From: Candidatus Eiseniibacteriota bacterium
GTDB lineage: Bacteria; Eisenbacteria; RBG-16-71-46; CAIMUX01; VGJL01
Length of the DNA: 64,000 nt
Direction: 5' to 3'
Assembly (NCBI GenBank): GCA_041946735.1
Contig: JBHGAY010000025.1
Coordinates: 9,249-73,248 of the forward strand
Shown: positions 1-64,000 of the stretch, piece by piece
How the letters are laid out: every line of letters begins with the position of its first letter
How positions within the stretch are numbered: the stretch's first letter is position 1
Position numbers and translations under genes: made by a program
Notes under the pieces: generated by a model
What the model was told of the DNA's origin: nothing
What the model saw: only the letters and a program-made list of their open reading frames with translations
The model's database searches: none

Positions 1-168
1 ATCGACCGGATTGTGGCGGCTCCGCTCCCACTGGTCGGCGTCCATCCGGCGGAAGACCTCGGCGGCGTCCGGATTCCAGGTCCACCAAAGGTTGCGCGCG
101 AGAACCGCGAGCGGCTGCAACCTCTCCGGCAGATTCGGAACGACGCGAAAGGTCCGGACCGTGGGCAT
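1..168 (-). CDS. glgP: Alpha-glucan (glycogen) phosphorylase, N-terminal part; runs off the window start
   Basis: Not in the ORF track. Manual translation from ATG at 168 gives MPTVRTFRVVPNLPERLQPLAVLARNLWWTWNPDAAEVFRRMDADQWERSRHNPV, the typical LPxxLxxLxxLAxNLWWxW...HNPV start of GlgP. GGAGG RBS upstream. Confidence 0.85.
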   Translation of the reverse strand, partial: MPTVRTFRVVPNLPERLQPLAVLARNLWWTWNPDAAEVFRRMDADQWERSRHNPVD

Positions 169-262
169 GCGGAAAACCTCCCTGGAGACGGCGCTTCCAT
201 GCCGCGGACGGCGTCCCTGCCGCCGCCACGCTCCTTCCTGATTCTATCGGTAGCTGGGAACG

Positions 263-1114
263 GTGACTGTACCACAGGAACGATTCTTGCCCGCGACGGT
301 TCCGGGCGGCAGAATCGGGGCCGTGCGACCCCGAACCTCCCATCCCTGGGACATCACGCCGCGAGAGGCGTTCGCGCTGCAGCGCGAGCTGGCGGCACGC
401 GTCCGCGAAATCCCTCTCCCCTGGGACCGCGTCCGCCGGGTGGCCGGCTGCGACGTGGCTGGGGATCGCGACAGCGTGCACGCCGTCGTCGTCCTCCTCG
501 ATCTGCGATCCCGCCGGGTGATCGAGCAGGTGGAGGCGAGTCTTCCCGGGGGCTTCCCCTACATCCCGGGCCTTCTCTCGTTTCGCGAGATCCCGGTCCT
601 GCTCGAGGCCTTCGCCAAGCTCTCCGGCACTCCGGATGCCGTCCTGTGCGACGGCCAGGGGCGCGCGCATCCGCGGCGGTTCGGCCTCGCCTCGCACCTC
701 GGTGTGCTGCTCGACGTCCCGAGCGTCGGCGTCGCGAAGAGCCGCCTGATCGGCGAGGCGCGCGAGCCGGGGGCGCGGCGCGGCTGCTCGACGCGCCTGC
801 TGGATCAGGGAGAGGTGATCGGGCGCCTCCTGCGGTCGCGCGACGCGACCCGCCCGCTCTACGTGTCGGTCGGGCACCGGATCACGCTCGACGACGCGGT
901 GCGTCTCGTCCTGCGGATGGGCGGCGGCTATCGCCTGCCGGAGCCGACGCGCCAGGCGGATCGGATCGTGAGGGCGCTGGCGCGCGGGGTTCGAGCCGCG
1001 ACGCGGGAGGCAGCGGAGGCGCGGCGAGCGGCGGCGGGAGCGTCCTCAGCGTCCTCAGCGTCCTCAGCGGCCGCGGAGGCGCGGCGAGCGGCGGCGCGGC
1101 GGCCGATCGGGTAG
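263..1114 (+). CDS. nfi: Endonuclease V (deoxyinosine 3' endonuclease)
   Basis: Motifs VAGCDV, PYIPGLLSFRE, DGQGRAHPRRFGLASHLG, PLYVSVGH, RLPEPTR. Low-complexity Ala/Ser tail. True start may be slightly downstream. Confidence 0.95.
   Translation: MTVPQERFLPATVPGGRIGAVRPRTSHPWDITPREAFALQRELAARVREIPLPWDRVRRVAGCDVAGDRDSVHAVVVLLDLRSRRVIEQVEASLPGGFPYIPGLLSFREIPVLLEAFAKLSGTPDAVLCDGQGRAHPRRFGLASHLGVLLDVPSVGVAKSRLIGEAREPGARRGCSTRLLDQGEVIGRLLRSRDATRPLYVSVGHRITLDDAVRLVLRMGGGYRLPEPTRQADRIVRALARGVRAATREAAEARRAAAGASSASSASSAAAEARRAAARRPIG
1013..1096 (+). repeat. 24-nt direct repeat flanking three AGCGTCCTC units in the nfi 3' end
   Basis: GCGGAGGCGCGGCGAGCGGCGGCG at 1013-1036 and 1073-1096; (AGCGTCCTC)x3 at 1039-1065. 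Confidence 0.9.
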
Positions 1115-1123
1115 GATCGCCGA

Positions 1124-2551
1124 ATGATCGAGATCGCGGAACTCGCGGGGCGCGTCGAGCAGGAGCTTCCGGCCGGGGCGCGCGAAGTCGTTCGTCGCGT
1201 GACGGGCGCCGGTGGACGCATCTGCTTGGTCGGCGGCTCGATCCGCGATCTGCTCCTCGGCGGCGAGGCGCACGATTGGGATTTCGCGACCGACCTTCCC
1301 CCAGAGCAGGTACGCCGGCTGTTCGCTCGGGCGATCGACGCGGGGGTGCGCTTCGGGACCGTGCTCGTGCTCGAGCCCGACGGTCCCTTCGAGATCACGA
1401 CCTTCCGCAAGGAAGGGATCTACTCGGACGCGCGCCATCCCGACACGGTCGTCTTCACGACCTCCGTCGAGGAGGATCTCGCGCGGCGCGACTTCACGAT
1501 CAACGCGATGGCGTTCGACCTCGCCGCCCGCGAGCTGGTCGATCCGTTCGGGGGGCGCGACGATCTGGCCCGCCGCATCGTTCGCACGGTCGGGCGCCCG
1601 GACGACCGCTTCGGCGAGGACGCGTTGCGGATGCTGCGCTGCATTCGGATCGCGGGGCAGCTCGGCTTCTCGATCGACGATCCGACCTACTTCGCCATCG
1701 CGCGATCCGCGCCGCTGCTCGACGCGATTGCGCGCGAGCGGATCCGCGAGGAGTTCGACCGCATTCTCGGGCAGCCAAGGCCATCGGTCTCGATCGAGCG
1801 CCTCTACGAGACCGGGCTGCTCCAGCGGTTCCTGCCGGAGCTGGCCGCCTGCTACGGCGTCCCGCAAAACCGTTACCACGCTTTCGACATCTTCTACCAT
1901 TCGCTCGCGGCGGCGGATCGCGCACCGGCCGACAACAAGATCGTGCGGCTCGCGGCGCTCCTGCACGATCTCGGCAAGGTCGATACGCGGCGCGACGAAG
2001 GGGATGGCCGCGTCACCTTCTTCAACCACCAGGCGCACAGCGCGCGCAAGGCCGATGCGGCCCTGCTCCGGCTTCGCTATCCGACCGAGGAGAGGCGCCG
2101 GGTCGTCCACCTGATCCAGCAGCACATGTTCCACTACGACCACGAGTGGAGCGACAGCGCCGTCCGCCGTTTCGTGCGGACGGTCGGCCTCGAGCACCTC
2201 GACGATCTCTTCGCCACGCGCGCCGCGGACACGCTCGGCAACGGGATGCGGCGCAGCGCTTCCAGTCCCGAGCTGCGGGAGCTGCGGGGACGGATCGGCG
2301 AGATTCTCGATCGCGAGGCGGCGCTCTCCGTCCGCGACCTGAAGATCGGCGGCGTCGAGCTGATGGAGCGGCTCGGCGTGCGGCCCGGGCCTCTGATCGG
2401 ACGGATCCTCGCGGCGCTGCTCGAGGAGGTCCTCGAGGATCCCGCGAAGAACGAGCCGGAGACGCTGCTGCGCCGCGCGGAGGAGCTGCGGCCGGCGATC
2501 GAGGCGGAGCTGCCGGCGCGCGACGAACGCCATCGCGACCGCGAAAGCTGA
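1124..2551 (+). CDS. cca: CCA tRNA nucleotidyltransferase with HD domain
   Basis: VGGSIRDLLL, DWDFAT, EEDLARRDFTINAMA, EDALRMLR, ERIREE; HD domain (FYHSL...LLHDLGK). Flexible loop with E..Y..R present. Confidence 0.88.
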   Translation: MIEIAELAGRVEQELPAGAREVVRRVTGAGGRICLVGGSIRDLLLGGEAHDWDFATDLPPEQVRRLFARAIDAGVRFGTVLVLEPDGPFEITTFRKEGIYSDARHPDTVVFTTSVEEDLARRDFTINAMAFDLAARELVDPFGGRDDLARRIVRTVGRPDDRFGEDALRMLRCIRIAGQLGFSIDDPTYFAIARSAPLLDAIARERIREEFDRILGQPRPSVSIERLYETGLLQRFLPELAACYGVPQNRYHAFDIFYHSLAAADRAPADNKIVRLAALLHDLGKVDTRRDEGDGRVTFFNHQAHSARKADAALLRLRYPTEERRRVVHLIQQHMFHYDHEWSDSAVRRFVRTVGLEHLDDLFATRAADTLGNGMRRSASSPELRELRGRIGEILDREAALSVRDLKIGGVELMERLGVRPGPLIGRILAALLEEVLEDPAKNEPETLLRRAEELRPAIEAELPARDERHRDRES

Positions 2552-2576
2552 TTCGCGGCGATCGATCCGGATTCGA

Positions 2577-3347
2577 TCAGACCAGGAAGAACAGGTCCGG
2601 CGCGAAGGCGAGCGCCTCGTCGCTCAGGAACGCCTCGCCGTACTTCCTGCCGATCCGGATGCCGTAGTAGGCGCGGACCGTGTCGAGCAGGGGCAGGATC
2701 GAGTTTTCCGCCTTCCAGATCTTCATCTGCGATTCGTACGCCTGAATCGCCCGGTGCACGTCGTCCATCACCTCGCTGACGTCGACGACCATCGTCGGCA
2801 TCATGTCCTTCGGCACCATGTAATAGAAGAGCCGCCGCACGTCGTGGGCCGGAATCTCCGGCATCACGTTGCGGAAGCGCGCGAGCTTCAGGCCGTCGCG
2901 GACGAGCTGCCCCGTCGCGAAGTGATCGGAGTTCGCGGTTCCATCGTGATGATCGAAGCGATTGGTGTGGTACGGCGCGAAGACGATCGAAGGCCGGTGC
3001 TCGCGCACGACGCGGGCGATCGTGAGCCTGCCCTGCGGACTGTTGAAGACCTCGGTGTCGGGAAAGTCGAGGATCCGTCCGGAAGAACCGATCACTTCGT
3101 TCGCCGCGGCGAACTCGCGCGCGCGGGTCTCGCGATCTCCGTAGGTGCCCTTCTCGCCGCCGGTCAGCGCCACCGACAGAATCCGGCGTCCCGAGCGGAT
3201 CAGGCGGATCATCGTCCCCGCGACCGTCATCTCGGCGTCGTCCGGATGCGGGCTGAAGACGAGAACGTCGAACGTCCCCTGCGAGGACGGATCTTGCGGA
3301 CGACTCACGAACACCTCCCGGCCGGTCCCGGCCACGTGACGGGACAT
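2577..3347 (-). CDS. PIG-L family deacetylase (BshB1-like)
   Basis: PHPDDAE, LTGGEKGT...R..E, DH motif, AYESQ, GxKYGEAF. Start uncertain. Confidence 0.85.
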   Translation of the reverse strand: MSRHVAGTGREVFVSRPQDPSSQGTFDVLVFSPHPDDAEMTVAGTMIRLIRSGRRILSVALTGGEKGTYGDRETRAREFAAANEVIGSSGRILDFPDTEVFNSPQGRLTIARVVREHRPSIVFAPYHTNRFDHHDGTANSDHFATGQLVRDGLKLARFRNVMPEIPAHDVRRLFYYMVPKDMMPTMVVDVSEVMDDVHRAIQAYESQMKIWKAENSILPLLDTVRAYYGIRIGRKYGEAFLSDEALAFAPDLFFLV

Positions 3348-3422
3348 GGTAACCGTTGCCGGCGCCGATCGGCCAGCGGGAGGATCGGGCGGGTGGCGGC
3401 CCTCGGGGTCCCCGATCAGAGC

Positions 3423-4139
3423 TCAGAACTGCACGTTGGGCTGGATCGCGAGCTTCTGGCGAAGCGCCCGCTCGATCAGGACGATGCAGTTCTCGATCCC
3501 GATACCGGCGGTGTTCAGGCAGAGGTCGTAGGAGAGAGGATCGTCCGGCGAGCGGGAGAAGTAGGTGTGGAAGAAGTGCCTCCTCTCCTCGTCGACCTTC
3601 TGCACGAGCCGCTCCGCCTCCTCGAACGAAACCTGCCGCAGACGGCTGATCGTCTCGACTCTCTGCGCGAACGGGGCGACGATCCGTACGTGCAGGCTGC
3701 GAGCGGGATCGAGCAGGAAATTCGCGCCCCGGCCGAGGATCACGGCATGTCCGTGCATCGCGATCGTTCCCAGCACGCGGGCGAGGGTGTGCAGGTAGTC
3801 CCCTTTCGAGAGGAACTTCCCGTGGAGGAGCCCCTCGATCCAGAGACGCACCGAGGAGAGATCATGCTCGTCGAGGGAGGCGGCGATCGCTTCCTGGAAC
3901 TTCGACTGCTCGACGATGGCGTTCACGATTTCGCGGTCGAAGATCTGGTACCCGAGCGAAGCCGCGAGGCGGTGGGCGACCTCGCCTCCGCCCGAGCCGA
4001 ACGCGCGGGAAATGGTGATGACGGGACGAAGCGGCGTCGGGCGCTCCGTCCGGCTCTCCGCGGCGGCCCTCCGGCGCAGGTCCGCCTCCAGCTCCCATCG
4101 CCGGATTTGGCGGTCTATGATCTGTTCGATTCCGGTCAT
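3423..4139 (-). CDS. Cytidylate kinase-like family protein
   Basis: From ATG 4139 (MTGIEQIIDRQ): VITISRAFGSGG, VILGRGANFLL, HVRIVAP, YDLCLNT. Confidence 0.85.
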   Translation of the reverse strand: MTGIEQIIDRQIRRWELEADLRRRAAAESRTERPTPLRPVITISRAFGSGGGEVAHRLAASLGYQIFDREIVNAIVEQSKFQEAIAASLDEHDLSSVRLWIEGLLHGKFLSKGDYLHTLARVLGTIAMHGHAVILGRGANFLLDPARSLHVRIVAPFAQRVETISRLRQVSFEEAERLVQKVDEERRHFFHTYFSRSPDDPLSYDLCLNTAGIGIENCIVLIERALRQKLAIQPNVQF

Positions 4140-4340
4140 GGCCCTACCCCTCAGATTGCACGAGTCCGATGCGTCGCGGCAACGAGAGTACCACCGGGAC
4201 GGCAACGCCGTACAGCGGAGCGAACGCAGGAGCGAACGAAGGACGGAACGAAAGAGGGAACGAAGCGTGCGGCAGGTAGGGGCGGAGGACAGAAGAAGGT
4301 GGAGAAGGAGGAGAAGGCGGCGAAGGAGGCGCGGAGCAGG

Positions 4341-5531
4341 ATGCGGAGCCTGATCGTCCATGGCGGAGCCTGGCAGATTCCGGACGAGGAGATCGGCGCG
4401 CATCGGGAGGGACTGCGCCGGGCGCTCGCTCGCGGCGTCGCGCTCCTCCGCGCGGGCCGTCCCGCGCTCGACGTCGTCGTGGAGACCGTCGCCGTGCTCG
4501 AGGACGATCCGACCTTCGACGCCGGGCGAGGCTCCGTCCTGAACCTGGACGGGCGGATCGAGATGGACGCAGCCGTGATGGAAGGGCGCGGCCGCCGCGC
4601 CGGCGCCTGCGCGTGCGTGACCGACGTGGCCCATCCGATCCGGCTCGCCCGCGCGATCCTCGAAGATGGCCGGGCCGTCCTGCTCGCCGGCGAAGGCGCT
4701 TCGCGCTTCGCGCGCGCCTGCGGCATCCCGCCCTGCTCGTTCGAGGACCTGCTCGTGCCCCGGGAGGTGCGCCGCAAGGAGGAGATCGACCGGCTCCGCG
4801 CCTACGAGACGCGCATGGCGTTCGACGGCAGCCTGCGGGCGCCGGGCGAGAAAGGCGAGAGGGGCGAGAAGGGCCAGAAGGGCGGGAAGGGCGAGAGGGC
4901 CGGGAAGGGCGAGAGAGGCGCAAGAGGCGAGGGGCATCCGAGAGGGACGGTGGGAGCCGTCTGCTTCGACGCGGCCGGAGAGATCGCCGCCGCGACGTCC
5001 ACGGGGGGCGCACCGGACACGTGGCCCGGGCGGGTCGGTGACAGTCCGATCCTGGGCGCCGGCACGTGGGCGGAGGAAGGCGCGGGAGGCGCGAGCGCGA
5101 CCGGCTGGGGCGAGGCGATCCTGCGGGACCTCCTCGCCTATCGCACGGTCCAGGCGATCGACAGCGTCACGATCCTCTGGCGCGAGGGGGCCGGGCACGC
5201 AGGCGGATCGAGCGAGCCGGCTCGTCGCGCCCCCGCCGAGTCGCCTCGTGCGGCTGCCGCGGCCGCCGCTGCTCCCGCCGCTGCCACCCCCCTCGACCCC
5301 AACGCGCCGATCACCTGGGGGCCGGTCGTCTCCGGCACGCCCGGCTCGCCGGCCGCGCGCGCGGCGCTCTCGGCGATCGAGAGCTTCGCTCGTGGAGTCC
5401 GCGGGGTCGGCGGCGTCATCCTGCTCGGCCCCGACGGGACCCCGGGGTTCGCGTTCAACACCCCGCGTATGGCGCGCGGGTACTGGGTGGAGGGGATGGG
5501 AGAGCCTTGGATCGACACGGAGCCGGCCTGA
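4341..5531 (+). CDS. Isoaspartyl peptidase / L-asparaginase (Ntn hydrolase)
   Basis: LIVHGGA, LEDDPTFDAGRGS, EMDAAVM, G|TVGAV nucleophile, TSTGG, GRVGDSP, SATGWGE, FNTPRM. Start at ATG 4341 inside the longer 2754..5531 ORF. Confidence 0.92.
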   Translation: MRSLIVHGGAWQIPDEEIGAHREGLRRALARGVALLRAGRPALDVVVETVAVLEDDPTFDAGRGSVLNLDGRIEMDAAVMEGRGRRAGACACVTDVAHPIRLARAILEDGRAVLLAGEGASRFARACGIPPCSFEDLLVPREVRRKEEIDRLRAYETRMAFDGSLRAPGEKGERGEKGQKGGKGERAGKGERGARGEGHPRGTVGAVCFDAAGEIAAATSTGGAPDTWPGRVGDSPILGAGTWAEEGAGGASATGWGEAILRDLLAYRTVQAIDSVTILWREGAGHAGGSSEPARRAPAESPRAAAAAAAAPAAATPLDPNAPITWGPVVSGTPGSPAARAALSAIESFARGVRGVGGVILLGPDGTPGFAFNTPRMARGYWVEGMGEPWIDTEPA

Positions 5532-5553
5532 GTAGGAGAGGAGGGATCACGAG

Positions 5554-5853
5554 ATGCCGACGTTCGTGCTCATGACGAAGCTCGCCCCGGAAGTCTCCCG
5601 CGAGGTACGCCACCGGGAGGAGCTGGGGCAGCAATGGAAGGCCGCCGTCGAGGAGAAGTGCCCCGACGTGCGCTGGATCTCCCACTTCGCGCTCCTCGGT
5701 CCCTACGACTTCATGGACATCTTCGAAGCGAAGAGCGAGGAGAGCGCGGCGAAGGTCTCGATGATCTCCCGGGCGCGCGGTGCGGTCACGGCGGAATCGT
5801 GGACCGCGATCCCGTACGCCCGGTTCCTCGACATCAACGAGGAGATCGCCTGA
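5554..5853 (+). CDS. GYD domain protein
   Basis: MPTFVLMTKL...LLGPYDFMDIFEA...TAESWTAI pattern; 99 aa; RBS present. Confidence 0.8.
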   Translation: MPTFVLMTKLAPEVSREVRHREELGQQWKAAVEEKCPDVRWISHFALLGPYDFMDIFEAKSEESAAKVSMISRARGAVTAESWTAIPYARFLDINEEIA

Positions 5854-5974
5854 GAGGAAGGCGGATCGCGCAGGCCGCGATCGCCCGAGAGGCGGACCTC
5901 CGCCGGCGAATCCGGATCGCCCGAGCGGGCTCGTTCGAGCCGGATCACTCTCGGGCCCGCTCACTCGAGCCTGC

Positions 5975-7015
5975 TCACTCGAGCCGGATCAGCTTGCGCT
6001 GCACCGTCCCCTCGCTCGTCGTGAGCCGGGCGAAGAGGATTCCGGGACCGCCGGCCTCCGCGCCGCGCGCAGCATCGAAGCGCACCGTGTGTTCGCCGGG
6101 AGCGCGCGAGCCGTCGACGAACGTGGCGATTCTCCGTCCCTGGACGTCGAACAGCTCCAGCCGGATCGGATCGCGCGACGCGGCCGGCGAGACGGCGAAG
6201 ACGATCTCCGTCGAGACGCGGAAGGGGTTGGGTTGCGCGCCGAGAATCGCCGAGGCGAACGCCGTCACCGGCTCGCCGACGCCCATCGCCGGAGGCAGCT
6301 CCTGGAGGCGGGCGCCCTGCACGATCTCTAGATCCCCCTCGTGCTCCTGCAAGAAGGCGATCACCTTCAGATGGTCGCTGTGCCAGGACGGCTCCATCGT
6401 GACGTAGAAGTCGAAGACCACGTCGTCCCCCGGACCGGAGAAGGCGACGGGCCGCTCGACGATCTCGCGCGTGACGCGGTCGAGGAGGAATCCTTCCGAC
6501 CAGACGCTGTCCTCGAGAACGAAGAAGTAAGCGCGGGGATCATCGAACACCGCGGGATCGAGGAGGCGCAAGGTGGAATGCACGCGCACGCTCGCGTCTC
6601 CGATCTGATAGATCCCCTGGATCATGACGGGGCTCATCCCGCCCGTCTCGGCGATCCGCAGGTCGATCTTCTCCCCGAGCAGGGCCGCTGTGCCTTCACA
6701 GCCATCGATCCCTTGGTAGTAGCGGCTGCCGTCGATCCGCACGTAGGGCCACAGGTAGATGCCGTACCAGGCAGCGCGATGCTGCGCCTCCGGGATCGCG
6801 AGCGCATCGCACCAGTGCTCGTCGAACCAGAGAATGCGATCGCTTCCGTACGTCGCCTCGACCATCTGCAACCCGCACCGGGTGTCCCAGCAGGGAGGTC
6901 ACCCGAAGTAGTCGGCGAAGTGCTCGAGAACGAGAAGCTTCGGAACGCCCGCGGAGCAGAGCGAGATCGACAGCGCAGTCAGGACGGCCATGGAGACGAT
7001 GACCTTGCGGAGCAT
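5975..7015 (-). CDS. Secreted Omp28-related thioredoxin-like protein with FlgD/T9SS-like CTD; probable selenoprotein (UGA at codon 39, U-P-P-C)
   Basis: ATG 7015 with AAAGGGGGAG RBS; signal peptide MLRKVIVSMAVLTALSISLCSA; LVLEHFADYFG-TGA(6901-6899)-PPC continues in frame into ORF 5975..6871. Omp28-like VIAFLQ...EIVQGA; CTD QPNPF...LELFDVQGRRI...KLIRLE. Confidence 0.8.
6866..6893 (-). promoter_or_regulatory. Candidate bacterial SECIS hairpin
   Basis: Downstream of the UGA: CUGC...ACCC-GGUGC-GGGU-U-GCAG, with a G-led apical loop about 20 nt after the UGA. Confidence 0.55.
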
Positions 7016-7165
7016 CGCTCCCCCTTTCTGTCGTGTCGGGGCGGGGCGGAAGATGGAGTCCCCGCCGCTCGTCCACGGCGGGGAATATTCTCCTCTCTAC
7101 CGTCCAGAAGGGCAATCCGGACGGGAGGGGCGGGAAGGGCGGAAAGGGCGGAAAGGCCGGGGCGA

Positions 7166-7684
7166 TCAGGCCGGAGGCGCGTGCGGAGGGGCGAGCGCGG
7201 CGCGGCCCTCTTCGGCGTCGATCGGATCCTCGACATGGACGATCCCGCCTTCGAGGATCTCGGCGCGCAGACCGCCCCGATGGATGAGGCCTCGCAAGAC
7301 CTCTTTGCCGGTCATGCCGGCGAGATGGGCGCACGGCTCGCAGAGGCGGATCCCGCGGGCCCGGACCGCTCCGATCCGGAACTCGCGCCCCACCAGGTCA
7401 TTGAGCGCGATGCCGCGCGTCACGAGATTCCGGCGGCTTTCGCCGGCGCCGAGCGCGAAGCCGTAGTCGCGTGCAAGCGCCTCGATCGCCTCGGCCTCGA
7501 TCAGCGTCAACTCGTCCTCGGGACGGTGCGCTCCCGTGCCTGTCCGCACGCGGGCGAAATGCCGGTCCCCCTCGATCCCCGCCCCCGCCACGAGGCGCGC
7601 TTCGACGACCGGGTGAGGCGGCCCGCCCTGCTCGGCGATGATGTAGATCCCCTCGACCTGTCCTCTTCCCTTTCCTTGCTGCAT
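7166..7684 (-). CDS. MOSC domain protein
   Basis: GIEGDRHF, LTLIEAEAIE, RRNLVTRGIALNDLVG, RLCEPCAHL, RGGLRAEILEGG. Confidence 0.9.
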   Translation of the reverse strand: MQQGKGRGQVEGIYIIAEQGGPPHPVVEARLVAGAGIEGDRHFARVRTGTGAHRPEDELTLIEAEAIEALARDYGFALGAGESRRNLVTRGIALNDLVGREFRIGAVRARGIRLCEPCAHLAGMTGKEVLRGLIHRGGLRAEILEGGIVHVEDPIDAEEGRAALAPPHAPPA

Positions 7685-7745
7685 CGGCGCTCCTGAATCC
7701 CGGCCGGGTGTAGTCTGCCTCGTTCTCTGGCCCTTGTCCCGAATG

Positions 7746-10310
7746 TCAACGGCGTCGCTGCTGCTGCTCCAGGCGGCGGCGGAGCTGCGCCGCGAGATCG
7801 ACCGGCAGCGGCGTCACGATTCGCGGCGGCAGCTTCTCGGGAGGACGCGACTCGGCCGCCACCGCATGCTTGCGCGTCATCTTCGCCTGCTCCGCCTCGA
7901 CCCGTGCCCGCCGCGCCTCGTCGACCGGCGCCCGGGGGACGTAGTCGGGCTTGCCGAGGAGCGCGTGGAGCAGGACGAGCGCCGCCTCCTTGTCGGGGAT
8001 CCGCCCCTTCCCCATCACGTCGGGATCCTGCTGAGACTGCGGCGGCAGCGGCGCGCCGACGCACGACGGACAGCCGTCCTCGCACGGGCAGGAGTGGATC
8101 AGCTCGGCAGCCGCTTCGAGGATCTCCTCGATCATCCCGTACGCCTTCTGCGCGAATCCCAGTCCGCCCGGGTACTTGTCGTACAGGAAGACGGCGGGCA
8201 CTCCGACGTTCTTCGAGTCGACCGCCGTCCCGAGATCGAGGGGATCGCACATGGCGAAGAGCGACACGACGTCCGGAAGGACGTTCGCGATCCCCCAGAG
8301 TCCCTCGGCCGGAATCCTGCCGTACCGCGTGACCTTCGTCAACGCCTCGAGCGAAGGGGCGATCCAGGTGCCAACCGTCTCGAGCGACTGGGTCGGAAGA
8401 TCGACGTTGCCGTAGCCGATCGAGTCACGACTGCCGAACTTGATCTTCTTGAACATCGTCACCTTCGTGTGCGCGTTCAGATCTCCGAAGGCGACCGGGC
8501 TTTCGTTCACCCGCTTCTCCATCTCGGTGCGAACGATCTCGATGTGGCTGTCGCTGACCGCCTGCGTGTAGTAGTCCGCGTCGGCGCGGTGCACGTAGGC
8601 GACCTTTTCCGACGTGTCGAGCCGGTCGACGAAGTAGGTTTCGGCATCGTGCATGTAGATCGCCTGCGGATGGACCTGCGGGAACGCCGAGGGCTCGTCG
8701 ATCGTGCCGATCACCCGGTTGCCGTCCGGACGGCCGGTCTCGGTGATCGTGTAGACATTCTCGGCGGCGTTGCGCAGCGAGACCTGCGCGGCCGGATATC
8801 CTTCCTTGGCGTAGTACCAGCGCCCGCGCACCTCCGAGACCTCGCCATGCTCTTGCAGGAGATCGAGGATGGCTGGAGCGAACTCCCCCCAATCGCGCTC
8901 CTCCTCGCGGCGCAACGGAAGCTCGAAGACCGCGCAGCGCAGATGAGAGAGCAGGATGTGCGCGTTCTGGGGATCGACGACCGCGTTCTCGGGGGAGCGT
9001 CCGAAGAAATACTCGGGATGGCGCATCAGGTACTGATCGATCGGCAGGTTGTGTCCGACGAGGACGGCCACTGACTCCTCCTCGCGGCGTCCCGCCCGCC
9101 CGGCCTGCTGCCAGGTCGAAGCAATCGTTCCGGGAAACCCGACGAGGATCGCGGCGTCGAGCGAGCCGACATCGATTCCCAGCTCGAGCGCGTTCGTCGA
9201 GATCACCCCGAGCAGCTCCCCTTCGAACAGCGCCTTCTCGATCGCCCGGCGCTCCTCCGGAAGGTATCCGCCGCGGTACGCCCGCACCTTCTTCGCCACG
9301 CCCCCGCCCTCGCGCCGCAGCTCCTCCTGGCAATAGCGGAGCAGCACTTCCGTCAGCAGGCGAGAGCGGACGAAGGTGATCGTCTGGTAGCCCGCGCGCA
9401 AGAGCGAGACGAAGAGGTCGCGCGCCTCGAGGTTCGAGGAGCGCCGCTCGAGCCCCGCCGGATCGATCCGCGGAGGATTCCAGAACAGGAAGTGCTTGCG
9501 TCCGCGAGGAGAGCCGTCCTGATCGAGGACGACGAACTCCCGCCCCGAAAGCCGCTGCGCAAGCTCGCCTGGGTTCGCGATCGTCGCCGAGGAGAGGATG
9601 AGCTGCGGGCGGCTGCCATAGTGCTCCGCAATGCGCAGGAGGCGGCGCAGCACGTTCGCGGTGTGCGAGCCGAAGATGCCGCGGTAGACGTGCACCTCGT
9701 CGGCGACGACGTAGGAAAGGCGGCTGAAGAAGTCGGCCCAGCGCGCGTGGTTCGGCAGGATGCCGCTGTGCAGCATGTCGGGATTGGTGAGCAGGATCTG
9801 GGCGCGTTCGCGAAGCTGCGTCCGCAAGTTGCTCGGAGTGTCGCCGTCGTACGTGCCGGCGAGGAAGGAGAACGGGCCTTCCGGCTCCCCGCCGATCTCC
9901 TCGCCCCGTGACTGGGCGTTCTGGAAACGGCGAAGCGTGCGCAGCTGGTCCTGCGCGAGCGCCTTCGTGGGGAAGAGGTAGAGCGCGCGCGTCTCCGGAT
10001 GCGTCGCTATCGTCTCGAGGACCGGCACGTTGTAGCAGAGCGTCTTGCCGCTCGCCGTCCCGGTGACGAGGATCACGTCCTTCCCTTCGCGGATCCGGTC
10101 GAGCGCGGCCGCCTGGTGCGTATACAGATCCTCGATTCCGGCGCGCGCGAGCGCTTCTCGCATCGCAGGGAGCAGCGGGCGCGCCGGAGAGGCGGTGCGA
10201 GCGGGGCGCGGCGGAACGTCGTGGACGTGGACCGCCTGCCCGCTGCGCGCGGCGAGCAGCAGAACGCGGCCGAGAAGATCCTCTCCGGCCGGGAGATGTC
10301 GTCGCCTCAC
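7746..10310 (-). CDS. mrfA: DEAD/DEAH-box helicase with C-terminal DUF1998 (MrfA/YprA/Hrq1-like)
   Basis: LYTHQ, TGTASGKT, PTKALAQDQ, TNPDMLH, DEVH, SAT, TNALELGIDVG, QQAGRAGR, CPCEDGCPSC. GTG start at 10310 overlaps the upstream stop (GTGA). Confidence 0.88.
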   Translation of the reverse strand: MRRRHLPAGEDLLGRVLLLAARSGQAVHVHDVPPRPARTASPARPLLPAMREALARAGIEDLYTHQAAALDRIREGKDVILVTGTASGKTLCYNVPVLETIATHPETRALYLFPTKALAQDQLRTLRRFQNAQSRGEEIGGEPEGPFSFLAGTYDGDTPSNLRTQLRERAQILLTNPDMLHSGILPNHARWADFFSRLSYVVADEVHVYRGIFGSHTANVLRRLLRIAEHYGSRPQLILSSATIANPGELAQRLSGREFVVLDQDGSPRGRKHFLFWNPPRIDPAGLERRSSNLEARDLFVSLLRAGYQTITFVRSRLLTEVLLRYCQEELRREGGGVAKKVRAYRGGYLPEERRAIEKALFEGELLGVISTNALELGIDVGSLDAAILVGFPGTIASTWQQAGRAGRREEESVAVLVGHNLPIDQYLMRHPEYFFGRSPENAVVDPQNAHILLSHLRCAVFELPLRREEERDWGEFAPAILDLLQEHGEVSEVRGRWYYAKEGYPAAQVSLRNAAENVYTITETGRPDGNRVIGTIDEPSAFPQVHPQAIYMHDAETYFVDRLDTSEKVAYVHRADADYYTQAVSDSHIEIVRTEMEKRVNESPVAFGDLNAHTKVTMFKKIKFGSRDSIGYGNVDLPTQSLETVGTWIAPSLEALTKVTRYGRIPAEGLWGIANVLPDVVSLFAMCDPLDLGTAVDSKNVGVPAVFLYDKYPGGLGFAQKAYGMIEEILEAAAELIHSCPCEDGCPSCVGAPLPPQSQQDPDVMGKGRIPDKEAALVLLHALLGKPDYVPRAPVDEARRARVEAEQAKMTRKHAVAAESRPPEKLPPRIVTPLPVDLAAQLRRRLEQQQRRR

Positions 10311-11011
10311 GGCTGCTCCTCCTCCTCGGGAAGGGCGAGAGCGAGATACAGCTCCGCCAGGGTGATCAGGTCGTCGCGGTTGTGACGCAGGATCGGCTCG
10401 AGCCAGTACGGATCTCCATCGCGCACCCAGCGGTGATATGCGTCCGGGACCTCGCGGCCGCCAAGATCGCCCGCCCGCCATCTTCCGCAGACGCGACGTT
10501 CGAGCGTCTGGAGACGGCAATCGGGGAAGACGCCGCGAAATTGCCTGCGCGCGACGTGAAGAAGATCGAGGTGCTCGCGCGGCGCGGGCTTCGGCATCCT
10601 GTAGAAGGCGTAGCGGAGCCTCAGGCACGGGACGTCGAAGCTCTTGCCGTTGAACGTCACCCAGGTGGGGGCCGGAGCGTAGTCGGTGGCGAAGAGACGC
10701 AGCGCTTCCTCCTCTCCTCCATAGTCCCGAGCGAGAAGCTGGACGAGATCCGCTTCGCGCCCTTCGCTCGGGATCAACATTCCGACCAGGAAGAGGGGAC
10801 GGCCGACGAAGCCGAGTGTTTCGAGGTCGAGGAACAGGTGTCCTGGCGGAAGCGGCCCACCCGCGCCGGGTAGCCGGACATGATGCCGGAGGACGCCGAG
10901 CCCTTCGGTCGGCGTCTCCCAACGCGCCTTCGGAAATCGTTCCAGGAGCCAGCGCTCCATCTCGGTGATGCTCCCGCCGTTTGTTTCGCGCCAGCCCATC
11001 GAAGTCCCCAT
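10307..11011 (-). CDS. mrfB: RNase H-like (YprB/MrfB-type) exonuclease
   Basis: FLDLETLG, VTFNGKSFDVP, HLDLLH, CRLQTLE, ILRHNRDD; coupled to the DUF1998 helicase. Confidence 0.8.
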   Translation of the reverse strand: MGTSMGWRETNGGSITEMERWLLERFPKARWETPTEGLGVLRHHVRLPGAGGPLPPGHLFLDLETLGFVGRPLFLVGMLIPSEGREADLVQLLARDYGGEEEALRLFATDYAPAPTWVTFNGKSFDVPCLRLRYAFYRMPKPAPREHLDLLHVARRQFRGVFPDCRLQTLERRVCGRWRAGDLGGREVPDAYHRWVRDGDPYWLEPILRHNRDDLITLAELYLALALPEEEEQP

Positions 11012-11331
11012 GCCCGACGAACGGCCGGATTCTAGGAGAGGGCAGGACGTCGCGCAAGAGCGCGAAAAGCCGCTCGCCTCGCATACCGCTCGTGATGCCC
11101 TTCTTCATGACTCCAAGCTGCGAAAGCGCGTATCGCGACCGTCATGACTTGGGAATCACGCAACGGAATTCGCGATGCGAGAGCGGGCCGACGCGACGTG
11201 AAAACGAGGAAGGCGAGCAAGCGTCGCGTTGTCCTCCTTGAAGCGTTCCGCTAGCTTGCTGGCGTGCCACCGTTCCGCGGCTTCCTCCATGGGAGCCGCC
11301 TCATGACTGCGTGATCTGCATGGAGGCATGC

Positions 11332-11808
11332 ATGAGAAGGTTGCTGCTGTCGTTCTCGATCTGTTTGCTCCTGTCCGGATGGGCGGGCGCCGCGCTGGCC
11401 TTGCCCGACTTCTACGAGGCGGCGTTGACGAGCGAGCAGGAAGTCCCACCGAACGACTCGCCCGGCTACGGCGTCTGCAGCATCACACTCGTCGACGAGA
11501 ACACGATCACCTTCCGCCTGGAGTTCGCCGATCTGACGAGCCAGGCGGTCGCGGCCCACATTCATCTCGGCTACGCCGGGCAGAACGGGCCGGTCCTCTA
11601 TCCTCTTTCGGAGGTGCCTTTCGATTCTCCGATCGAGGGGACGATCGACTTCGATCCGCAATACCTCGACGAGCTGGAGAGCCAGGGGCTCTACGTGAAC
11701 ATCCACACCGTGAACTATCCGAACGGGGAGATCCGCGGACAGATCTGCCACTTCCCGGTCGCAACCGAGGAGACGAGCTGGGGCAAGGTGCGCTCTCTCT
11801 ACCGCTGA
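11332..11808 (+). CDS. Secreted CHRD-domain protein with C-terminal SWG motif
   Basis: GGAGG RBS; signal peptide; QEVPP, AAHIH, LYVNIHTVNYPNGEIRGQI; ends PVATEETSWGKVRSLYR. Confidence 0.9.
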   Translation: MRRLLLSFSICLLLSGWAGAALALPDFYEAALTSEQEVPPNDSPGYGVCSITLVDENTITFRLEFADLTSQAVAAHIHLGYAGQNGPVLYPLSEVPFDSPIEGTIDFDPQYLDELESQGLYVNIHTVNYPNGEIRGQICHFPVATEETSWGKVRSLYR

Positions 11809-12010
11809 ACGATCTCATAGATCTCGGGCGCTATCGGGCGTAACGAGGGCCGGACGGAACGCGCAAGCGGGAAGTCCGGCCCTTCCGCTGCCGGCCGCCA
11901 GGCGTTCCGGCGGCGCAGCGGGCGCCGGTGGGGCGGCCGTCGTTGGGGCGGGCGCCGGCGGGATGCGCGAGAGCTTGACGAGGGAGAGGGAGGGAGGCAT
12001 CGTAGCCGCC

Positions 12011-12295
12011 ATGAGCGAGGGACGGGTCCGACAGTTCCGGGCGATCGTGCGCGGCAGAGTACAGGGAGTCAGCTATCGCGCGTCGACCGTCGAGGAGGCG
12101 CTTGCGCTCGATCTCGCCGGCTATGCGCGCAATCAGGCGGATGGGTCGGTGGAAGTGGTCGCGCGCGGCGACGAGGAGTCGCTGCACCGCCTGCTCGAGT
12201 ATCTTCATCGCGGCCCGACGCTCGCCCGCGTGACCGGAGTGGAGGTCGAGTGGGACGACTCCACCCCGGCTCCGCATCCGTTCCGCGTCCGCTGA
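12011..12295 (+). CDS. acyP: Acylphosphatase
   Basis: VRGRVQGVSYR, GYARNQADGSVEVVA, GPTLARV. Confidence 0.93.
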   Translation: MSEGRVRQFRAIVRGRVQGVSYRASTVEEALALDLAGYARNQADGSVEVVARGDEESLHRLLEYLHRGPTLARVTGVEVEWDDSTPAPHPFRVR

Positions 12296-12348
12296 GTCGG
12301 CTGCGCGTCCTGAGTCCGTTCCGCGTCCGCTGATTCCGCTGACGGGGG

Positions 12349-13689
12349 CTAGACGTCCGGCGTGAGCGCGACCGCGGTGGCACGGAAGCGATCGAGCCGC
12401 TCGCGGCAGGCCGCCTCTCCTTCCTCGCACGATCCCTGAGCGAAACGGACGGTTCCGCCCCCCTTGCCTCGGAGCGGCGGCGCAAGAGCCGCCTGCAGCG
12501 TGGCGCGCGCATCGAACGGCGCGTCCGCTGGAAGGATCGGCGAAGCGGCCGCCACCCAGTGAGAGCGCCCGCCCGGATCTCCGCCGGCGAGGAGGACGAC
12601 CGCAGCGGCGGAAGCCGCCGCCTCGGTGACACGGCCGGCGAGACGCCGCAGCAGCTCCGCATCGCCTCCCTCGATCCATGAAGCGACGACCGCGACGCCC
12701 TTCGCCGTTCGTGGAGCGACGGCGAGGAGCCGATCCCCTTCGAGCGCCGCCCAGCGCTCCTGCCACGACCGCGCGCGGCGTTCCGCCTCCCGGCTCGACT
12801 CCTGAAGTCCTCCGACGACCCGGGGCAGATCCGTCCAGGCGGCGCTCGCGAGGCGCGCGGCGGCGTCGGCCGACGCGAGGACCGTCCGGAACGCCGCCAG
12901 CGCCCGCTCTCCGCAGACGAAGTGCAGCCGGACGCGGCCGCGCACGCGCTCCTGCTTGAGAACGTGGATCGATCCGACCTCCCCCGTCCGTGCGACGTGC
13001 GTTCCGCAGCATGGCTGGACGTCGATGCCCCCCATATCGACGATGCGAAGCGGAAGCTGCCCCGGGCGCGGGACGGCGCGCGTCTCGACCGGCACGTCGT
13101 CCCAGATCCAGCCGTTCGCCTGCGTCTCGGCTTCCGCGATGCGCGCGAGGTCGAGGTCGCGGTCGCCGCCGAGGTCGCGATCGGGGTCGCGGCCGAGGTC
13201 GAGGTCACGGTCGCGGTCCGCCTTGCCTTCCCCTTCGAGATCGATCGTCGAAACGTCCTCCCCCATGTGGAAGGAGACGGTCTCCCGCCCGAGCACGACG
13301 GAGAAGGCGCGCGAGAGGAGGTGCTGCCCGCTGTGCTGCTGGCGCCGGTCGCGCCGCACGCGCGCGTCGACCTCGCCGTGGACGATCGCGCCCTCGCGCC
13401 ACGCGGCTTCGGGCGGCGGGTCGTGCGCGAGGAGATGCCAGATCGTCCCCTGCGGGTCGATCCGGACGCCGAGGACCGGGATGCCCGCGATCGAGCCGCG
13501 GTCGGAGAGCTGCCCGCCGTCCTCGGCGAAGAAGGCGGTCGCGTCGAGAGCGACCTCCGGGCCGGATCGGCCGGCGTCGCTCGCGCCCGGCGTCATCGCG
13601 AAGACGCGGGCGTCGAAGGCGAGACGGGACGGGTCCTCGTCGAAGAGTCTGCGGGTAGGGGGCAACGCGGGGACTTCGAGGGGTGGCAA
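12349..13689 (-). CDS. Alanyl-tRNA editing protein (AlaX-L type, with C-terminal DHHA1)
   Basis: TAFFAEDGGQLSDRG, QQHSGQHLLS, CCGTHV zinc ligands, KGGGT..FAQG. TTG start uncertain. Confidence 0.85.
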   Translation of the reverse strand: MPPLEVPALPPTRRLFDEDPSRLAFDARVFAMTPGASDAGRSGPEVALDATAFFAEDGGQLSDRGSIAGIPVLGVRIDPQGTIWHLLAHDPPPEAAWREGAIVHGEVDARVRRDRRQQHSGQHLLSRAFSVVLGRETVSFHMGEDVSTIDLEGEGKADRDRDLDLGRDPDRDLGGDRDLDLARIAEAETQANGWIWDDVPVETRAVPRPGQLPLRIVDMGGIDVQPCCGTHVARTGEVGSIHVLKQERVRGRVRLHFVCGERALAAFRTVLASADAAARLASAAWTDLPRVVGGLQESSREAERRARSWQERWAALEGDRLLAVAPRTAKGVAVVASWIEGGDAELLRRLAGRVTEAAASAAAVVLLAGGDPGGRSHWVAAASPILPADAPFDARATLQAALAPPLRGKGGGTVRFAQGSCEEGEAACRERLDRFRATAVALTPDV

Positions 13690-13742
13690 CGGGCGCCTCC
13701 TTCCTTTCGCGGCGATCGGGCTCCCGGTAGTCTACCAGCGGC

Positions 13743-14627
13743 GTGAACGAAAACCTGAAGATCGTGGCCACCTCGGTCGTCGAGGTGTTCGGGCTCGTGG
13801 CCGTGGCGTTCGTCTACGCGCGCCGCATGAAGCTCGACCTGAGCGAGACGTTGCGGCTCGCGATGCACATCTTCGTCCCCTGCCTGGCCTTCTCATCGAT
13901 CGTCGATTCCCGGATCGAGGCGCGCGAGTTCGCGGTCGCGGCCGGGGCGACGCTGATCCAGATCGGCGCCGGCCTGCTGCTCGGATGGATGGGGCTTCTC
14001 GCGCTCGGTTGGCGCGCGCGCCGGGAGCTTCTCCTTCCTATCGCGTTCGTCAACTCCGCGAACCTTCCGTTTCCCCTGCTGCTGACGAACTTCGGGACCG
14101 AAGGGCTGTCGCGCGGAGTCCTCTGCTACACGGTCACGAACCTGATGATCTTCTCGGTCGGGATTGTGCTGCTGCACGGCGGGGGCCGGGTTCGCGAGGC
14201 GATGAAGGAGCCGGCGCTGTGGGCGTCGGTCCTCGCCGGCATCGTCAAGATCGCGAGGATCGAGGTGCCGGACGTCGTGCTGCGGGTTCCGCGCCTGGCC
14301 GGGATGGCGGCCGTCCCGCTGATGCTGTTCCTCTTCGGCGATTCGCTCGCGCGCACGCGGCTGACGACCCTGCGACCGGCGATCGCCGCGGTCCTCCTGC
14401 GCTACGGGAGTGGGCTCGCGGGCCTCGCGCTGGCGCTGTGGCTGTTCCGTCCGCAGGGGATCCTGCGGCAGGTGCTGATCCTCTACGCGCTGCTTCCCTC
14501 GGCAGTGATCAACGTGGTCCTGACGCAGAAGGCGGGACGGGACGAAGCCTCGGTCGCCTCGGCGGTGCTGCTGGCGAGCCTCGCGAGCGTGGTGATCCTG
14601 CCGGTCGTCCTCGCGCTCATCCGCTGA
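13743..14627 (+). CDS. AEC family (auxin efflux carrier-like) transporter
   Basis: Highly hydrophobic; PCLAFS, FVNSANLPFP, AVPLMLFLFG, LPSAV. Confidence 0.85.
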   Translation: MNENLKIVATSVVEVFGLVAVAFVYARRMKLDLSETLRLAMHIFVPCLAFSSIVDSRIEAREFAVAAGATLIQIGAGLLLGWMGLLALGWRARRELLLPIAFVNSANLPFPLLLTNFGTEGLSRGVLCYTVTNLMIFSVGIVLLHGGGRVREAMKEPALWASVLAGIVKIARIEVPDVVLRVPRLAGMAAVPLMLFLFGDSLARTRLTTLRPAIAAVLLRYGSGLAGLALALWLFRPQGILRQVLILYALLPSAVINVVLTQKAGRDEASVASAVLLASLASVVILPVVLALIR

Positions 14628-15381
14628 CGCGGCCGTTAGGCACGAGGCGGAGCGGCTGCACGGCGCGGCGCGGCGCGGCCGAGCGATCAGCTTCGGCGAC
14701 CGACGGCTCTCCCAGATAGTCCTGGAGCAGATCCTCGAGCTTGCGTGCGTCGCCAAGGCCGGAGGACGTCCACAGGTGCGCGCCCTCGGCCGTCAACAGG
14801 ACGAGGGAAGGTTCCGGCACGGCGTTGGGCACGACGCGAGCCAGGGCGGCGGCGTCCCCCGTATAGAGCAGGCTCGGGATCGAGGGGGTGTGCTGCCGCT
14901 CCCACGCGCGGACCGACTCGACCGCGGCGGAAGCGCCCCCCGCCGGCGAGCCGTCCGGACGGCTACCAGGCGCCTGCCCCTGCTCCTGCGCCCGTGGCTG
15001 CGCCTGCCCCGTCGTGAGGACGAGAGCATCGATCTCCACGCCGACGGTCGCCAGGCCGCGCCGCTTCCACTCGCGCGCAATCGAGGCGAGGCGATCCGGC
15101 GGCGGCTCGCCGATCGTCCACAGGACGACCAGGACGGCCCCCTCCGGATCGGCGCGCAGCATCGCCTGACGCAGCAACGAGCGAAGCGACTCCTCTCCCC
15201 CGGCCGGCATCGGGCCAGGCTTCTGCTCCGCGCGCTCGCGCCCGCACACGGCGCCCCCGAGCAACGCGAGCACAAGCAGAAGCCCGAGGAGGAGCCGGCT
15301 CGCCGTCGTTTCGGCGGGCCGGGGCGGCTGCAGCGGCTGCGGCGGCTGCGGCGGCATCCGAGGGGGCATGAGGTGAAGCAC
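14617..15381 (-). CDS. Hypothetical exported protein, possibly a degenerate TlpA/thioredoxin fold
   Basis: N-terminal hydrophobic segment; VLVVLWT...LASIAREWKRRGLATVGVEID...PSLVLLTAEG resembles TlpA topology without CxxC. Start uncertain. Confidence 0.5.
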   Translation of the reverse strand: MLHLMPPRMPPQPPQPLQPPRPAETTASRLLLGLLLVLALLGGAVCGRERAEQKPGPMPAGGEESLRSLLRQAMLRADPEGAVLVVLWTIGEPPPDRLASIAREWKRRGLATVGVEIDALVLTTGQAQPRAQEQGQAPGSRPDGSPAGGASAAVESVRAWERQHTPSIPSLLYTGDAAALARVVPNAVPEPSLVLLTAEGAHLWTSSGLGDARKLEDLLQDYLGEPSVAEADRSAAPRRAVQPLRLVPNGRVSG

Positions 15382-15589
15382 GCTTGTATACTACCGGGCG
15401 GTCCGATCGGGACCAAGGAGGGGGGATCGCATGGGCGCCGTTCTCGTAAGGGCTGCCGTCCGGCTGTCGCATCGCCTGTCGCACAGGCTCTCGCACCGGC
15501 TCTCACGCGGTCGCTCGCACCAGCAATCGCGCGGCCTCCCGCGCCGCCTTTCGCACCAGCTCTCGCAACCGCACCACGGCGCGACGCGG

Positions 15590-17689
15590 ATGCTCCTCCC
15601 CTTCCTCGCCCTCGCCCTCGGACTCGCGGCGCCGTCCCCGTCGCCGGGCGCGGATCCGGTCGCGGACTCCCCCGTCCCCGATCCCGTGCGGCGCGCTCTC
15701 GCGGCGATCGACCTCGAGCCTCCGTCCCTCGCGATCGACCTTCGCGATCTCTCGCTCTTCGGCGGCGATCGCGGGCGCCTGCGCTTCTACGACGCGCTCG
15801 TGACGCGCCCGCTTCGCATCCCCGGGGACGTCGGAGCGATCCAAGCCGGTCTCGTTCGCTCCGCGGACCGTCCCGCCGATCTCTTCGTCGCCGCCACGAG
15901 CCGGCTGGGAACGGCCGTCCGCCGCGGACTGATCACCAACCCGGTCGAGGAGATCCGCGAAGGGCTCCCGGAGCGCGAGCCGCTCGCTGGCGCGCTGCGC
16001 GACCTCTGGCGCGCCGCCGGCCGGCCGATGCAGCCGGAGCAGCAGGAGCGCTTGCGCGCGGCGGCGCGAAACGTTCCGGATTCGCTCGCCGCCCCGCTCG
16101 CCGTGCTGCTCGAGGCGTGCGTGCGCGCCACCCGCGCCCGCGCCGACGCCTTCGCGCCGGCCGGCCTCGACGGGGACCAGCTCGCGCGCGCGTCGATCGC
16201 CTACCTGGTCGGTTCCGACGCCGGGACGCTCGACGCGGCCGAGCAGCGCCGGGTGGAGGAGCCGGCCTTCGCGATCGACGCTCCGCTGTGGAACGCGGGG
16301 ATCGGCGACCTCCTGCTCGTCCTCGATCGCGTGCTCCCCGCCCTGCGCCGCAACGCCGGGCTCGTGCCCGCGCGCGGGTGGCGCGTCGCGACGCCGCTCG
16401 GCGAGGTCGTGTTGGCCGGCCCAGGGCCCGACCGGCACGACGGCGAGGCGGCGCCGCTGCTGCTGATCGACACCGGAGGGGAGGATCGCTACGCGGCCGG
16501 AGCCGCCGGGACGTGGGATCGTCCCGTCTCGATCCTGATCGACCTCGCCGGCAACGATGTCTACGGCGCGGGCGGCGTCGCGGCCGGCGCGGGCGCAATC
16601 GGCGGCAGCGCCGCTGCCGCCGACTCGATCGGCCCCTCCTTCGGCGCGGGGCTCCTCGGCGCCGGGATCCTGATCGACGAGGCGGGCGACGACGTCTACC
16701 GGGCCGGATACCTCGGCCTCGGTGCAGGCCTCTACGGCATCGGCATCCTGCTCGATCGCGCAGGCGACGATCGCTACGAAGGGATCGCGGGCGTCGAAGG
16801 CGCGGGCCTTTTCGGCGTCGGGATCCTCGCCGACCTCGACGGGAACGACCGCTACCACGCATGGCAGCAAGCGCAGGGGTTCGGCTACGTGCTCGGCGCC
16901 GGGCTTCTCGTCGATCGGTCCGGCGACGATCTGTACGACGCGGACGATGCGACGATCCGCTTCCCATCGGCGCAATCGCGCGAGCACAACTCCTCGCTCG
17001 CCCAAGGCTTCGGCTTCGGCAAGCGGGCGGACTTCGCCGACGGCCACTCCCTCGCGGGCGGCGCCGGCATCCTGGCCGACGGCGCCGGAGACGACACCTA
17101 CCGTTGCGGCGTCTTCGGGCAGGGAGCGGCATACTGGTACGCGGTCGGCATCCTGGCGGACGCGGCCGGCAAGGACGTCTACGAAGGCACGTGGTACGTG
17201 CAAGGCTCGGCCGCGCACTTCGGATGCGGGGTGCTCTGGGAAGGCTCCGGCGACGATCGCTACCGCGCGACGCACAATATGGCCCAGGGGTCCGGGCACG
17301 ATCTCTCGCTCGGGATGCTCTACGAGCGGGACGGAGACGACGCCTACGACGCGCCGAATCTCTCGCTGGGCGGCGGCAACGCGAACGGCATCGGGATCTT
17401 CTGGGACGTGACCGGCGACGACCGGTACCGTGTGGAAGCGGCAACCACGCTCGGGCGCGCGAACATCGGCTCGCGCGGCGGATTGCGGGATCGAATCGAG
17501 TCGATCGGGCTGTTCCTCGACACGGGCGGCCGCGACTCCTACCCTCCCTCGAAGGAGTTCGCCGGCAACGGCAGGCTCTGGACGCAGGCGGGGACCGACG
17601 AGGAGCATCCGCTCGACACCGAGCGTGGAGCGGGGATCGACACGACCTGGACGAGCGGCCCGAGCTGGAGAGAGCGGCGGCGGCCGTGA
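15590..17689 (+). CDS. Secreted protein with tandem GxGxLxDxxGxDxY repeats
   Basis: Signal peptide MLLPFLALALGLAA; more than ten DxxG[DN]DxY units in the C-terminal half. Start could be 15431. Confidence 0.75.
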   Translation: MLLPFLALALGLAAPSPSPGADPVADSPVPDPVRRALAAIDLEPPSLAIDLRDLSLFGGDRGRLRFYDALVTRPLRIPGDVGAIQAGLVRSADRPADLFVAATSRLGTAVRRGLITNPVEEIREGLPEREPLAGALRDLWRAAGRPMQPEQQERLRAAARNVPDSLAAPLAVLLEACVRATRARADAFAPAGLDGDQLARASIAYLVGSDAGTLDAAEQRRVEEPAFAIDAPLWNAGIGDLLLVLDRVLPALRRNAGLVPARGWRVATPLGEVVLAGPGPDRHDGEAAPLLLIDTGGEDRYAAGAAGTWDRPVSILIDLAGNDVYGAGGVAAGAGAIGGSAAAADSIGPSFGAGLLGAGILIDEAGDDVYRAGYLGLGAGLYGIGILLDRAGDDRYEGIAGVEGAGLFGVGILADLDGNDRYHAWQQAQGFGYVLGAGLLVDRSGDDLYDADDATIRFPSAQSREHNSSLAQGFGFGKRADFADGHSLAGGAGILADGAGDDTYRCGVFGQGAAYWYAVGILADAAGKDVYEGTWYVQGSAAHFGCGVLWEGSGDDRYRATHNMAQGSGHDLSLGMLYERDGDDAYDAPNLSLGGGNANGIGIFWDVTGDDRYRVEAATTLGRANIGSRGGLRDRIESIGLFLDTGGRDSYPPSKEFAGNGRLWTQAGTDEEHPLDTERGAGIDTTWTSGPSWRERRRP

Positions 17690-17717
17690 GGACGGGGAGC
17701 TGGAGGGAACGGAAGCG

Positions 17718-18182
17718 ATGACCCTGATGGAACAGATCGACGGCAGGCTTCACGATGCGATCAAGGCGCGCGACTTGCGCAGCGCCGACTGCCTGCGAAT
17801 GTTGAAGAGCAAGCTGATCGAGAAGAGAACCTCCCCCGGGTTCCAGGGAGAGCTGACCGATGCGGTGGTGCGCGACGTCGCGGCGACCTACGTGAAGCAG
17901 CTGCAGCGCTCGATCGCCGAGTTCGAGAAGGCGGGCGAGGCGGGTAGAGGCCACATCGAGAAGGTGCGCTGGGAGATCGAAGCGCTTTCGGAGTATCTCC
18001 CGAAGCATCTGGACGAGGCGGCCACGCGGCCGATCGTCGAGGCGGCGATCCGCGACACGGGCGCGACGCAGCCGGGCCAGGCGGGACGGGTGATCGGCGT
18101 CGTGATGAAGGCGCACAAGGACGAGGTCGACGCGGCCCTCGTCCGCCGGCTCGTCGAGGAGATGCTCCGGCACGGCGCATGA
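17718..18182 (+). CDS. GatB/YqeY domain protein
   Basis: DAIKARD...LRMLKS, KQLQRSIAEFEKAG, EIEALSEYLPK, GRVIGVVMK. Confidence 0.88.
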   Translation: MTLMEQIDGRLHDAIKARDLRSADCLRMLKSKLIEKRTSPGFQGELTDAVVRDVAATYVKQLQRSIAEFEKAGEAGRGHIEKVRWEIEALSEYLPKHLDEAATRPIVEAAIRDTGATQPGQAGRVIGVVMKAHKDEVDAALVRRLVEEMLRHGA

Positions 18183-18191
18183 GACCGCGCC

Positions 18192-19031
18192 ATGCCTGAC
18201 CGCCGCCCGCCGGCGCCCGAGACGATTCGCTCGCGCCAGAATCCCAAGGTGGCGGAGGCGCGCCGGATCGCGCACGACCCGCGCGAGGCGCGGCGCGCGG
18301 GGCTCCTTCTCGCCGACGGCGTGACCCTCGTGCTCGAGGCGCTCCGTGCCGGCCTTGCACCGCGAATCGTCCTCGCCGATCCGGACGATGCGGCCGCCTT
18401 CGCTCCGGTGCGCGCCGAAGCGACCTTGCGCCGCGCGCCGCTCGTTCCCGCCTCCCGCAAGGTCCTCGAGGCGATCTCTACGCTCGCGACCCCGCAGGGA
18501 GCGGTCGGGATCTTTGCGCGTCCCTCCCACGAGCTCGCCCCGCTGCTCGCGGCCGCGGCGCACGCCGGGCCGCCGCTCGTCGCGATCCTGCACGGCCTGC
18601 AGGATCCCGCCAACGCCGGCTCGCTCGCGCGCACCGCGCTCGCCGCCGGCTTGGCCGGGATCGTCACGACCGCCGGGACGGTCGATCCGTTCCACCCGCG
18701 CGCCGTCCGCGCTTCGATGGGGGCGGTCTTCCGCCTGCCGATCGCGACCGACGCGGACGCCGCTCCGCTGTTCGCCACGCTCGCGAGGAGCGGGTACCGG
18801 CGCGTGGCGCTCGACCCGCGCGGCAACGTCCCGCTCGAGTCGATCCGGCTGGACCGCGCGACCGCGGTGCTTCTCGGCCGGGAGGGCAGCGGGCTCGACG
18901 CCGAGGCGGAGGCGGCATGCGAGGAGCGCGTGCGAATCGCGATGGCGAACGGCGTCGAGTCGCTCGGAGTCGCCGTGGCGGGGGCGATCCTCTTCTACTC
19001 ACTCGCGCGATCGCGCGGGGCGCTGTCGTAG
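18192..19031 (+). CDS. TrmH/SpoU family RNA methyltransferase
   Basis: IRSRQNP, TPQG, LQDPANAGSLART, RASMGAVF, GREGSGL, VESLGVAVA. Confidence 0.9.
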   Translation: MPDRRPPAPETIRSRQNPKVAEARRIAHDPREARRAGLLLADGVTLVLEALRAGLAPRIVLADPDDAAAFAPVRAEATLRRAPLVPASRKVLEAISTLATPQGAVGIFARPSHELAPLLAAAAHAGPPLVAILHGLQDPANAGSLARTALAAGLAGIVTTAGTVDPFHPRAVRASMGAVFRLPIATDADAAPLFATLARSGYRRVALDPRGNVPLESIRLDRATAVLLGREGSGLDAEAEAACEERVRIAMANGVESLGVAVAGAILFYSLARSRGALS

Positions 19032-19039
19032 CCGCTGCG

Positions 19040-20515
19040 ATGGCCCGCCCCACGGCGCCCACAACGACCGTGCCGCCCGCCGCGACGGCGGCATCCGCGC
19101 GCCTCCGCTCCTTCCTCGCCTTCTGCGCCTACGACGTCGGCGACTCCGCGTTCGCCACGACGATACTCGCCGTCCTGTACAACCAGTACTTCGCGCGGAC
19201 GGTCGCCGGGGGCGAAACGGGCATCGCGATTCTCGGCGCGCGGATTCCCGGCGCGACGCTCTACAGCTGGCTCGTCTCGCTGTCGATGCTCGCCGTCGCG
19301 GTCGCCGGACCGTTCCTCGGCGCCCGCGCCGACCTTGGCGGCCGGCGCCTTCCGTGGCTTCGCGGCTTCAGCATCGCCGGAATCGCCGCGACGATCGCGC
19401 TCGTCTCGGTCGGTCCGGGACAGTGGGTGCGCGGCTCGCTTCTGTTCATGCTCGCCTACGCCGCCTTCGCCGCCGCCTCGATTTTCTACAACGCGATCCT
19501 CCCGACGCTCGGCGAGCCGGAGCGCCTCGGGCGTCTCTCGGGGATCGCGTGGGGGTTCGGCTACCTCGGCGGCGCGGCCGTGCTGCTCCTGAACCTCGCT
19601 GTCGTCGCGGCGCCCGCCCGCTACGGCCTCTCCGGGACGAACGAGGCTCTGCGCGTGAGCTTCGCGATGGCGGGGGTGTGGTGGCTTCTGTTCGCGCTGC
19701 CGCTGCTCGTCTCCCGGGAGCCGGCCATCCCGGGACGAGCCGGCAAAGCGGGCGGCACGGGGACGGCAAGCGCCGGCGCGCGCGAGGCGATTCGCCGCGT
19801 TCGGCGCACGCTCGGCGAGATCCGGCGAACGCGTCACATCTTCCGGTACCTGCTCGCGTATCTGATCTACAACGACGGAATCCAGACGGTGATCGGCACG
19901 GCGAGCATCTTCGCCGCGGCCGAGCTCGGCTTCACGACGCAACAGCTCATCTATCTCTTCCTGATGATCCAGGGGACCGCGTTCGTCGGCGCGCTCGCCG
20001 CCGGGCGGATCGCCGACGCCGCCGGCCACCGGACGACGATCCTCGCGCAGCTCGTCGGCTGGGTTGTTCTGACGGCGTGGGGACGATGGGTCGGCATCTT
20101 CGGCGCGGCGCGCACCGAGTTCTGGATCCTGTCGGCCGTCGCCGGCGTGCTCCTCGCCGGAGTGCAGACGGTCAGCCGCTCGCTTCTCGCCCGCTGGACG
20201 CCGGTCGAACGCTCCGCGGAGATCTTCGGCTTCTTCTCCGTTGCGGGACGTTTCGCCTCGGTGCTCGGCCCTCTCGTCTTCGGCGCCGTCGCCTGGATGT
20301 CGGGAGGGCTTCGCCCCGCGACCCTCTCGGTCGGCCTCTTCTTCGTCCTCGGGATCGTGCTGCTCCTGCGGGTCGACGAGAGGCAGGGGGAGCGGGAGCT
20401 GCGGGAGACGGCCGCGCCGGCTGCATCGGCCGCACGGGCCGCCCCGGATGCACCGGCTGCGTCGGCAGCACCGGCCGCCCCTGGTGCGCCGGGCGCGCCG
20501 GCCGAAGGGCCGTGA
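19040..20515 (+). CDS. MFS transporter (UMF1/Atg22-like)
   Basis: YDVGDSAFATTI, FYNAILP, GWGFGYLGG, YNDGIQTVI, SRSLLA, FGFFS. Pro/Ala repeat tail. Confidence 0.88.
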   Translation: MARPTAPTTTVPPAATAASARLRSFLAFCAYDVGDSAFATTILAVLYNQYFARTVAGGETGIAILGARIPGATLYSWLVSLSMLAVAVAGPFLGARADLGGRRLPWLRGFSIAGIAATIALVSVGPGQWVRGSLLFMLAYAAFAAASIFYNAILPTLGEPERLGRLSGIAWGFGYLGGAAVLLLNLAVVAAPARYGLSGTNEALRVSFAMAGVWWLLFALPLLVSREPAIPGRAGKAGGTGTASAGAREAIRRVRRTLGEIRRTRHIFRYLLAYLIYNDGIQTVIGTASIFAAAELGFTTQQLIYLFLMIQGTAFVGALAAGRIADAAGHRTTILAQLVGWVVLTAWGRWVGIFGAARTEFWILSAVAGVLLAGVQTVSRSLLARWTPVERSAEIFGFFSVAGRFASVLGPLVFGAVAWMSGGLRPATLSVGLFFVLGIVLLLRVDERQGERELRETAAPAASAARAAPDAPAASAAPAAPGAPGAPAEGP

Positions 20516-20528
20516 CGGAAAACCAAGA

Positions 20529-20560
20529 CGGGAGGAACCGCCTCTGGGCAGATCCTCCCG
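20529..20560. terminator. Hairpin between the convergent MFS gene and tRNA-Glu
   Basis: Inverted repeat CGGGAGGA / TCCTCCCG; no strong U-tract. Confidence 0.4.
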
Positions 20561-20578
20561 CGCCTGTCTCGTTCAGCT

Positions 20579-20650
20579 TAGCGCTACGGGGATTCGAACC
20601 CCGGTTTGATGGCTGAGAACCATCCGTCCTAACCCCTAGACGATAGCGCC
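20579..20650 (-). tRNA. tRNA-Glu (CTC), 3' CCA not encoded
   Basis: GGCGCTATCGTCTAGGGGTTAGGACGGATGGTTCTCAGCCATCAAACCGGGGTTCGAATCCCCGTAGCGCTA; anticodon arm GATGG-TT-CTC-AG-CCATC; T-loop GTTCGAATC. Confidence 0.95.
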
Positions 20651-20765
20651 GCGTCTCGCGATTCTAGGAAACGCTCTCCGCCGTCCGCAACCCTTCTTTG
20701 GCCGCAGCGTCCGCCTGCGGAGCGAGCCTGGGACGGCTTGCTTCCGAGCCGAGGGACGGCTTGTT

Positions 20766-22220
20766 TCAGGCCGGCCGGCGCTTGCGCGACAGGGCGCGCC
20801 TGCGCCGTTCCGCGAGGTCCGCGAGGCTCGGCTCGTCGAGGAGCCCCCGGTCGGGCCAGACCGCGCACAGCCAGGCGCTGGCCGCGAGGTGCACCCAGCG
20901 GTGCTGCGAGCGGGCAGCCTGGAACGCGTCGCACTGCGCCTGATGGAAGAGCGGCCCGAGTCCCTCCAGGCCATGCAGAAACGCGAGCCGGTGATCGAGG
21001 ATCGGCATCAGAGCGGAAAGGCCGGCCGGCTGCGCGCTGGCCGACGCGACGCACGCGAGGGCACCCTCCGCCTGCCAGCCCTCCAGGGTCGCTCCCAACT
21101 CGTCGGCCGAGACGCGCGACGCCCGCAGTCCCTCCTCGAGGAGGCGCACCCCGGCGTCGACGTCGGCCGGTCCGAGAGCCGCGAACTCCGGGCTCCGACC
21201 GGCGATCAGGGTCGCGAGCACCTTCTGCCCGAGCGAACCGAGCCGCAGCATCCCGCGCAGGCCGTGCGTCGCGACGACGATCTGCGCCGCCGCAGGGACG
21301 GGACGGCCCGACGTGCTCGCCCCGAGGAACAAGAGGGCCGTCGCGAGCGAGATCGCCTCCCAGACGTCCTCCAGGGCCCATCCGGAGGAGAGCAGACGCG
21401 AGGCGATCGTCGTCCTCTCCTCCGCGCCCGCTCGTCCCCAGCGAATCGCCTGGTCCCAGACCGCCGCCGGGTCGTCGTCCCCTTTGCCTCGCTCGCCGGG
21501 CAAACGGCGCCGCGCGCGCTCGTGCAACCCTTCCGCAGCGATCCGGTCGCGGATCGCCTCGAATGCGTTGGTGCGCGAGGAGGGCATCGCCTGGTGGCGC
21601 ACGACGGGACGCAGCAGCACTTCGGCGTGCGGCCAGCCGAGCGCTTGCAGAAAGAGGAACACCTCGACCGCTCCCGCCAGGCGGAAGCTCGAGACGCAGG
21701 CCCCTTCGAGGCCGCTCGTCCAGAGCAGGTCGGCCATCTCGTCGGGGCTCACGTTCTTCAGCAGCCAGGCCAGGAGATGGTCGGCCGGATCGGTGTCGCC
21801 GAAGCGGACCGCTTCGAGATAGGTGAAGAGGATCTCTTCCCGGCTTCCTTCGGCATGAGGGGGGTAGGCGAGCAGGCGCGTCGGACCGAAGGCGGGATCG
21901 TGGATCTCCGCGTGGACGCGACGACACGCGGCGATCAACGGGTACGGGCGCAGATCGGAGGGAAGGCGGGATCCCAGCTCCCGATGGGCTCGCAGGCAAT
22001 AGAGGCCGCGGGGCGCCCGCCCGGAACCGAGCCCTTCGTAGCGCGTGGAGCGGGCCGCGGCGCGCGCGGCCGCCAGGTAGAGGTCGTCCTCGTCGGTCTT
22101 GCGCGCGAGGCGGCGGCAGATCTCGGCGGTGAGGTTCTCGGGGCTCGCCTCCTCGAGGATGCGCACCAGCGGCTCCGCGTCCCCGAACTCGAGCGGACGC
22201 TGCCAGTCCCGCCCGTTCAT
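20766..22220 (-). CDS. Hypothetical protein (484 aa)
   Basis: ATG 22220 after GAGGGA; protein-like composition (MNGRDWQRPLEFGDAEPLVRILEE...); no family recognised. Confidence 0.7.
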   Translation of the reverse strand: MNGRDWQRPLEFGDAEPLVRILEEASPENLTAEICRRLARKTDEDDLYLAAARAAARSTRYEGLGSGRAPRGLYCLRAHRELGSRLPSDLRPYPLIAACRRVHAEIHDPAFGPTRLLAYPPHAEGSREEILFTYLEAVRFGDTDPADHLLAWLLKNVSPDEMADLLWTSGLEGACVSSFRLAGAVEVFLFLQALGWPHAEVLLRPVVRHQAMPSSRTNAFEAIRDRIAAEGLHERARRRLPGERGKGDDDPAAVWDQAIRWGRAGAEERTTIASRLLSSGWALEDVWEAISLATALLFLGASTSGRPVPAAAQIVVATHGLRGMLRLGSLGQKVLATLIAGRSPEFAALGPADVDAGVRLLEEGLRASRVSADELGATLEGWQAEGALACVASASAQPAGLSALMPILDHRLAFLHGLEGLGPLFHQAQCDAFQAARSQHRWVHLAASAWLCAVWPDRGLLDEPSLADLAERRRRALSRKRRPA

Positions 22221-22564
22221 CGTCCCTCGCTCTCGATCTGCCGTCCGGGATCGAACGCCCCGTGCCAGTCCGCCGATTTCGCCACCGCGCCCCCCTTCAC
22301 GCCGAAGTCGCGGCGACGCTAGCAGAGCGCCGGGGCGTTCGCAAGGCGGGGGCGACGGCGACGAAGCGGACCGCGGAGCGGGCGGCGACCGAAGCGGACG
22401 GCGAAGCGAGGCGGGCGAGGGCGCACCACGACGCGGAAGCCGAATTCCGATCGGCACGGTATTTCGCCCGTCTTTGAGCGGGCGCAAAGAAGATCCGTTG
22501 CGCCTTCCGTAGTCTGACGAGTGGATGGGAATGGAATCAGGCCGACAAAGGGAGGCTTTCAGGC

Positions 22565-23308
22565 GTGTCGAACGATGCTTTCTTCTTCGATGTTTCCGAT
22601 ACGGTAGGCGCCGTCGTGGGGCGCCAGCCGGCGCTTTCGCGTGTCTTCGAGCGCGCGGGAATCGACTATTGCTGCGGTGGCAAGAAGACGCTGGAGCGCG
22701 CGTGCCAGGAGAAGGGGCTCGACGCCACGACCCTTCTCGAGTCGCTTCGCCGTGAGGCCGACGCCCTCTCTGGCGGTCAGGCGCATCGGGGAGTCGCCTC
22801 GCTCTCCCTCTCGGACCTCGCCGACCACATCGAGAGCACGCACCACGAGTACCTGCGCTCCGAACTACCCCGGCTCTCGGCGATGACGCAGAAGGTCGCG
22901 TCGGTCCATGGCGACCGCGACGCGCGACTCGCCCTCGTCCGCGACACGTTCCTCGAGATGGCGAGCGAGCTCGAGACGCACATGATGAAGGAGGAGCGGA
23001 TCCTCTTCCCCATGATCCGCGAGTGTGACGCGAGCGAGGGCCCGATGGCGTTCCATTGCGGCTCGCTGGCGAACCCGATCCGTCAGATGGAGGCGGAGCA
23101 CGACGGCGCCGGCTCCGGGCTCGAGCGCCTTCGCGAGCTGACCGATGGATATGCGCCGCCCGAGTGGGCGTGCAATACCTACCGCGCGATGCTCGACGGC
23201 CTGACCCGCATCGAGGACGACCTGCACGAGCACATCAGCAAGGAGAACAACATCCTCTTCCCGCGCGCGATCGAGATGGAGCAGACGAAAGCGCAGCGGG
23301 AACCCTGA
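22565..23308 (+). CDS. ric: Iron-sulfur cluster repair di-iron protein (Ric/YtfE/ScdA)
   Basis: GIDYCCGG, HIESTHHEYLR, HMMKEERILFP, MEAEHD, ACNTYR, HEHISKENNILFP. Confidence 0.95.
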   Translation: MSNDAFFFDVSDTVGAVVGRQPALSRVFERAGIDYCCGGKKTLERACQEKGLDATTLLESLRREADALSGGQAHRGVASLSLSDLADHIESTHHEYLRSELPRLSAMTQKVASVHGDRDARLALVRDTFLEMASELETHMMKEERILFPMIRECDASEGPMAFHCGSLANPIRQMEAEHDGAGSGLERLRELTDGYAPPEWACNTYRAMLDGLTRIEDDLHEHISKENNILFPRAIEMEQTKAQREP

Positions 23309-23431
23309 CAGACGGCCGGGCTGCCGAGCTGCTAGGCTTCGCCGCGGGACGACACCGGGGAGCCGGCCCGCGGCGGCTGAGCTCTTGGATTGGGCGATGT
23401 TCTCTCGGACGATCGGGCGGGCTTCCGCTGT

Positions 23432-23648
23432 CTATCGGAACAGCATCTTCACTTGCCCCCAGGTCCGTTTCGCTACCGACACGGGCTCACTGCCCTCAAC
23501 GGCGATATCGACTCGCACGGTGTCGTAAACGAAGGAAATCGGATCGACCGCGCAGTCCACAACGTCTCCGGCCTGCACTAGGAAAGCGCTCGCGAACTCA
23601 GCGTGATCCCCGAGGCCGTCAAGCAATTGCGGGAACTCGTGCGCTCAT
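23432..23648 (-). pseudogene. Remnant of a gene ending in the SWG/TWG C-terminal motif
   Basis: AAGGAGG RBS and ATG at 23648 give MSARVPAIA-stop. A different frame encodes ...VQAGDVVDCAVDP...PVSVAKRTWGQVKMLFR-stop. Confidence 0.6.
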
Positions 23649-24003
23649 GGGGCGACCTCCTTTTTTGCAGGACCACGCGCACACTCTACGGTCGGCGCCA
23701 TACGTGCTCTTCTCGTTCGGCCGACGATTCTATCACATGCCTGGAGACTTCGGCGGCTAAGGGCGGCTCGCACGTTCATCGAGAAGACCCGCGGCGGGCT
23801 GCGAAGACGCAGTCAGTACATGCAGTCCCCTTGACGTACCACGTGCCGCTCACGCAACGAACGAAAGACAGAGCGCAGGCAGAGCTGCCCCCTCGAGGAC
23901 CCTGAGCCCTGGACGGCTTGACAGGAATCAGCGGAAGCCGAGTGAAGTGCTGGGCAACGCGGGCGACGGGACTGGGGCTGATAGCCGGCCGCTTGCCATG
24001 GGG

Positions 24004-24039
24004 CAAACGAAGAACCCGGCCGGGAGGACCGACCGGGCT
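24004..24039 (-). terminator. Intrinsic terminator downstream of tRNA-Gln
   Basis: AGCCCGGTCGG-TCCTC-CCGGCCGGGTT stem (with G-U pairs) followed by CTTCGTTT. Confidence 0.75.
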
Positions 24040-24066
24040 AACTTCTTCTATCGTCTCCATTTATGC

Positions 24067-24140
24067 TGGCTGGGGAGCAGGGACTCGAACCCCGGTTCCA
24101 TGATCCAGAGTCATGTGTCCTACCACTGGACGACTCCCCA
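24067..24140 (-). tRNA. tRNA-Gln (CTG), CCA encoded
   Basis: TGGGGAGTCGTCCAGTGGTAGGACACATGACTCTGGATCATGGAACCGGGGTTCGAGTCCCTGCTCCCCAGCCA; anticodon arm CATGA-CT-CTG-GA-TCATG. Confidence 0.96.
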
Positions 24141-24326
24141 GCGGATCACGCCTTCGAGTTTTGGATTCTATCGGCCGATCTGCGTTCTCCTCAACTCAAA
24201 AATGCCTCGATCTTCCCTGGCCTGCTTTCGGCCTTCTCCTGCAGCCTCCAATCGCTGCGGCAACCGCCACGCGGCCGCAGCCGGCCACGCGTCCTAGCCG
24301 CCTCGCGTCTAGCCGCGCCGGTCCTG

Positions 24327-27300
24327 TCACCTCAGCAACACCAGCTTCTCCGTGCGGCTCGCGCTGCCCCCCTGCAGTCGGATCAAGTACACGCCCGAGC
24401 CGACGTCGCGGCCCTGGTCGTCTCGTCCGTCCCATACCTCTTCAGCCGCTCCGCCGGCGAACGAGCCCTGCCGAAGGATGCGCACGCGCCGTCCCTGCAG
24501 GTCGATGATCTCGAGCCGGAGCGAAGAGGCGCCCGGAGACTCGAAGCGGATTGCCGTCCTCGGATTGAAGGGATTCGGGATCGCGCCGATCAGCCGAAGC
24601 TCGAGCGCGCGAACGTTCACGTCGATCGTCGGACTGACCAGGATCTCGCGGTCGAAGCCGTCGAGACCGACGATGCGGTAGCTCTGCCGGCCCGGAGCGG
24701 CGGGATCGCGATACGAGTAGCTGCCATCCGATCCGAAGTCGCTCGCGACGCCCGAGGCGCGAAGCTCCCAGCCGCCCATCGCATCGCGGCGCTCGATCCG
24801 GAAGACCTCGACCGGCTCCTGGGTGCTCCAGATCAGCAGCGCCGCGCCTGCCTCTCCGGACGCCTCGGCCGCCAGCGTCCGGACCGGAGTGATCACCGCC
24901 GCGTCCTGCCTTCCCGTGTTGCGCGCGTCGTGGCGGAACGAGGGCCAGGGATTGGCCGCCATGGCCGCCGCCAGATCGGCCGGGAAGTTCACGTTGTCGA
25001 TATCGAGGATCGTCACCGCAGGCTGCTGCTCGGCCTGGATCAGGAGATTCGGGTGGCCGTCCCGGTCGACGTCCCAGGCGGCGAGCCCATGCTGGATGCG
25101 CCCGCCCGTGAAATACGGGAAGCCGATCATCATCGTGCCGTCGCCGTCCAGGGCGTAGACGACTCCTCCGTTGTCGCCGACGACGATCTCCGCCGCCAGG
25201 TCCGAATCGAGGTTCATCAGAATCGGAGAGCCGATCTTCGTGCTCGTGACAGGGGCTACCCGGACCGGGAACCCGGGGAGAACCGTCCCCTCCGTCGCGT
25301 CGATCGCGGTCACGCGCCCTTGCCCGACGCCGAGCGCGACGTCGAGGTCTCCGTCGCCGTCGATGTCCCCAAGAGCCGGCGTGGTCTCCGGCCATCGAGT
25401 CGGAAGCTGGTCGATCGGACGCTTGGGGAACTTCGCGATCAGCTGCTTCGAGCCCGGCTCATAGCCGAATCCCCAGAGATAGTTGCGCGTCGCCAGGTAG
25501 ATGTCGTACTGCAGGTCGTTGTCGACGTCGGCGATCGAGACCGAGCTGTTTTGCGCCTTGAAGTCCCCGACGAGGCCGCTCTCGAGCTGCTGGCTCGCTA
25601 GGACCGAGCCGTCGCCGTCGATGACATAGATGGCGGACGGACTCCCGGTCATATTCCGCTCGAGGCCGAGCACGATCTCTTCCCTGTCGTCTCCGTCCAG
25701 GTCGGCCACGGCCGGCGTCCCATAGGTCAGGGGCCAATCGTTCGGACCGGGCCACGTGCCCGGATCGGACGGGTTCCCGCTTCCGAGATAGACGAGCTTG
25801 CCGTCGCTATTGCTGCTCTTCACCGGCGTTCCGTCGTGATTCCACGCGAAGATGCATCCGCGGCTGTTCAAGACGATCTCGAACTGCGGATCGGAGTCGA
25901 TGTTCGCGATCACCGGCGAGGAGAGCATGTAGTTGCTGTACCCGGCGGCCTTCGACCACAACAACGTCCCGTCGTTGCGCCAGACGCGGATCTGCGCCGT
26001 CCCATGACCGCTGTCGTCGTAGCGCGAGACCGCGACGATCTCCATATTGCCGTCCCTGTCGATGTCCGCCACCGCCGGCTTGTTCCAGTAGGCGGGCACG
26101 CCCGGGGCCCAGATGCCGGGAGTAGAGACGACGTGATCGCCGTCCATCACCTCGAGACCATCCGCCTTCATCGCATAGACCGTCTGCCCCGCGATCACCA
26201 CTTCGAACGGGTTCCGCTCCCCTTCGCGGATCAAGTTCTCGACGGTCGGGCAGCCGAGCTGCGGCTCGACGATCGTGAAAGGCCACCCGGACAGCATGCC
26301 CGGGCTCGTCGTGGCTGCGACGACGTTCGAGAAGGCGCTCTGATTGCCGGACGAATCGACCGCCGCCACGCGGTAGTAGTAGCGCGAGAGGCCTGCCAGG
26401 CCGCCGTCGCGGTAGTACTCCATCCCGCGGACCAGGCCGGGCTGCGCCCTCTCGAAGTGGACCTGATCCTGCGAGCGTTCGAGCGCGTAGCCGTCCACGT
26501 CGCCTCCGGACGACTTGGTCCAGGTGAGCACGATCGCGTCCTTCGTCGCCTTCGGCTGCGCGGTGTCCGGGAAGCTCGGGGCCGATGGCGAGACGAAATC
26601 GACGGTCTTCGACAGGAACACGAAGGCGTCGTCCCGCTTCGAGCGCACCTCGAGCTTCATCTTCAGGATCGCCGCGTTCTGCACCTCGAACTGGAACGGA
26701 GGATTCGCGGTGACGAGGTCCCCCGCCTCGCCGTCGTCGACCGAGGAGGTGTCGTATCCGGCAACGATCGTCCCGCCCTGCACCGGCGTCAGAATCGCGC
26801 GCAGATCCCCCACGCTCCCGCTTCCGAGATCCCGCAGCACCGGGCGCCAGCTGATCCGCTCCCCGTTCTCCGGGATGCCGTCGCCGTCGCCGCTCACCTC
26901 CGAGCGCACGCTCCCCTCGACCCGGAAGACGGGTCTCAGGACGGGCAGCGCGAGACGGTAGGTGCGCGCCTGGCCGGCCTGCGGCGTGATCGTGATCCTC
27001 GCGACGAGCGGCACGCGGTCGCCGTTCTCGAGGAAGCTCTTCGGTACCGGCGAGGAGGAGCGGATCCGGAAGGCGGTGACCTGGTCGGTCGTGTTCGCCG
27101 CGACCGATCCCACATCCTCCGATGCGTCCTGGACCTCGAAGTACCCCGCCACTGATGGCGGCTCCAGCCCGAGGCTGAGGGTCAGAGGACCGGAGGCGCC
27201 GTTCCCGCCGTTGGCAAGCGAGACCCTCAAGCCGACCGTTTCCCCCTGATCGAAGACGCCGTCGCCGTTGCCCGCCGTCTGTCCTCCGGGCGAATCGTCG

Positions 27301-29531
27301 ATCGCGAGGGCGGTCGCAGCGACCGCCTCGCCCGACGGCTTCTCGACGTTGCGGGAGAAGGTGCCGGGGATCGACGTGAATCCGGTGGCGGTCACGATGA
27401 AGTTGCCGGTCGACGTCGCCTGGAACGGGACGACCGCCTGTCCATTGGCGTTCGTCGTCGCGATCGCGTAGGTGTCGTTCGGCTTGTACGCGCAGACCTG
27501 GACGTCCGGCACCCCCTGTCCGTTCCTGCGGACGTTGATCGTCAAGGAGGACTCGCCGAGCGTGTAACTGGTCTGCTGCGCGCTGACCTCGAGAGGCTTC
27601 GGCGTTCCGAGCCACATATGGATCTGAGGGTCCCCGAGCAGGATCAGGCTGTAGCTCAGGAAGCGCCGGTAGCTGTCGAAGCCGGTGTTGCCGGCCATCT
27701 GCTCCGCGATCGTGTGATAGTAGGCGTCGCCCAGATATGGCGCCTTGTCGTGGAAGATCTTTGTGTAGGTCGACTCCATGAAGCCGGTCGCGGCGGCAGG
27801 AAAGTCGAGGTTCGTGGAGCCGATGTAGCAGATGACTCCCCCGTTCTCGGCGAAGAGCAGCGCCTCGGCGACGCAGTCGTAGTCGATCGCCGCGGAGTTG
27901 CAGTTGATCGAGTAGAGCACGCCGATCTTGTCGCCGTTCGTGACGGCGCGCGCATCCGACGTCAGGAGGCGGCCCGCTCCGTCGAAGCCGTCGATCGTCC
28001 CGATCGACATGCGGTCTCGATCCCCATGGCCGACGTGGTGGATCAGCCCCATCCCTTCGTTGATCTTGTCGATGACCGACGACTTCGTCTCGGGTTGCGC
28101 GTTCGGGCGGCCGTTCTGGCGCCAGTACTCATACCACTCGTACAGCTCGACCTTCTCCAGAGGCGGCACGCGGCCCTCGTCGATCGCCTGGTCGATGATC
28201 CCGATCGTCCGGACCGCGTCCCCGGCGCCGTCGAGAGAGACGCAGGTGTCGCAGCCGCTCCCGCACGCCCCACAGCGGGGAAGGAGCGACCGCTTCCATT
28301 CCGCGTCGAAGAGCACCTCGCCGAGGAACAGCACTCGATCGAGATACCCCTGTGTATTGGGGCTCTTGATGTAGGTGTTGACGTACTTCTGCAGGAACTG
28401 CAGGAGCTGCGTCGCGTCGGAGGCCGGGATGCGGCCGACATACAGCTCCGCGTCGAAGTCGACGTCGTCCCCGATCGGATTCGGCGGATTCGAGCCTCGG
28501 ACCGGCTCTCCGAAGACCGCGTCGCCGTCGGCATTCCAGTTGCCGTCGAGGCAGGCGTAGTAGAGGTCGGTGATGATGTCGACACCGGCCGGGACATTCC
28601 ACGAGTAGGACTTCGCGAGCCGCATCGGAACCTGGGCCGGTCCGCCGGCGATCAGCACGTACTGGACTCCCCAGTACTGGTAGGCGGCCTGCAGGAAGTG
28701 ACGGATCCTCTCCTGGTCATCGACTCCGTTGGGATAGTTCTCCCGGATCCACTCGACCGTCCGGATGACGGTCGGAGTGCCGGACTGGTTCTTCCAGTCG
28801 GCGAGGAGCTGCACGGAGGGGGCCAGGGCCTCGGTCGTGATGATCAGGTACTCGACCGGCGCGCTCGACAGCGCCGGGAGATCGCTGACCGCCTCGCGGA
28901 GCGCCTGGCTTCTTCCTTCCCCCTGGAAGTCCCGGCGCCAGAGGTCCTCCGCGCCCGATCGCAGGACCTTCAGTGGACGCGGCGCGGTCGCGTCGCCCTC
29001 CAGATGGACGATCAGCCGGCCCGACTCGAGCAGGGACAGCTGTGCCCCCTCCTCGATGGCGACGACCGGGTAGACGGCGAAGTGGGCGAAGACCTGCCCG
29101 CGCCGCATGGAGGTCGACAGGTAGCGGACACGCGAGGCGGGATAGGAGCCGGAGGCGTACGCGTCGTCCCGCAGGGCGACCTGTCGCGGGCCCCCGTCGG
29201 GCGTCGGAGCGTCCTGGAGCGCCGTCGCGAGGATCCCCTGGGCCGGGCGCTCCGACGTCGAGGCGCCCGCCAGCTCCCAGGAGGCGACCTTCGTGCCGTC
29301 AGGGATCGGCACCCGCACCAGATGGGCCGGGAGGTCCGGCTCCCCGGGCTCCGCCAGATGGAGGAGGGCGTCACTCACGGTGCATTCGATCTCCCCGCTC
29401 GCGTCGGAGACGAGGGAGACCTGACCCCAGGACCAACCGAGGAGGACGTCCTCGGGGTCGGCCGCGCTCGCGGCCGCGGGGACGACCAGGGCAAGGAGCG
29501 GGATCAGCCAGAGAGCGTGTCGAGCGCGCAT
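24327..29531 (-). CDS. Large secreted C25 (gingipain-family) cysteine peptidase with propeptide, Ig/FN3 domains, FG-GAP repeats and FlgD/T9SS-like CTD
   Basis: ATG 29531 after GGAGG; signal peptide; EPGEPDLP propeptide; EYLIIT, TDLYYACLDGNWNADGD, VGRIP, HVGHG and SINC catalytic His/Cys, LLGDP; ADIDRDG/ADLDGD repeats; IPNPFNP...WDGRDDQGRDVGSGVYLIRL...KLVLLR. Confidence 0.9.
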   Translation of the reverse strand: MRARHALWLIPLLALVVPAAASAADPEDVLLGWSWGQVSLVSDASGEIECTVSDALLHLAEPGEPDLPAHLVRVPIPDGTKVASWELAGASTSERPAQGILATALQDAPTPDGGPRQVALRDDAYASGSYPASRVRYLSTSMRRGQVFAHFAVYPVVAIEEGAQLSLLESGRLIVHLEGDATAPRPLKVLRSGAEDLWRRDFQGEGRSQALREAVSDLPALSSAPVEYLIITTEALAPSVQLLADWKNQSGTPTVIRTVEWIRENYPNGVDDQERIRHFLQAAYQYWGVQYVLIAGGPAQVPMRLAKSYSWNVPAGVDIITDLYYACLDGNWNADGDAVFGEPVRGSNPPNPIGDDVDFDAELYVGRIPASDATQLLQFLQKYVNTYIKSPNTQGYLDRVLFLGEVLFDAEWKRSLLPRCGACGSGCDTCVSLDGAGDAVRTIGIIDQAIDEGRVPPLEKVELYEWYEYWRQNGRPNAQPETKSSVIDKINEGMGLIHHVGHGDRDRMSIGTIDGFDGAGRLLTSDARAVTNGDKIGVLYSINCNSAAIDYDCVAEALLFAENGGVICYIGSTNLDFPAAATGFMESTYTKIFHDKAPYLGDAYYHTIAEQMAGNTGFDSYRRFLSYSLILLGDPQIHMWLGTPKPLEVSAQQTSYTLGESSLTINVRRNGQGVPDVQVCAYKPNDTYAIATTNANGQAVVPFQATSTGNFIVTATGFTSIPGTFSRNVEKPSGEAVAATALAIDDSPGGQTAGNGDGVFDQGETVGLRVSLANGGNGASGPLTLSLGLEPPSVAGYFEVQDASEDVGSVAANTTDQVTAFRIRSSSPVPKSFLENGDRVPLVARITITPQAGQARTYRLALPVLRPVFRVEGSVRSEVSGDGDGIPENGERISWRPVLRDLGSGSVGDLRAILTPVQGGTIVAGYDTSSVDDGEAGDLVTANPPFQFEVQNAAILKMKLEVRSKRDDAFVFLSKTVDFVSPSAPSFPDTAQPKATKDAIVLTWTKSSGGDVDGYALERSQDQVHFERAQPGLVRGMEYYRDGGLAGLSRYYYRVAAVDSSGNQSAFSNVVAATTSPGMLSGWPFTIVEPQLGCPTVENLIREGERNPFEVVIAGQTVYAMKADGLEVMDGDHVVSTPGIWAPGVPAYWNKPAVADIDRDGNMEIVAVSRYDDSGHGTAQIRVWRNDGTLLWSKAAGYSNYMLSSPVIANIDSDPQFEIVLNSRGCIFAWNHDGTPVKSSNSDGKLVYLGSGNPSDPGTWPGPNDWPLTYGTPAVADLDGDDREEIVLGLERNMTGSPSAIYVIDGDGSVLASQQLESGLVGDFKAQNSSVSIADVDNDLQYDIYLATRNYLWGFGYEPGSKQLIAKFPKRPIDQLPTRWPETTPALGDIDGDGDLDVALGVGQGRVTAIDATEGTVLPGFPVRVAPVTSTKIGSPILMNLDSDLAAEIVVGDNGGVVYALDGDGTMMIGFPYFTGGRIQHGLAAWDVDRDGHPNLLIQAEQQPAVTILDIDNVNFPADLAAAMAANPWPSFRHDARNTGRQDAAVITPVRTLAAEASGEAGAALLIWSTQEPVEVFRIERRDAMGGWELRASGVASDFGSDGSYSYRDPAAPGRQSYRIVGLDGFDREILVSPTIDVNVRALELRLIGAIPNPFNPRTAIRFESPGASSLRLEIIDLQGRRVRILRQGSFAGGAAEEVWDGRDDQGRDVGSGVYLIRLQGGSASRTEKLVLLR

Positions 29532-29873
29532 CAGACCTCCTCGATGCCGATCCGCGACCGCTTCGGCGGGGCGGGCGGCCGGACGGAAACGCCGGAAATG
29601 CTGGAAAACCGCGGCCCGTGCGGCGCGGGACCGCGCGAACGGACTCGTGGGACCAAAGATGGGCATTTCACTCTGCGGCGGAGTCTAGCGGTGGCCCGAT
29701 GAGCAGTCAACGCGGCCGGCGCTGGTCGCGCGTCCCCTCGGGGCTCTGCGAGGTGCATTTTTCGCGGCTTTCGTGAAGAATCCTGTTGCCTGACTCTCGA
29801 AATGGGTGCTAGAGAAGGTGCGGCCTCGATCAGACGAGACCGAAGAAACGCGTACCAAGGAGGGATGGAAGCC

Positions 29874-30161
29874 ATGACCAAGACCCAGCTCGTGGAGGCT
29901 TTGACCAAGGAAGCCGGCCTCGACAAGAAGCAGGCGAAGTTGTTCCTGGTCGGCCTCACGACCGTGGTGGAGAAGACCTTGAAGAAGGGCGGGGACGTTC
30001 CCCTCACCGGACTTGGCAAGTTCAAGGTCCTGAACCGCAAGGCCCGGATGGGTCGCAACCCGCAGACGGGCGAGCAGATCAAGATCCCGGCCAAGAAGGT
30101 CGTCAAGTTCACGGTCGCGAAGAACCTCAAGGACACGGTCCTCAAGAAGGGGGCGAAGTAA
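29874..30161 (+). CDS. hup: HU family DNA-binding protein
   Basis: MTKTQLVEAL, GLGKF, RKARMGRNPQTGEQIKIPAK, VKFTVAKNLKD. Confidence 0.95.
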   Translation: MTKTQLVEALTKEAGLDKKQAKLFLVGLTTVVEKTLKKGGDVPLTGLGKFKVLNRKARMGRNPQTGEQIKIPAKKVVKFTVAKNLKDTVLKKGAK

Positions 30162-30196
30162 GCTTCGCTCCTCGCGGACTTCGGTCCTCTGTTCTC

Positions 30197-30227
30197 GGAC
30201 CCCGGGACGCTCGCCGTCCCGGGGTCC
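30197..30227. terminator. 13-bp perfect hairpin between convergent HU and GT4 genes
   Basis: GGACCCCGGGACG-CTCGC-CGTCCCGGGGTCC. Confidence 0.7.
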
Positions 30228-30248
30228 TCGTCGTCACGTCGTGGACCG

Positions 30249-31541
30249 TCACCTCGCGGCGGGACGGCCCGCCTCCGGAAAGCGCCCCGAGGGCGCGCGC
30301 ACCTCGTCGATCATCGTGGCGTAGAGATCCGGGAAGCGGCCATAGGTGGCCGCCACTCCATAGTCGCGCCGGACCGCCTCTCGCGCGGCGAGTCCGATCC
30401 GCTCGCGCCGGCCCGGATCCCGCAGCAGGGCGACGACTGCATCGGCGAAACGCTCGGCGTCGGGCGCAACGATGACCTCGGTCCCGTCCCTGAATCCCAT
30501 CCCTTCGAGCGCCTCGGGATACGCCACGATCGGCAGCTCCAGCGCCATCGCCTCGCAGGCGCGGCTGCGGATCCCGCTGGCCGCTCGCAGGCAGAGGGCG
30601 AAGACGGCCGCGCGCGCGAGGTAGGGACGGGGATCCTCGACCGCACCGGTCACCCGCACCCCGGGGATCGCGCCGAGCGCGCGCACGTCGGGGGCCGGGT
30701 CCGCTCCGGCCAGCAAGACGCGGGCTTCCGGGAGGCTCTGCCGAATCCGCGGGAGGATGTCGTGGCACAGATGGACCGCTGCGTCTCGATTGCCCGGAGT
30801 CCCGAGATTGCCGAAATAGACGACCTCCCCGCCGGCCGGCTCCGGGGTCGTCGGCGCATCCGCGGTCGTCGGCGCCTCGGCGGTCGTCACCGCCGCCGCG
30901 AGCGCATCCCCCCGGCGGAACCTGTCGAGATCGACTCCCATGCCGATCGTCGAGATGGGTGGCTCGGCGGTCCCGAGCGCTGCCCGTATGGTGTCCGCGT
31001 CGCGCGGGGTGATCGCGACGATCCGGTCGTACCGCCGCCACTCTGCAATCTCAGCGTCCCGCTCGCGCGGACTCGGACGGTGGCGGATCCGCTCCCAGCG
31101 CTCGAACTGCACGTCATGCGTGTCGAGAACCCAGAGGCTCGGGCGGGAGAACGGAGCCAGATGGCGCAGCGTGTACCAGTAGGCGACGTGGACCAGATCC
31201 GGAGGATGCTCGGCGATCGAGCGGCTCACGGCGCGGGCGAGGGCGCGGCAGCCGAGGAACCAGGTCTCTCGCTCCCAGCCGCGTCCGCGCAGGCGGTAGT
31301 CGATCTGGCCGGCCGCCCGGTGCAGCAGGCTGCGCCGGTTAGGAGCGAGCACCCCGCGCCAAGCGCCGAGGCGCGCGACCGGGCCGGGATCGGCGAAGCG
31401 GCTTTTCCGGTGGACGAGCGTGAGGATCTCCAGCTCGAAGCGAGGAGCGAGGGCCTCGAGGATCGCGAGATTCCGCACCCTCCCTCCCATCGTGGGCGGC
31501 CAGGGATGGTCGGGCAGAACCGCGAGGATCCTGGGCTTCAG
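30249..31541 (-). CDS. Glycosyltransferase family 4 (probable CTG start)
   Basis: PRILAVLPDHPWPPTMGGRVR, LDTHDV, GMGVDL, FGNL...NRDA, VTGAVEDPRPYL, EAMALELPIV. CTG at 31541 overlaps the upstream TGA and follows AAGGAGG. Confidence 0.85.
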   Translation of the reverse strand: MKPRILAVLPDHPWPPTMGGRVRNLAILEALAPRFELEILTLVHRKSRFADPGPVARLGAWRGVLAPNRRSLLHRAAGQIDYRLRGRGWERETWFLGCRALARAVSRSIAEHPPDLVHVAYWYTLRHLAPFSRPSLWVLDTHDVQFERWERIRHRPSPRERDAEIAEWRRYDRIVAITPRDADTIRAALGTAEPPISTIGMGVDLDRFRRGDALAAAVTTAEAPTTADAPTTPEPAGGEVVYFGNLGTPGNRDAAVHLCHDILPRIRQSLPEARVLLAGADPAPDVRALGAIPGVRVTGAVEDPRPYLARAAVFALCLRAASGIRSRACEAMALELPIVAYPEALEGMGFRDGTEVIVAPDAERFADAVVALLRDPGRRERIGLAAREAVRRDYGVAATYGRFPDLYATMIDEVRAPSGRFPEAGRPAAR

Positions 31542-32569
31542 GGTTTGCCCTCCTTGCCCGTCGCCCCGCCGGCCTTCCCGGGAGTCGGGAGCGGATGCTC
31601 CTCGGTGTACTTCTGCACCTTCCGCAGAAGCTCCCGCTTCTCGGCATCGGTCTTCTTCAGCAGCTCCTGCTCCATCAGCCGGAAATGCGGCAGAGGAACG
31701 ACGAAATCGACCGTGTCGGGACACTCCGGATCGACCGCCTTGATCCGATGCATGAACTTGTCGCTCATCGGGTCGGTGTTGGTGGTGTCGACCCCGATCG
31801 CCAGCAGGCTGAAGGCGATCTGCCATTTCGGATCCTTGCAGCGTCCCTCCGTCCTGTGGACGATCCAGTCCTCCTGCGCGATGCGCATCGTGTAGCGATC
31901 GAACCAGGTTCCGTGGAGCTGGCGGTAGAACTGCACGAGGTCCCAAAGGAAGCGGAGGTTCGCGTCCCGGACGACGTCGGCCTCCTGGGGATTCGCGGCC
32001 GAGAGCACCTGGCGGAGCTGCCCGGACCGGCGCGCCAGCTCGACGAACTGGAAGCCGAAGAGCCGCGTGCGCGGGATGCCGAGCTGCTCCGCCTGCGCCT
32101 CCCACTGCGCCCGGACCGGGCCGAGCTTCTCGTCGGGATGGGTCTTGATGTAGGCCTCGATCAGCGGGGAGATCCGATCCGTCAGGGTGTCGGCCGCCTC
32201 GTCGGTCGTGATCAGCCAATACGGCCGGTTCCGGCGCATGTTGGGCAGATCGTCGCCGTACTCGAGGTCGATCCGGTCGCCATAGCGATCCCAGGCAGCG
32301 ATCAAGCGATCGGAGAGCGCGAGGAGGCTGTCCGCCCGGTGGGCGCCCGGCTTCGCCCGTGCGATTGCCTGCTCGATCTCCGCGCGGAATCCCCGGACCT
32401 GCCCGTACATGTCGAGCGTGGGGACCTGCGGAAACTGCGCGAAGGGATCGTTCGGGGCCACGCTCCGCCCGTTCTGCGCCAACGCCGGCGTCGCCGCGGG
32501 CAGGACGATGAGGGCCGGGAGGACGGTGAAGGCCGAAAGGACCAGGAGGCGGGCGCAGACGCGGATCAT
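31538..32569 (-). CDS. Hypothetical secreted protein
   Basis: ATG overlaps the acpS stop; signal peptide MIRVCARLLVLSAFTVLPALIVLPAATPALA; no family recognised. Confidence 0.75.
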   Translation of the reverse strand: MIRVCARLLVLSAFTVLPALIVLPAATPALAQNGRSVAPNDPFAQFPQVPTLDMYGQVRGFRAEIEQAIARAKPGAHRADSLLALSDRLIAAWDRYGDRIDLEYGDDLPNMRRNRPYWLITTDEAADTLTDRISPLIEAYIKTHPDEKLGPVRAQWEAQAEQLGIPRTRLFGFQFVELARRSGQLRQVLSAANPQEADVVRDANLRFLWDLVQFYRQLHGTWFDRYTMRIAQEDWIVHRTEGRCKDPKWQIAFSLLAIGVDTTNTDPMSDKFMHRIKAVDPECPDTVDFVVPLPHFRLMEQELLKKTDAEKRELLRKVQKYTEEHPLPTPGKAGGATGKEGKP

Positions 32570-32970
32570 CCGGACCTCGCAGAGGGCGCCTCCGTCCCCG
32601 TCGTCTCGAGGACTGCGACGGCGGCGGCATAGCCCGCGGTATGAGTGATGGACACGTGGAAGCGGTCGGCTCCCATCTCGCGGGCGCGTTGCGCCGCTCC
32701 CCCATGCAACAGCAGGATCGGCTGGCCGGAAGTGAGGTTCTGAACCTCGACGTCGATCCATCGGATCCCCGCGGCCCAACCCGTCCCCAGAGCCTTGAAA
32801 ACCGCCTCTTTCACGGCGAAACGCGCGGCGAGGTATTGAACCCGGTCCCCGCGGGTCTGTTCCAGCTCGCGAGGATGGTAGATGCGTGAGAGGAAGCGCT
32901 GGCCGAAGCGCTCCGCGCTCCGCCGGACCCGCTCCGTCTCGATCAGATCGATTCCGACCCCGACGATCAC
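32566..32970 (-). CDS. acpS: Holo-[acyl-carrier-protein] synthase
   Basis: IVGVGIDLIE, LAARFAVKEAVFKALGTG, SGQP, HVSITH. Confidence 0.95.
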   Translation of the reverse strand: MIVGVGIDLIETERVRRSAERFGQRFLSRIYHPRELEQTRGDRVQYLAARFAVKEAVFKALGTGWAAGIRWIDVEVQNLTSGQPILLLHGGAAQRAREMGADRFHVSITHTAGYAAAVAVLETTGTEAPSARSG

Positions 32971-33063
32971 TCTCTCGATCCCCCCGGGTTGGCGCAGGGC
33001 TGCAAGGCAACGACCGGCCTCGCAACGTCGACCGGCGCAGAGGCCCAGCGCCCCTTGTGTGCT

Positions 33064-33095
33064 CTGTGGCCGTGTGGCCCTGTGGCCCTGTGGCC
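33064..33095 (+). repeat. 8-nt tandem repeat ([C/G]TGTGGCC)x4
   Basis: ctgtggcc gtgtggcc ctgtggcc ctgtggcc in the GT2-acpS spacer. Confidence 0.85.
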
Positions 33096-33117
33096 CCCAG
33101 CTCGCCCTCTCCCTACA

Positions 33118-33981
33118 TCACCTGTGGCACCGCTTGTCGATCAGATCCGCGAGCAGCCCGATGGCCGCCATCTGGAATGCGGTCATCAGTGTGATCGTGA
33201 CCGAGGCGTCCATGATCTTCTCCGTGAAGAGGGCGCTGTAGATGAAGATGCCGATCGCGAGCAGGAAAAGGAAGGCGGAGATTGGCAGGAAGATCTTCAG
33301 CGGCCGGAAATAAAGGATCGTCCGGACGATGAGCGCCGCGAAGTTCAACGTGTCCTGGATCGGCCGGATCTTGGAGCGCCCCTGCCGCGCGTGATAGTCG
33401 ACCGGGACGTAGGCCACCGCGAGATCGTTGACGTGCATGGCGAGGGTGATCGTCGTGGTGAAGGAGAAGCCGCTCGGCAGGATCCCGAAGAATCCGACGA
33501 GACTCTCCCGCCGGAAGGCGCGCAGCCCGGAGTTCAAGTCCGGGATCCTCGATTCGCTGAGGTAGTCGGCCAGGCGGTTCAGCATCCACTTCGCCGGGCG
33601 CCGGATGAGGGGAATCGCGACGTTCGCGCCCGTTCGCGCGCCCACGACCATGTCGTGGTGCTCCAGCATGGCGACCAGCTCCGGGATGCGCTCGTTGGGA
33701 TAGGTCCCGTCGGCGTCGGTGATGACGATCGCCTCGCCGTGCGAGGCGAGGATTCCGGTCTTCAGAGAGGCCCCGTAGCCCCGGTTCCGGGGATGCCGGA
33801 GGACGCAGGCGCCGGCCTCCTCGGCTCGCGCAGCGGTGGCGTCGGTGGATCCGTCATCGACCACGATCAGCTCGATCGGGCCGGCCAAGGCGCGAATCTG
33901 ACGGACGACGTCGGCGATCCCCTCCTCTTCGTTGTAGGCGGGTACGACGACGCTGACGGCCTTCCCATACCGATTCTCCAT
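33118..33981 (-). CDS. Glycosyltransferase family 2 (DPM synthase-like)
   Basis: VVVPAYNEE, VVDDGSTD, NRGYGASLKTG, DADGTY, DLNSGLRAF, two C-terminal TM helices. Confidence 0.92.
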   Translation of the reverse strand: MENRYGKAVSVVVPAYNEEEGIADVVRQIRALAGPIELIVVDDGSTDATAARAEEAGACVLRHPRNRGYGASLKTGILASHGEAIVITDADGTYPNERIPELVAMLEHHDMVVGARTGANVAIPLIRRPAKWMLNRLADYLSESRIPDLNSGLRAFRRESLVGFFGILPSGFSFTTTITLAMHVNDLAVAYVPVDYHARQGRSKIRPIQDTLNFAALIVRTILYFRPLKIFLPISAFLFLLAIGIFIYSALFTEKIMDASVTITLMTAFQMAAIGLLADLIDKRCHR

Positions 33982-34361
33982 ACGCGATGTCGCAATCTAC
34001 GGGATCGTGCGGCGTCCCGCAACCGCCGGCGCCGGCAGCGTTCACGGCGGCGCCGGCCCACCTGCCGCCCACGCCTGCTGAGAGCAGCCGGGCAAGCGCC
34101 CGGGCCCCCCTCGCTGGTCCGCCCCGGCGGGGCATGCTAGGCTCACCCGTTCCGCCTCGACCGGGCGATCCGCCGTCCGGGCGGCAGCCGAGCGGGGCCC
34201 CTCATGGAGGCGCGTCGGCCACCCAGTCCCCGGGCGGAGCGCCTGCACGGGGACCACGAGAGAAGCCCGAAACGAAGCCGGAGCCCGAGTACGAGGCCCG
34301 GCAACCGGAGTACGAAGCCCGGAGCCCGGGGCCGGACCGGCCGGCCCGAGGGAGGACTCGC

Positions 34362-35852
34362 GTGAGCGCGACCGAGAGGACCGACGAGAAGCTGCTCCTT
34401 CCCCCCGGACGCCTCTGGATCGGAGGGCAATGGCGGGAGGCCCGGACGGGACGCCGCATCCCAACGATCGACCCGACGACCGAGGAGATCTTGACGGAGG
34501 TCGACGCCGCCGGGCCCGAGGACGTCGACGACGCGGTCGGCGCTGCTCGGGCCGCTTTCGAGTCGGGCCCCTGGCCTTCGATGGCCGCGGCAGACCGGGC
34601 GAAGCTGCTCTGGCGGCTCGCCGAGGCGGTCGACGCGCACCTCGAGGAGATCGCGATGCTCGAGGTGCGGGACCAAGGGAAGACCTGGTTCGAAGCCTCG
34701 AAGATCGACACGCCCTTCGGCGCCGCCATCCTGCGCTACTACGCGGGGATCTGCGAGCGCGTCGGCGGCCGGACGATCCCGGTTCGCGGGCAGATCCTCA
34801 ACTACACGCTTCGCGAGCCGGTCGGGGTCGTGGGACTGATCGTCCCCTGGAACTTCCCGCTGCTCCTCGCCCTGTACAAGATCGCCCCGGCGCTCGCCGC
34901 CGGGAACACCGTCGTGGTCAAGCCCTCGGAGCTCACGCCTCTGTCGATCTTGCGCTTCGCCGAGATCGCGAAGGAGGTCGGACTGCCCGACGGCGTGCTC
35001 AACGTCGTGCCGGGGCTCGGTCCGGAGGCGGGCGCGGCGCTCGCCCGTCATCCCGGCATCGACAAGATCGCCTTCACCGGTTCCACCGCGACCGGACGCG
35101 CGGTCATGCACCAGGCCGCCGACGCGCTGACACCGGTCAGCCTGGAGCTGGGCGGCAAGTCGCCCTCGATCGTTTTCGCCGACGCGGATCTCGACGCGGC
35201 CGTCAAGGGAGCGACGGGAGGGATCTTCTATAACAAAGGAGAGGTCTGCTCCGCTGCCAGCCGTCTCTTCGTCGAGGAGCCGATCGCCGAGGAGATCGTC
35301 GAGAGGATCGTCGAGCGCACGAAGACGTTGAAGGTCGGAGACCCTCGCGATCCCAAGGTTCGCGTCGGGCCGGTCGTCTCTAGGTCCCAGCGCGACCGGG
35401 TCCTCTCCTACGTACGGAGCGGGCGCGACGACGGCGCCCGCCTGCGGACCGGCGGCGAGCCGCTCTCGATCGACGGACGCGGCTTCTTCATCCAGCCGGC
35501 TGTCTTCGACCGGGTGCGGGCGGAGATGCGGATCGCGCGCGAGGAGATCTTCGGGCCGGTTCTCTCCGTGTTGACCTTTTCTACCGCCGAGGAGGCGATC
35601 GAGAAAGCCAACGACACTCCGTACGGGCTTGCCGCGGCGGTTTGGACGAACGACATCGGCAAGGCCCATCGAGTCGCCCGCGTCCTTCGCGCCGGGACGG
35701 TCTGGATCAACACGGTGAACCTCTTCGATCCCGCCTCCCCCTTCGGCGGCTACAAGGAGAGCGGCTTCGGGCGCGAGCTGGGGGAAGAGGCGATCGAGAT
35801 GTACACGCAGGTGAAGAGCGTCTGGGTGAACCTGGCGCCCCCCCGCGGATAG
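34362..35852 (+). CDS. Aldehyde dehydrogenase
   Basis: GTG 34362 after GGAGG; PWNFP, KPSELTP, FTGST, LELGGKSP, GEVCSA, EEIFGPV, PFGGYKESGFGRE. Confidence 0.95.
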   Translation: MSATERTDEKLLLPPGRLWIGGQWREARTGRRIPTIDPTTEEILTEVDAAGPEDVDDAVGAARAAFESGPWPSMAAADRAKLLWRLAEAVDAHLEEIAMLEVRDQGKTWFEASKIDTPFGAAILRYYAGICERVGGRTIPVRGQILNYTLREPVGVVGLIVPWNFPLLLALYKIAPALAAGNTVVVKPSELTPLSILRFAEIAKEVGLPDGVLNVVPGLGPEAGAALARHPGIDKIAFTGSTATGRAVMHQAADALTPVSLELGGKSPSIVFADADLDAAVKGATGGIFYNKGEVCSAASRLFVEEPIAEEIVERIVERTKTLKVGDPRDPKVRVGPVVSRSQRDRVLSYVRSGRDDGARLRTGGEPLSIDGRGFFIQPAVFDRVRAEMRIAREEIFGPVLSVLTFSTAEEAIEKANDTPYGLAAAVWTNDIGKAHRVARVLRAGTVWINTVNLFDPASPFGGYKESGFGRELGEEAIEMYTQVKSVWVNLAPPRG

Positions 35853-35929
35853 GGCGTGCGCGCCCGGCGTCCGTGATCGCAACGAAAGGCAGAAAGTAGA
35901 GACGGCTGCGAAGGACGCGACGGAAAGAA

Positions 35930-35980
35930 GGCAGCGAAGGAAGCGAAGGCACCGAAGGCACCGAAGGAAGCGAAGGAAGG
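35930..35980 (+). repeat. Degenerate 9-nt purine-rich tandem repeat (xAxCGAAGG)
   Basis: gcagcgaaggaagcgaaggcaccgaaggcaccgaaggaagcgaaggaagg, directly before the crotonase RBS. Confidence 0.8.
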
Positions 35981-35987
35981 AGTAGGC

Positions 35988-36842
35988 GTGGAGAACGAGA
36001 AGAGCGTGCAGTCGAACGGCCAGGGCAGCGCCGGAGGCGGGACGAGCGATCGCGCCGACAAGATCCTGGTCCACTACGAGACGGATCGCGGAATCGCGGT
36101 GCTCACGATGGACGATCCGCCGGCCAATACGTACACCTACGAAATGATGCGCCAGCTCGACGAGTCGATCCTGCGCACCCGCATGGACGATTCGGTCCAT
36201 GTGATCGTTCTGCGCGGTGCCGGAGAGAAGTTCTTCTCGGCGGGTGCGAACATTGCGATGCTCGCGTCGGTGACTCCGACGTTCAAGTACTACTTCTGCT
36301 TGCACGCCAACGAGACGTTGAACCGGCTCGAGCACACGCCGAAGCTCGTGATCGCGGCGCTGAACGGCCACACGGTCGGCGGCGGCCTCGAGATCGCGAT
36401 GGCGGCCGACATCCGGATCGCGAAGAAGGACGCCGGAAAGATCGGCCTTCCCGAAGTCGCGCTGGGCGTGCTTCCCGGGACGGGCGGCACGCAGCGATTG
36501 ACGAGGATCGTCGGCAAGACGCGCGCGATCGATCTGATGGTCTCCGGGCGCACCTTCACATTCGAGGAGGCGATGGACTGGGGGCTCGTCAATGACGTCT
36601 ACCCACCGACCGATTTCTGGGAGTCGGTGATGGACTACGCGCGGCAGTTCTGTCCTCCGAACAAGGCGGCGAAGGCGGTCGGCCGGATCAAGCGCTCGGT
36701 GCAGTCGGGATGCGACCTGCCGTTCGAGAGTGCGCTGGCGCTCGAACGCGAGCTGCAGCAGCAGCTCTTCCAGTCGGCGGACGCGAAGGAGGGCTTGTCA
36801 GCGTACGTAGAGAAGCGCACCGCGCGTTTTCAGGGAGCGTGA
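35988..36842 (+). CDS. Enoyl-CoA hydratase/isomerase (crotonase) family protein
   Basis: FFSAGANI, VGGGLEIAMAADIR, GLPEVALGVLPGTGGTQRL, DAKEGLSAYVEKR. Confidence 0.93.
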   Translation: MENEKSVQSNGQGSAGGGTSDRADKILVHYETDRGIAVLTMDDPPANTYTYEMMRQLDESILRTRMDDSVHVIVLRGAGEKFFSAGANIAMLASVTPTFKYYFCLHANETLNRLEHTPKLVIAALNGHTVGGGLEIAMAADIRIAKKDAGKIGLPEVALGVLPGTGGTQRLTRIVGKTRAIDLMVSGRTFTFEEAMDWGLVNDVYPPTDFWESVMDYARQFCPPNKAAKAVGRIKRSVQSGCDLPFESALALERELQQQLFQSADAKEGLSAYVEKRTARFQGA

Positions 36843-36867
36843 GGCCGCCACGGGGCCGCGCATCGTC

Positions 36868-37956
36868 ATGAAAGCCTGGCGAATCGAACAGCATGGCGGA
36901 CTCGAGGCGCTGCGCATCGAGGAGATGCCGGCGCCCGAGCCGGGGCCGGGCGAGGTCCGCCTCCGTGTGCGGGCCGTCGGACTGAACCACCTCGACCTCT
37001 GGGTGCGCCGGGGAGTGCCGGGCCACAAGTATCCCCTCCCTTTGACACCGGGCTCGGAAATCAGCGGGACGGTCGATGCCATCGGCCCGGGGGTCCGTGC
37101 CTGGAAGCCGGGCGACCGTGCGCTCGCGGCTCCCGGAATGGGATGCGGCCTGTGCGAGGCGTGCGGCAGCGGCCACGAGCCGCTCTGCCGCTGGTACGGG
37201 ATCCTCGGCGAGATGCGGGACGGAGGCTGCGCCGAGTTCGTCCTGCTCCCGGAGCGCCAGCTTCTGCCGCATCCCGGCGCGGCCGCCGGCGCGGCCGCGG
37301 GCGCGGGCGTGGGCGTGGGCGCGGGCCTCTCCGACGAGGAGGCCGCCGCCCTTCCGCTGACCCTGCTCACCGCTTGGCACATGCTCGTCGGCCGGGCGCA
37401 GCTGCGTCCCGGCGAAACGGTCCTCGTGCAGGCTGCGGGGAGCGGCGTCGGCGTGATGGGGATCCAGATCGCGCGGATCTTCGGCGCGCGCGTCATCGCG
37501 ACCGCCGGATCGGCGGAGAAGGCCGCGAAGGCGCGCGAGATGGGCGCTGAGGAGACGATCCTCTACCGGGAGACCGATCTGGTCGACGAAGTACGCCGGC
37601 TCACGGCAAAGCGAGGGGTCGACGTCGTGTTGGAGAGCGTCGGCGGCGAGACATTCGAGAAAAGCATCCGCGCTCTCGCGAAGGGCGGCCGCCTGGTGAC
37701 CTGCGGCGCCACGGCGGGAGCGCAAGCGGCGATCGACCTGCGCTACGTCTTCTTCAAGAGCCTCTCGATTCTCGGCTCCACGATGGGCAGCCGGGCGGAG
37801 CTGCTCGAAGCGCTGCGCTTCGTCGAGGCGGGCAAGATCCGTCCCGCGGTCGATCGCGTCTTCCCGATGGAGGAGCTGCGCGAAGCGCACGGCTACCTCG
37901 AGGATCGCCGCGCGTTCGGGAAGGTCGTGATGCGGGGCTTCGGAGTCGGGCCATGA
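36868..37956 (+). CDS. Zinc-binding dehydrogenase / quinone oxidoreductase family protein
   Basis: GLNHLDLW, PGSEISG, CGLCEAC...C structural zinc site, AAGSGVG, GSTMG, FGKVV. Confidence 0.9.
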   Translation: MKAWRIEQHGGLEALRIEEMPAPEPGPGEVRLRVRAVGLNHLDLWVRRGVPGHKYPLPLTPGSEISGTVDAIGPGVRAWKPGDRALAAPGMGCGLCEACGSGHEPLCRWYGILGEMRDGGCAEFVLLPERQLLPHPGAAAGAAAGAGVGVGAGLSDEEAAALPLTLLTAWHMLVGRAQLRPGETVLVQAAGSGVGVMGIQIARIFGARVIATAGSAEKAAKAREMGAEETILYRETDLVDEVRRLTAKRGVDVVLESVGGETFEKSIRALAKGGRLVTCGATAGAQAAIDLRYVFFKSLSILGSTMGSRAELLEALRFVEAGKIRPAVDRVFPMEELREAHGYLEDRRAFGKVVMRGFGVGP

Positions 37957-38891
37957 GCGCGGATACGAATGGCGGCGGCGCCGGGACTGGCGGCGAGCGC
38001 GGCGGCGAGCCTGGCGGAGGGGCGGGCGGCGAGCACGCCGCGCCACGCAGGATCGCGGTCCTCGGAGCAGGCACCATGGGGGCAGGAATCGCAGCGCTGG
38101 CGGCGCTGCGCGGCGCCGAGGTGATGCTGTTCGATTCGTCCCCGGAGGCGTTGCGAGCCTGCTTGAGCCGGATTGCGAAGGCGTACGACGGCGCAGTCCG
38201 GCACGAGAAGGCGACGGAGGAGGAGACCGCCGCCGCCCGGCAGCGCGTGCATGCGGCCGGATCGATCGCGGTCGCCGCCCATGGAGCCGAATGGGTGCTG
38301 GAGGCGGTTCCCGAATCGATGAGCCTCAAACAGGAAGTCCTGCACGAAGCGCAAGCTGCGGCCCCCGAGCAGGCGCGGATCGGCACGAACACGTCCTCGC
38401 TTTCCGTCACCGAGATTGCCTCGGCGTGCGGCGATCCCTCGCGCGTGGCCGGCGTGCACTTCTTCAATCCCCCGCTCGCGATGCCGCTCGTCGAGATCGT
38501 GCGGGGCGAGGCGACGTCGGAGGAGACGATCGCGCTGGCCCGATCCCTCGCGGAACACCTCGGCAAGCAGACGATCCTCGTGAGGGATTCCCCCGGCTTC
38601 GCCACTTCGCGGCTCGGAATCGCTCTCGGGAACGAGGCGATGCGGATGCTCGAGACCGGTGTCGCGTCGGCCGAGGACATCGATCGCGCGATGGAGCTGG
38701 GCTACCGCCACCCGATGGGTCCGCTGCGCCTGAGCGACCTGGTCGGACTCGACGTGCGGCTGCGGATCACGGAGCACCTTTACGAGGAGCTGGGGACGGA
38801 TACCTTCCGGCCGCCGCAGATCCTGAAGCGGCTCGTGCGGGCCGGAAAGCTCGGCCGAAAGACGGGCGAAGGCTTTTACCGCTACGAGTGA
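37953..38891 (+). CDS. 3-hydroxyacyl-CoA dehydrogenase
   Basis: GAGTMGAGIA, EAVPE, TNTSSL, HFFNP, DSPGF, HPMGPL, GKLGRKTGEGFY. Confidence 0.93.
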   Translation: MSADTNGGGAGTGGERGGEPGGGAGGEHAAPRRIAVLGAGTMGAGIAALAALRGAEVMLFDSSPEALRACLSRIAKAYDGAVRHEKATEEETAAARQRVHAAGSIAVAAHGAEWVLEAVPESMSLKQEVLHEAQAAAPEQARIGTNTSSLSVTEIASACGDPSRVAGVHFFNPPLAMPLVEIVRGEATSEETIALARSLAEHLGKQTILVRDSPGFATSRLGIALGNEAMRMLETGVASAEDIDRAMELGYRHPMGPLRLSDLVGLDVRLRITEHLYEELGTDTFRPPQILKRLVRAGKLGRKTGEGFYRYE

Positions 38892-38943
38892 TGGGCCGGG
38901 CGGCGAACCGTGGACCCGCGATCCGCCTGTCGCTTATTGCTCC

Positions 38944-39681
38944 TCATCGACTCTTCGTAGCGAGGAACAGACGCGCCGCATCCCCGGTCCACGGGATGGA
39001 TCGCACGTCCACGAATCCCGCTTCGCGCGCCGCGGTCGCGAGCGCGTCCCATCCCGGGAAGGTTTCGACGGACCGGACCATCGCCTCGTAAGCGGCGCGA
39101 TCGCCGCCGAAGAGCCGCGCGGCGCGCGGCAGGATCTTGCGGAAGTAGAGGCGGTAGGCGATCCCCCAGGCTCCCGAGCGGGGGAGCGACATGTCGACGA
39201 ACGCGACGCGCCCCCCCGGAGCGAGGACGATCGCGCAAGCGTGCAGCAGCGACGGCAGGCTCTGAATGTGGCGGAGCGCGAAACCCATGGTCACGGCCGC
39301 GCAGGAGCCGGGACGGAGCGGGATGCGCTCCATTTCGGCGACGACCGCAGGCGCGCCGGCCTGCTGCGGGCGATCGCGCTCGACCTCCCGCAGCTTCGGG
39401 ACGGCGATCCGCAGGAGGGACTCCGATAGGTCGAGCCGGACGATCATCCTCGCGCCATCCTGCCGGCGAAGCGCGACGGCGAGGTCCCCGGTGCCCGAGG
39501 CAAGATCGAGCACAGGACCCGGGGGCGCCTCGCGAAGCGCTTCGCGTGCGGTCGCCCGGCGCCATCTTCGGTCGATCCCGAGGCTCAGGAGATGGTTCAG
39601 CCGGTCGTAGCTCGGCGCGATCGTTTCGAAGAGATCGCGGAGAGCGCGGCGCCGCTCGGTCCACGGAGCGCTGGGAAGCAT
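38944..39681 (-). CDS. UbiE/MenG family methyltransferase
   Basis: FETIAPSYDRLNHLLSLGIDRRWR, VLDLASGTGDL, MGFALR, AYEAMVRSVETFP. Start uncertain. Confidence 0.88.
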   Translation of the reverse strand: MLPSAPWTERRRALRDLFETIAPSYDRLNHLLSLGIDRRWRRATAREALREAPPGPVLDLASGTGDLAVALRRQDGARMIVRLDLSESLLRIAVPKLREVERDRPQQAGAPAVVAEMERIPLRPGSCAAVTMGFALRHIQSLPSLLHACAIVLAPGGRVAFVDMSLPRSGAWGIAYRLYFRKILPRAARLFGGDRAAYEAMVRSVETFPGWDALATAAREAGFVDVRSIPWTGDAARLFLATKSR

Positions 39682-39866
39682 CGACTCCCAGCGCGACCGT
39701 CGATTGCCGCCCGCGTTCGGATCACGATGGGCCGGACCGCGGCCACTCCGACCGGGCCGGCGCCCGCGTGGCCGACTTGTTTCTCCTTCAGGAGACATCG
39801 GCCGGATTGTAGGACGGCAGCTTCGCGCGACGCGACGCCTTCCGTGCCTTCGTTCCGGGAAACGGA

Positions 39867-40337
39867 TCAGCGTACGGGAACCGTCTCGATGTCGGACTGG
39901 AGGAGCTTGCGATCCTCCTCGTCGGTGATCCGCTGTCCGGCATCGACGGCGAGCGCCCGACAGCGGAGAGCCTCCTCCTGGTCGCCACCCACCGCATGCG
40001 CGCGGGCGAGCGCCTCGTAGGCGTAAGCCAGGTCGAAGTCGCCGATCGCGTGCCGCTCGCAGAGATCCAAGCAGCGGCGCGCGTGGTAGAGCGACGGCTC
40101 CGCGCGACCGAGAATCGCGTAGACGCGGCTCACCTGCCACTCGCCGCGAGCGAGATGGACCGGCGTGCCCACCTCTCCCCAGTGGAAGCGCGAAGCATGA
40201 GCTGCGTGGATCATGCGATCCGTCTCCTCGACGGTCCGGTCGTTCTTCTCCATCAGGGTCCAGACTTCGTTGAAAAGGTCGACGGCGGCCTTCTTGTGGA
40301 ACGGCTGCAACGCGGGATCGACGATGCGCTTCTCCAT
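39867..40337 (-). CDS. Conserved hypothetical helical protein
   Basis: ATG 40337 after GGAGG; DLFNEVWTLMEK, MIHAAHASRFHW, RGEWQVSRVYA, AYAYEALARAH. Confidence 0.8.
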   Translation of the reverse strand: MEKRIVDPALQPFHKKAAVDLFNEVWTLMEKNDRTVEETDRMIHAAHASRFHWGEVGTPVHLARGEWQVSRVYAILGRAEPSLYHARRCLDLCERHAIGDFDLAYAYEALARAHAVGGDQEEALRCRALAVDAGQRITDEEDRKLLQSDIETVPVR

Positions 40338-40597
40338 GGGATCCTCCCTGCGCGCGTGCGTTTGCCCGACCGTGTGGAACGGAACGCGGAATCTAGACCA
40401 CACGGGCGCGGAGGATCAAGCCATCGATCGCGCGCCGCCGCGATCGCGCGCGGCGTCCTTTGCATCCTGAAGCGTGCCAGCCGGCCCGCGGGCGGGTCGG
40501 CCGGCTGACCTCCGGACGAACGGTTGGCGGCGACATGAGCGAGAGATGTGTGCGCGCGCGCCGGACGGCTACGATCGAGGGCCGGCGGAGCTGTCCG

Positions 40598-41056
40598 TCA
40601 CGGCTTCCACTCTCCCGCGATCTGCCGCGTCGCGATATTCAGACGGTTCCAGACGTTGATGACGGCCGCCGTCAGAACGAGTCCGGCGAGTTCGCGCTCG
40701 TCGTAATGACGGGCCGCCTCCTTCCAGATTCCATCCGGAACGGGATCGTCCAGGCCGCTGAGCCGAGTGATGGCCTCGGCGAGGCCGAGCGCGGCTCGCT
40801 CTGCCTCGCTGAAGTAGGGCGACTGGCGCCAGGCCGCGACCGCGAAGATTCGCTCGTCCGTCTCCCCTTCCTTCTTCATCACCCGGGGATGTCCGTCCAC
40901 GCACACGGCATCCCCATTGATCTGGCTCGCCCGGAGCTCCATCAGTCGCGCGGTCTTCGCCGGGAGACCGGTCTGCTGCACAGCCGACGACAGCGCATGC
41001 AGCGCCTCCATGGCTCCCGGGACGACGGCCACCGGATTCCTCATACGCGCCTGCAT
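40598..41056 (-). CDS. Carboxymuconolactone decarboxylase/AhpD-like protein (ECF41 target type)
   Basis: LRASQINGDAVCVDGH, AWRQSPYFSEAERAAL, INVWNRLN. Start at 41056 or 41062. Confidence 0.9.
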   Translation of the reverse strand: MQARMRNPVAVVPGAMEALHALSSAVQQTGLPAKTARLMELRASQINGDAVCVDGHPRVMKKEGETDERIFAVAAWRQSPYFSEAERAALGLAEAITRLSGLDDPVPDGIWKEAARHYDERELAGLVLTAAVINVWNRLNIATRQIAGEWKP

Positions 41057-41206
41057 CTCCATCTCCTCGTCTCCTCCTGCGGCCAGTGGTGCTCGCACCG
41101 TGGTTTCCCCTGTGCCGCTGCGGTTTCGGACGTGCCGCTGTGGTTTCGGCCACCGAACAGCCGTCGCAGCGGTCACACGCGGCCCGCCTGCTTCGTCATT
41201 GCCGAT

Positions 41207-41233
41207 GACGGACGAAGACCGGAGGATGTGACG
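41207..41233 (-). promoter_or_regulatory. ECF41-type promoter for the CMD gene
   Basis: CGTCACA-TCCTCCGGTCTTCGTC(16 nt)-CGTC; matches the ECF41 consensus TGTCACA-n16-CGTC except at the first base. Confidence 0.8.
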
Positions 41234-41255
41234 TTCCTCGAGAACGGGAGGCAGG

Positions 41256-42221
41256 ATGGATGGGCAGGACTGGCTCACGGCCCGCTTCGAAGAGAACCGG
41301 GATCATCTGCAGCGCGTCGCCTACCGGATGCTCGGATCCGCCGCGGAGGCGCAGGACGCGGTCCAGGAGGCGTGGCTGCGTTTGAGCCGCGCCGGGACGG
41401 GCGACGTCCGCAATCTGTCCGGATGGCTCACGACCGTCGTTGCCCGGGTCTGCCTCGACATGCTGCGCCGCCGGAGATCCCGTCGCGAGGAGCCGTTCGA
41501 CCCGCTCGACCCGCGCGCCGGCAAGCCGTCTGTTGCGGGCGCGGAGAGCGGCACGGCGGCGCGGCGGCCGGATCAAGAAGCGCTTCTTGCCGACTCGATC
41601 GGCATCGCGCTCCTCGTCGTCCTCGAGAGGCTGACTCCCGCGGAGCGTGTCGCGTTCGTGCTGCACGATCTTTTCGATCTCCCCTTCGACGAGGTCGGCC
41701 CGATCATCGACCGTACGCCCGCAGCTGCTCGACAGCTCGCCAGCCGGGCACGCCGCCGGGTGCAGGGGATCGACCAGGATTCCGCCGTCAACGCGATGCC
41801 AGACCGCGATCGACAGCGGACGGTGGTGGAGGCCTTTCTCGAGGCTTCCCGCGAGGGTGACTTCGGTCGGCTGCTCTCGCTGCTGGATCCCGGCGTGGTC
41901 GTCAGAGCGGACGGCGCCGCCGTGCGGATGGGAGCCCCCGAGATCGTTCGCGGCGCGCCAGCCGTGGCGAAGACGTTCGCCGGCCGTGCTCGCGCCGCTC
42001 AGCCAGCGCTCGTCGACGGTATGGCAGGTCTGGTGTGGGCCGTCGGCGGCACGCCGCGCGTGGTCTTCCGGTTCGTGACGGCAGGCGGACAGGTATTGGC
42101 GATCGAGATGCTGGCTGATTTGCGAACTCTGCAGAATCTCGACCTCGTGATGCTCCGCGGTGCTCGTGACAGCGAAAAGAACGGGGAAACCCAACGCCCG
42201 CGGTCCACCGGAAAGGAGTAG
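41256..42221 (+). CDS. ECF sigma factor, ECF41/SigJ type with SnoaL-like C-terminal extension
   Basis: AYRMLGS..EAQDAVQEAWLR, WLTTVVARVCLDMLR, LERLTPAERVAFVLHD, RQLASRARRRV, ADG, RGA..VA. Confidence 0.92.
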   Translation: MDGQDWLTARFEENRDHLQRVAYRMLGSAAEAQDAVQEAWLRLSRAGTGDVRNLSGWLTTVVARVCLDMLRRRRSRREEPFDPLDPRAGKPSVAGAESGTAARRPDQEALLADSIGIALLVVLERLTPAERVAFVLHDLFDLPFDEVGPIIDRTPAAARQLASRARRRVQGIDQDSAVNAMPDRDRQRTVVEAFLEASREGDFGRLLSLLDPGVVVRADGAAVRMGAPEIVRGAPAVAKTFAGRARAAQPALVDGMAGLVWAVGGTPRVVFRFVTAGGQVLAIEMLADLRTLQNLDLVMLRGARDSEKNGETQRPRSTGKE

Positions 42222-42380
42222 AGTTTTGCCGCTCGAAAGGGAGGCACATTCGTTGGCGCGCCGCCAAGACCTGTTTCGCGACAGACGCGACGCTGCGTCT
42301 CGCGCAGTCGCGAAGGGCGTTCACTGGACTCGCGTCTCGACGAACGAGAAGGCGGGGGCAGCACGAGTGGTGACATTCCA

Positions 42381-42803
42381 GTGAACGATATTCCAGCGAA
42401 CATTCAGATGAACTCGATCGGCGTCGTGCGATCGCGGCTCACGGCGAAGGCGGACGCGCCGCGACAGGGATCGGAGGGCGCTCCGGAGGCCTGGATCGAT
42501 ATCGACCCGCTCTATTCGGATGCGATCGCCGGGATCGTGAGCGGCGATTGGATCCTGCTCCTCACCTGGCTGCACCTCGGCGACCGATCCGTCCTGAAGA
42601 CCCGCCCGCGCGACGATCCGGAGAAGCCGCTCATTGGCGTCTTCGCCACGCGCTCACCCGACCGGCCGAACCCGATTGGTCTGCATCGCGTGCGCGTTCT
42701 GGAGGTCGCGCCCCCGGCGCGCCTGCGCGTCCATCCCCTCGAGGCGATCGACGGAACGCTGATCCTGGATATCAAGCCGGTCCTTCACGAGAACGAGCAA
42801 TAG
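42381..42803 (+). CDS. tsaA: tRNA N6-methyltransferase TrmO/TsaA
   Basis: IGVVRS, APRQG, GVFATRSPDRPNPIGL, LEAIDGT.ILDIKP. Confidence 0.9.
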   Translation: MNDIPANIQMNSIGVVRSRLTAKADAPRQGSEGAPEAWIDIDPLYSDAIAGIVSGDWILLLTWLHLGDRSVLKTRPRDDPEKPLIGVFATRSPDRPNPIGLHRVRVLEVAPPARLRVHPLEAIDGTLILDIKPVLHENEQ

Positions 42804-43008
42804 ACCGACTGGGGACGGATGGAGAGGTGGGGCGCCGCGTGGCGCCCGAGCTGCGGCCGCCGCGGTCGTCGGCCGCGAGTCAACGCCTTCGACCGGGGAC
42901 GACAGCGGATCATCAAGTCGAAACGCCATGACAAGCCCAATCGACTACTGCGTCTCCGCTCGGTTCATCGCGGGTGATAGAGTCGGTCGGTCGGTCAGGA
43001 GGTAGCCG

Positions 43009-43128
43009 ATGTGGAAAGAAATGCTCACAGTCCGGGCCCGGTGGAAACATCAGCCGACACATTTCGAGGGTGACCGGTGTCGCATGCGCTTCCTCATCGC
43101 TGCACAACCCCAATCCTACTTTTCCTAG
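43009..43128 (+). CDS. Candidate small ORF (39 aa)
   Basis: AGGAGGT RBS then MWKEMLTVRARWKHQPTHFEGDRCRMRFLIAAQPQSYFS-TAG; below the ORF-track size cutoff. Confidence 0.35.
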   Translation: MWKEMLTVRARWKHQPTHFEGDRCRMRFLIAAQPQSYFS

Positions 43129-43337
43129 CGGCTTAACCCTTCGGAGTACCTCAACGCAGGCCCCTGGACTGCTGCCAAGTCGGAACCTGCCGATACATGG
43201 GAGGGGGAGAACCGGCTCCGTCTTTCGAAAGTTTCTTGACCACCTCCCCCGCGTGCATCTACCCTCGCTACACGAGAAAGGGGCATCGTGCAGCGGAGCA
43301 ATGGCTGACCCTTCCACCCCCTAAAGGGAGGCCGCCA

Positions 43338-43679
43338 ATGAAGCCGATCCGCTCGAGCGCTAAAGCTTGCCGCTGGGGACTGTTCACCATCCTGATGGTA
43401 ATTGTCCTCATCTGCGGTGCTTTGCCGTCGGCTAACCCCTCCGAGTGCCTGGCAAAGATTCAGCCGATTTCCATGGCGCCTGTGCATGACGGTGACGGCG
43501 ACGAATGGCCCGAAAAGACTGAACCCCCCGCACCGGATTTCGATCTGTCCCGAAACCCGGAACCGACTGAAGTCCCTAACGATTTCTCCGTGAAAGGCAT
43601 GCGCAACTCCAATCACCCCGCACCACTACCTGTGGTGGCTCTAATCCGTCTCCTCATCTTCCGGTCGGTCTTCGGTTGA
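43338..43679 (+). CDS. Small exported protein / peptide precursor (113 aa)
   Basis: GGAGG RBS; N-terminal hydrophobic segment; acidic HDGDGDEW motif; Pro-rich linker; amphipathic C-terminus; stop 2 nt before the regulator ATG. Confidence 0.7.
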   Translation: MKPIRSSAKACRWGLFTILMVIVLICGALPSANPSECLAKIQPISMAPVHDGDGDEWPEKTEPPAPDFDLSRNPEPTEVPNDFSVKGMRNSNHPAPLPVVALIRLLIFRSVFG

Positions 43680-43681
43680 CC

Positions 43682-45976
43682 ATGGATCCAGGATCGACAA
43701 GCAGGATCCACAAAGCCGCGAGGTGGCTCTCACTGGCTCGTGTGTACCTTGAGACCGGAGCGTACGCACAAGCGGAACTTCACGCTCGGAGAGCCCTTTC
43801 CGAAACGGACGACGGATACGTCGTCTTCGAATCGATGCTCGTGCTCGTGGACGCCCTTCGCAGACAGGGGAAGACCGCGGAAGCAGTCACGGTGCGATCC
43901 GAGATTGCGGACCCGGCTGACCCCGTGCTCCAGGCCGAGCTCCGGGTGCTTGATAGCAGGCTGCTGATTGACGCTGGCGACTACCATAAGTGCATCGAGG
44001 AGTTCGGTCGTTTCGCTTTTGGTTCGACATCGTCGGTCTCGGAGATCTGGCTGCAAACGAATCTCGCAGAATGCATGACCCGCCTAGGCAAACTCGAGGA
44101 AGCGAGGGCGGTGTTCCGCCATGTTGTCCTTGAGTCGGAACGGAATGGATGGAAGGAGGGTGTAGCCAGGACCGAAATGTGCCTGGGGCTTCTCGCCAAT
44201 AGAGACCGGAATTGGCCTGAGGCCTTACAGCACCTTAACGCATCGAAAGAGCTCTATGCCCATTTGGGGCTGATGAAGAACTACATGGCGTGCCTTCTGA
44301 ACATAGGCCTCATTCACCTCTTGCGGGGGGACTTTACTCGTGCCTGCGACGAACTCGGACAGGCCGTCCGAATAGCTAGCGCGATGCACGATCTGCCAAT
44401 AGAGGTGACCGGGCGATCTGACCTGGGGCTCGCCTTAGTGAGATCCAACCGACTCGGGAGCGCTCGCGAGGAGTTGTCTCGTGCGCTCCGTCTCTCCCGT
44501 CGACAGCCCTCCCCGCGGCGCCTCGCGATCGCGCTGGAGTACACCGGCGAGTACCACATAGCAGCGAAGCAGTACAAGCATGCTGGACGTTTGCTCCAGA
44601 AAGCCCTTGAAATAGGCAACCGGATTGCGCCTGGCGGCGACATCGTCCCCGAAGTCCTGCGTAGGCTTGCAGAAGTCGCCCTCTACGAGAAGCGCTACGA
44701 GGACGCCGCGCGAATCGCTGGGGAGGCGGAGCAGAAGGCTCATGCGAACCGGGATCGCTATGAACTGGCCACGATCCTCCGAGTGAAAGGCCAGATCGCG
44801 GACACGACGGGGAGCAAGAAAGAAGCGACGACCTACTGGCGGGAGGCACTAGCTATCCTCAAAGAACTCGACGAGACGTTCGAGCACGGCAGAGTTCTCA
44901 AGCTGCTCGGCATGAAGCAGCCGGGAAGCGGTCCATCCTCCCACAAGCCGTCCGGTAGCGACTTCCGTGGGACTACCCGGGAGGAGCTGGTCGCGCTCTT
45001 GCGTGCGAATGGAATGATCGGAAGCTCCCCGGCGATGGTCGAGGTGATGCGCCAAGCGCGTCTCTTGGCGCCCACGGACCTCACGCTTCTCGTTCAGGGA
45101 GAAACGGGTACGGGGAAGGAGCTGCTCGCCCAGGCTCTCCACAAACTCTCCGATTTCAGCGGAAGATTCGTGGCGTTCAACTGCGGGACTTGCCCACCTC
45201 ACCTCCTGGACGCCGAGCTGTTCGGTCATACGCGCGGAGCATTCACCGGCGCGCGGACGAGCCGGCGCGGCCTCGTTCGCACCGCGGAAGGCGGGACGCT
45301 CTTCCTCGACGAGATTGGGGAGCTTCCCGCGGAATCCCAGGCACGCCTGCTACGTCTCATGGATTCTGGAGAGATTCGGCCGCTGGGCTCCGATGAGGTG
45401 ATGAAGGTACTGGTACGGATCATTGCGGCGACGCACGTCGATCTCGCTGAGCTCGTCATTGAGGGCCGCTTCCGGCCGGATCTCTTCTTCCGCCTCTCAA
45501 ACATCCGGTTGGTGATGCCGCCGCTGAGAAGACGCGGCGCTGACATTCGGGAACTCATCGAGCATTTCGTCGAAGAAGCGCGGCGTTCGAACCGGCCGAG
45601 TTTCCCGGGATTCAGCAAGCCGGTGATCGACGAGTTGCGGCGCTATTCCTGGCCGGGCAATGTTCGTCAGCTTCGGATGGAGATCCTGCGACTCGCCACG
45701 CTCTACGAGGGCGAGGAACCCATGGAGACCTGGCCGAGGCAAGATCAGGATCGGGATGCTCGAGTGATTCCGCCCATGCAGGCAAAAGGCATCCTCGCCG
45801 ATCCCGACCGACTCCGCACTCTCATCAGGGACTGCGATGGCGAGATCCAGATGGTCGCGCGAAAACTGGGAGTATCTCGCACGGGTCTTTACCGGATCTT
45901 CAAGCGCGTAGGTATCGATTCGCGGAAAATTCGATCGGAGATCGACGAGTACCGGGACAGAAACTGGCTGATCTGA
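43682..45976 (+). CDS. TPR-repeat sigma-54-dependent enhancer-binding protein (TPR-AAA+-HTH)
   Basis: About 410 aa of TPR-like helices; GETGTGKE, LFGHTRGAFTGA, GGTLFLDEIGE, RIIAATH, FRPDLFFRL, WPGNVRQL; Fis-type HTH VARKLGVSRTGLYR. Confidence 0.93.
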   Translation: MDPGSTSRIHKAARWLSLARVYLETGAYAQAELHARRALSETDDGYVVFESMLVLVDALRRQGKTAEAVTVRSEIADPADPVLQAELRVLDSRLLIDAGDYHKCIEEFGRFAFGSTSSVSEIWLQTNLAECMTRLGKLEEARAVFRHVVLESERNGWKEGVARTEMCLGLLANRDRNWPEALQHLNASKELYAHLGLMKNYMACLLNIGLIHLLRGDFTRACDELGQAVRIASAMHDLPIEVTGRSDLGLALVRSNRLGSAREELSRALRLSRRQPSPRRLAIALEYTGEYHIAAKQYKHAGRLLQKALEIGNRIAPGGDIVPEVLRRLAEVALYEKRYEDAARIAGEAEQKAHANRDRYELATILRVKGQIADTTGSKKEATTYWREALAILKELDETFEHGRVLKLLGMKQPGSGPSSHKPSGSDFRGTTREELVALLRANGMIGSSPAMVEVMRQARLLAPTDLTLLVQGETGTGKELLAQALHKLSDFSGRFVAFNCGTCPPHLLDAELFGHTRGAFTGARTSRRGLVRTAEGGTLFLDEIGELPAESQARLLRLMDSGEIRPLGSDEVMKVLVRIIAATHVDLAELVIEGRFRPDLFFRLSNIRLVMPPLRRRGADIRELIEHFVEEARRSNRPSFPGFSKPVIDELRRYSWPGNVRQLRMEILRLATLYEGEEPMETWPRQDQDRDARVIPPMQAKGILADPDRLRTLIRDCDGEIQMVARKLGVSRTGLYRIFKRVGIDSRKIRSEIDEYRDRNWLI

Positions 45977-46022
45977 ATTCGCCGGCTCATCGACACCTAG
46001 CCGGCCGGTTTGCTCGCCTCTT

Positions 46023-46062
46023 CGATCCGACGATCCGACGATCCGACGATCAGACGATCAGA
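46023..46062 (+). repeat. 8-nt tandem repeat (CGATC[C/A]GA)x5
   Basis: cgatccga x3 then cgatcaga x2; the last copy contains the Eis gene stop codon. Confidence 0.9.
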
Positions 46063-47299
46063 AGGCGTCTCTCATCCAAGGCTCCGGTCCCGCAAAGATC
46101 CGTGTCGCGTCCCGGAGCGCCTCATCCCCCGCCTCGATCCAGCCGAGGTCTCGAAGCTGTCGCGGTGCGAGAAGACCGCTGAAGAGCGGCGCCATTCCCC
46201 GAATCGTGGCTCGCAGGTCTCCTCTCCCGCCGCTCACCACCGTCCCTGTGCCGTCCACCACTCGCAGAATCCACCGCCCCATGTTCGCCGGGATGACCTC
46301 GTCGTCGACGTCGAGGTGCAGTTCCGCCTCGAGGCCGGGGGGATACCCGCGCATTTCGAGAGCATTCGGAAGGTCGACGATGCGAAGGAGCCAGCGCTCC
46401 CCGCGCCCCGACCGGTACACCTGCTCTTCGGGCAAGCAGAGAAGCGGTTCCACTTCCGCGCCGTGCCAGGTGATCTCGCGCGCAAGCGACCGGTGATCGG
46501 CAAGGAAGGACATCATCCGCCGATACGCGCTCGGCGATAGTGCCGCCCAGTCACGCACCCGCATGTCATAGCCGGACGTCCCCGGCGACTGCGTGAAGAT
46601 GATGTATCCGTCGGGGCTGGCTTCCGAGCCGATCCGGTAGGCATGGACGGCTTCGCCTTCCCACGATCGCAGGAGCCTCTGCCACAGTCCGGGGCAGCGG
46701 TCGAGATTCCCGTTCGTCCGCTCCGCCTGCAGACGCGCCATCGCCGCGAAATTCTCGGGTGCAGGCTTCACCGGCTCCATTCGGATCGAGCGATCCCACT
46801 TCCCCCAGAACCCGGTCAGCGGCATGGTGTGCTCGGCACGGTTTCCCGCCTGCTCATAGCCGACCGACCGATACAGATGTTGCGTGGAGGCATACAGCGC
46901 GGACAGAGGGTGCCCGTGCGCGTGCAGATCCTCGAGCACACCGATCATGAGCGCGCGTGCCGCCCCGGTCGCCCGTTCCTCCGGCGGCACGCCGACGGCG
47001 GCGATGCCCCCCATCGGGACTCTCCGGCCGCCGAAGTACTGGCCCATCCACAGAACCGCCAGACCCGCAACCATGCGCCCCTCGGTCCAAAGCGTCCGTA
47101 GGTTTGCCTTGCCGACCAGATCGGACCATGGCTTCCACCGGGCGAGCGGGAAGGCGAAGCATTGCGTGAGGATCTCGCGGAGGCGCTCCTCTTCGACGGA
47201 CTCGACATCAGGATCGGCAAGCGGTCGGTACTCAAAAGAGGGATCCACAAGGCTCAAGGCCGGACTCCTTGGTTGATTCTGTTCGGGGCGATTCCCCAT
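46058..47299 (-). CDS. Eis-family GNAT acetyltransferase
   Basis: QYFGGRRVPMGGIAAVGVPPEER, SALYAS...YRSVGYE, LLRIVDL..AL..RGY, C-terminal SCP2-like end PWMRDAF. Start approximate. Confidence 0.9.
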   Translation of the reverse strand: MGNRPEQNQPRSPALSLVDPSFEYRPLADPDVESVEEERLREILTQCFAFPLARWKPWSDLVGKANLRTLWTEGRMVAGLAVLWMGQYFGGRRVPMGGIAAVGVPPEERATGAARALMIGVLEDLHAHGHPLSALYASTQHLYRSVGYEQAGNRAEHTMPLTGFWGKWDRSIRMEPVKPAPENFAAMARLQAERTNGNLDRCPGLWQRLLRSWEGEAVHAYRIGSEASPDGYIIFTQSPGTSGYDMRVRDWAALSPSAYRRMMSFLADHRSLAREITWHGAEVEPLLCLPEEQVYRSGRGERWLLRIVDLPNALEMRGYPPGLEAELHLDVDDEVIPANMGRWILRVVDGTGTVVSGGRGDLRATIRGMAPLFSGLLAPRQLRDLGWIEAGDEALRDATRIFAGPEPWMRDAF

Positions 47300-47401
47300 G
47301 AGGTTCCGTTGGCCGCATCGGCCCGCTACGGCCGTCTTGGACCCGCGCGCGACGGCCGTCACAGACCCCCGCGCGACGGCGATCTTAGCCCGCGCGGCGC
47401 G

Positions 47402-48274
47402 CTAGCGGTAGGTCGCCCTGATTGCACCCCAACTTCGGATCTCCACGGCCACCGGAACGCACTCGTTGGGCATACAGTCGCTCCACGCGCCCTGCGGCAC
47501 ACCTCCCGAAGCGACGCATTCCATCTCGACCAGCTCCATGCAGCTCCCGTCCGCGAAGCAGCAGGCGAAGACCGGCGTGTTCGGGCAAGGATTGGGCTCA
47601 CACAGCGTCCCCGGACCTTCCCACGTCCACGAACCACCCGCCGCGTAGCACTCCAAGTAGCTCACGGCCCGGCAGACGCCGTCGAGAAAGCAGCACGCCC
47701 CGGGGACCGTTTCGCACCGATCCGGCTCGCACGCATGACCGTCGATCACACCGCCGTCGTTCAAGCATTCCTCGGGTAGCAGGTAGAGTTCGCACGAGCC
47801 GTCCTCGAAGCAGCAACCGACGAGCGAGCAGGAGCAGGGATTCGGGTCGCAGGGGACTCCCTCGGACCACGAGCAGTAGTCCGGGCGCGCCAGGCACTCC
47901 ACCTCCGTCTCGACGAAGCACTCGCCGGCGTCGAAACAGCAGGCGCCTTGCGGCGACGCGCAGAGATTCGGCTCGCAGAGGTTCTCCGCGGGAGCGCCAC
48001 CCAAGTCGTAACAATCCTCGCCGCAGTAGAAGACGCGGCAGGATCCATCCGGAAAGCAGCAGCCGACCGGCTGCGGGCACGGGTTGGGGTCTCAGTCGGC
48101 TCCAGGGTAGAAGGCGCAACCGCCGGTCGCCCAGCAATCCGCCTCCTCTACCATTTGGCACGATCCGTCCGGGTAACAGCAGATGCCCACCTCGGCCTTC
48201 GCAACACCGGCAACGGCACCGGCCAGCACGATGGCCGACACGACAGCGACACCGACGATCGTCACTCGATACAT
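47402..48274 (-). CDS. Secreted Cys-rich repeat protein (six GxCC..DGxC repeats) with in-frame UGA at codon 61 and C-terminal SWG motif
   Basis: ORFs 48092..48274 and 47402..48004 share a frame, joined by TGA(48094-48092)-DPNPCPQPVGCCFPDGSC. The TGA sits at the Cys of the C[DE]PNxC repeat motif. Ends PVAVEIRSWGAIRATYR. Confidence 0.75.
48059..48074 (-). promoter_or_regulatory. Candidate SECIS hairpin
   Basis: GCAGCC-GGUC-GGCUGC; stem starts 17 nt after the UGA; GGUC loop resembles the E. coli fdhF SECIS loop. Confidence 0.45.
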
Positions 48275-48541
48275 GGACGCTCCTTCTGGGACGACGGCGT
48301 CTCAAGGCGGGCCGCTAGGATGAATGAGAGGGGGGACCTGGCCCGTAACGGGGTACGGCCTGCCCCGAAACGAAGCCGAGAAGAGTATATCGCCGAACCG
48401 AGCGAGGCGATACGATCCGTTCACCTTGCCGATGGGCCCATGGGCGGCAGCCCGTTGGACCGGGCGATCGGAGATCGACGGCCGCGCGTTTCATCCTCCT
48501 CGCCCGCGTCCGGCCGTGACGGCAAACGTCAGGAGGTGAGA

Positions 48542-49042
48542 ATGTTCCGGAGGATTGAAGACTTCCTCGTCGGCTACAGGTACGAAAGCCAATCCACCCT
48601 GAAGCTGCTCGACCAGCTGACGGACGCCTCGCTACTCCAGAAGGTCACGCCCGACGGACGCTCCCTGGGACAGCTCGCGTGGCACATCACTCTCACGCTG
48701 GGAGAAATGCTCGGACGGACCGGCCTCTCTCCCGCCTGCCCGGGACAAGATGCCGCAGTGCCGGCGAGCGTCCGGGAGATCCGGGAGACGTACGCCCGCG
48801 CGAGCTCGAGCGCCCTCGAGCAGATCGAGGCGCAATGGACCGACACGATGCTCGACGAAATGCTCGACATGTATGGACAACAGTGGCGGCGCGGAGCGGC
48901 GCTCGCCGCGTTCACCGCCCACGAGGCGCATCATCGCGGACAGATGACGGTCCTGATGCGCCAGGCTGGACTGAAGGTCCCCGGGGTCTACGGCCCGGCG
49001 CGCGAGGAATGGGCGGAGTTCCACCAGCCGGCTCCGTGGTGA
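48542..49042 (+). CDS. DinB family protein
   Basis: AGGAGG RBS; RSLGQLAWHI, HEAHHRGQMTVLMRQAGLKVPGVYGP. Confidence 0.93.
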   Translation: MFRRIEDFLVGYRYESQSTLKLLDQLTDASLLQKVTPDGRSLGQLAWHITLTLGEMLGRTGLSPACPGQDAAVPASVREIRETYARASSSALEQIEAQWTDTMLDEMLDMYGQQWRRGAALAAFTAHEAHHRGQMTVLMRQAGLKVPGVYGPAREEWAEFHQPAPW

Positions 49043-49043
49043 G

Positions 49044-50090
49044 ATGCCTCACCTCTTCTCACCCCTGAAGCTTCGCTCCGTCGAGATCCCGAACCGGATC
49101 GCGATGAGCCCCATGTGCACCTACTCGGCCGGCGAGGACGGAATCGCCACCGACTGGCATCTCGTCCATCTTGGCAGCCGCGCAGTCGGACGTTGCGGCC
49201 TGCTCCTCACCGAGGCGACGGCGGTCACCCCGGGCGGCCGCATCAGCACCGGCGATCTCGGCCTCTGGGACGACGCGCAGATCGAGCCGCTCGCCCGCAT
49301 CGTTTCCTTCTGCCGCGCGCAGGGATCCCGCATTGCCGCTCAGCTCGCTCACGCCGGCCGCAAAGCGTGGTCTCCCCATAAGGGCGCCGGGCCCGACATT
49401 CCCGTCGGACCGACCGACGTCCCGTTCGATGAAGGCTGGGTCGCCCCGCGCCCGCTCACCGCCCAAGAGATCGAGGCGGTCATCGTCGCATGGCGTGAGG
49501 CGGCCCGGCGCGCGCTCGCCGCCGATTTCGACGCCATCGAGATCCATGCCGCGCACGGCTACCTGCTCCACCAGTTCCTCACCCCGCTCGTGAACCGGCG
49601 GATCGACGAGTACGGCGGCAGTCTCGAGAACCGCGCGCGCTTGATGCTGCGTGTGGCGGCGGCCGTCCGCGAGGTGTGGCCCGCGGACCGGCCGCTCCTG
49701 CTACGCGTGTCCGCCTTCGAATGGACGGAGGGAGGCCTGACTCCGGCGGACTTCGTCGCCCTCGCGCCCCGCATGCGCGAAGCCGGGATCGACATGGTCG
49801 ACTGCTCCTCGGGCGGAGCGATCCCGATGGGGCCCCCGGCCGGACGGATCGGCCCCGGCTACCAGGTGCCGTTCGCCGAGGAGATCCGCGTCGGAAGCGG
49901 GCTGCCGACGATCGCCGTCGGCCTGATCACCGAGCCGGAACAGGCCGACGCGATCGTCCAGAACGAGCAGGCGGACATGATCGCTCTCGGCCGTGAGCTG
50001 CTGCGCGAGCCGTACTGGCCTCTCGCCGCGGCGAAGCGCCTCGAGCATCCGCTCGAATGGCCGTGGCAGTATCTCCGGGCGAAAGGCTAG
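49044..50090 (+). CDS. namA: NADH:flavin oxidoreductase (YqjM/NamA-type old yellow enzyme)
   Basis: NRIAMSPMCTYS, QLAHAGRKA, EIHAAHGYLLHQFL, DEYGGSLENR, GYQVPFA, GRELLREPYW. Confidence 0.9.
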   Translation: MPHLFSPLKLRSVEIPNRIAMSPMCTYSAGEDGIATDWHLVHLGSRAVGRCGLLLTEATAVTPGGRISTGDLGLWDDAQIEPLARIVSFCRAQGSRIAAQLAHAGRKAWSPHKGAGPDIPVGPTDVPFDEGWVAPRPLTAQEIEAVIVAWREAARRALAADFDAIEIHAAHGYLLHQFLTPLVNRRIDEYGGSLENRARLMLRVAAAVREVWPADRPLLLRVSAFEWTEGGLTPADFVALAPRMREAGIDMVDCSSGGAIPMGPPAGRIGPGYQVPFAEEIRVGSGLPTIAVGLITEPEQADAIVQNEQADMIALGRELLREPYWPLAAAKRLEHPLEWPWQYLRAKG

Positions 50091-50121
50091 GCCCAGGCGC
50101 CAGGAATCTCGCTATGTCGCC

Positions 50122-51339
50122 TCACGCCTCCATGGCACCGGCCGACGAGAGGATCGCCTCGACGTTCTGCGGGGCGAAGAACGCCGCCGGGGAGATGGTC
50201 CCCGCGTTCATCCGAGCGAAGTCGTCCATCGCTTTGGGATTACCGTGGATCGCTCCGAAAAGCCGCTGCATCTCCGGAGGCGGCGGCTCCAGCGTCGCGA
50301 GCTGGAAGGTGAACTCGTACATCGCGAGAACACGCTCGTCGCGTTCCCGCTGATAGTCCGCCATCGCCTGCTCGAACGGCCGCGTACCACGGAACGACTC
50401 GTCCAGCGCCGCCGCGCACCGCTCTGCATCCAGGAAGGCGTCCTGGATCCCCTGCGCGGTGATCGGATCCTTGTTGTACCCTGCGTCGCCGACGAGTGCC
50501 CATCCGGGACCGTACGGCTTGCGGAAGAATCCGGGCAAAGCGGCGCCCGCGAACCGGCTCTCGCGCTTCGCGCCGCGCACTCGCTCGGCGAACTCGGGTG
50601 CGAGATTCAGGTTCTTCCAGTAGTTGCCTTCGATGTCCTTCTTGTTCGTCTCGAACTCCGCGTACGGCCATCCGGCGATGATGAGGGTCAAGCCGTCGTG
50701 CGTCGGAGCAGCCGCGAAACCGCTGCGCGGCCGGATGTAGTTCTCTAGTCGTCCGTTCATCGGGAGCCCGCTCCAGTAGGCGTAGTAGCCGGCGAGGACC
50801 GGCTCCTTCTCGTTGTACTGCTCGGGTTCCACGGCCTCCGCCACCTTCGAGTATCGACCATCGGCCCCGATGACGACTCGCGCTCGCTCCGTCACGGTCG
50901 TGCCGTTGTGCGATCGTCCACGGATTCCGGTAACCCGGCCATCCTCGAAGAGGATCTCCTCCACCGTGAACCCTTCGCGCACCTCGGCCCCCGCCTCGGC
51001 GGCAGCATCGACAAGGATCTTGTCGAGGACCGTGCGTCGCGGGCAGTAGGCGAGCGGCGCCTCTTCCGTCCCGGGCCATCCCTCGATGACGAAGGGTCCG
51101 AAGTCGAATGCGTAGCGATGCATCGGCGGGCAACCGGTGGATGTGAGGCGGTCGAGCAGGCCCCAACGCTCCAGGGCTGCGGCGGCGAGCGGGTGGACGA
51201 TGTGGGTGGAGATCGTGTCGCTCGGGAACGTAGCGCGATCGACCAGCAGGACTTCATAACCGCTTCGCGCCAACAACATCGCCGCCGGCGAGCCTGCGCA
51301 ACGCGCTCCCACCACGATGGCGTCGTATCGCTTGCTCAT
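50122..51339 (-). CDS. NAD(P)/FAD-dependent oxidoreductase
   Basis: AAGGAGG RBS; YDAIVVGARCAG, FPSDTISTH, IGADG, WALVGDAGYNKDPITAQGI. Confidence 0.9.
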   Translation of the reverse strand: MSKRYDAIVVGARCAGSPAAMLLARSGYEVLLVDRATFPSDTISTHIVHPLAAAALERWGLLDRLTSTGCPPMHRYAFDFGPFVIEGWPGTEEAPLAYCPRRTVLDKILVDAAAEAGAEVREGFTVEEILFEDGRVTGIRGRSHNGTTVTERARVVIGADGRYSKVAEAVEPEQYNEKEPVLAGYYAYWSGLPMNGRLENYIRPRSGFAAAPTHDGLTLIIAGWPYAEFETNKKDIEGNYWKNLNLAPEFAERVRGAKRESRFAGAALPGFFRKPYGPGWALVGDAGYNKDPITAQGIQDAFLDAERCAAALDESFRGTRPFEQAMADYQRERDERVLAMYEFTFQLATLEPPPPEMQRLFGAIHGNPKAMDDFARMNAGTISPAAFFAPQNVEAILSSAGAMEA

Positions 51340-51655
51340 TTGAACCTCCTTGATCAGGCGACGCGCAAGGGAACGGCAACGGAAGAGAATGGCAATCTGC
51401 GAGCCTCCTGACCAGCCGCATGAATGTGCGGTCGCCCCGCTGCCCGTCCACGGCCCACCACCTCGCCCTGCTTCCCCGCCGGGCGGGGTCCGCCTACCAT
51501 CGAGCCCGGGCGAACCGGGCGAACCGGGCGACCGCGGGCAAACGCGGGCCATGACGAAGGGCTTTGGCGGGTGCCCTCGTCCGATGCAGCCGCTCCAAGA
51601 GGCGGGCAGTCCTGCCGTGGCGGAGCCCCATAGGACATTGAGAATGGAGGCACAG

Positions 51656-52213
51656 ATGGAGTTGGTGATCCTGGCGCATTTTCGGCGCTACCCGCTCCTC
51701 GAGTGCGCGGATCTGTACAAGCTTCTCTTGCAGGCCTGCCTGGGGAACGAGCACGCCATCGGCGATCCGACAAGCGCAAGAAAGCGCCTGGACGAGGAGC
51801 TCGGCTCGCTACCCGCCGTCCACCCCGCAGATGCGCGATCGATTCCCGGAGAGAACGAGCCGCTCCTCGATCCCATCTCAGCCGACGGAGCGATTCTCCG
51901 CGTGCATCTTCGTCCCTGGAAGGACCGGGCGCTCCCGTCCGACCCGCTCCTCCAAGCCTTCCTCGACACGGCCGCGGAGCTTCGTCTCCCTGCCGGCGAT
52001 TTGCGGCGGGAGATGGACATGGCTCGCGCGCTCGCCGCTGCACGGCGAATCCCGCTTCCGGCCGAGGATCTCGAGGCGTACTTCGCCGTGCGCGAGGCGG
52101 AAGGATTGCCCGCGGTGCACCACTCCGCCGCCTACCTCCGGGCGTACGCTCCTTCCTACCGTGTCGTCCATCGCCGCGCCCTCGCTCGCCACGCGCCGGC
52201 CCTCCTCCACTAG
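51656..52213 (+). CDS. Conserved hypothetical protein
   Basis: GGAGG RBS; RYP...DLYKLL.Q..LGNEH, RVHLRP, PAVHHS..Y..AY.P.YRVV. Confidence 0.75.
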   Translation: MELVILAHFRRYPLLECADLYKLLLQACLGNEHAIGDPTSARKRLDEELGSLPAVHPADARSIPGENEPLLDPISADGAILRVHLRPWKDRALPSDPLLQAFLDTAAELRLPAGDLRREMDMARALAAARRIPLPAEDLEAYFAVREAEGLPAVHHSAAYLRAYAPSYRVVHRRALARHAPALLH

Positions 52214-52386
52214 GCCATCGCGCCCATCGCCTCGTCGGCGCCCGCGCGGCTCCCGGACAAGCGGCACGGCCCGGGGACCGTTTCCGGTCCCCGAGCCGCG
52301 GGGGTGGAGGAGCTGGCTGGTCGAACTTCGATGGACTGGACTCGTACTCTCCGATTCGGACCGAAATCGTTCTTGCACTCGCCGAG

Positions 52387-53199
52387 CTAGCGCCCGCCGC
52401 AACCCGACGCCGGGAACACGCCCCGCGTGCCCCCCCGAGACCCGCTGTCGAGCGGCGTGGGGGCGACGGGCCTCTTCCAGGCGGCTGCGAACGAGACGCC
52501 CCGCCCCACGCGCAGCCGGTAGGCGTCGCGCAGGACGAGCAGGACGAGCAGCATCGCCAGTCCACTCATGTAGCCGATCGTCTCCAGGCCGATCAGGAGA
52601 CCGATGCCCACCACCATGAGCGCGAGCGAGCTGAAATGCTGATACCAGTCGCCGTAGTTCTCCCGCCAGACCTTCCAGAAAGGCTCCCCGCTCGAAAGAG
52701 CGATCGCCCCGGAGACGAGCAGGGTGTTGGTCAGGGAGAAGATCGGAAGGAGAGATACGACTGCCACAGGATGAAGAAGCAGGATCATCCCGATCGAGCC
52801 AACGCTTCCCAGGCCGAGCCACCGCGCCACGGAAAGGGCGAGCGCAAGGGCCACGATCGTCTGGGAACCGTTGAAGACCGACTTGATCGCCGACCGGCGA
52901 TGGAGCAGCAGGTCGGCAAGCACCACGCTCAGTCCGGCCAGGGACATTGCGAGGGTGGCCGGAAGAGCGAGGAGCACGGCCAGATTCGCGGCGAGAGACA
53001 TGCTGACCATCCCCTTGCCCGTGGGAGTCGGCAGCCAGAACGTCTCGGCCGCGAGCGACAGCAGGAACCAGAACGCGACGCCGGACATCGGGACCTTCGG
53101 ACTCGCGTGAATCCAGAAAAGGATCAGGATTCCCGCGGCGGTCGCAACGGTCAGTCCGATGTACGGTGCGAGGAGCTTCGATTTACGCTCAGTTCTCAT
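52387..53199 (-). CDS. Polytopic membrane protein resembling the membrane sensor domain (MASE9-like) of HD-GYP proteins, stand-alone
   Basis: About 7-8 hydrophobic segments; LAAE, VSMS, KSVFNGSQ, NTLLVS..IAL; no cytoplasmic output domain. Start at 53199 or 53223. Confidence 0.6.
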   Translation of the reverse strand: MRTERKSKLLAPYIGLTVATAAGILILFWIHASPKVPMSGVAFWFLLSLAAETFWLPTPTGKGMVSMSLAANLAVLLALPATLAMSLAGLSVVLADLLLHRRSAIKSVFNGSQTIVALALALSVARWLGLGSVGSIGMILLLHPVAVVSLLPIFSLTNTLLVSGAIALSSGEPFWKVWRENYGDWYQHFSSLALMVVGIGLLIGLETIGYMSGLAMLLVLLVLRDAYRLRVGRGVSFAAAWKRPVAPTPLDSGSRGGTRGVFPASGCGGR

Positions 53200-53262
53200 C
53201 TCGGCACTTCCCGTTTGTTGCATCTTCGTACCCGAGTGATGGCGTCCTCACTTGCCCCGTCC

Positions 53263-54204
53263 CTACCACCCGGCCCTACCTGCGGCATACGTCGAGAAGT
53301 GTGGGAGACCGACCCGGAGCAAATCCCCCGATAGCTCCGCGCCCTCGTCGATCCAGGAATCGGTCGCGGGGTCGTAGAGGAAGATGCTCCAGTCGAGATA
53401 CGGATCCGTATCCAGGCCGTGCAGATCCATCTCGAGCTGCACCGGAATGTTGAAGACGATTCCGTGGGGTTCGAGCTCGCACATCAAGTATCCATTCCCG
53501 GGGTCGCGCACCGTGATGTAGGTGTCTTCGTCGAGAGCGCCGGACGGAATCCGAACGGTGCAGCGGTGAAACTTCACGTCTCCGCCGCGTCCCGCACGAA
53601 TCAGCTCCGTCTGGTGCCCAGGCCCCGAGAGCCAGTGAACGAACTGCATCTGGTCACCCGGAACCGCGTTCCGCTCGCCCAGGCCGTACTCGCCTAGCTC
53701 TCTCGCGTACGCGGTCACGCGGTCCCCATCGCGATACGTGGACATCGCGGTCCACCGGCCTTCGTCCCGGAGGAGCATCGCGAGGTTGCGGATCTTGCGG
53801 TAGTCGCTCTTGGCTTCGAGGTGCTCGATCCGCACGGTGACGGGATAGCGCAAGGAGACATTGGCGGGCGCGATCGCGAACTGCACCCGCTCGTCGTCGG
53901 TGAGGCTCAGGGTGAACGTCACCGGCCGACTCAAGGCCCCCCATGGGAACCGGATGCTGATCTCTCCGACGCTGATCTCGCCGCCGGTGACGCCGATCGT
54001 CTTCGTCGTCGACCTCTCCCCGAGGGGAACGGCGAGCGGAGAAGGAGAGCGGAGCAGGGCAGGCGCGCCCGAGGAGCCGCGCGGGTCCTGTGGAGCAATG
54101 GAGTCGTCCGTGGAGCACCCGGCGAGGATCACGCCGAGAACTCCCGTGGCGACTGTCAGGAGGACGAACAGAGAAGGATGATGATGCTTGTGTCGCTTCC
54201 GCAT
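53263..54204 (-). CDS. Lipoprotein with two ZU5-like domains
   Basis: Lipobox ILAG-C; two units TIGVTGGEI...IRFPWGAL...TFTL and IRAGRGGDV...VRIPSGAL...YITV; LEPHGIVFNIPV; ends LPHFSTYAAGRAGW. Confidence 0.75.
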   Translation of the reverse strand: MRKRHKHHHPSLFVLLTVATGVLGVILAGCSTDDSIAPQDPRGSSGAPALLRSPSPLAVPLGERSTTKTIGVTGGEISVGEISIRFPWGALSRPVTFTLSLTDDERVQFAIAPANVSLRYPVTVRIEHLEAKSDYRKIRNLAMLLRDEGRWTAMSTYRDGDRVTAYARELGEYGLGERNAVPGDQMQFVHWLSGPGHQTELIRAGRGGDVKFHRCTVRIPSGALDEDTYITVRDPGNGYLMCELEPHGIVFNIPVQLEMDLHGLDTDPYLDWSIFLYDPATDSWIDEGAELSGDLLRVGLPHFSTYAAGRAGW

Positions 54205-54526
54205 GTCTCACCTCTGGGGGTCCCTGGCTCCATTGCCTCGAGGACCTGCCTGCGAGGTGGCCGCATCCATGCCATGTTGGGCGGCTTTCCCCCTGCGATC
54301 CGGCAACGAGCGGAAAATGAGCGGCATGCTGGATCGCGCCTCGCCGGTGCCGCCGTCGTTCCGCGCACAAGCGGAAGACGATCATGCAGAATCGAAGGGC
54401 TTCGAGTGGCGCTGGTGGTCCCAACGCGTTCGACGAGAGCCGATTGCGCGGAAAGGGCTGAGACGGGCCAACCGGGTCGGATTTCCCGCGCGGCTACGTC
54501 CGGACCGCCGTCGCTCGCAGGAGTGA

Positions 54527-56008
54527 TCAGGAGATCTCGCGCGCGAGTGGCTCCCCGAACTCCCGGACGATGGAAACGAGCAGGTCGACATCCTCCGGAC
54601 CGGTTCGCCAGTTGGCGATCGCGGGACGGAAGGCGGTGCGGCCGGCGTAGCGTGTCGTGCCGACCAGGACCCGGCCATCACGAAGAATCGCCTCGCCCAG
54701 CCTCGCGTTGAGGCGATCGAGCGCCGCGTCTGCGAGCGCCCGGCCGGCGGGGCGGTAGCGGAAGCACACGATGTTCAGCGGCACGTCGGCGAGCCGTTCC
54801 AGGTCGGGCGCCTCGTCGACCCGCCGGGCGAGATGCTGCGCCAGGTCGAGGTGGCGCTCGACGATCGCGCGATGCCCGGCCTTGCCGTAGGCGCGCAGCG
54901 TCGCCCACACGGCGAGGGAGCGGGCCCGGCGCGATGACTCCGGTCCGACGGCGCCCATCGTCGGGTGCGGATCGTCGGGCTTCGGAAGGTAGTCGGCGGT
55001 GTAGGCGAAGGACTTGGCCAGAAGCTCCGCGTCGCGAACGAAGGAGAAGCCGCAATCGTAGGGGACGTTCAGCCACTTGTGCCCGTCGACCGTGACGGAG
55101 TCGGCGCGGTCGACGCCGCGCACGCGCTCGCGGACACGGTCGGAGAGGGCCGCGAAGAGCCCGAACGCGCCGTCCACGTGAAGCCAAGCTCCGTAGCGGT
55201 GAGCGAGATCGGCCATCTCCTCGATCGGATCGAACTCTCCGGCGTTCACCTCTCCCGCAATCGCGATCAGGACCGCCGGCTCCCCGTCGAGGGAGCGCAG
55301 GCCCGCTTCCACGGCGTCGAGGTCGATGCGTCCTGTCGCGTCGCTGGAGCAGATGCGCACGCTCTGCCGCCCGATTCCCAACAACGCCAGGCAGCGCCGG
55401 TCGCTCGCGTGCAGGTAGCCGCTTGCGAAGACCGGCAACTGCGGCAGGCCGGTCAGTCCCCGCTCGGAGATGTCGGCGCCATAGCGTTCTCCCCACCACT
55501 GGCGCGCGGCTGCAAGTCCGACGAAGTTCGCCATGCTCGCTCCGGTCGTCATCACGCCGGACCAGCCGGCCGGCAGGCCGAATAGCTCCTTCAGCCAGGA
55601 GAGGCTCAGGAGCTCCAGTTCCACGGCAAGGGGCGAGGTGACCCAGGTGTAGGCCATCTGGTCCATGCTGCTTGCGAGCCAGTCCGCTCCGATCGCGGCC
55701 GGTGTGGCGCCTCCGATCACGAAGTGGAAGCAGCGGGGACCCGAGGTGTTCGCGACGGCCGGGCTTCCCTCCTCGATCAACTGGCGAAGAGCGGCCACCG
55801 CTCCGATGCCCTCCTCCGGAAGCGGGTGCCGAAAGCCGGCGAGCGCCGATCCGGCCGCTGGGGAGAGGACCGGCTGTGCGTCGAGCCGGGCGAGATACGA
55901 CGACGCCTCTTCGGCGACGAGACGCAGGACCTCCTCGACCTCTTCGCGGGCCGGGAACGTGCGCAAGGCGGCGGGCGGCCGCGCGAGCGGGCGAGCGCGA
56001 TCGATCAT
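54527..56008 (-). CDS. PLP-dependent decarboxylase (group II, aromatic amino acid decarboxylase-like)
   Basis: GPRCFHFVIGG, TTGASMANF, WLHVDGAFG, DGHKWLNVPYDCG, ESSRRAR, LNIVCFR. Confidence 0.92.
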   Translation of the reverse strand: MIDRARPLARPPAALRTFPAREEVEEVLRLVAEEASSYLARLDAQPVLSPAAGSALAGFRHPLPEEGIGAVAALRQLIEEGSPAVANTSGPRCFHFVIGGATPAAIGADWLASSMDQMAYTWVTSPLAVELELLSLSWLKELFGLPAGWSGVMTTGASMANFVGLAAARQWWGERYGADISERGLTGLPQLPVFASGYLHASDRRCLALLGIGRQSVRICSSDATGRIDLDAVEAGLRSLDGEPAVLIAIAGEVNAGEFDPIEEMADLAHRYGAWLHVDGAFGLFAALSDRVRERVRGVDRADSVTVDGHKWLNVPYDCGFSFVRDAELLAKSFAYTADYLPKPDDPHPTMGAVGPESSRRARSLAVWATLRAYGKAGHRAIVERHLDLAQHLARRVDEAPDLERLADVPLNIVCFRYRPAGRALADAALDRLNARLGEAILRDGRVLVGTTRYAGRTAFRPAIANWRTGPEDVDLLVSIVREFGEPLAREIS

Positions 56009-56306
56009 CTTCTTCGGTCCTCCTGATCTCTTCCGGCCCGGGCGCCGGGCGCGAGCGAGGCCTTCGGGCAGCCGGCCGCGCGGTCGCGCGAGGCGGGCAA
56101 GGACGGGCGAGGTAGGCGAGGGCGGGCACGGCCACCTCCCTTCCGCTTCCCGCCGCCCGAGGAACGCAGGAGGGTACGTCCCGGCCCCGCTTGACGGAAG
56201 GCGATCATTCGTCGCCCCAGGCTGCCCTTCCGCCTTGCGACACCGGAAGGAACGGGGGTACGAATCGAGCGAGGTTCGGGCGGGAGACAGGCAGGAAAGA
56301 GGAGAC

Positions 56307-56843
56307 ATGCAGGCGGACGTCGAGATCGTCCTGGGATCGATCGTCGAGCAGGAAGTCGACGCGATCGTCAATGCGGCCAACACGCAGATGATCATGGGAA
56401 GCGGCGTCGCGGCGGCGATTCTCGCCGAGGCGGGGACGGAAGTGGAGGAGGAGGCAATGGAGCAGGCGCCCGTATCCGTTGGCGACGTCGTCGTCACCGG
56501 TCCAGGCAACCTCCCCGCCCGGCATGTCCTCCACGTCGCCGTCGTCGGTGATGTCCCGCCCGATATCTACGAGTGCACGTGGAACGTCCTCGAGAAGGCG
56601 AGCGAGATGGAGCTGGAGAGTCTCGCGATCCCGGCGCTCGGCACCGGCAGCGCCGGCGTCTCCGTCCGGGAGTCGGCGCGCGGAATCTGCACCGCGATCG
56701 CGGACTTCCTCGCGCAGGAAGAGACGAGCCTCCGGGAGATCCGGATCGTCCTGTGGGAGGATGAGCGGTTCGATCGTTTCGAGCGCGCGCTGCGGCGCGC
56801 GATGCGCCGCGCCGCTCACCCTCGCGACGACGGCCTCGACTGA
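56307..56843 (+). CDS. Macro domain protein
   Basis: AGGAG RBS; VDAIVNAAN, MGSGVAAAI, VVVTGPGNL, VLHVA, AIPALGTG. Confidence 0.92.
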   Translation: MQADVEIVLGSIVEQEVDAIVNAANTQMIMGSGVAAAILAEAGTEVEEEAMEQAPVSVGDVVVTGPGNLPARHVLHVAVVGDVPPDIYECTWNVLEKASEMELESLAIPALGTGSAGVSVRESARGICTAIADFLAQEETSLREIRIVLWEDERFDRFERALRRAMRRAAHPRDDGLD

Positions 56844-56865
56844 ACGTCAGCCGACGTCCGTCAGG

Positions 56866-56946
56866 CCCCACCCTACCGCTCCAGTCTCCGCGCTACCGCT
56901 CAGCCCCCACGCTACCGCTCAGTCCCCACGCTACCGCTCAGTCCCC
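56866..56946 (+). repeat. About four tandem copies of a 19-nt unit (CCCCACGCTACCGCTCAGT)
   Basis: Two exact and two degenerate contiguous copies with no spacers; overlaps the nei stop. Confidence 0.85.
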
Positions 56947-57742
56947 CCGCTTCGTCCGGTTGACACGCGGCGCACCAGTAGGTCGAGCGGTTCGTTCTTC
57001 CGATCCTCGCGTACCGTATCGGCCGCCCGCAGCGGAAGCAGGGAAGCGAGAGCCTGTGGTAGACCCATAGCCGCCCCTCGGTCCCTTCCCCCGCAAAGCG
57101 CGTGACGCGCGGGCCCGCCCCGACGTTCCGTTGCAGCAGATCGCGCGCCGTGCCGTAGAGGCGGCGGATCGTTTCATCGTCGAGCGCGGCGAAGGTGCGC
57201 CGCGGCGCGATCCCCTCCAGGAAGAGAACCTCCGACTTGTAGACGTTGCCGATCCCCGAGGCTACGCGCTGATCGAGGAGCAGATCGGCCGCGGTCGCGT
57301 CCGGATCGACGAAGCGCCGCGCGCGCGCCACGACGCGATCCAGATCGAGCTCGGGGGCGAGCAGGTCGGGACCGATCCGCGTCTCGATCTCCCGCTCGCG
57401 CACGCTGCCACGCCGCACGCGCTCGACCTCCTCCGCGTCGAAGCAGACGTACACCTCCCCCTCCGTCTCGAGGACGATCGAAGCCCGGGCGGGACTGAGT
57501 CGCCATCGCTGCCCGCTCGGGTACCGGTGCCAGGAGCCGTGCATGCCGAGATGGCTTCGGAGCCAGGTGCCGTCGTCGAGGGAGAAGAAGAGGTGCTTGC
57601 CGTGGACACGGACCTCCTCGATCCGGCGCCCGGCAAGGTCGACCTCCGGATGGGCCGCCGCGCGTCCGGCTCGGATCGTCCGGCCGGTGAGCCGGGGCGC
57701 GAGGTAGCCGGCAATCTTGTGGACGGTGTCGCCCTCGGGCAT
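56912..57742 (-). CDS. nei: Fpg/Nei family DNA glycosylase (endonuclease VIII-like)
   Basis: MPEGDT N-terminus, GKHL, HLGMHGSW, LLDQRVASGIGNVYKSE, zinc finger CFRC...WCAACQ. Confidence 0.93.
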   Translation of the reverse strand: MPEGDTVHKIAGYLAPRLTGRTIRAGRAAAHPEVDLAGRRIEEVRVHGKHLFFSLDDGTWLRSHLGMHGSWHRYPSGQRWRLSPARASIVLETEGEVYVCFDAEEVERVRRGSVREREIETRIGPDLLAPELDLDRVVARARRFVDPDATAADLLLDQRVASGIGNVYKSEVLFLEGIAPRRTFAALDDETIRRLYGTARDLLQRNVGAGPRVTRFAGEGTEGRLWVYHRLSLPCFRCGRPIRYARIGRTNRSTYWCAACQPDEAGGLSGSVGTER

Positions 57743-57788
57743 CGTCAGCCCCTCGCGCCCATCCGCAGCAGCCTCGCGCCCATCGTCC

Positions 57789-60700
57789 TCAGCCCTTCAC
57801 GTCGATCAGCCCGCGGTAGCTGGGCTCGAAGCCGGCCCGTCGCAGGAGCGCGAGGTAAGGCGACGCGTGGTAGGGCCGGCCGTCGATCTCCTCGATGCGC
57901 AGGCGCCGGCGTCCGCCGCGCGGCGGCAGGCGCCGCAGCGCCGGCAGCACGACGGGCAGGACCTCCTCGACCGGACGGCCCGGGAACGGAAAGACGAGGA
58001 TCTGCTTCGCGCGGGGAGCGACGTAGAGGACCGGCCGTCCCGAGAGGAGCAGCACGTCCGCCCCCGCGACGCGCCGCGGCCTCGCCGACTCGGCCTCGGC
58101 GTACTCCGGCCAGGGTAGCAACGCCCCGTACGGGTTCGCCGGATCGATCGCCGACAGCACTCGAACGTCGGATTCCGTGTAGGGACGGTCCGGCTCCTCC
58201 GCCGACCGCGCCGCCCGCAGCCGGTCGACCGCTCCCGCGTGCGCGAACTGCGAGCCCGAGAGACCCTCCACGAAGTAGCCACGACGAATCTTCCCCGACT
58301 CCTCCATGGCCTGGTAGACGCGGTAGAGCGACGAGAAGCCGCCGGGAAGATCCTCGGCCTGCGCCGCCTCGCGGCTCACGATGCCATAGCGCTCGAGGAG
58401 CGTCCGCGCCTGCGCGAGCGCGCGCTCCGTCGGCGCCGGCGGCGGCTCGGGCGGCAGCAGCGACTCGACGCGCGACCACCGTCCCCCCTGGATGGGGATC
58501 GAGCGGCCCCGGCGGCGCGGCAGCCGCCGCTCCGGCCAACGCATCTCTTCGAGCGGCGCGAAGGTGTCGTTGGTGATCCTTCCCGCCCAGGCGAGATCCC
58601 AAAGCGCCGCCTCGAACTCCTCTGAGGTCGGCGGTGCCAGAGGGACCGGCGAATCGGGCGGACCCCCGCGAGCGAGCGCCCACTCGATCTCGCGCGCGAA
58701 CGAGGCGCCGCGCCGATCGAGGATCGCGAGGATCGCGTCGTGCAGCGGTGTGCTCTCCGGTCCGCCTTCGCCGACGACCTCGGCCGCCCCGCTCCAGAGA
58801 TCGGCGACGTGCTCCCGCAGGTAGAGCGCGACCCGGCCGTCCCGTGGCCCGAGCGCGCCGCGTCCGATCCATACGATCGCTCCGGCGGCCGAGAGGCGGT
58901 CGAGCGCCTCCACGCGGAAGCCGCTGACCCGCTGAGGCAGGATCACGTCGCACAGCTCGGACCAGGGAAGCGCGAGCCCCTCGAGCTGGCCGATCGCTTC
59001 GAGCAGCCGTTCCGCCCCCCCTTCTTTCGATCCCACTCCTTGCCATTCTGGAAGGAAGAGCGCGAGTGCGGAGGCATCGACCGGCGCGACCTCGTGGCGC
59101 AGCCGGGCGAGCGTCCGGCGCTTGAGCCGCCGCAACACCTCGGCGTCGCACCAGTCCAGCTCGGTCCCCCCAGGCCGGATCTCTCCGCGCACGAGAATCC
59201 CCCGCCGCTCCAGATCGGCGAGAATCGGCTCGACCTGTGCCGGCCTCAAGGCATAGCGGCCGGCAAGCTCCCGCGTGAGGAACGGGCCTCGATGGCGCGC
59301 GAAACGCAAGACGATCTGCTCGAGCGCGCGCTCGACCGGCTCGAGGAAAGCGGCCGGCAGTCCGCTCGGCGGCATCGTTCCGAGCGCATCGCGGTAGAGT
59401 CCCGCCTCGTCGGCGACGACCCAGCGGCTCTCGCCCGCCATCGTCACACGGATCGCGCGGCGCGCGGCGGACAGCTCGGCCAGCCAGCCGTCCCGGTCCC
59501 CGTCCGTTCGCTCCGCGATCTCCGGCTCCGTCAAGTCGCCGAGACGGCGCAGGAGGTCGTGCAGCGCGTCGGCGTCGCGAGCGCGGCGATCCGGAGCCCG
59601 CTGCTGCAGCTCCTCGACCAGCTCCTCGAGCGCCCGCGGATCGAGCAGCTCGCGCAGCTCCGCCTGGCCGAGCAGCTCGCTCAACAGATTCCGATCGACG
59701 GTGAGCGCCTGCGCCCGGCGCTCCGCGATCGGTCCGTCCTGCTCGTACATGTACGCCGCCACGTAGGCGAAGACGAGTGAGCGCGCGAACGGCGAAGCGG
59801 ATCGCGTCTCGACCTCGCGCACCGCGACCTTGCGCATTCGAATGTCGCCGAGAAGCTCCTGCAGCGCCGGAAGGTCGAACACGTCGCGCAGCGCCTGCCG
59901 GTAGGTCTCCAGGACGACGGGGAAGGCCGGAAAGCGCCGAACGCTTGCGAGGAGCTGCTCCGACTTGATTCGCTGCGCCCAGAGGGGATTTCGTTGCGTC
60001 GGGCGGCGCCGCGGCAACAGGAGCGACCGGACGGCGTTCTCGCGGAACAGCCCGGCGAAGAGGGCGGTGTCGGCGAGCTGATCGGTGATCGCCGCTTCCA
60101 CTTCCTCCGGAGACGGGAGAAGCGACTCGAGCTCGGGGAGCGATTCGGCATCGGCGAAGCGCAGGACGATGCCGTCCTCCGAATAGAGGATCTGCGTCTC
60201 GAATCCTGCCTCGCTCGAGAGCCGCCGTTGAATCGCCATCGCCCAAGGCGCGTGCACGCGCGCGCCGAACGGCGTCAGGATGCAGAGGCGCCAGTCTCCC
60301 AGCTCGTCGCGGAACCGCTCGACCAGGATCGCCCGGTCCGTCGGCACCGATCCGGTGTGGTCGATCTGCTCGTGCACGTACGCGGCGAGGTTCTGCGCCG
60401 CGAACGGATCGAGCGGCGTGCGCTCCTGGATCCAGCCGGCCGCCTGCTCGCGCGGCACGCGCGACAGATCACGCAGGAACGCGCCGATCGTGCGGCCGAT
60501 CTCGATCGGACGTCCAGGCCCTTCGCCTTTCCAGAATGGAAGCCGGCCCGGCTCTCCCGGCGACGGGGAGACGATCACGCGATCGCGCGTGATCTCCTCG
60601 ATGCGCCAGGTCGTCGCGCCAAGGAGGATGCGATCCCCCTTGCGGGACTCGAAGACCATCTCCTCGTCCAGCTCTCCGACGCGTGGCCCCTTCTCGCCGA

Positions 60701-62327
60701 GATGCACCGGGAAATGGCCCCGATCGGGGATCGTCCCCGGGTTCATCCGCGACACCAGGGCGGCGGCGCGACGGGCGCTCAGCGTGTCGCGCGCGCGGTC
60801 CCACGCGAGGAGCGGGCGCAGGTCGGCGAAGTCGGCCGACGGGTAGCGCCCGGAGAGCATGTCGAGAACCGACTCGAGCGCGCCGCGCGTCAGCTTCGCG
60901 AACGGCGAGGCGCGATGCACGATCCGCTCGATCTCCTCGACGGTCCGGTCGCGGTCGATGCAGATCGCGACGATCTGCTGCGCGAGGACGTCGAGGGCAT
61001 TTTGCGGGACGTGCATCGTCTCGATCTCCCCCTCGAGCATCCGGGCGGAGATGACGGCCGCCTCGAGGAGATCGCCGCGGTACTTCGGGAAGATCCGCCC
61101 CACGCTCGTCTCGCCCACCTTGTGGCCGGCGCGTCCGACCCGCTGCAGCCCGCGGGACACGCTGCCCGGAGACTCGACGAGGATCACGAGGTCGACGGCT
61201 CCCATGTCGATCCCCAGCTCGAGGGAGCTGGTCGCCACAATGCCGCGGAGCGTCCCGCTCTTCAATCCCTCCTCGATCTCGCGCCGCTTCTCGTGCGACA
61301 CGCTCCCGTGATGCGCTCGCACCAGCTCCTCTCCGGCCAGATCGTTGAGCCGCTGGGCGAGGCGCTCGCACAGACCGCGGCTGTTCGTGAAGACGATCGT
61401 CGATCGGTTCGCGCGGATCGCGTCGAGAATCTCCGGGTAGATCGCCGGCCAGATCCCGCGCTCCTGCGAGGGAGTGTGGAGTTTGCGGTCGTAGAGCTCG
61501 GCGAGGATCGGTCCCCCCTCGTCCTCGATCACCGCCCGATCGCCGGTGCCATCGCCGTCGCCGTCCCCGTCGGCTCCGCGGCCGGCGGGCCGGAGCGCGG
61601 CTGGCGCCGGGACGTTGGTCATGTCGGGGACCGGGACACGGACGAGCAGGTCGAGCTTCGGGGGCGTCGATGCGTCGACGATGGATACGGAGCGATCGCC
61701 GCCGAGGAAGCGGGCGATCTCCTCGAGCGGACGCACTGTGGCCGAGAGACCGATCCTCTGGGGATCGCGAGCGGTCAGCTCCGACAGGCGCTCGAGCGAG
61801 AGCGCGAGGTGCGTCCCCCGTTTGGCCGGCGCGAGCGCGTGCACCTCATCGACGATGACCGTCTCCACCGTCGCGAGCGTCGCTCGAGCCTGCGATCCGA
61901 GAATCAGGAAGAGCGACTCGGGGGTCGTGACGAGGATCTCGCCCGGCTCTCGCGCGTGGCGTTGGCGCTCCCGCTGCGGCGTGTCCCCCGTGCGGACGCT
62001 CACGCGGATCGGAGGCAGCTCCAGGCCGAGTCGCTCGGCCGTCCGCTGGATCCCGGCAAGCGGCGCGCGGAGGTTGCGCTCGATGTCGTAGACGAGCGCC
62101 TTCAGCGGGGAGACGTAGAGGATGCGCGTGCCGGGAGGCGCGGAGCGGTCACGCTGCGCAAGGCGGTCGATGCCGGCGAGGAATGCCGCGAGCGTCTTTC
62201 CCGAGCCGGTCGGCGCTACGAGGAGGGCATGGCCACCCTGCTCGATCCGCTCCCAGCCGCGCCGCTGCACCTCGGTAGGGGCGGGGAAGGTGGCTTCGAA
62301 CCAGGCGCGCGTGGCGGGACCGAACAT
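57789..62327 (-). CDS. lhr: Lhr ATP-dependent helicase (full-length, with C-terminal extension)
   Basis: APTGSGKT, SPLKAL, TTPESL, DEVH, GLSAT, HHGS, ATSSLELGIDMG, QRVGRAGH, GTIPDRG, NDTFAPL, GRWS, LLERYGIVSR, RRGYFVEGLSGSQFA, DPANPYG. Confidence 0.95.
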   Translation of the reverse strand: MFGPATRAWFEATFPAPTEVQRRGWERIEQGGHALLVAPTGSGKTLAAFLAGIDRLAQRDRSAPPGTRILYVSPLKALVYDIERNLRAPLAGIQRTAERLGLELPPIRVSVRTGDTPQRERQRHAREPGEILVTTPESLFLILGSQARATLATVETVIVDEVHALAPAKRGTHLALSLERLSELTARDPQRIGLSATVRPLEEIARFLGGDRSVSIVDASTPPKLDLLVRVPVPDMTNVPAPAALRPAGRGADGDGDGDGTGDRAVIEDEGGPILAELYDRKLHTPSQERGIWPAIYPEILDAIRANRSTIVFTNSRGLCERLAQRLNDLAGEELVRAHHGSVSHEKRREIEEGLKSGTLRGIVATSSLELGIDMGAVDLVILVESPGSVSRGLQRVGRAGHKVGETSVGRIFPKYRGDLLEAAVISARMLEGEIETMHVPQNALDVLAQQIVAICIDRDRTVEEIERIVHRASPFAKLTRGALESVLDMLSGRYPSADFADLRPLLAWDRARDTLSARRAAALVSRMNPGTIPDRGHFPVHLGEKGPRVGELDEEMVFESRKGDRILLGATTWRIEEITRDRVIVSPSPGEPGRLPFWKGEGPGRPIEIGRTIGAFLRDLSRVPREQAAGWIQERTPLDPFAAQNLAAYVHEQIDHTGSVPTDRAILVERFRDELGDWRLCILTPFGARVHAPWAMAIQRRLSSEAGFETQILYSEDGIVLRFADAESLPELESLLPSPEEVEAAITDQLADTALFAGLFRENAVRSLLLPRRRPTQRNPLWAQRIKSEQLLASVRRFPAFPVVLETYRQALRDVFDLPALQELLGDIRMRKVAVREVETRSASPFARSLVFAYVAAYMYEQDGPIAERRAQALTVDRNLLSELLGQAELRELLDPRALEELVEELQQRAPDRRARDADALHDLLRRLGDLTEPEIAERTDGDRDGWLAELSAARRAIRVTMAGESRWVVADEAGLYRDALGTMPPSGLPAAFLEPVERALEQIVLRFARHRGPFLTRELAGRYALRPAQVEPILADLERRGILVRGEIRPGGTELDWCDAEVLRRLKRRTLARLRHEVAPVDASALALFLPEWQGVGSKEGGAERLLEAIGQLEGLALPWSELCDVILPQRVSGFRVEALDRLSAAGAIVWIGRGALGPRDGRVALYLREHVADLWSGAAEVVGEGGPESTPLHDAILAILDRRGASFAREIEWALARGGPPDSPVPLAPPTSEEFEAALWDLAWAGRITNDTFAPLEEMRWPERRLPRRRGRSIPIQGGRWSRVESLLPPEPPPAPTERALAQARTLLERYGIVSREAAQAEDLPGGFSSLYRVYQAMEESGKIRRGYFVEGLSGSQFAHAGAVDRLRAARSAEEPDRPYTESDVRVLSAIDPANPYGALLPWPEYAEAESARPRRVAGADVLLLSGRPVLYVAPRAKQILVFPFPGRPVEEVLPVVLPALRRLPPRGGRRRLRIEEIDGRPYHASPYLALLRRAGFEPSYRGLIDVKG

Positions 62328-62486
62328 AGTGCCCTGAGCATACCAGCAGCGGCAGATCCTCCGGCGGCGGGGCGGGGCAAGGCAGAGCAGGGCAGAGCCG
62401 GGAAGAGCTGGGAGGAGCAGAGCAGGCCCACGAGCGGCCGGGCAAGGCGACGGAGGACGCCTGCCCGGCCGCCCCGCGGGTCGGGC

Positions 62487-62966
62487 CTAGGCCGCTTCCG
62501 CTCGAACCTCGACCTTCGCTCGGGCGATCCTCTCCAGCACCGCTCTGACGAGCCGGACCGGGACCTCCACGCGGACCGTGTCGTCGGCCGAAAGGACGTG
62601 GATGTGCAGCGATCGCCCCTTCTTCGCGATCGTCACGTGCTCGCGAGGGCTCGTCACGCGCAACAGCTCGAAGTCCTCCCTCTCCGAGATCTGTTCCCAG
62701 GCGGTCTGCGCGATCGGCAGCCAGTCCCGGCCGCTCGTGCGAGCGGGAGCCGCGACCGCCTCGTCGGGGAGCACGGCGAGGGCGGTGGGAACGAGGAACC
62801 CGGGCACGATCAGGTGCACGCGGCTCCCGTGCCTCCCTGCCTCTCGGACGTCGATCCGGACGGTCCCGGCTCGATAGGCCCAGATCCCGAAAGCGGCGGC
62901 CGGAATGCCGACGACGAGGATCAGGGAGATCGAGAGGACGAGGGCCCTCTTCTCGACGGCGGTCAT
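62487..62966 (-). CDS. Hypothetical membrane-anchored protein
   Basis: AAGGAG RBS; N-terminal TM helix; resembles its upstream neighbour (LHIHV...TVRVEVPVRLV). Confidence 0.75.
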   Translation of the reverse strand: MTAVEKRALVLSISLILVVGIPAAAFGIWAYRAGTVRIDVREAGRHGSRVHLIVPGFLVPTALAVLPDEAVAAPARTSGRDWLPIAQTAWEQISEREDFELLRVTSPREHVTIAKKGRSLHIHVLSADDTVRVEVPVRLVRAVLERIARAKVEVRAEAA

Positions 62967-62977
62967 GGTCTACTCCT

Positions 62978-63090
62978 TTCGATTCGATCCGCTTCGACGG
63001 TTTCGATCGGCGTCGATCCGTTTCGATCCGGTTCGTCGTTGCGATCCGTTCGATCGGTGCCGCTCCGATTCGATCGGCGTCGATCTGCGT
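62978..63090 (+). repeat. Degenerate ~10-nt TCGATC-rich tandem repeat
   Basis: ttcgattcgatccgcttcgacggtttcgatcggcgtcgatccgtttcgatccgg... fills the intergenic space. Confidence 0.65.
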
Positions 63091-63103
63091 CCTTCGTTCC
63101 CTC

Positions 63104-63745
63104 TCAGTCCGTCGTGTTGCGGTCGTCGACCCAGATCCGGACGCGTTCGTCCGGTCCATCGACCGTGATCAGATCCCCATGCTCGGGCTGCATCGCCTCC
63201 ACGGCGGCGGCGAGGTTCAGCTCGTCCTCCGGACCGCTGAGAAGGGCGTCGACGACCTCCATGCGCACCTGGATCCGCACGGTCTCCGGCTTCCCGTTCT
63301 CGTGGTCGACGACGTGCACCAGAAACTGATCGGACTGCTTCTCGATCCGCACGTTCTCGTCTCTCCCCTCAACTCGGACGTACTCGCCGTTCTCCGCCTC
63401 GCGCAGCGCTGCGAGGATCGCGCGAAGCTGCTTGCCGTCCATGTCCTTCCCATCGAGGCGCAGGTGCCCGCCCTGGAACTCCCCGTCCTTGACAAGCGGG
63501 AGGAGCGAGGAGACGAGCTTGACCGGCACGTTGATCCGAACGGTCTCGCTGTCCGGTCCGGAGTCGACGACGTGGACGTGCAGCCAGCGGGACGACTCGG
63601 CCGAGGCCGGGACGGGCGCGACCGGCAGCAGGAACAGGACCGGAAGCAGAAGGGCGAGGATGGGGACGAGGCACACGGCAGCCCGAGCCCCCAGGGTTTG
63701 GGCGGGGACCCGGCTGCGACGGGAAGACGGACAGTTCGTACTCAC
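63104..63745 (-). CDS. Hypothetical secreted protein with internal duplication
   Basis: GTG 63745 after GGAGG; signal-like segment; two units WLHVHVVD...ETVRINVPVKLV and FLVHVVD...ETVRIQVRMEVV. Confidence 0.75.
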   Translation of the reverse strand: MSTNCPSSRRSRVPAQTLGARAAVCLVPILALLLPVLFLLPVAPVPASAESSRWLHVHVVDSGPDSETVRINVPVKLVSSLLPLVKDGEFQGGHLRLDGKDMDGKQLRAILAALREAENGEYVRVEGRDENVRIEKQSDQFLVHVVDHENGKPETVRIQVRMEVVDALLSGPEDELNLAAAVEAMQPEHGDLITVDGPDERVRIWVDDRNTTD

Positions 63746-63790
63746 GGAACACCTCCATTCCTGGCGGACATCTCTCGCCGCCATCCCCCA

Positions 63791-63816
63791 TACGCACGAG
63801 AGGGGTCAAAGGATAC
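63791..63816 (-). promoter_or_regulatory. Candidate ECF-type promoter
   Basis: GTATCC-16 nt-CGTA upstream of 63745, resembling SigW-like -35/-10 spacing. Confidence 0.35.
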
Positions 63817-64000
63817 GCGGAAAGACAAAAAAACTTTGCGGGCAGGGGGGCGAAGCGGGCTTAGCGATTGTCTGCGTTGGAGATCGGCGAATCGTCCCGG
63901 AAGCGGGTTGCGGGTTTGTCACAAATGGGGATGTCGTAAGCCTCGGCCGAGCGCCAGGCCCACGCGACCCCCGGCCCCCACGACCCGGCGCCCCCTCCCC

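Follow-up and report, generated by a model that had tools for sequence, protein, structure and literature searches.

A multi-copy family of candidate exported selenoproteins related to GOS_C and HBP35 in one order of Candidatus Eisenbacteria

Described relatives and layout of the gene

The protein group closest to the gene studied here is already catalogued as 'Omp28-related selenoprotein' (NCBIfam model NF045500), which corresponds to the hypothetical UxxC protein GOS_C listed in a 2026 review (Table 1 of PMC13188914). Zhang and Gladyshev predicted GOS_C in 2008 on the basis of 74 marine reads and described it as thioredoxin-like with a UxxC motif; their account of it gives no functional evidence (PMC2398784). 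Selenocysteine (Sec)-containing thioredoxins and DsbA-like and TlpA-like UxxC proteins, listed in the same Table 1, likewise have the UxxC motif where helix 1 of a thioredoxin fold begins and a SECIS element within the coding region (PMC13188914). HBP35 of Porphyromonas gingivalis (PDB 5Y1A) is built from a signal peptide, a thioredoxin domain, an Ig domain and a T9SS tail; its thioredoxin activity, measured as insulin reduction, requires C48 and C51, and its last five residues are required for transport to the surface (PMC2907840). The Omp28 outer membrane lipoproteins (PF11551, NF033782, PDB 2R2C) share the Ig-like domain.

The gene is located in the window, the whole stretch of 64,000 nucleotides that was analysed, and comprises the following features.

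5975–7015, minus strand: whole gene, from ATG 7015 to TGA 5977–5975; 346 aa if the TGA at 6901–6899 is Sec
7018–7026, minus strand: purine-rich ribosome-binding site AAGGGGGAG before ATG 7015, identified from the sequence; in homologues, too, the start lies some 40 codons ahead of the TGA
6950–7015, minus strand: predicted Sec/SPI signal peptide, residues 1–22, recognized by eye (basic start, hydrophobic core, end ...CSA/GVP)
6899–6901, minus strand: in-frame UGA, read as putative Sec39, first residue of U-P-P-C
6890–6892, minus strand: Cys42, resolving Cys of the UxxC motif
6871–6883, minus strand: putative SECIS hairpin ACCC-GGUGC-GGGU, overlying codons T45-R46-C47-G48 plus the initial base of the Leu codon that follows
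6644–6949, minus strand: thioredoxin-fold domain, about residues 23–124, its helix 1 opening with UxxC (model and fold search)
6698–6700, minus strand: Cys106, likely structural disulfide partner of Cys47 (6877–6875)
6287–6634, minus strand: Omp28-type Ig-like beta-sandwich, about residues 128–243 (2R2C match and model)
5978–6232, minus strand: T9SS type A C-terminal sorting domain, residues 262–346, QPNPF...KLIRLE (marginal TIGR04183 match)

Like NF045500, the protein is thioredoxin-like and has a UxxC motif in which a single putative Sec occupies the same position. Two GOS_C sequences (Dataset S2 of PMC2398784) displayed the same motif run when compared by eye (EDFTG..UPYC, EWH, R..LY.VGGIPH and VGG), and the NF045500 model matched 54 of the 56 aligned family members with a best E of 1.3e-23. 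Against the model's cut-off of 200 bits the gene's protein scored 12.2 and a paralogue 60.8, so that, despite its kinship to GOS_C, the gene falls outside formal NF045500 membership; none of 121 genomes of the phylum had a protein reaching this cut-off. Compared with GOS_C, the Eisenbacteria clade adds an R-C-G element with a second Cys pair, has up to six Sec copies per genome and carries a T9SS tail, GOS_C, which derives from marine reads, having been compared on the motif run alone. Compared with the Sec thioredoxins and the DsbA-like and TlpA-like proteins, the redox domain is joined here to an Omp28 Ig domain and to a tail for outer-membrane sorting.

The likeness to HBP35 extends over the entire domain order and the length (344 aa in HBP35), but HBP35 has Cys48/Cys51 where the gene has Sec39/Cys42, the two belong to different phyla, and hemin binding and activity have been demonstrated for HBP35 only. 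As the two proteins are 14% identical, the shared fold is no proof of a shared activity. The gene differs from the Omp28 lipoproteins in having Sec in place of Cys, in its T9SS tail and, as judged by eye, in its apparent lack of a canonical lipobox. The NF033782 model matched 41 of the 56 members, and the cut-offs of both lipoprotein models lay above the scores obtained (for a paralogue 28.1 against 150 for NF033782 and 34.2 against 34.9 for PF11551, with no match for the gene's own protein). By these comparisons the gene is a divergent, multi-copy branch of the GOS_C/NF045500 group that would work like a Sec version of HBP35. The novelty that the preliminary description had attached to an Omp28-like selenoprotein was over-rated, since the NF045500 (GOS_C) family was already catalogued.

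A term search of the main text of PMC13188914 found neither T9SS nor FlgD. Our literature search returned no paper that connects type IX secretion with bacterial selenoproteins (one listing came up and was unrelated), and none on Omp28 selenoproteins, on surface selenoproteins, on selenocysteine in Eisenbacteria or on T9SS in Eisenbacteria. The BSepDB paper and one of its supplements do not mention Eisenbacteria, GOS_C or Omp28, and the database itself may list such genes (PMC13326102).

The in-frame UGA codon and its hairpin

The longest table-11 reading frame begins at TTG 6871, downstream of the TGA, as in the ORF track from which the preliminary description started. Its proposal that the frame continues through one TGA to an ATG preceded by a ribosome-binding site was borne out: between 7015 and 5975 the frame is interrupted solely by the TGA at 6901–6899, and the site at 7026–7018 was found in front of the ATG. 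The resulting 346-aa product has Sec39 in the context LVLEHFADYFG-U39-P-P-C42. The truncation that had been expected of standard annotation was also encountered. A near-identical database protein (99% identical, the sole match of a word-indexed protein search) begins at M51 and is 296 aa long, and 105 of the top 150 profile matches among cluster representatives start after the Sec column. The full-length relatives within the same 150 have Cys at this column, save one with Ala and one with Ser. These last two (P0004 and P0034) lie near the gene's clade in a quick tree and are possibly redox-dead forms.

The TGA itself was examined in sequencing data, as had been advised. A contig from a second study spans 6834–7097, and thus the codon, at a depth of 10.8 with no differing letter; the four partial reads found in a raw-read run all missed the codon. 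No RNA sequencing run containing the gene was listed among the sequencing-run matches.

Homologues were collected as 95 domain matches from loci L010–L078 and the gene's own genome, and 94 rows were kept after one frameshifted fragment was dropped; these rows and their TGA genes stem from 33 related genomes. At the Sec column 86 of the 94 aligned homologues have TGA and eight have TGC, all in the XxxC register, the Cys rows including one partial copy and one distant match of 24 bits. The predicted pairing of UGA with Cys was thus found, with no Trp at this column. In the 56-row alignment U39, C42, P90 and G102 are invariant, Cys42 in 56 of 56. The protein was matched in 33 of 41 related genomes at E ≤ 1e-15. 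With a profile of 56 rows (E ≤ 1e-30) matches were obtained in all 20 sampled genomes of the same order and in none of 100 from other families of the phylum, and two close named records belong to Candidatus Eisenbacteria. In the genomes sampled, the Sec family is restricted to one order of Ca. Eisenbacteria.

The host genome contains six Sec copies, namely the gene and five paralogues with TGA at the same column, and one further paralogue with Cys. Among the 86 TGA rows 26 have a short and 56 a long architecture, and the quick tree grouped the gene, at a support of 99, with three other short forms, the motif of this clade being FG-U-[PQ]PC. In the same tree the Cys forms are scattered among the TGA forms, which suggests repeated reversion from Sec to Cys. 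Tandem arrays of two to four long-form paralogues were observed at L063 (G004:C6:964000-973500), L040, L044, L047, L048, L052 and L091; one copy at L063 is broken by a frameshift after 121 aa, and Sec and Cys copies adjoin at L040.

The host genome, which is 94.8% complete, has selA, selB, tRNA-Sec (72.1 bits, cut-off 47) and selD, all above cut-off, so the search for Sec machinery that had been recommended gave a positive result. The host selD gene itself has an in-frame TGA. Among the related genomes selA was detected in 38 of 41, including 30 of 30 near-complete ones, and the two in which it was missed among the 33 with a TGA homologue are 75% and 56% complete.

The hairpin begins 15 nt past the UGA and its loop 19 nt past it, so the distance of about 20 nt given in the preliminary description was fair. 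The Leu codon at its base is the TTG at 6871 that serves as the false start of the table-11 frame. According to the published bSECIS model, a loop of 3–9 nt with G in its first two positions is carried on a stem of 4–16 bp and lies 16–37 nt after the UGA (PMC13188914); the hairpin agrees with this in its GGUGC loop, its G[G/U] pattern, its stem of 4–5 bp and its 19-nt spacing. The loop sequence GGTGC is present in 74 of the 86 TGA genes and in none of the eight Cys genes, and an intact four-pair stem in 71 of 86 compared with three of eight. Where Arg-Cys is kept, the Arg codon in the loop is CGG in 78 of 81 TGA genes and CGC in all three Cys genes; genome-wide, CGG is used in 100 of 482 cases of Arg before Cys. 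In the ungapped 86-row alignment 92.9% of the stem cells are paired, with 21 two-sided changes, and the covariation of 0.189 lies above all 500 shuffles (0.073 ± 0.012) and above the values obtained with slid partners (≤0.071). As the covarying rows are related, these changes represent few independent events: the A-U pair that replaces the basal G-C is confined to the gene's own clade of four, where it is formed by Thr ACC and Leu TTG in 4/4 (genome-wide, TTG is the Leu codon after GGG in 112 of 2,019 cases), and the G-C swap accompanies a Gly-to-Ala change. A hairpin of similar form follows 176 of 79,330 genomic TGA triplets (0.22%), the pattern having been set after the hairpins had been seen.

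The folding energy of the hairpin was no better than that of shuffled sequences (z −0.35 to 1.35), and in naked RNA the gene's copy favours a competing hairpin that hides the loop, with a SECIS pair probability of 0.21. The SECIS fold became dominant (0.80–0.95) when 9–12 nt after the UGA were shielded and dropped to 0.16–0.01 when 14–16 nt were shielded. Covering 13 nt favoured the SECIS pair in 57 of the 86 TGA genes but in none of the eight Cys genes, the value for the gene being 0.55. The suggested folding and SECIS check thus stood as regards covariation and the fit to the bSECIS consensus, but not as regards folding energy, and the gene's own copy has a competing fold.

Taken from the sequence data, TGA 6901–6899 almost certainly encodes selenocysteine by SelB-dependent insertion. 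The codon could instead be a real stop: the gene would then be a pseudogene, the sequence would be misassembled, or translation would restart at 6871 or 6865 after a peptide of 38 residues. Gene callers treat the TGA in this way, as the M51 start of the near-identical database protein demonstrates, the gene's own copy has the competing hairpin, and HBP35 also yields shorter cytoplasmic forms (PMC2907840). Such a stop is nonetheless very improbable, given a TGA that 86 diverged genes of 33 genomes share at a single column and that, in the 94 rows, alternates with Cys only, a signal peptide that is conserved upstream of it and a hairpin that decays where Cys replaces Sec. A pseudogene and an assembly error were rejected on the same grounds together with the identical letters of the second-study contig. 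The chance that TGA is reassigned to Trp or Gly throughout the genome (tables 4 or 25) is next to nil: TGA ends 766 of 1,269 long training ORFs and is the commonest stop, which means that the code is not reassigned, the gene itself terminates with TGA, and its Sec column pairs with Cys, not with Trp or Gly. Reassignment, in favour of which we found nothing, was rejected on the basis of the stop-codon counts and the Cys pairing.

Fold, export and proposed function

A structural model of residues 23–245 was built from the 56-row alignment and reached a pLDDT of 96.7; a model of the full mature protein computed from its sequence alone was poor (pLDDT 38.4) and was set aside. HBP35 (5Y1A) was the top match in both fold searches, with a TM of 0.78 and E of 3.4e-11 in one and a Z of 23.5 and an rmsd of 2.2 over 213 residues in the other. 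The first half matched thioredoxins with Z 9–11 and the second half the Omp28 domain 2R2C with Z 12.4 and an rmsd of 1.8 over 100 residues, in agreement with the earlier description of an Omp28/thioredoxin-like protein. Pfam assigned no family to the gene's own protein, and PF11551 matched 24 of the 56 members, the gene's own protein not among them. The invariant Pro90 would occupy the cis-Pro position of thioredoxins. C47 and C106 are both present in 52 of the 56 rows and both missing in four, and cysteines kept or lost together in this way likely form a structural disulfide.

The signal peptide of homologues ends in AWA/GVP or ALA/SVP. Judged by eye, the segment I-S-L-C(20) does not fit what we take to be the lipobox consensus, and no canonical lipobox was recognized; the Cys at the lipobox-like place is absent from the three closest orthologues. 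The T9SS-like C-terminal domain of the preliminary description was recovered as a TIGR04183 match over residues 262–343 that is marginal (23.7 bits, cut-off 23), with no Pfam match; the tails of paralogues score as FlgD_ig. The host genome encodes SprA (356 bits, cut-off 200), PorU (596, cut-off 420) and eight PorV-family genes above cut-off, and 147 matches to the C-terminal domain were counted in it. The GldM and GldN models matched nothing in this 94.8%-complete genome, and the control genomes were likewise unmatched. The gene product thus combines the features of T9SS type A cargo, i.e., a signal peptide (by eye) and a type A sorting domain (marginal), in a genome with SprA, PorV and PorU. 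Export through the Sec pathway, followed by tail-dependent secretion and anchoring by PorU, is quite probable. As to other tails, a CHRD-domain exported protein at window positions 11311–11808 (plus strand) ends in a short ...TSWGKVRSLYR tail, and this short tail pattern ends 78 frames of the genome.

Upstream of the gene lies a MOSC gene; the downstream neighbour, on the opposite strand, is a GYD gene. A comparison of five orthologue loci (three with flanks of about 1.5 kb and two with 3 kb) showed no conservation of gene neighbours, so the context names no substrate, and a promoter and terminator scan gave nothing above shuffles. Elsewhere in the window, a low-complexity K/G/E-rich insert (GEKGERGEKGQKGGKG...) was seen at 4613–5041 within a frame that we take to be asparaginase-like, and tRNA-Glu (CTC) and tRNA-Gln (CTG) lie on the minus strand at 20579–20650 and 24067–24140.

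The reading that we prefer, with a probability of roughly 0.6 for the chain as a whole, is that of an exported Sec-containing thiol-disulfide oxidoreductase that forms a U39-C42 selenenylsulfide and acts on exported Cys- or Sec-rich proteins. SelB with Sec-tRNA would bind the GGUGC-loop hairpin 19 nt 3' of the UGA, which very likely leads to insertion of Sec39, and the 22-residue signal peptide would direct the chain through the Sec pathway into the periplasm. There the thioredoxin domain and the Omp28 Ig domain would fold as modelled, presumably with a Cys47-Cys106 disulfide. By analogy with HBP35 and from the content of the genome, the C-terminal tail would then address the protein to a T9SS-type translocon (SprA/PorV), and PorU would probably cleave the tail and anchor the protein on the surface. 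As a thiol-disulfide oxidoreductase, the protein would have its U39-PP-C42 site alternate between a selenolate/thiol and a selenenylsulfide state, and its most likely task may be to reduce or isomerise the disulfides of many Cys-rich exported proteins, or to repair them after oxidation. A DsbD membrane domain is present in the host genome; DsbD acts in the periplasm.

A true exported selenoprotein might also use its UxxC motif for the capture or uptake of a ligand such as heme, a soft metal or a thiol or selenol substrate. HBP35, the closest structure, is a hemin-binding protein whose loss by deletion makes cells grow more slowly when hemin is depleted (PMC2907840); the existence of six Sec paralogues, which vary in their xx residues and come in two architectures, would suit a diversification of ligands. 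Yet hemin binding by HBP35 is independent of its CxxC and maps to M135–P344 (PMC2907840), and invariance is seen here at the redox pair and at the Pro typical of thioredoxins, which leaves ligand capture unlikely, at about one chance in a handful. The oxidoreductase could also stay in the periplasm or be released unanchored, its tail being read by a reduced, non-canonical T9SS-like system. The silence of the GldM and GldN models would fit this, although they were silent in the controls too, as would a C-terminal domain barely above cut-off and paralogue tails scoring as FlgD_ig; set against these, the scores of SprA and PorU and the presence of PorV family members alongside 147 tails make such a location improbable.

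Other candidate selenoproteins and implications

A genome-wide read-through scan recovered known selenoprotein types with similar hairpins, named from their motifs (BCP-like peroxiredoxin, TlpA-like and protein-disulfide-oxidoreductase-like UxxC proteins, and SelD), and at least five other exported families with an in-frame TGA and a similar hairpin. The NCBIfam selenoprotein models gave no match for these five families.

One of them lies in the window itself. A Cys-rich repeat protein at 48274–47402 (minus strand) has a signal peptide, CCxxDGxC...C.PNPC repeats and a short SWG...YR tail, and its TGA (48094–48092) occupies the Cys place of the other repeats and is followed by the hairpin GCAGCC-GGUC-GGCUGC. 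A homologue in genome G005 is 65% identical, with TGA and hairpin in the same place (two of 35 genomes), and a third match (L132) is partial and without a stop. As this TGA occurs in two genomes only, it may be a shared nonsense change; the protein has no match in Pfam or NCBIfam. Genes for secreted beta-helix proteins that have U-P-[WY]-C and end in a T9SS tail stand in tandem at G000:C5:132097 and 130287 (minus strand) and at L086 and L094–L098, with TGA and hairpin in five of five matches and in four of 41 genomes. In the C-U family (G000:C38:704, plus strand; L087, L099–L113) a 646-aa exported protein has C-U-G and a T9SS tail; TGA occurs in 22 of 22 matches from 11 of 41 genomes, and a hairpin of the GCGGA-GGUC-UCCGC type in all 15 rows examined. 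A small exported family with a short SWG tail (G000:C45:59737, minus strand; L088, L114–L128) has TGA in 14 of 15 matches from 12 of 41 genomes, and its lone Cys form is without the hairpin. A second beta-helix type, an exported C-T-U protein (G000:C16:31215, plus strand; L085, L133–L134), has a seven-pair hairpin with a GUC loop and a short tail, and the same TGA is present in two of 35 genomes. Further in-frame TGA candidates were noted at G000:C71:109667, C7:65708, C61:4147, C30:36000, C24:33119, C12:257108 and C45:128031; judged from their motifs they are thioredoxin- or peroxiredoxin-like (TxxU, UxxC), and one CxxU gene has a T9SS tail.

Because most of the top database relatives lose both the signal peptide and the active site, an uncultured order has one of its core multi-copy families misread. 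The hairpin places a constraint on the protein sequence and thereby offers a natural test of it, as the choice of loop codon relaxes once Cys replaces Sec. With HBP35 as a solved and assayed Cys counterpart, the gene is a concrete candidate for a surface selenoprotein, and what is gained from Sec at a redox site on the cell surface becomes directly testable.

The families concerned number at least six: the thioredoxin family, the two beta-helix types, the C-U family, the small short-tailed family and the Cys-rich repeat family. All of them combine a signal peptide and a sorting tail with an in-frame UGA that is followed, at nearly equal spacing, by a GU-loop hairpin. We tentatively propose, at clearly less than even odds, that an entire selenoproteome is exported via a T9SS-type pathway in one order of Ca. 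Eisenbacteria, served by multi-copy U-x-x-C reductases or isomerases of the HBP35-like kind. If true, these bacteria would maintain a selenium-based redox system outside the outer membrane that guards exported selenols and disulfides.

What the first reader, a model, noticed from the sequence alone, without database searches (positions are those of the whole stretch)
11755..11808. Shared 17-aa C-terminal motif on unrelated proteins: candidate undescribed protein-sorting signal
Seen: three unrelated ORFs end in a gapless motif directly before the stop. CHRD protein: PVATEETSWGKVRSLYR (11755-11808, +). Gene remnant: PVSVAKRTWGQVKMLFR (23432-23485, -). Cys-rich protein: PVAVEIRSWGAIRATYR (47402-47455, -). 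Consensus PV[AS][TV]xxx[ST]WGx[VI][RK]xx[YF]R. Both intact carriers have signal peptides, and no cytoplasmic protein here has the motif. It has no TM helix, so it is not LPXTG, PEP-CTERM or GlyGly-CTERM. It looks like a short amphipathic helix after a PV linker similar to those preceding the T9SS-like CTDs (ITPV, GVGEPV). Inference: a compact export/anchoring tag for a dedicated or T9SS-derived pathway.
Basis: partly seen in the sequence, partly recalled or inferred. Interest (0 to 1): 0.88.

Follow-up and report, generated by a model that had tools for sequence, protein, structure and literature searches.

The report
Undescribed short C-terminal protein-sorting tag
About eighty unrelated exported proteins of this uncultured soil bacterium, and thousands in related phyla, end in the same roughly 20-residue peptide, which behaves like a protein address label that no database or paper describes and whose reader is still unknown.

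Summary
Confirmed and much extended. The three motifs sit at the stated coordinates, each directly before a stop codon. In the whole 4.9-Mb genome, WGx2[RK]x2[YFW][RK] occurs 84 times in six frames. Of these, 72 lie directly before a stop and 5 more within 4 residues of one. With 4 variants found by paralogy there are about 81 carriers. They fall into at least 31 unrelated passenger families and are mostly small proteins (median 252 aa) with signal peptides.

The strict DNA form is in 196 of 206 genomes of the phylum (Eisenbacteria, by relatives' names). Five of the apparent "negatives" were tested, and at least four hold drifted variants. It is also in 146 of 151 sampled genomes of a second phylum, and in at least 1,234 protein clusters in public data.

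No Pfam, NCBIfam, PDB or paper match was found. The same passenger families alternate between this tag and the type IX secretion (T9SS) FlgD-type C-terminal domain (CTD). It is an undescribed, portable, sorting-type tag. Its reader remains unknown; a T9SS-linked route is my leading but unproven candidate.

This scan has noted the same tag before, on other DNA and on another piece of this genome.

The parts
11332..11808 (+). CHRD-domain carrier gene (158 aa from the ATG at 11332; stop 11806-11808). Signal peptide MRRLLLSFSICLLLSGWAGAALA, then the CHRD domain, then the tag.
   Evidence: ORF. (PF07452, residues 36-145 of the 165-aa ORF). (P0001, 158 aa, is the database's call of this gene). (CHRD fold pLDDT about 98, tail 57-77).
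11755..11805 (+). Tag copy 1: PVATEETSWGKVRSLYR, directly before the stop.
   Evidence: It lies after the point (GEIRGQI plus at most 5 residues) where most CHRD homologues end.
23432..23626 (-). Short ORF (64-70 aa, no signal peptide) ending in tag copy 2, PVSVAKRTWGQVKMLFR (23435-23485). Probably the 3' remnant of a lectin-like carrier. It lies between a ScdA/hemerythrin gene and tRNA-Gln (24067-24140).
47402..48091 (-). Cys-rich carrier, main ORF (229 aa stop-to-stop). It holds five repeats of a CCxxDGSC...C[ED]PNPC module and ends in tag copy 3, PVAVEIRSWGAIRATYR (47405-47455).
   Evidence: No Pfam or NCBIfam hit. Paralogues C19+54228 and C8+9072 carry a FlgD-type CTD instead.
48092..48094 (-). 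In-frame TGA between the signal-peptide part and the main ORF of the Cys-rich carrier. It sits exactly where the repeat motif C-[ED]-P-N-P-C expects Cys.
   Evidence: The genome has a tRNA-SeC. Downstream folding is not significant.
48095..48274 (-). N-terminal piece of the Cys-rich carrier, with a signal peptide (MYRVTIVGVAVVSAIVLAGAVAGVAKA) and the first Cys-rich repeat.
24327..29666 (-). Context: a 1779-aa Peptidase_C25 + FG-GAP protein ending in a FlgD_ig-type T9SS CTD. It is an example of the alternative C-terminal signal used in the same genome.

Best explanation
The peptide (NPC)xP[VT]A[TV][EQ]xx[ST]W[GS]x[IVL][KR]x[LM][YF]R-COOH is a portable C-terminal sorting or secretion tag. It is added to proteins that have already crossed the inner membrane through Sec. 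The core [ST]W[GS]x[IVL]K lies 4 to about 9 residues from the C-terminus.

Shown:
- It is strictly terminal, and selection acts on the peptide rather than the DNA.
- It sits on at least 31 unrelated passenger families, mostly with signal peptides.
- It stands where paralogues carry the FlgD-type T9SS C-terminal domain, and where distant CHRD homologues carry TM-type anchors.
- It spans at least two phyla.

Inferred: a conserved envelope component recognises the tag and uses it to move the protein across, or fix it at, the outer membrane.

My most likely mechanism, at about 0.4, is a T9SS-linked route. In this reading the tag is a short alternative to the roughly 80-residue CTD for small cargo. 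It would be read by a lineage-specific adaptor or shuttle, for example one of the several PorV/PorQ-like barrels or a CTD-bearing carrier, and not by the fold-recognition used for type A CTDs. That it is a targeting tag of some kind I hold at about 0.8.
For: Terminal position:
- 72 of 84 hits lie directly before a stop in this genome.
- In 124 of the 150 best hits from public data, exactly 4 residues follow the [KR]; in 144 of 150, at most 9.

Selection on the peptide:
- Synonymous codons at the invariant Gly and Arg mostly follow genome usage.
- Conservation stops at the stop codon, with at most 0.33 bit per base downstream.

Exported carriers:
- Signal peptides in 43 of 70 carriers against 323 of 2464 controls, and 66 of 78 against 440 of 1100 by a looser rule.
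- Pfam hits are extracytoplasmic types: Beta_helix, PPC, CHRD, cupredoxin, LTD (23 of 77 carriers with any hit).

Portability: 31 passenger clusters.

Alternation with the T9SS CTD on paralogues:
- CHRD: L035 against C5+46929.
- Beta-helix: L056 against C32+25674. Homology ends at residue 378 of 394, just before the tag.
- Cys-rich: L036 against C19+54228.
- Cupredoxin: L024 against C12-74265.

Alternation with TM anchors: CHRD homologues P0093 and P0029 carry TM-type anchors at the same place.

T9SS parts in this genome:
- SprA at 356 bits.
- PorU at 596 bits, above its cut-off.
- A PorV family protein.
- At least 150 FlgD_ig matches.

Co-occurrence:
- SprA over its cut-off was found in 7 of the 8 tag-rich genomes tested one by one. 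The eighth, G360, has 8 PorV-like matches.
- SprA matches were found in 151 of 151 sampled genomes of the second phylum.
- The two genomes with a single, chance-level hit (G358, G359) have neither SprA over its cut-off nor PorV.

Both signals in this genome end in hydrophobic-hydrophobic-Arg.
Against: - No experiment exists, and no reader was identified.
- T9SS type A CTDs are folded Ig-like domains. Their conserved motifs specify the fold rather than contacts (PMC10994853, passage read). A 20-residue peptide cannot be read in that way.
- The P[VT]A[TV] motif is absent in front of CTDs (2 of 157), so the tag does not look like a truncated CTD.
- Co-occurrence with T9SS is weak evidence, because every genome of these phyla that I tested has T9SS parts, with or without many tags.
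- SprA was not found in tag-rich G360, whose completeness is unknown.
- I found no conserved gene next to tag genes.
Confidence: 0.4

Rival explanations
1. The tag is the signal of a dedicated sorting system of its own, independent of T9SS. A sortase-, exosortase- or PorU-like transpeptidase would cut at or near P[VT]A[TV]. The short W...[YF]R segment would hold the C-terminus at a membrane surface, in place of the TM helix plus basic cluster of classical tripartite signals.
For: - Layout is a conserved signature (P 56/78, A 59/78), then a 3-4-residue spacer, then a hydrophobic/basic end.
- It stands where PEP-CTERM- or IPTL-like anchors stand in CHRD homologues.
- Passengers include families that NCBIfam ties to alternative anchors: spondin NF038123 twice, and choice-of-anchor R weakly.
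- The P[VT]A[TV] motif is tag-specific.
- The tag is confined to a few phyla, although T9SS is, to my recollection, wider.
Against: - There is no TM helix.
- I looked for no exosortase or sortase gene (not tested).
- No recurrent neighbour appears beside tag genes in G000 or in the tag-gene arrays of G210.
- No clean tag-negative relatives exist to profile against.
Confidence: 0.25
2. The tag is an unprocessed, non-covalent anchor. A short amphipathic helix or strand would stick the exported protein to a membrane leaflet, to lipopolysaccharide, or to a surface receptor by strand addition. No dedicated translocation step would be involved.
For: - AF2 on the tail alignment predicts a helix over WGKVRSL with pLDDT about 92.
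- The hydrophobic moment is 0.72-0.76 at strand periodicity and 0.52 at helix periodicity, against 0.42-0.43 for shuffled tails.
- Trp, Tyr/Phe and Lys/Arg are, to my recollection, typical interface residues.
- The tail is not part of the CHRD fold.
Against: - Lipid-binding helices rarely keep an invariant W-G and a fixed register to the C-terminus across phyla.
- The conserved P[VT]A[TV] part has no role in this model.
- It does not explain the alternation with a secretion domain.
Confidence: 0.2
3. The tag is a C-terminal degradation, quality-control or pro-peptide signal, read by a periplasmic PDZ protease or chaperone.
For: The position is strictly C-terminal. PDZ proteins read C-termini (recalled, not tested).
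Against: - The last residues drift (…LLQ, …LTGH, …FRDGR) while the inner core stays. This is opposite to what carboxylate-end recognition predicts.
- About 80 stable gene families per genome keep it.
- It swaps with secretion and anchor modules.
Confidence: 0.05
4. There is no signal at all. The shared end would be a piece of one inherited domain or a DNA-level repeat.
For: - 37 of 77 carriers form one BLAST cluster, linked by a Cys-rich module and a shared N-terminal part.
- An excess of TAG stops (49 of 77 against 36% genome-wide) hints at some shared descent of the cassette.
Against: - 30 further clusters (40 proteins) share nothing but the tag.
- Synonymous sites vary as in the rest of the genome, and conservation ends at the stop.
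- The Pfam domains are of different folds.
Confidence: 0.02

Closest known systems
T9SS type A C-terminal domain (TIGR04183 / PF18962; here the FlgD_ig-like PF13860 form)
   Same: Both sit at the extreme C-terminus of Sec-exported, otherwise unrelated proteins. Both are very numerous in the same genomes (about 81 tags and about 157 CTD genes here). They are interchangeable on paralogous passengers. In this genome both end in hydrophobic-hydrophobic-Arg, with a basic residue a few positions earlier.
   Different: The tag is about 20 residues, against about 80. It cannot form the Ig-like sandwich that the translocon and PorV recognise (PMC10994853). There is no HMM match. It has its own P[VT]A[TV] and [ST]WG motifs, which are absent from CTDs. 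Its carriers are much smaller (median 252 against 793 aa).
Tripartite C-terminal sorting signals: PEP-CTERM/exosortase, IPTL-CTERM, MYXO-CTERM, GlyGly-CTERM/rhombosortase, LPXTG/sortase (features recalled; NCBIfam models searched)
   Same: Both are short and portable and sit on many unrelated exported proteins per genome. Both have a signature motif followed by a more hydrophobic stretch and a basic end. The tag occupies the same place as such anchors in CHRD homologues P0093 and P0029.
   Different: The tag has no membrane-spanning helix, only 9 residues with a Lys/Arg in the middle. No NCBIfam model matches (0 of 77 whole proteins, 0 of 73 tails). No cognate enzyme is known.
C-terminal amphipathic membrane anchors of periplasmic enzymes such as PBP5/PBP6 (recalled)
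   Same: Both are short C-terminal segments without a TM helix on Sec-exported proteins. AF2 predicts a short helix for the isolated tail.
   Different: Such anchors are not, to my recollection, conserved as a sequence motif across families and phyla. Here W is invariant and G nearly so, and the register to the C-terminus is fixed.
Outer-membrane-protein beta-signal read by BAM (recalled)
   Same: Both have a polar-x-Gly start and an aromatic residue near the C-terminus, with strand-like amphipathicity.
   Different: The last residue is Arg, not aromatic. Passengers are soluble folds (CHRD, beta-helix, cupredoxin), not barrels.

Membership tests
T9SS type A / FlgD_ig C-terminal domain | Match to PF18962, PF13860 or TIGR04183 over the C-terminal region | tested here: not met
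   No listed Pfam stretch covers the tag in any of 77 carriers. The 73 tails alone gave only two chance hits, at E 0.14 and 0.19. NCBIfam gave nothing on the tag.
T9SS type A / FlgD_ig C-terminal domain | A 70-100-residue Ig-like beta-sandwich fold | tested here: not met
   The conserved part is about 20 residues. AF2 gives a 7-residue helix for the tail alone, or a low-confidence hairpin in the full-length model.
T9SS type A / FlgD_ig C-terminal domain | C-terminal position on signal-peptide proteins, in a genome that has the T9SS core | tested here: met
   (position and signal peptides). (SprA, PorV family, PorU).
T9SS type A / FlgD_ig C-terminal domain | T9SS-dependent secretion and removal of the signal by PorU | not testable with these tools
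   This needs genetics or proteomics in an uncultured lineage.
PEP-CTERM / exosortase-type and other tripartite signals | Signature motif followed by a TM helix and an Arg/Lys cluster | tested here: not met
   Only 9 residues follow the spacer, and they include an invariant Lys/Arg. Their mean hydrophobicity is negative.
PEP-CTERM / exosortase-type and other tripartite signals | Match to an NCBIfam sorting-signal model | tested here: not met
   0 of 77 whole proteins and 0 of 73 tails.
PEP-CTERM / exosortase-type and other tripartite signals | Cognate exosortase, rhombosortase or sortase gene in the genome | not tested
   No search was made for PF09721, TIGR03902 or PF04203.
BAM beta-signal | Aromatic residue as the very last residue of a beta-barrel protein | tested here: not met
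   The last residue is Arg in all 78 aligned regex hits, including one later dropped as spurious. The aromatic residue is penultimate. Passengers are soluble folds.
C-terminal amphipathic helix anchor (PBP5-like) | Amphipathic helix at the extreme C-terminus | tested here: inconclusive
   A helix is predicted for the isolated tail. However, the moment is larger at strand periodicity, and the full-length model shows a low-confidence hairpin.

The most novel reading that the evidence does not exclude
This would be a new class of protein-sorting signal in diderm bacteria: a linear tag of about 20 residues, without a TM helix, read by a component nobody has described. That component could be a new outer-membrane export or attachment pathway, or a previously unknown peptide-reading adaptor branch of type IX secretion. 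Such a system would handle a large share of the secretome of at least two uncultured soil and sediment phyla.
Probability: 0.5. Interest if true: 0.85.

Novelty: new variant of a known kind. Interest (0 to 1): 0.66.

Why it matters
C-terminal sorting signals (LPXTG, PEP-CTERM, T9SS CTDs) each led to a dedicated machine once they were recognised. This tag marks about 80 proteins per genome and at least 1,234 protein clusters in public data, yet it is invisible to Pfam and NCBIfam. The secretomes of Eisenbacteria and Krumholzibacteriota/Latescibacteria-titled genomes are therefore mis-described at present.

A model for the tag would improve annotation at once. The tag also gives a handle for finding its reader. 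If it proves to be a linear T9SS-linked signal, it would give a 20-residue export tag where only 80-100-residue domains are known.

Tried and rejected
1. Phylogenetic profiling inside the phylum.
- I took family f18, G020 and G055 as tag-negative from the strict DNA pattern.
- The profile search and the fetched ends show they carry drifted variants: TWS[ST]IKALY[RK], TTWSxIKxL.., and TTWGxIKR.. plus extra residues.
- So there is no clean negative set, and the approach was dropped.

- It was found in all four 'negative' genomes and not found in tag-rich G089 with this query.
The test itself is weakened by point 1.

3. Recurrent neighbours of the carriers in G000.
- These were only CTD proteins, two-component regulators, ABC ATPases and aminotransferases, at roughly chance frequency.
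- Flanks of tandem tag-gene arrays in G210 hold unrelated genes: an AglB-like transferase, an ABC-2 transporter and housekeeping genes.

4. Complex prediction of the PorV homologue (A2, residues 27-324) with the tail alignment A1 gave no verdict. It is not counted either way.

5. The PDB sequence search with the tail profile gave 0 hits at E up to 10.

6. Paper searches found nothing relevant. I searched:
- Eisenbacteria + C-terminal + sorting.
- Six motif strings.
- Eisenbacteria + type IX secretion.
- Five '-CTERM' names.

Subscription journals and supplements were not covered.

7. Similarity of the tag end to the CTD end is significant, but it rests mainly on the terminal Arg and hydrophobic residues. 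I treat it as a hint only.

8. A SECIS-like fold after the in-frame TGA was not significant (z 0.68).

Full report
**Observation**

Translating the three stated stretches gives PVATEETSWGKVRSLYR, PVSVAKRTWGQVKMLFR and PVAVEIRSWGAIRATYR. Each is followed at once by a stop. The finding's coordinates include the stop codon.
- The first belongs to a 158-165-aa CHRD-domain protein with a classical signal peptide.
- The second ends a 64-70-aa ORF without a signal peptide. It matches other carriers only over the tag and about 65 residues of a lectin-like family, so 'remnant' is reasonable.
- The third ends a Cys-rich protein whose stop-to-stop ORF lacks a signal peptide. Directly upstream, in the same frame and separated by one TGA (48092-48094), lies a piece that has one.

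**Is it more than chance?**

The window lies in a 4.89-Mb assembly of 72 contigs with 68% G+C.
- In all six frames, WGx2[RK]x2[YFW][RK] occurs 84 times. Of these, 72 lie directly before a stop and 5 more lie 1-4 residues from one. The 7 internal hits sit in Arg-rich junk frames.
- After I dropped one spurious regex hit, 77 carriers remain. Four more with slightly different ends turned up as paralogues, giving about 81.
- The aligned logo is (NPC)xP[VT]A[TV][EQR]xx[ST]WGx[VIL][KR][AGS][LTM][YF]R. W is in 78/78, G in 76/78, [ST] before W in 75/78, A in 59/78 and P in 56/78. This count still includes the hit that was dropped later.
- Synonymous codons at the invariant Gly follow genome usage. Those at the terminal Arg do so except for more CGA (17 of 73 against 9% genome-wide).
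- Nothing is conserved beyond the stop codon. Selection therefore acts on the peptide.

**Who carries it**
- By a strict signal-peptide heuristic, 43 of 70 full-length carriers score positive against 323 of 2464 other ORFs (odds ratio 10.6). By a looser rule the figures are 66 of 78 against 440 of 1100. Both are home-made heuristics, not SignalP.
- Pfam finds domains in 23 of 77 carriers: Beta_helix in 5, PPC in 4, CHRD in 3, DUF7901 in 2, DUF4082 in 2, plus cupredoxin, LTD and others. All are of extracytoplasmic type, and none of the listed stretches covers the tag.
- Without their last 22 residues the carriers fall into 31 BLAST clusters. One cluster of 37 is linked by a Cys-rich module and a shared N-terminal part. 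The other 30 clusters (40 proteins) share nothing else.
- Carriers are small: median 252 aa, against 793 aa for the roughly 157 genes ending in a FlgD-type T9SS domain.

**Is it known?**
- NCBIfam gives no model on the tag: 0 of 77 whole proteins at E up to 0.1, and 0 of 73 tails at E up to 10.
- Pfam gives two chance hits among 73 tails.
- The PDB sequence search gives none.
- Four paper searches found nothing relevant. One motif string hit an unrelated Zika protease paper.
I used them as leads only.

**Distribution**
- A DNA pattern for WGx[VIL][KR]xx[YF]R-stop hits 196 of 206 genomes of the window's phylum. Typical counts are 10-50 per genome, against 0-2 for the reversed pattern. This genome has 71 hits against 1. 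The tally includes one unpublished genome, G072; without it the figure is 195 of 205.
- The phylum is probably Eisenbacteria, judging from the names of the closest PorV homologues and the titles of pattern hits.
- The apparently negative genomes are not negative.
  - The tail profile finds 57 matches in G055, 13 in G020, 8 in G174, 4 in G171 and 3 in G189 (E up to 1).
  - The fetched ends read ...TWSSIKALYR/K (G020)...TTWSxIKxL.. with free ends (G055) and ...TTWGKIKR[LI][YF]xxx (family f18).
  - The CHRD homologue of G055 ends ...SVSWSRIKNLLQ.
- So the conserved core is [ST]W[GS]x[IVL]K close to the C-terminus, and the final YR is a lineage habit.
The 80 listed split by title as follows:
  - 27 Eisenbacteria;
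  - 13 Krumholzibacteria;
  - 4 Latescibacteria;
  - 4 'uncultured Fibrobacteraceae';
  - 28 unnamed bacteria;
  - one each of UBP1, Neomarinimicrobiota, Actinobacteria RBG_16_64_13 and Limnocylindria.
- Follow-up of those hits:
  - Five of the genomes hold 14-75 hits each, with controls at 0.
  - The genomes titled Neomarinimicrobiota and Actinobacteria hold one hit each, which is chance level.
  - The 'Limnocylindria'-titled genome holds 33.
- In the GTDB phylum that holds the Latescibacteria-, Krumholzibacteriota-, Fibrobacteraceae- and UBP1-titled genomes, 146 of 151 sampled genomes have hits.
- Against 1.84 billion cluster representatives, the 30-position tail profile finds 1,234 proteins at E up to 0.001. 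In the best 150, the core is followed by exactly four residues in 124 and by at most nine in 144. Of the 100 that are full-length, 76 look signal-peptide-bearing by a crude rule.

**Relation to type IX secretion**
- This genome has SprA (356 bits), PorU (596 bits, over its cut-off), a conserved PorV-family barrel plus several PorV/PorQ-like paralogues, and at least 150 FlgD_ig matches.
- Paralogous passengers carry either the tag or the CTD. This holds for CHRD, beta-helix, the Cys-rich repeats, cupredoxin and others. In the beta-helix pair, homology stops just before the tag.
- In the wider database the CHRD domain normally ends at GEIRGQI plus a few residues. Two of 120 homologues add the tag, and two others add TM-type anchors at the same point.
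- SprA over its cut-off was found in 7 of the 8 tag-rich genomes tested one by one. A match was found in 151 of 151 sampled genomes of the second phylum (147 over the cut-off). The exception, G360, has 8 PorV-like matches and unknown completeness.
- This fits a T9SS-linked tag, but it is weak evidence, because T9SS parts are universal in these phyla.
- Three points argue against a simple 'mini-CTD':
  - Type A CTD motifs specify a fold, and recognition is of the folded domain (PMC10994853, passages only).
  - The P[VT]A[TV] motif is found before 2 of 157 CTDs, against 34 of 77 tags.
  - No HMM similarity exists.
- Work on F. johnsoniae shows that different CTD types use specialised shuttle barrels (PMC12618676, abstract only). 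That makes a further, peptide-reading shuttle conceivable.

**Shape of the tag**

AF2 on the tail alignment predicts a helix over W...L with pLDDT about 92. In the full-length CHRD model the domain is very confident, but the tail is a low-confidence hairpin with pLDDT 57-77. The hydrophobic moment of the W...R nonamer is 0.72-0.76 at 170-180 degrees and 0.52 at 100 degrees, against 0.42-0.43 for shuffled tails. The conformation is open. The tail is an appended, flexible piece, not part of the passenger fold.

This failed. Neighbours of tag genes show no specific recurrent family. The window's own neighbours are housekeeping genes.

**Verdict**

The tag is portable, strictly C-terminal and without a TM helix. 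It sits on exported proteins, is undescribed in the libraries and papers I could search, spans at least two phyla, and alternates with T9SS CTDs. I hold 'targeting tag' at about 0.8. Within that, I give a T9SS-linked route about 0.4, a dedicated processing system about 0.25, and an unprocessed anchor about 0.2.

Noticed in passing
window 48092-48094 (-), with 48095-48274 and 47402-48091: The Cys-rich carrier is split by one in-frame TGA, exactly where its repeat motif C-[ED]-P-N-P-C expects Cys. The genome has a tRNA-SeC (anticodon TCA). The TGA could encode selenocysteine, or be a TGC/TGT-to-TGA nonsense change, or be a sequencing error. A small hairpin lies 18 nt downstream, but the overall fold is not significant.
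   Followed up: partly
genome-wide; window examples at 11806-11808, 23432-23434 and 47402-47404: Tag genes end in TAG far more often than other genes. The figures are 49 of 77, against 759 of 2092 long ORFs, 166 of 502 ORFs ending in Arg, and 53 of 133 CTD genes (Fisher p 2e-6). TAG also dominates the listed hits in relatives. This is unexplained.
   Followed up: partly
window 47402-48274 (-); also 19 of 77 carriers and CTD proteins G000:C19 (593-aa ORF) and C8 (849-aa ORF): A repeated Cys-rich module of about 45 residues (CCFxDGSC...C...GG...C[ED]PNPC), with 55 copies in 19 carriers, has no Pfam or NCBIfam match. It often sits directly before the tag, which explains the frequent 'NPC' in the logo.
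   Followed up: partly
window 24327-29666 (-): A 1779-aa Peptidase_C25 + FG-GAP protein ends in a FlgD_ig CTD. It is one of about eight C25-like paralogues besides the true PorU at G000:C10:77116-80520.
   Followed up: partly
G000:C12:138367-142552 (L191) and G000:C7:10677-11300 (L015): An outer-membrane barrel is followed by two paralogous lipoproteins and then by SecD/SecF-like genes (not scanned against a family library). The second lipoprotein has a 48.5%-identical paralogue elsewhere (L015) that carries the tag. The lipoproteins themselves end in ...WKIVRWVD... rather than the tag.
   Followed up: partly
L195 (G210:C6:9861-14863) and L195:6214-8733: Seven tag genes of about 200-260 aa stand in tandem in another genome. 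Close by is an AglB-like oligosaccharyltransferase homologue (PF18079/PF22627). Further arrays of three or four tag genes are in L197 and L200.
   Followed up: partly
G000:C1 around 146491-146987 (L006 and the ORF upstream): A 59-aa tag-bearing ORF follows a 124-aa ORF that matches the N-terminal part of other carriers. This is probably a frameshifted carrier gene or an assembly error.
   Followed up: no
G360 (record titled Candidatus Limnocylindria) and P0241 (titled Limnocylindrales): A genome titled as a Chloroflexota class holds 33 tags and 8 PorV-like matches. A protein with a like title is 54% identical to this genome's PorV. The titles probably mislabel Eisenbacteria-like bins.
   Followed up: partly

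What the first reader, a model, noticed from the sequence alone, without database searches (positions are those of the whole stretch)
43338..45976. Small exported peptide coupled to a TPR-sigma-54 activator: candidate peptide-signalling system
Seen: a 113-aa protein (signal-like N-terminus, acidic HDGDGDEW motif, Pro-rich linker, amphipathic basic C-terminus) ends 2 nt before a 764-aa activator. The activator's only input region is a long TPR array (no REC, GAF or PAS), and its GAFTGA motif is intact. Established: RRNPP regulators bind re-imported peptides through TPRs and sit beside the precursor gene, but they are Firmicute HTH or phosphatase proteins, not AAA+ sigma-54 activators. Inference: an analogous quorum or kin-sensing pair wired to sigma-54, or a membrane-tethered anti-activator.
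Basis: partly seen in the sequence, partly recalled or inferred. Interest (0 to 1): 0.75.

Follow-up and report, generated by a model that had tools for sequence, protein, structure and literature searches.

The report
Small exported protein paired with TPR sigma-54 activator
A small secreted protein of no known family sits directly in front of a sigma-54 transcription activator whose only sensor is a TPR array, and the pair recurs in every related genome examined, which makes it a candidate protein- or peptide-sensing switch in an uncultured bacterial phylum.

Summary
A 113-aa ORF (43338-43679, +) has a strong Shine-Dalgarno site. It ends at or 2 nt before a 764/766-aa protein made of a roughly 400-residue TPR superhelix, a sigma-54 AAA+ domain with intact GAFTGA, and a weak HTH.

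All 7 related loci found in species-representative genomes (6 Candidatus Eisenbacteria MAGs, 1 Gemmatimonadota) carry a co-oriented 107-124-aa ORF ending 2-50 nt before the TPR protein, and no other neighbour is conserved. By a crude automatic filter, 6 of 8 activators have such an ORF, against 1 of 109 other genes.

A profile search of 1.84 billion proteins found 21 members. They share a signal peptide with an AxA-type site and an acidic DGGGDEW-type motif at residues 46-51. After the motif comes an acidic disordered linker, then usually a hydrophobic, basic C-terminal helix. Neither Pfam nor NCBIfam has a family for it.

In 4 loci a -24/-12 promoter lies just downstream of the activator. The window has none.

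Whether the two proteins bind each other is untested. The most likely reading is a cognate signal/receptor pair. This would be a new variant of the TPR-receptor-plus-propeptide logic, not a member of RRNPP.

The parts
43236..43265 (+). Candidate sigma-70-type promoter of the two-gene operon: TTGACC, 18 nt, TACCCT.
   Evidence: The same TTGA(C/T)N - 17/18 nt - TA(T/C)nnT block aligns about 70-100 nt upstream of the small ORF in the window, L001, L002 and L003. The tool's stricter consensus scan finds 0 sites, so this rests on conservation only. No -24/-12 element scores above 8 of 11 upstream of the small ORF.
43326..43331 (+). Shine-Dalgarno site GGGAGG, 6 nt before ATG 43338.
   Evidence: Read directly from the sequence.
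43338..43679 (+). Small ORF of 113 aa, founding a new family of exported proteins.
   Evidence: No Pfam or NCBIfam family. No PDB relative. 21 family members in the profile search. Under purifying selection in L004/L005.
43338..43454 (+). Signal peptide, aa 1-39: basic n-region, hydrophobic core, then P-x-x-x-x-x-C-L-A before K40.
   Evidence: Manual reading. Helix 7-27 in the model. An uncharged stretch at 13-32. Small residues at -3/-1 followed by K/R in the aligned homologues. No signal-peptide predictor was available.
43488..43508 (+). Acidic Gly-rich motif DGDGDEW (aa 51-57), the best conserved part of the family.
   Evidence: D51 and G52 are the only (nearly) invariant mature-region columns among 21 sequences. 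The motif sits at residue 39-51 in 20 of 21 sequences.
43629..43673 (+). C-terminal hydrophobic, basic helix (aa 98-112).
   Evidence: Predicted helix 98-112. The last 18 residues have positive mean hydropathy in 15 of 21 members and net charge of +1 or more in 17 of 21. Conserved in character, not in sequence.
43676..45976 (+). TPR sigma-54 activator (766 aa from TTG 43676, 764 aa from ATG 43682). No Shine-Dalgarno site of its own, so it is probably translationally coupled to the small ORF.
43688..44905 (+). TPR superhelix: 21 helices, aa 5-410 in the 766-aa numbering.
   Evidence: AlphaFold2 model with pLDDT 92.0 and pTM 0.84. Nearest solved folds are the LGN/Pins and OGT TPR domains.
45014..45511 (+). 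Sigma-54 interaction AAA+ domain, with GAFTGA at 45236-45253.
   Evidence: PF00158 at 1e-60, residues 445-610. Motifs confirmed.
45527..45718 (+). AAA+ lid domain.
   Evidence: PF25601 at 6e-15.
45824..45895 (+). Fis-type HTH (weak match).
   Evidence: PF02954 at E 1.3e-3 and 18.9 bits, below the 22-bit cut-off. The segment is conserved in orthologues.

Best explanation
The two genes form a self-contained signal/receptor cassette.

Shown:
- They are co-oriented and at most 50 nt apart.
- They are probably co-transcribed from a housekeeping-type promoter.
- In the window they are translationally coupled.
- The small protein has the features of a Sec-exported, signal-peptidase-cleaved protein.
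- Its conserved part is the first ~25 residues of the mature chain: (K/R)-x-P-P..., then DGGGDEW-P-E...PP.
- The activator is cytoplasmic, and its only input module is a ~10-repeat TPR superhelix of the kind that holds long extended peptides in its inner channel.

Inferred:
- After export, the acidic N-terminal segment is released from the disordered linker and the C-terminal membrane-seeking helix.
- It is then taken up again and binds inside the TPR superhelix.
- Binding changes how the TPR array restrains the AAA+ domain, so the protein assembles into the active ring.
- The ring opens a sigma-54 promoter. In four relatives that promoter lies directly behind the activator gene. In two of those, L002 and L003, a secreted Cys-rich protein starts 65-68 nt behind it; in L006 and L007 the driven gene is uncertain.

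In logic this works like an RRNPP peptide-sensing pair, but the output is a sigma-54 AAA+ engine and the host phylum is probably two-membraned.
For: - Synteny: 7 of 7 related loci have the small ORF immediately upstream on the same strand, with gaps of 2-50 nt, while all other neighbours differ. TPR identity among these loci falls to 24-26%.
- Control: such an ORF precedes 6 of 8 activators against 1 of 109 other gene calls.
- Family: 21 members at E<=1e-3 in 1.84 billion representatives, 14 of them new, with lengths of 107-181 aa and no fused forms.
- Position of conservation: the conserved part is the signal-peptidase site plus the mature N-terminus. The motif sits at a fixed position, residues 46-51, in 19 of 21 sequences.
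- Selection: dN/dS is about 0.16.
- Input module: the TPR array is the only one. The model is confident (pLDDT 92), and its best structural matches are LGN/Pins TPRs solved with extended peptide ligands.
- L004 and L005 have lost the Walker A lysine, GAFTGA and the HTH, yet keep both the TPR array and the small ORF. The conserved partnership is therefore between the small protein and the TPR array, not the sigma-54 machinery.
- Output: of 5 sites matching 10 of 11 positions of TGGCAC-N5-TTGCW in all loci, 4 lie 78-298 nt downstream of the activator stop on its strand. In L002 and L003, a Shine-Dalgarno site and the start of a secreted protein follow 65-68 nt later.
Against: - No binding, processing or uptake has been shown.
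- The motif is conserved across very divergent receptors, unlike the fast-diverging pherotype peptides of RRNPP systems.
- The precursors (107-132 aa) are larger than known propeptides. The conserved part is N-terminal in the mature chain, whereas RRNPP peptides usually come from the C-terminus.
- In a two-membraned cell, the peptide would have to leave and re-enter through the outer membrane to act between cells.
- No peptide permease or processing protease is conserved nearby.
- No RRNPP receptor appears among the listed structural matches.
- The window itself has no recognisable sigma-54 promoter near the pair, and rpoN was not seen in the window.
- All related loci were found through two TPR sequence patterns, so TPR activators without those patterns were not sampled.
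Confidence: 0.3

Rival explanations
1. Secretion-coupled partner switch. The TPR array binds the small protein in the cytoplasm before it is exported, through the acidic motif or the C-terminal helix, and the bound activator is held inactive or active. Export through Sec removes the partner. Activator output would then report on the flux or failure of export. This works like the TPR chaperone/co-activator pairs of type III secretion and like FlgM/sigma-28 (both recalled from knowledge, not tested here).
For: - The small gene comes first and is translationally coupled or tightly spaced, as expected for a stoichiometric complex made from one mRNA.
- The pair survives in L004 and L005, where the transcription functions are lost. 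That fits a chaperone-like TPR/client relation.
- The topology problem of a cytoplasmic sensor and an exported ligand disappears.
- Where a driven gene is clear (L002, L003) it encodes secreted proteins; the nearest plausible ORFs behind the L006 and L007 promoters encode exported proteins too, though those assignments are uncertain.
Against: - No example is known for Sec substrates and bEBPs.
- The model does not explain why the best conserved segment starts exactly at the mature N-terminus.
- No binding evidence exists.
Confidence: 0.22
2. There is no direct contact. The small protein is an envelope protein, tethered to a membrane surface by its C-terminal helix and presenting an acidic motif on a flexible stalk. 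It is merely co-expressed with the activator, and its ORF serves as a leader for translational coupling. The TPR array senses some other protein.
For: - The activator lacks its own Shine-Dalgarno site in the window and in L002, so its translation may depend on the upstream ORF.
- The small protein is predicted to end up in a different compartment from the activator.
- The small proteins diverge faster than the TPR array, 17-32% against 24-52% identity.
Against: - Strict adjacency persists across loci whose TPR domains are only about 25% identical, and through complete turnover of all other neighbours.
- Adjacency is retained next to the degenerate L004 and L005 proteins.
- Several loci do have their own Shine-Dalgarno site for the activator, with 12-50 nt gaps, so coupling is not the universal constraint.
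Confidence: 0.23
3. Monitoring substrate (regulatory arrest peptide) of the SecM/MifM/VemP kind. The ribosome stalls on the C-terminal W/R/hydrophobic segment until the signal peptide is pulled by the Sec machinery, and the stall controls translation of the activator gene that follows.
For: - The architecture meets three of the four published search criteria: an N-terminal localisation signal, a spacer above 30 aa, and a small uORF of unknown function directly before the regulated gene.
- The distinctive segment lies at the extreme C-terminus, within ribosomal-tunnel length of the stop codon.
- Total length is narrowly kept (107-132 aa) despite a variable linker.
Against: - The downstream gene is not a sec or yidC gene, so criterion (i) is not met.
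- The C-terminal sequence is not conserved, only its character, even among close relatives.
- No shared hairpin sequesters the activator's start, and the gap varies from 2 to 50 nt.
- The strongest conservation is in the N-terminal motif, which this model does not need.
Confidence: 0.1
4. The small ORF is a chance open frame in GC-rich DNA and is not a gene.
For: GC-rich genomes are full of spurious ORFs. The word-index protein search found only the window's own copy.
Against: - A strong Shine-Dalgarno site precedes it.
- Its codon-position GC is coding-like.
- 21 homologues share the motif.
- Its position is conserved in 7 of 7 loci.
- dN/dS is about 0.16.
Confidence: 0.01

Closest known systems
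RRNPP peptide quorum-sensing pairs (Rap/Phr, NprR/NprX, PlcR/PapR, PrgX, AimR/AimP) of Firmicutes and their phages
   Same: A cytoplasmic receptor whose sensor is a TPR array lies directly beside a small gene for a Sec-type exported precursor. The two genes travel as a unit. This matches criteria 2, 4 and 5 of the published five-point signature (passages of PMC10075063).
   Different: - The receptor is 764 aa with a sigma-54 AAA+ engine, not a 250-500-aa HTH or phosphatase protein.
- The precursor is 107-132 aa, above the 10-100 aa range.
- The conserved segment is at the mature N-terminus, not the C-terminus.
- The motif is conserved across genera.
- The host is Candidatus Eisenbacteria or Gemmatimonadota, not Firmicutes.
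- The TPR fold matches LGN and OGT rather than any RRNPP receptor in the listed ranks.
- Import and binding are untested.
LGN/Pins TPR domain with Inscuteable, NuMA or Frmpd peptides (PDB 3sf4, 5a7d, 6hc2, 4wnd)
   Same: These are the best structural matches of the modelled TPR array (E about 1e-9, TM by query up to 0.56). They are TPR_12-type repeats forming a superhelix that encloses a long extended peptide. Recalled, not verified: those ligands carry an acidic E-P-E motif, and the small proteins have E-(W/E)-P-E after the glycine run.
   Different: These are eukaryotic polarity proteins with 14-19% identity. There are no AAA+ or DNA-binding modules. The resemblance is at the level of repeat architecture only.
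Bacterial enhancer-binding proteins with other input modules (NtrC, NifA, NorR, PspF with PspA)
   Same: The central AAA+ domain has Walker A and B, GAFTGA and a lid, and there is a C-terminal Fis-type HTH. A -24/-12 promoter lies next to the gene in relatives.
   Different: The input is a TPR array rather than REC, GAF, PAS, V4R or a separate inhibitor. No NCBIfam equivalog reaches its cut-off; the best, NorR, scores 263 bits against 476 and matches the AAA+ part only. Three full-text searches found no paper describing TPR-input bEBPs as a class.
Monitoring substrates SecM, MifM, VemP and the uORF families of Fujiwara et al. 2024 (PMC10987492)
   Same: A small upstream ORF with an N-terminal export signal, a long spacer and a distinctive extreme C-terminus sits directly before the regulated gene.
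   Different: The downstream gene is a transcription activator, not sec or yidC. There is no conserved C-terminal arrest motif and no shared Shine-Dalgarno-sequestering hairpin.

Membership tests
Bacterial enhancer-binding protein (sigma-54 activator) | AAA+ sigma-54 interaction domain with Walker A and Walker B | tested here: met
   PF00158 at E 1e-60, residues 445-610. GETGTGKE at 473 and LFLDE at 540.
Bacterial enhancer-binding protein (sigma-54 activator) | GAFTGA loop that contacts sigma-54 | tested here: met
   GAFTGA at 519-524. Orthologues have GAFTGA, GAYTGA or GSFTNA. L004 and L005 have none.
Bacterial enhancer-binding protein (sigma-54 activator) | C-terminal DNA-binding HTH | tested here: inconclusive
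   HTH_8 scores 18.9 bits, below the 22-bit cut-off. The segment is conserved in orthologues.
Bacterial enhancer-binding protein (sigma-54 activator) | A -24/-12 target promoter, and rpoN in the genome | tested here: inconclusive
   The window has no site scoring 10 of 11, and none of 9 of 11 in an intergenic region near the pair. 4 relatives have one just downstream. rpoN was not among the window proteins scanned, and the rest of the genome could not be searched.
RRNPP quorum-sensing pair (five-point signature of PMC10075063) | Propeptide is small (10-100 aa) | tested here: not met
   113 aa in the window. The family ranges from 107 to 132 aa, with two longer gene calls of 162 and 181 aa.
RRNPP quorum-sensing pair (five-point signature of PMC10075063) | Propeptide carries a Sec signal | tested here: inconclusive
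   By eye there is a basic n-region, a 15-20-residue hydrophobic core, and small-x-small before K/R, in all aligned members. No SignalP-type predictor was available.
RRNPP quorum-sensing pair (five-point signature of PMC10075063) | Receptor is about 250-500 aa | tested here: not met
   764 aa. The TPR part alone is about 410 aa.
RRNPP quorum-sensing pair (five-point signature of PMC10075063) | Receptor contains TPRs | tested here: met
   TPR_12 at 1e-20 and TPR_2 at 5e-17. The model has 21 helices.
RRNPP quorum-sensing pair (five-point signature of PMC10075063) | Receptor and propeptide genes are direct neighbours (-60 to 400 bp) | tested here: met
   The gap is -4 or 2 nt in the window and 2-50 nt in the 7 loci.
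RRNPP quorum-sensing pair | Receptor is homologous or structurally closest to Rap, NprR, PlcR, PrgX or AimR | tested here: not met
   No such entry appears in the listed Foldseek ranks 1-50. The top matches are LGN/Pins, OGT, the BBSome and the APC/C. The PDB sequence search gives only generic TPR proteins.
RRNPP quorum-sensing pair | Mature peptide is re-imported and binds the TPR | not testable with these tools
   This needs biochemistry. The one complex prediction gave no verdict (see Tried and rejected).
Sec/YidC monitoring substrates (criteria of PMC10987492) | uORF of a sec or yidC gene | tested here: not met
   The downstream gene is the TPR activator.
Sec/YidC monitoring substrates (criteria of PMC10987492) | N-terminal signal or TM segment, and a spacer above 30 aa | tested here: met
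   The signal-like segment is at 1-39, and about 58 residues lie between it and the C-terminal helix.
Sec/YidC monitoring substrates (criteria of PMC10987492) | C-terminal sequence conserved among homologues | tested here: not met
   Only hydrophobic and basic character is kept. No conserved column appears in the last 20 residues of 21 sequences.
Any curated family for the small protein | Match to a Pfam, NCBIfam or PDB sequence | tested here: not met
   0 families in Pfam. 0 in NCBIfam for 5 members. 0 PDB chains at E<=10.

The most novel reading that the evidence does not exclude
This is the first peptide-sensing sigma-54 activator. A Sec-exported precursor yields an acidic DGGGDEW peptide that is read inside a TPR superhelix fused to an AAA+ engine. 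That would give an uncultured, probably two-membraned phylum (Candidatus Eisenbacteria, with a relative in Gemmatimonadota) an RRNPP-like cell-cell or self-sensing circuit that arose independently of the Firmicute systems.
Probability: 0.28. Interest if true: 0.85.

Novelty: new variant of a known kind. Interest (0 to 1): 0.66.

Why it matters
Intracellular TPR receptors paired with genetically encoded exported peptides are known only from Firmicutes and their mobile elements. Sigma-54 activators are known to be switched by phosphorylation, small molecules or separate inhibitor proteins.

A conserved pair joining the two would add a new input class to sigma-54 control. It would also give a first handle on signalling in a phylum known only from metagenomes.

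Even if the peptide turns out to be a pre-export partner or a secretion monitor, the cassette would still link export of a small protein to an AAA+ transcription switch, which has not been described. The system is compact: two genes plus, in relatives, one adjacent promoter. It is therefore directly testable in a heterologous host.

Tried and rejected
- Complex prediction of the TPR domain (1-440) with the mature small protein (41-113), both given as alignments: ipSAE 0.02 and 0.01, no verdict, controls not run. This counts neither for nor against binding.
- The word-index homologue search for the small protein found only itself. The profile search was needed.
- A sigma-54 promoter upstream of the small ORF (autoregulation): nothing above 8 of 11 in any of 8 upstream regions.
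- The consensus sigma-70 and terminator scan of 42700-46200 found 0 and 0 sites. The promoter proposed here rests on a four-way alignment only.
- The Rfam scan of the whole window found 2 tRNAs elsewhere and nothing near the pair.
- Folding the junction RNA in 8 loci gave no shared hairpin over the activator start.
- A Mantel test of small-protein against TPR distances gave r 0.78, with 37 of 5000 permutations as high. It is driven by the one close pair L004/L005, so it is uninformative about co-evolution.
- The Atlas look-alike search scored 0.76-0.78 (leads only) to unnamed ~110-aa clusters, mostly Candidatus Eiseniibacteriota. Structural rows were all at TM 0.40 or lower.
- The L002/L003 downstream Cys-rich and ~190-aa proteins have no copy in the window (tblastn).
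- An EF-hand reading of DGDGDEW was rejected, because the D-x-D-x-D spacing is not kept in the homologues.
- A C-terminal transmembrane or sortase-type anchor was rejected. The hydrophobic run is 11-14 residues with internal Arg, Gln or Lys, and there is no NCBIfam sorting-signal hit.
- Literature searches for the recalled 'EPE' motif of LGN ligands found no usable paper.


Full report
WHAT IS THERE

The window is GC-rich (0.66-0.73), and the 42-46 kb stretch is lower at 0.61-0.62. At 43338-43679 (+) lies a 113-aa ORF preceded by GGGAGG 6 nt upstream. Its stop (TGA, 43677-43679) overlaps a TTG at 43676 and lies 2 nt before an ATG at 43682. Either can start the next ORF, which runs to 45976 (766 or 764 aa).

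Pfam places TPR families over about 14-360 of the large protein. It places the sigma-54 interaction AAA+ domain at 445-610 (E 1e-60), an AAA lid at 616-679 and a sub-threshold Fis-type HTH at 715-738. No REC, GAF or PAS appears. Walker A, GAFTGA and Walker B are intact.

NCBIfam matches only the AAA+ part, and no named equivalog reaches its cut-off. The public gene call of this protein (713 aa) starts at an internal Met. Orthologues align over the missing N-terminus, so the longer reading is right.

The small protein has no Pfam, NCBIfam or PDB relative. Its codon-position GC is coding-like and resembles the activator's. The alternative 5' extension and the other ORFs in the 534-bp upstream spacer do not show this pattern.

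RELATIVES AND SYNTENY

The TPR part has a handful of orthologues at 43-48% identity. I built a TPR-only alignment (A2) so that generic AAA+ motifs would not drive the search, and scanned the species-representative genome collection with it. 119 pattern matches yielded 7 confirmed loci. L002-L006 are titled Candidatus Eisenbacteria MAGs, L001 is an unnamed MAG and L007 is a Gemmatimonadota MAG. The window is therefore probably from Candidatus Eisenbacteria or close kin; that is inference.

In all 7 loci a co-oriented ORF of 107-124 aa ends 2-50 nt before the TPR protein. Each has a basic N-terminus, a hydrophobic core and a small-x-small site. Then come a Gly/acid motif, a Pro/Ser-rich acidic stretch and a hydrophobic, basic C-terminus. 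The motif is DGGGDEW or DGGGDEF in L001-L003, DGTP(Y/F)EEPE in L004 and L005, and GGDGGDD in L006. L007 has only SDGGW, and its homology is uncertain.

Nothing else is conserved around the pair. A crude automatic filter finds such an upstream ORF before 6 of 8 activators. The two misses are artefacts: a wrong gene-call start in L004, and 10 instead of 11 hydrophobic residues in L005. The same filter passes 1 of 109 other gene calls.

One caveat applies. The loci were found through two TPR peptide patterns, so activators lacking those patterns were not sampled.

THE SMALL-PROTEIN FAMILY

A profile of the 8 sequences, run against 1.84 billion representatives, gave 21 hits at E<=1e-3. Seven correspond to the input loci and 14 are new. 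Lengths are 107-181 aa, and none is fused to anything else.

The aligned family (21 sequences) has its only (near-)invariant mature-region columns in the D-G of the motif. The motif starts at residue 46-51 in 19 of 21, at 39 in one, and is absent in L007. The predicted signal-peptidase site (P-x(4-5)-[ASGCT]-x-[AG] before K or R) and the following (K/R)-x-P-P-P stretch are also recurrent.

The segment between the hydrophobic core and the last 18 residues is net acidic in 19 of 21 sequences. The last 18 residues are net basic in 17 of 21 and hydrophobic on average in 15 of 21. Four members (P0027, P0030, P0031, P0034) have unrelated polar C-termini.

The AlphaFold2 model of the window's protein is low-confidence (pLDDT 66.8). 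It shows a helix at 7-27, no structure from 28 to 97, and a helix at 98-112.

Between L004 and L005, dN/dS of the small ORF is about 0.16, against 0.09 for the TPR protein and 0.12 for the upstream gene. dS is near saturation in all three. The ORF is a real, constrained gene.

THE RECEPTOR SIDE

The TPR domain models confidently (pLDDT 92.0, pTM 0.84) as 21 helices forming a superhelix. Its best solved matches are LGN/Pins TPR domains in complex with the extended peptides of Inscuteable, NuMA and Frmpd (E about 1e-9). The OGT TPR, BBSome and APC/C subunits follow. No RRNPP receptor is among the listed ranks. Sequence search of the PDB gives only generic TPR proteins.

L004 and L005 have a degenerate AAA+ domain. 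They lack the Walker A lysine, GAFTGA, the Walker B glutamate and the HTH, yet they keep the TPR array and the small ORF under purifying selection. The conserved partnership is therefore between the small protein and the TPR array.

EXPRESSION AND OUTPUT

A TTGA(C/T)N - 17/18 nt - TA(T/C)nnT block aligns about 70-100 nt upstream of the small ORF in the window and L001-L003. The tool's stricter sigma-70 scan reports none. No -24/-12 element precedes the small ORF. The pair therefore looks constitutively transcribed.

The window's activator has no Shine-Dalgarno site and overlaps or abuts the small ORF's stop, which implies translational coupling. Other loci have their own Shine-Dalgarno site.

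Scanning all loci and the window for TGGCAC-N5-TTGCW, with GG and GC fixed, gave 5 sites at 10 of 11 positions. Four lie 78-298 nt after the activator's stop on the same strand, in L002, L003, L006 and L007. By my own rough estimate, that zone is about 1% of the sequence searched.

In L002 and L003 the site is followed after 65-68 nt by a Shine-Dalgarno site and a 77-aa six-cysteine secreted protein. A 176-207-aa secreted protein comes next. Both are without family. In L006 and L007 the driven gene is uncertain. The candidates are a cytochrome c lipoprotein and a beta-helix protein with a type IX-type C-terminal domain.

L001's contig ends 52 nt after the gene. L004 and L005, which have the dead AAA+ domain, have no such site. 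The window has none near the pair. Its activator is convergent with an Eis-like GNAT gene at 46058-47362 (-), and the L002/L003 target genes have no copy in the window. No rpoN is among the window proteins scanned, and the rest of the genome could not be searched.

HOW IT MOST LIKELY WORKS

Shown: a conserved, constrained two-gene unit; an export-type small protein whose conserved part is the mature N-terminus; and a cytoplasmic sigma-54 activator whose only input is a peptide-holding type of TPR superhelix. In relatives, a sigma-54 promoter also lies next door.

Inferred: the small protein, or a fragment of it, is what the TPR array reads. I put direct control of the activator by the small protein at about 0.5 overall, split in two.

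- Export, release of the acidic N-terminal peptide, re-uptake, and binding in the TPR channel: 0.30. I favour this route because the signal-peptidase site and the mature N-terminus are the best conserved parts.
- Binding before export, with export relieving it: 0.22. This is favoured by gene order, coupling and the L004/L005 case.

Co-expression without contact gets 0.23 and a SecM-type arrest peptide gets 0.10. For the arrest model, the published criteria for such peptides are met for signal and spacer but not for the downstream gene or for a conserved C-terminal motif.

COMPARISON AND NOVELTY

The pair meets three of the five published RRNPP signature criteria: a Sec-type precursor (by eye only), a TPR receptor, and adjacency. 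It fails on precursor size and receptor size. It is not structurally closest to RRNPP receptors. It may work like an RRNPP pair, but it is not a member.

The activator is a bona fide bEBP by its AAA+ features. Three full-text searches found no paper treating TPR-input bEBPs. For Francke et al. 2011 (PMC3162934) I ran only a term search of the main text; it holds no mention of TPR, 'tetratricopeptide' or 'domain architecture'. The RRNPP_detector study states that it covered only Firmicutes and viruses (passages). Papers behind subscription walls and preprint supplements were not searchable.

I rate this a new variant of a known kind, with interest 0.66. The genomic pattern is robust and the family is new. 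The mechanism remains open, and it is directly testable with two genes and one promoter.

Noticed in passing
window 47402-48004 (-) and 48092-48274 (-): Two Cys-rich, apparently secreted proteins (200 aa and 60 aa) carry repeated CC(F/Y)xDGSC units. Neither has a Pfam or NCBIfam family. They lie two genes downstream of the pair on the opposite strand, with no -24/-12 site in front of them.
   Followed up: partly
L004 8404-10530 and L005 8404-10593: These TPR proteins have a degenerate AAA+ domain. They lack the Walker A lysine, GAFTGA, the Walker B glutamate and the HTH, yet they keep the TPR array and the upstream small ORF, which here carries the motif variant DGTP(Y/F)EEPE. They may be pseudo-ATPase receptors or inhibitors of other activators.
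   Followed up: partly
L002 10898-11744 and L003 10810-11709: A near-consensus sigma-54 promoter is followed after 65-68 nt by a 77-aa secreted protein with six conserved cysteines (HCxDLLDGDCDxP..C..LCF.EL...C..P.DP.C). A 176-207-aa secreted protein comes next. Both are without family and absent from the window.
   Followed up: partly
L006 8005-10406: The TPR activator is split by a frameshift near 9876 into a 624-aa ORF and a 176-aa ORF carrying the lid and HTH. This may be an assembly error or a pseudogene.
   Followed up: no
proteins P0027, P0031, P0034 (homologues of the small protein): Three members from different sub-lineages continue DGGGDEW with N-D-M and then have unrelated, non-hydrophobic C-termini. 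P0030 also has a polar C-terminus, after DGGGDEW-PNE. These could be frameshifted gene calls or a real alternative form. No DNA was available to decide.
   Followed up: no
window 43676-43834: The public protein record for the window's activator (713 aa) starts 51-53 codons too late. The omitted N-terminal TPR helix is conserved in orthologues.
   Followed up: yes
window 46023-46059 and 47324-47396: Two tandem repeats. CGATCCGA x4.6 lies between the convergent activator and GNAT genes. A 24-nt unit x3.1 lies at the 5' end of the GNAT gene, beside the Cys-rich gene.
   Followed up: no
window 42001-46000: The pair and its 534-bp upstream spacer have lower GC (0.61-0.62) than the rest of the window (0.66-0.73). 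Both genes have lower GC3 (0.66 and 0.71) than their flanks (0.78-0.82). This could mean a foreign origin or low expression.
   Followed up: partly
window 24327-29666 (-): A 1779-aa protein combines Peptidase_C25 (gingipain-type), FG-GAP repeats and a C-terminal FlgD_ig domain. The same C-terminal domain ends secreted proteins in L002 and L007, which suggests a type IX-like secretion tag in these organisms.
   Followed up: no
L003 6559-7290 (-): This was the only other gene pair that passed the control filter. A 137-aa membrane protein sits directly upstream of a 73-aa HTH_3 (Xre-type) regulator, so it may be another small-protein/regulator pair.
   Followed up: no
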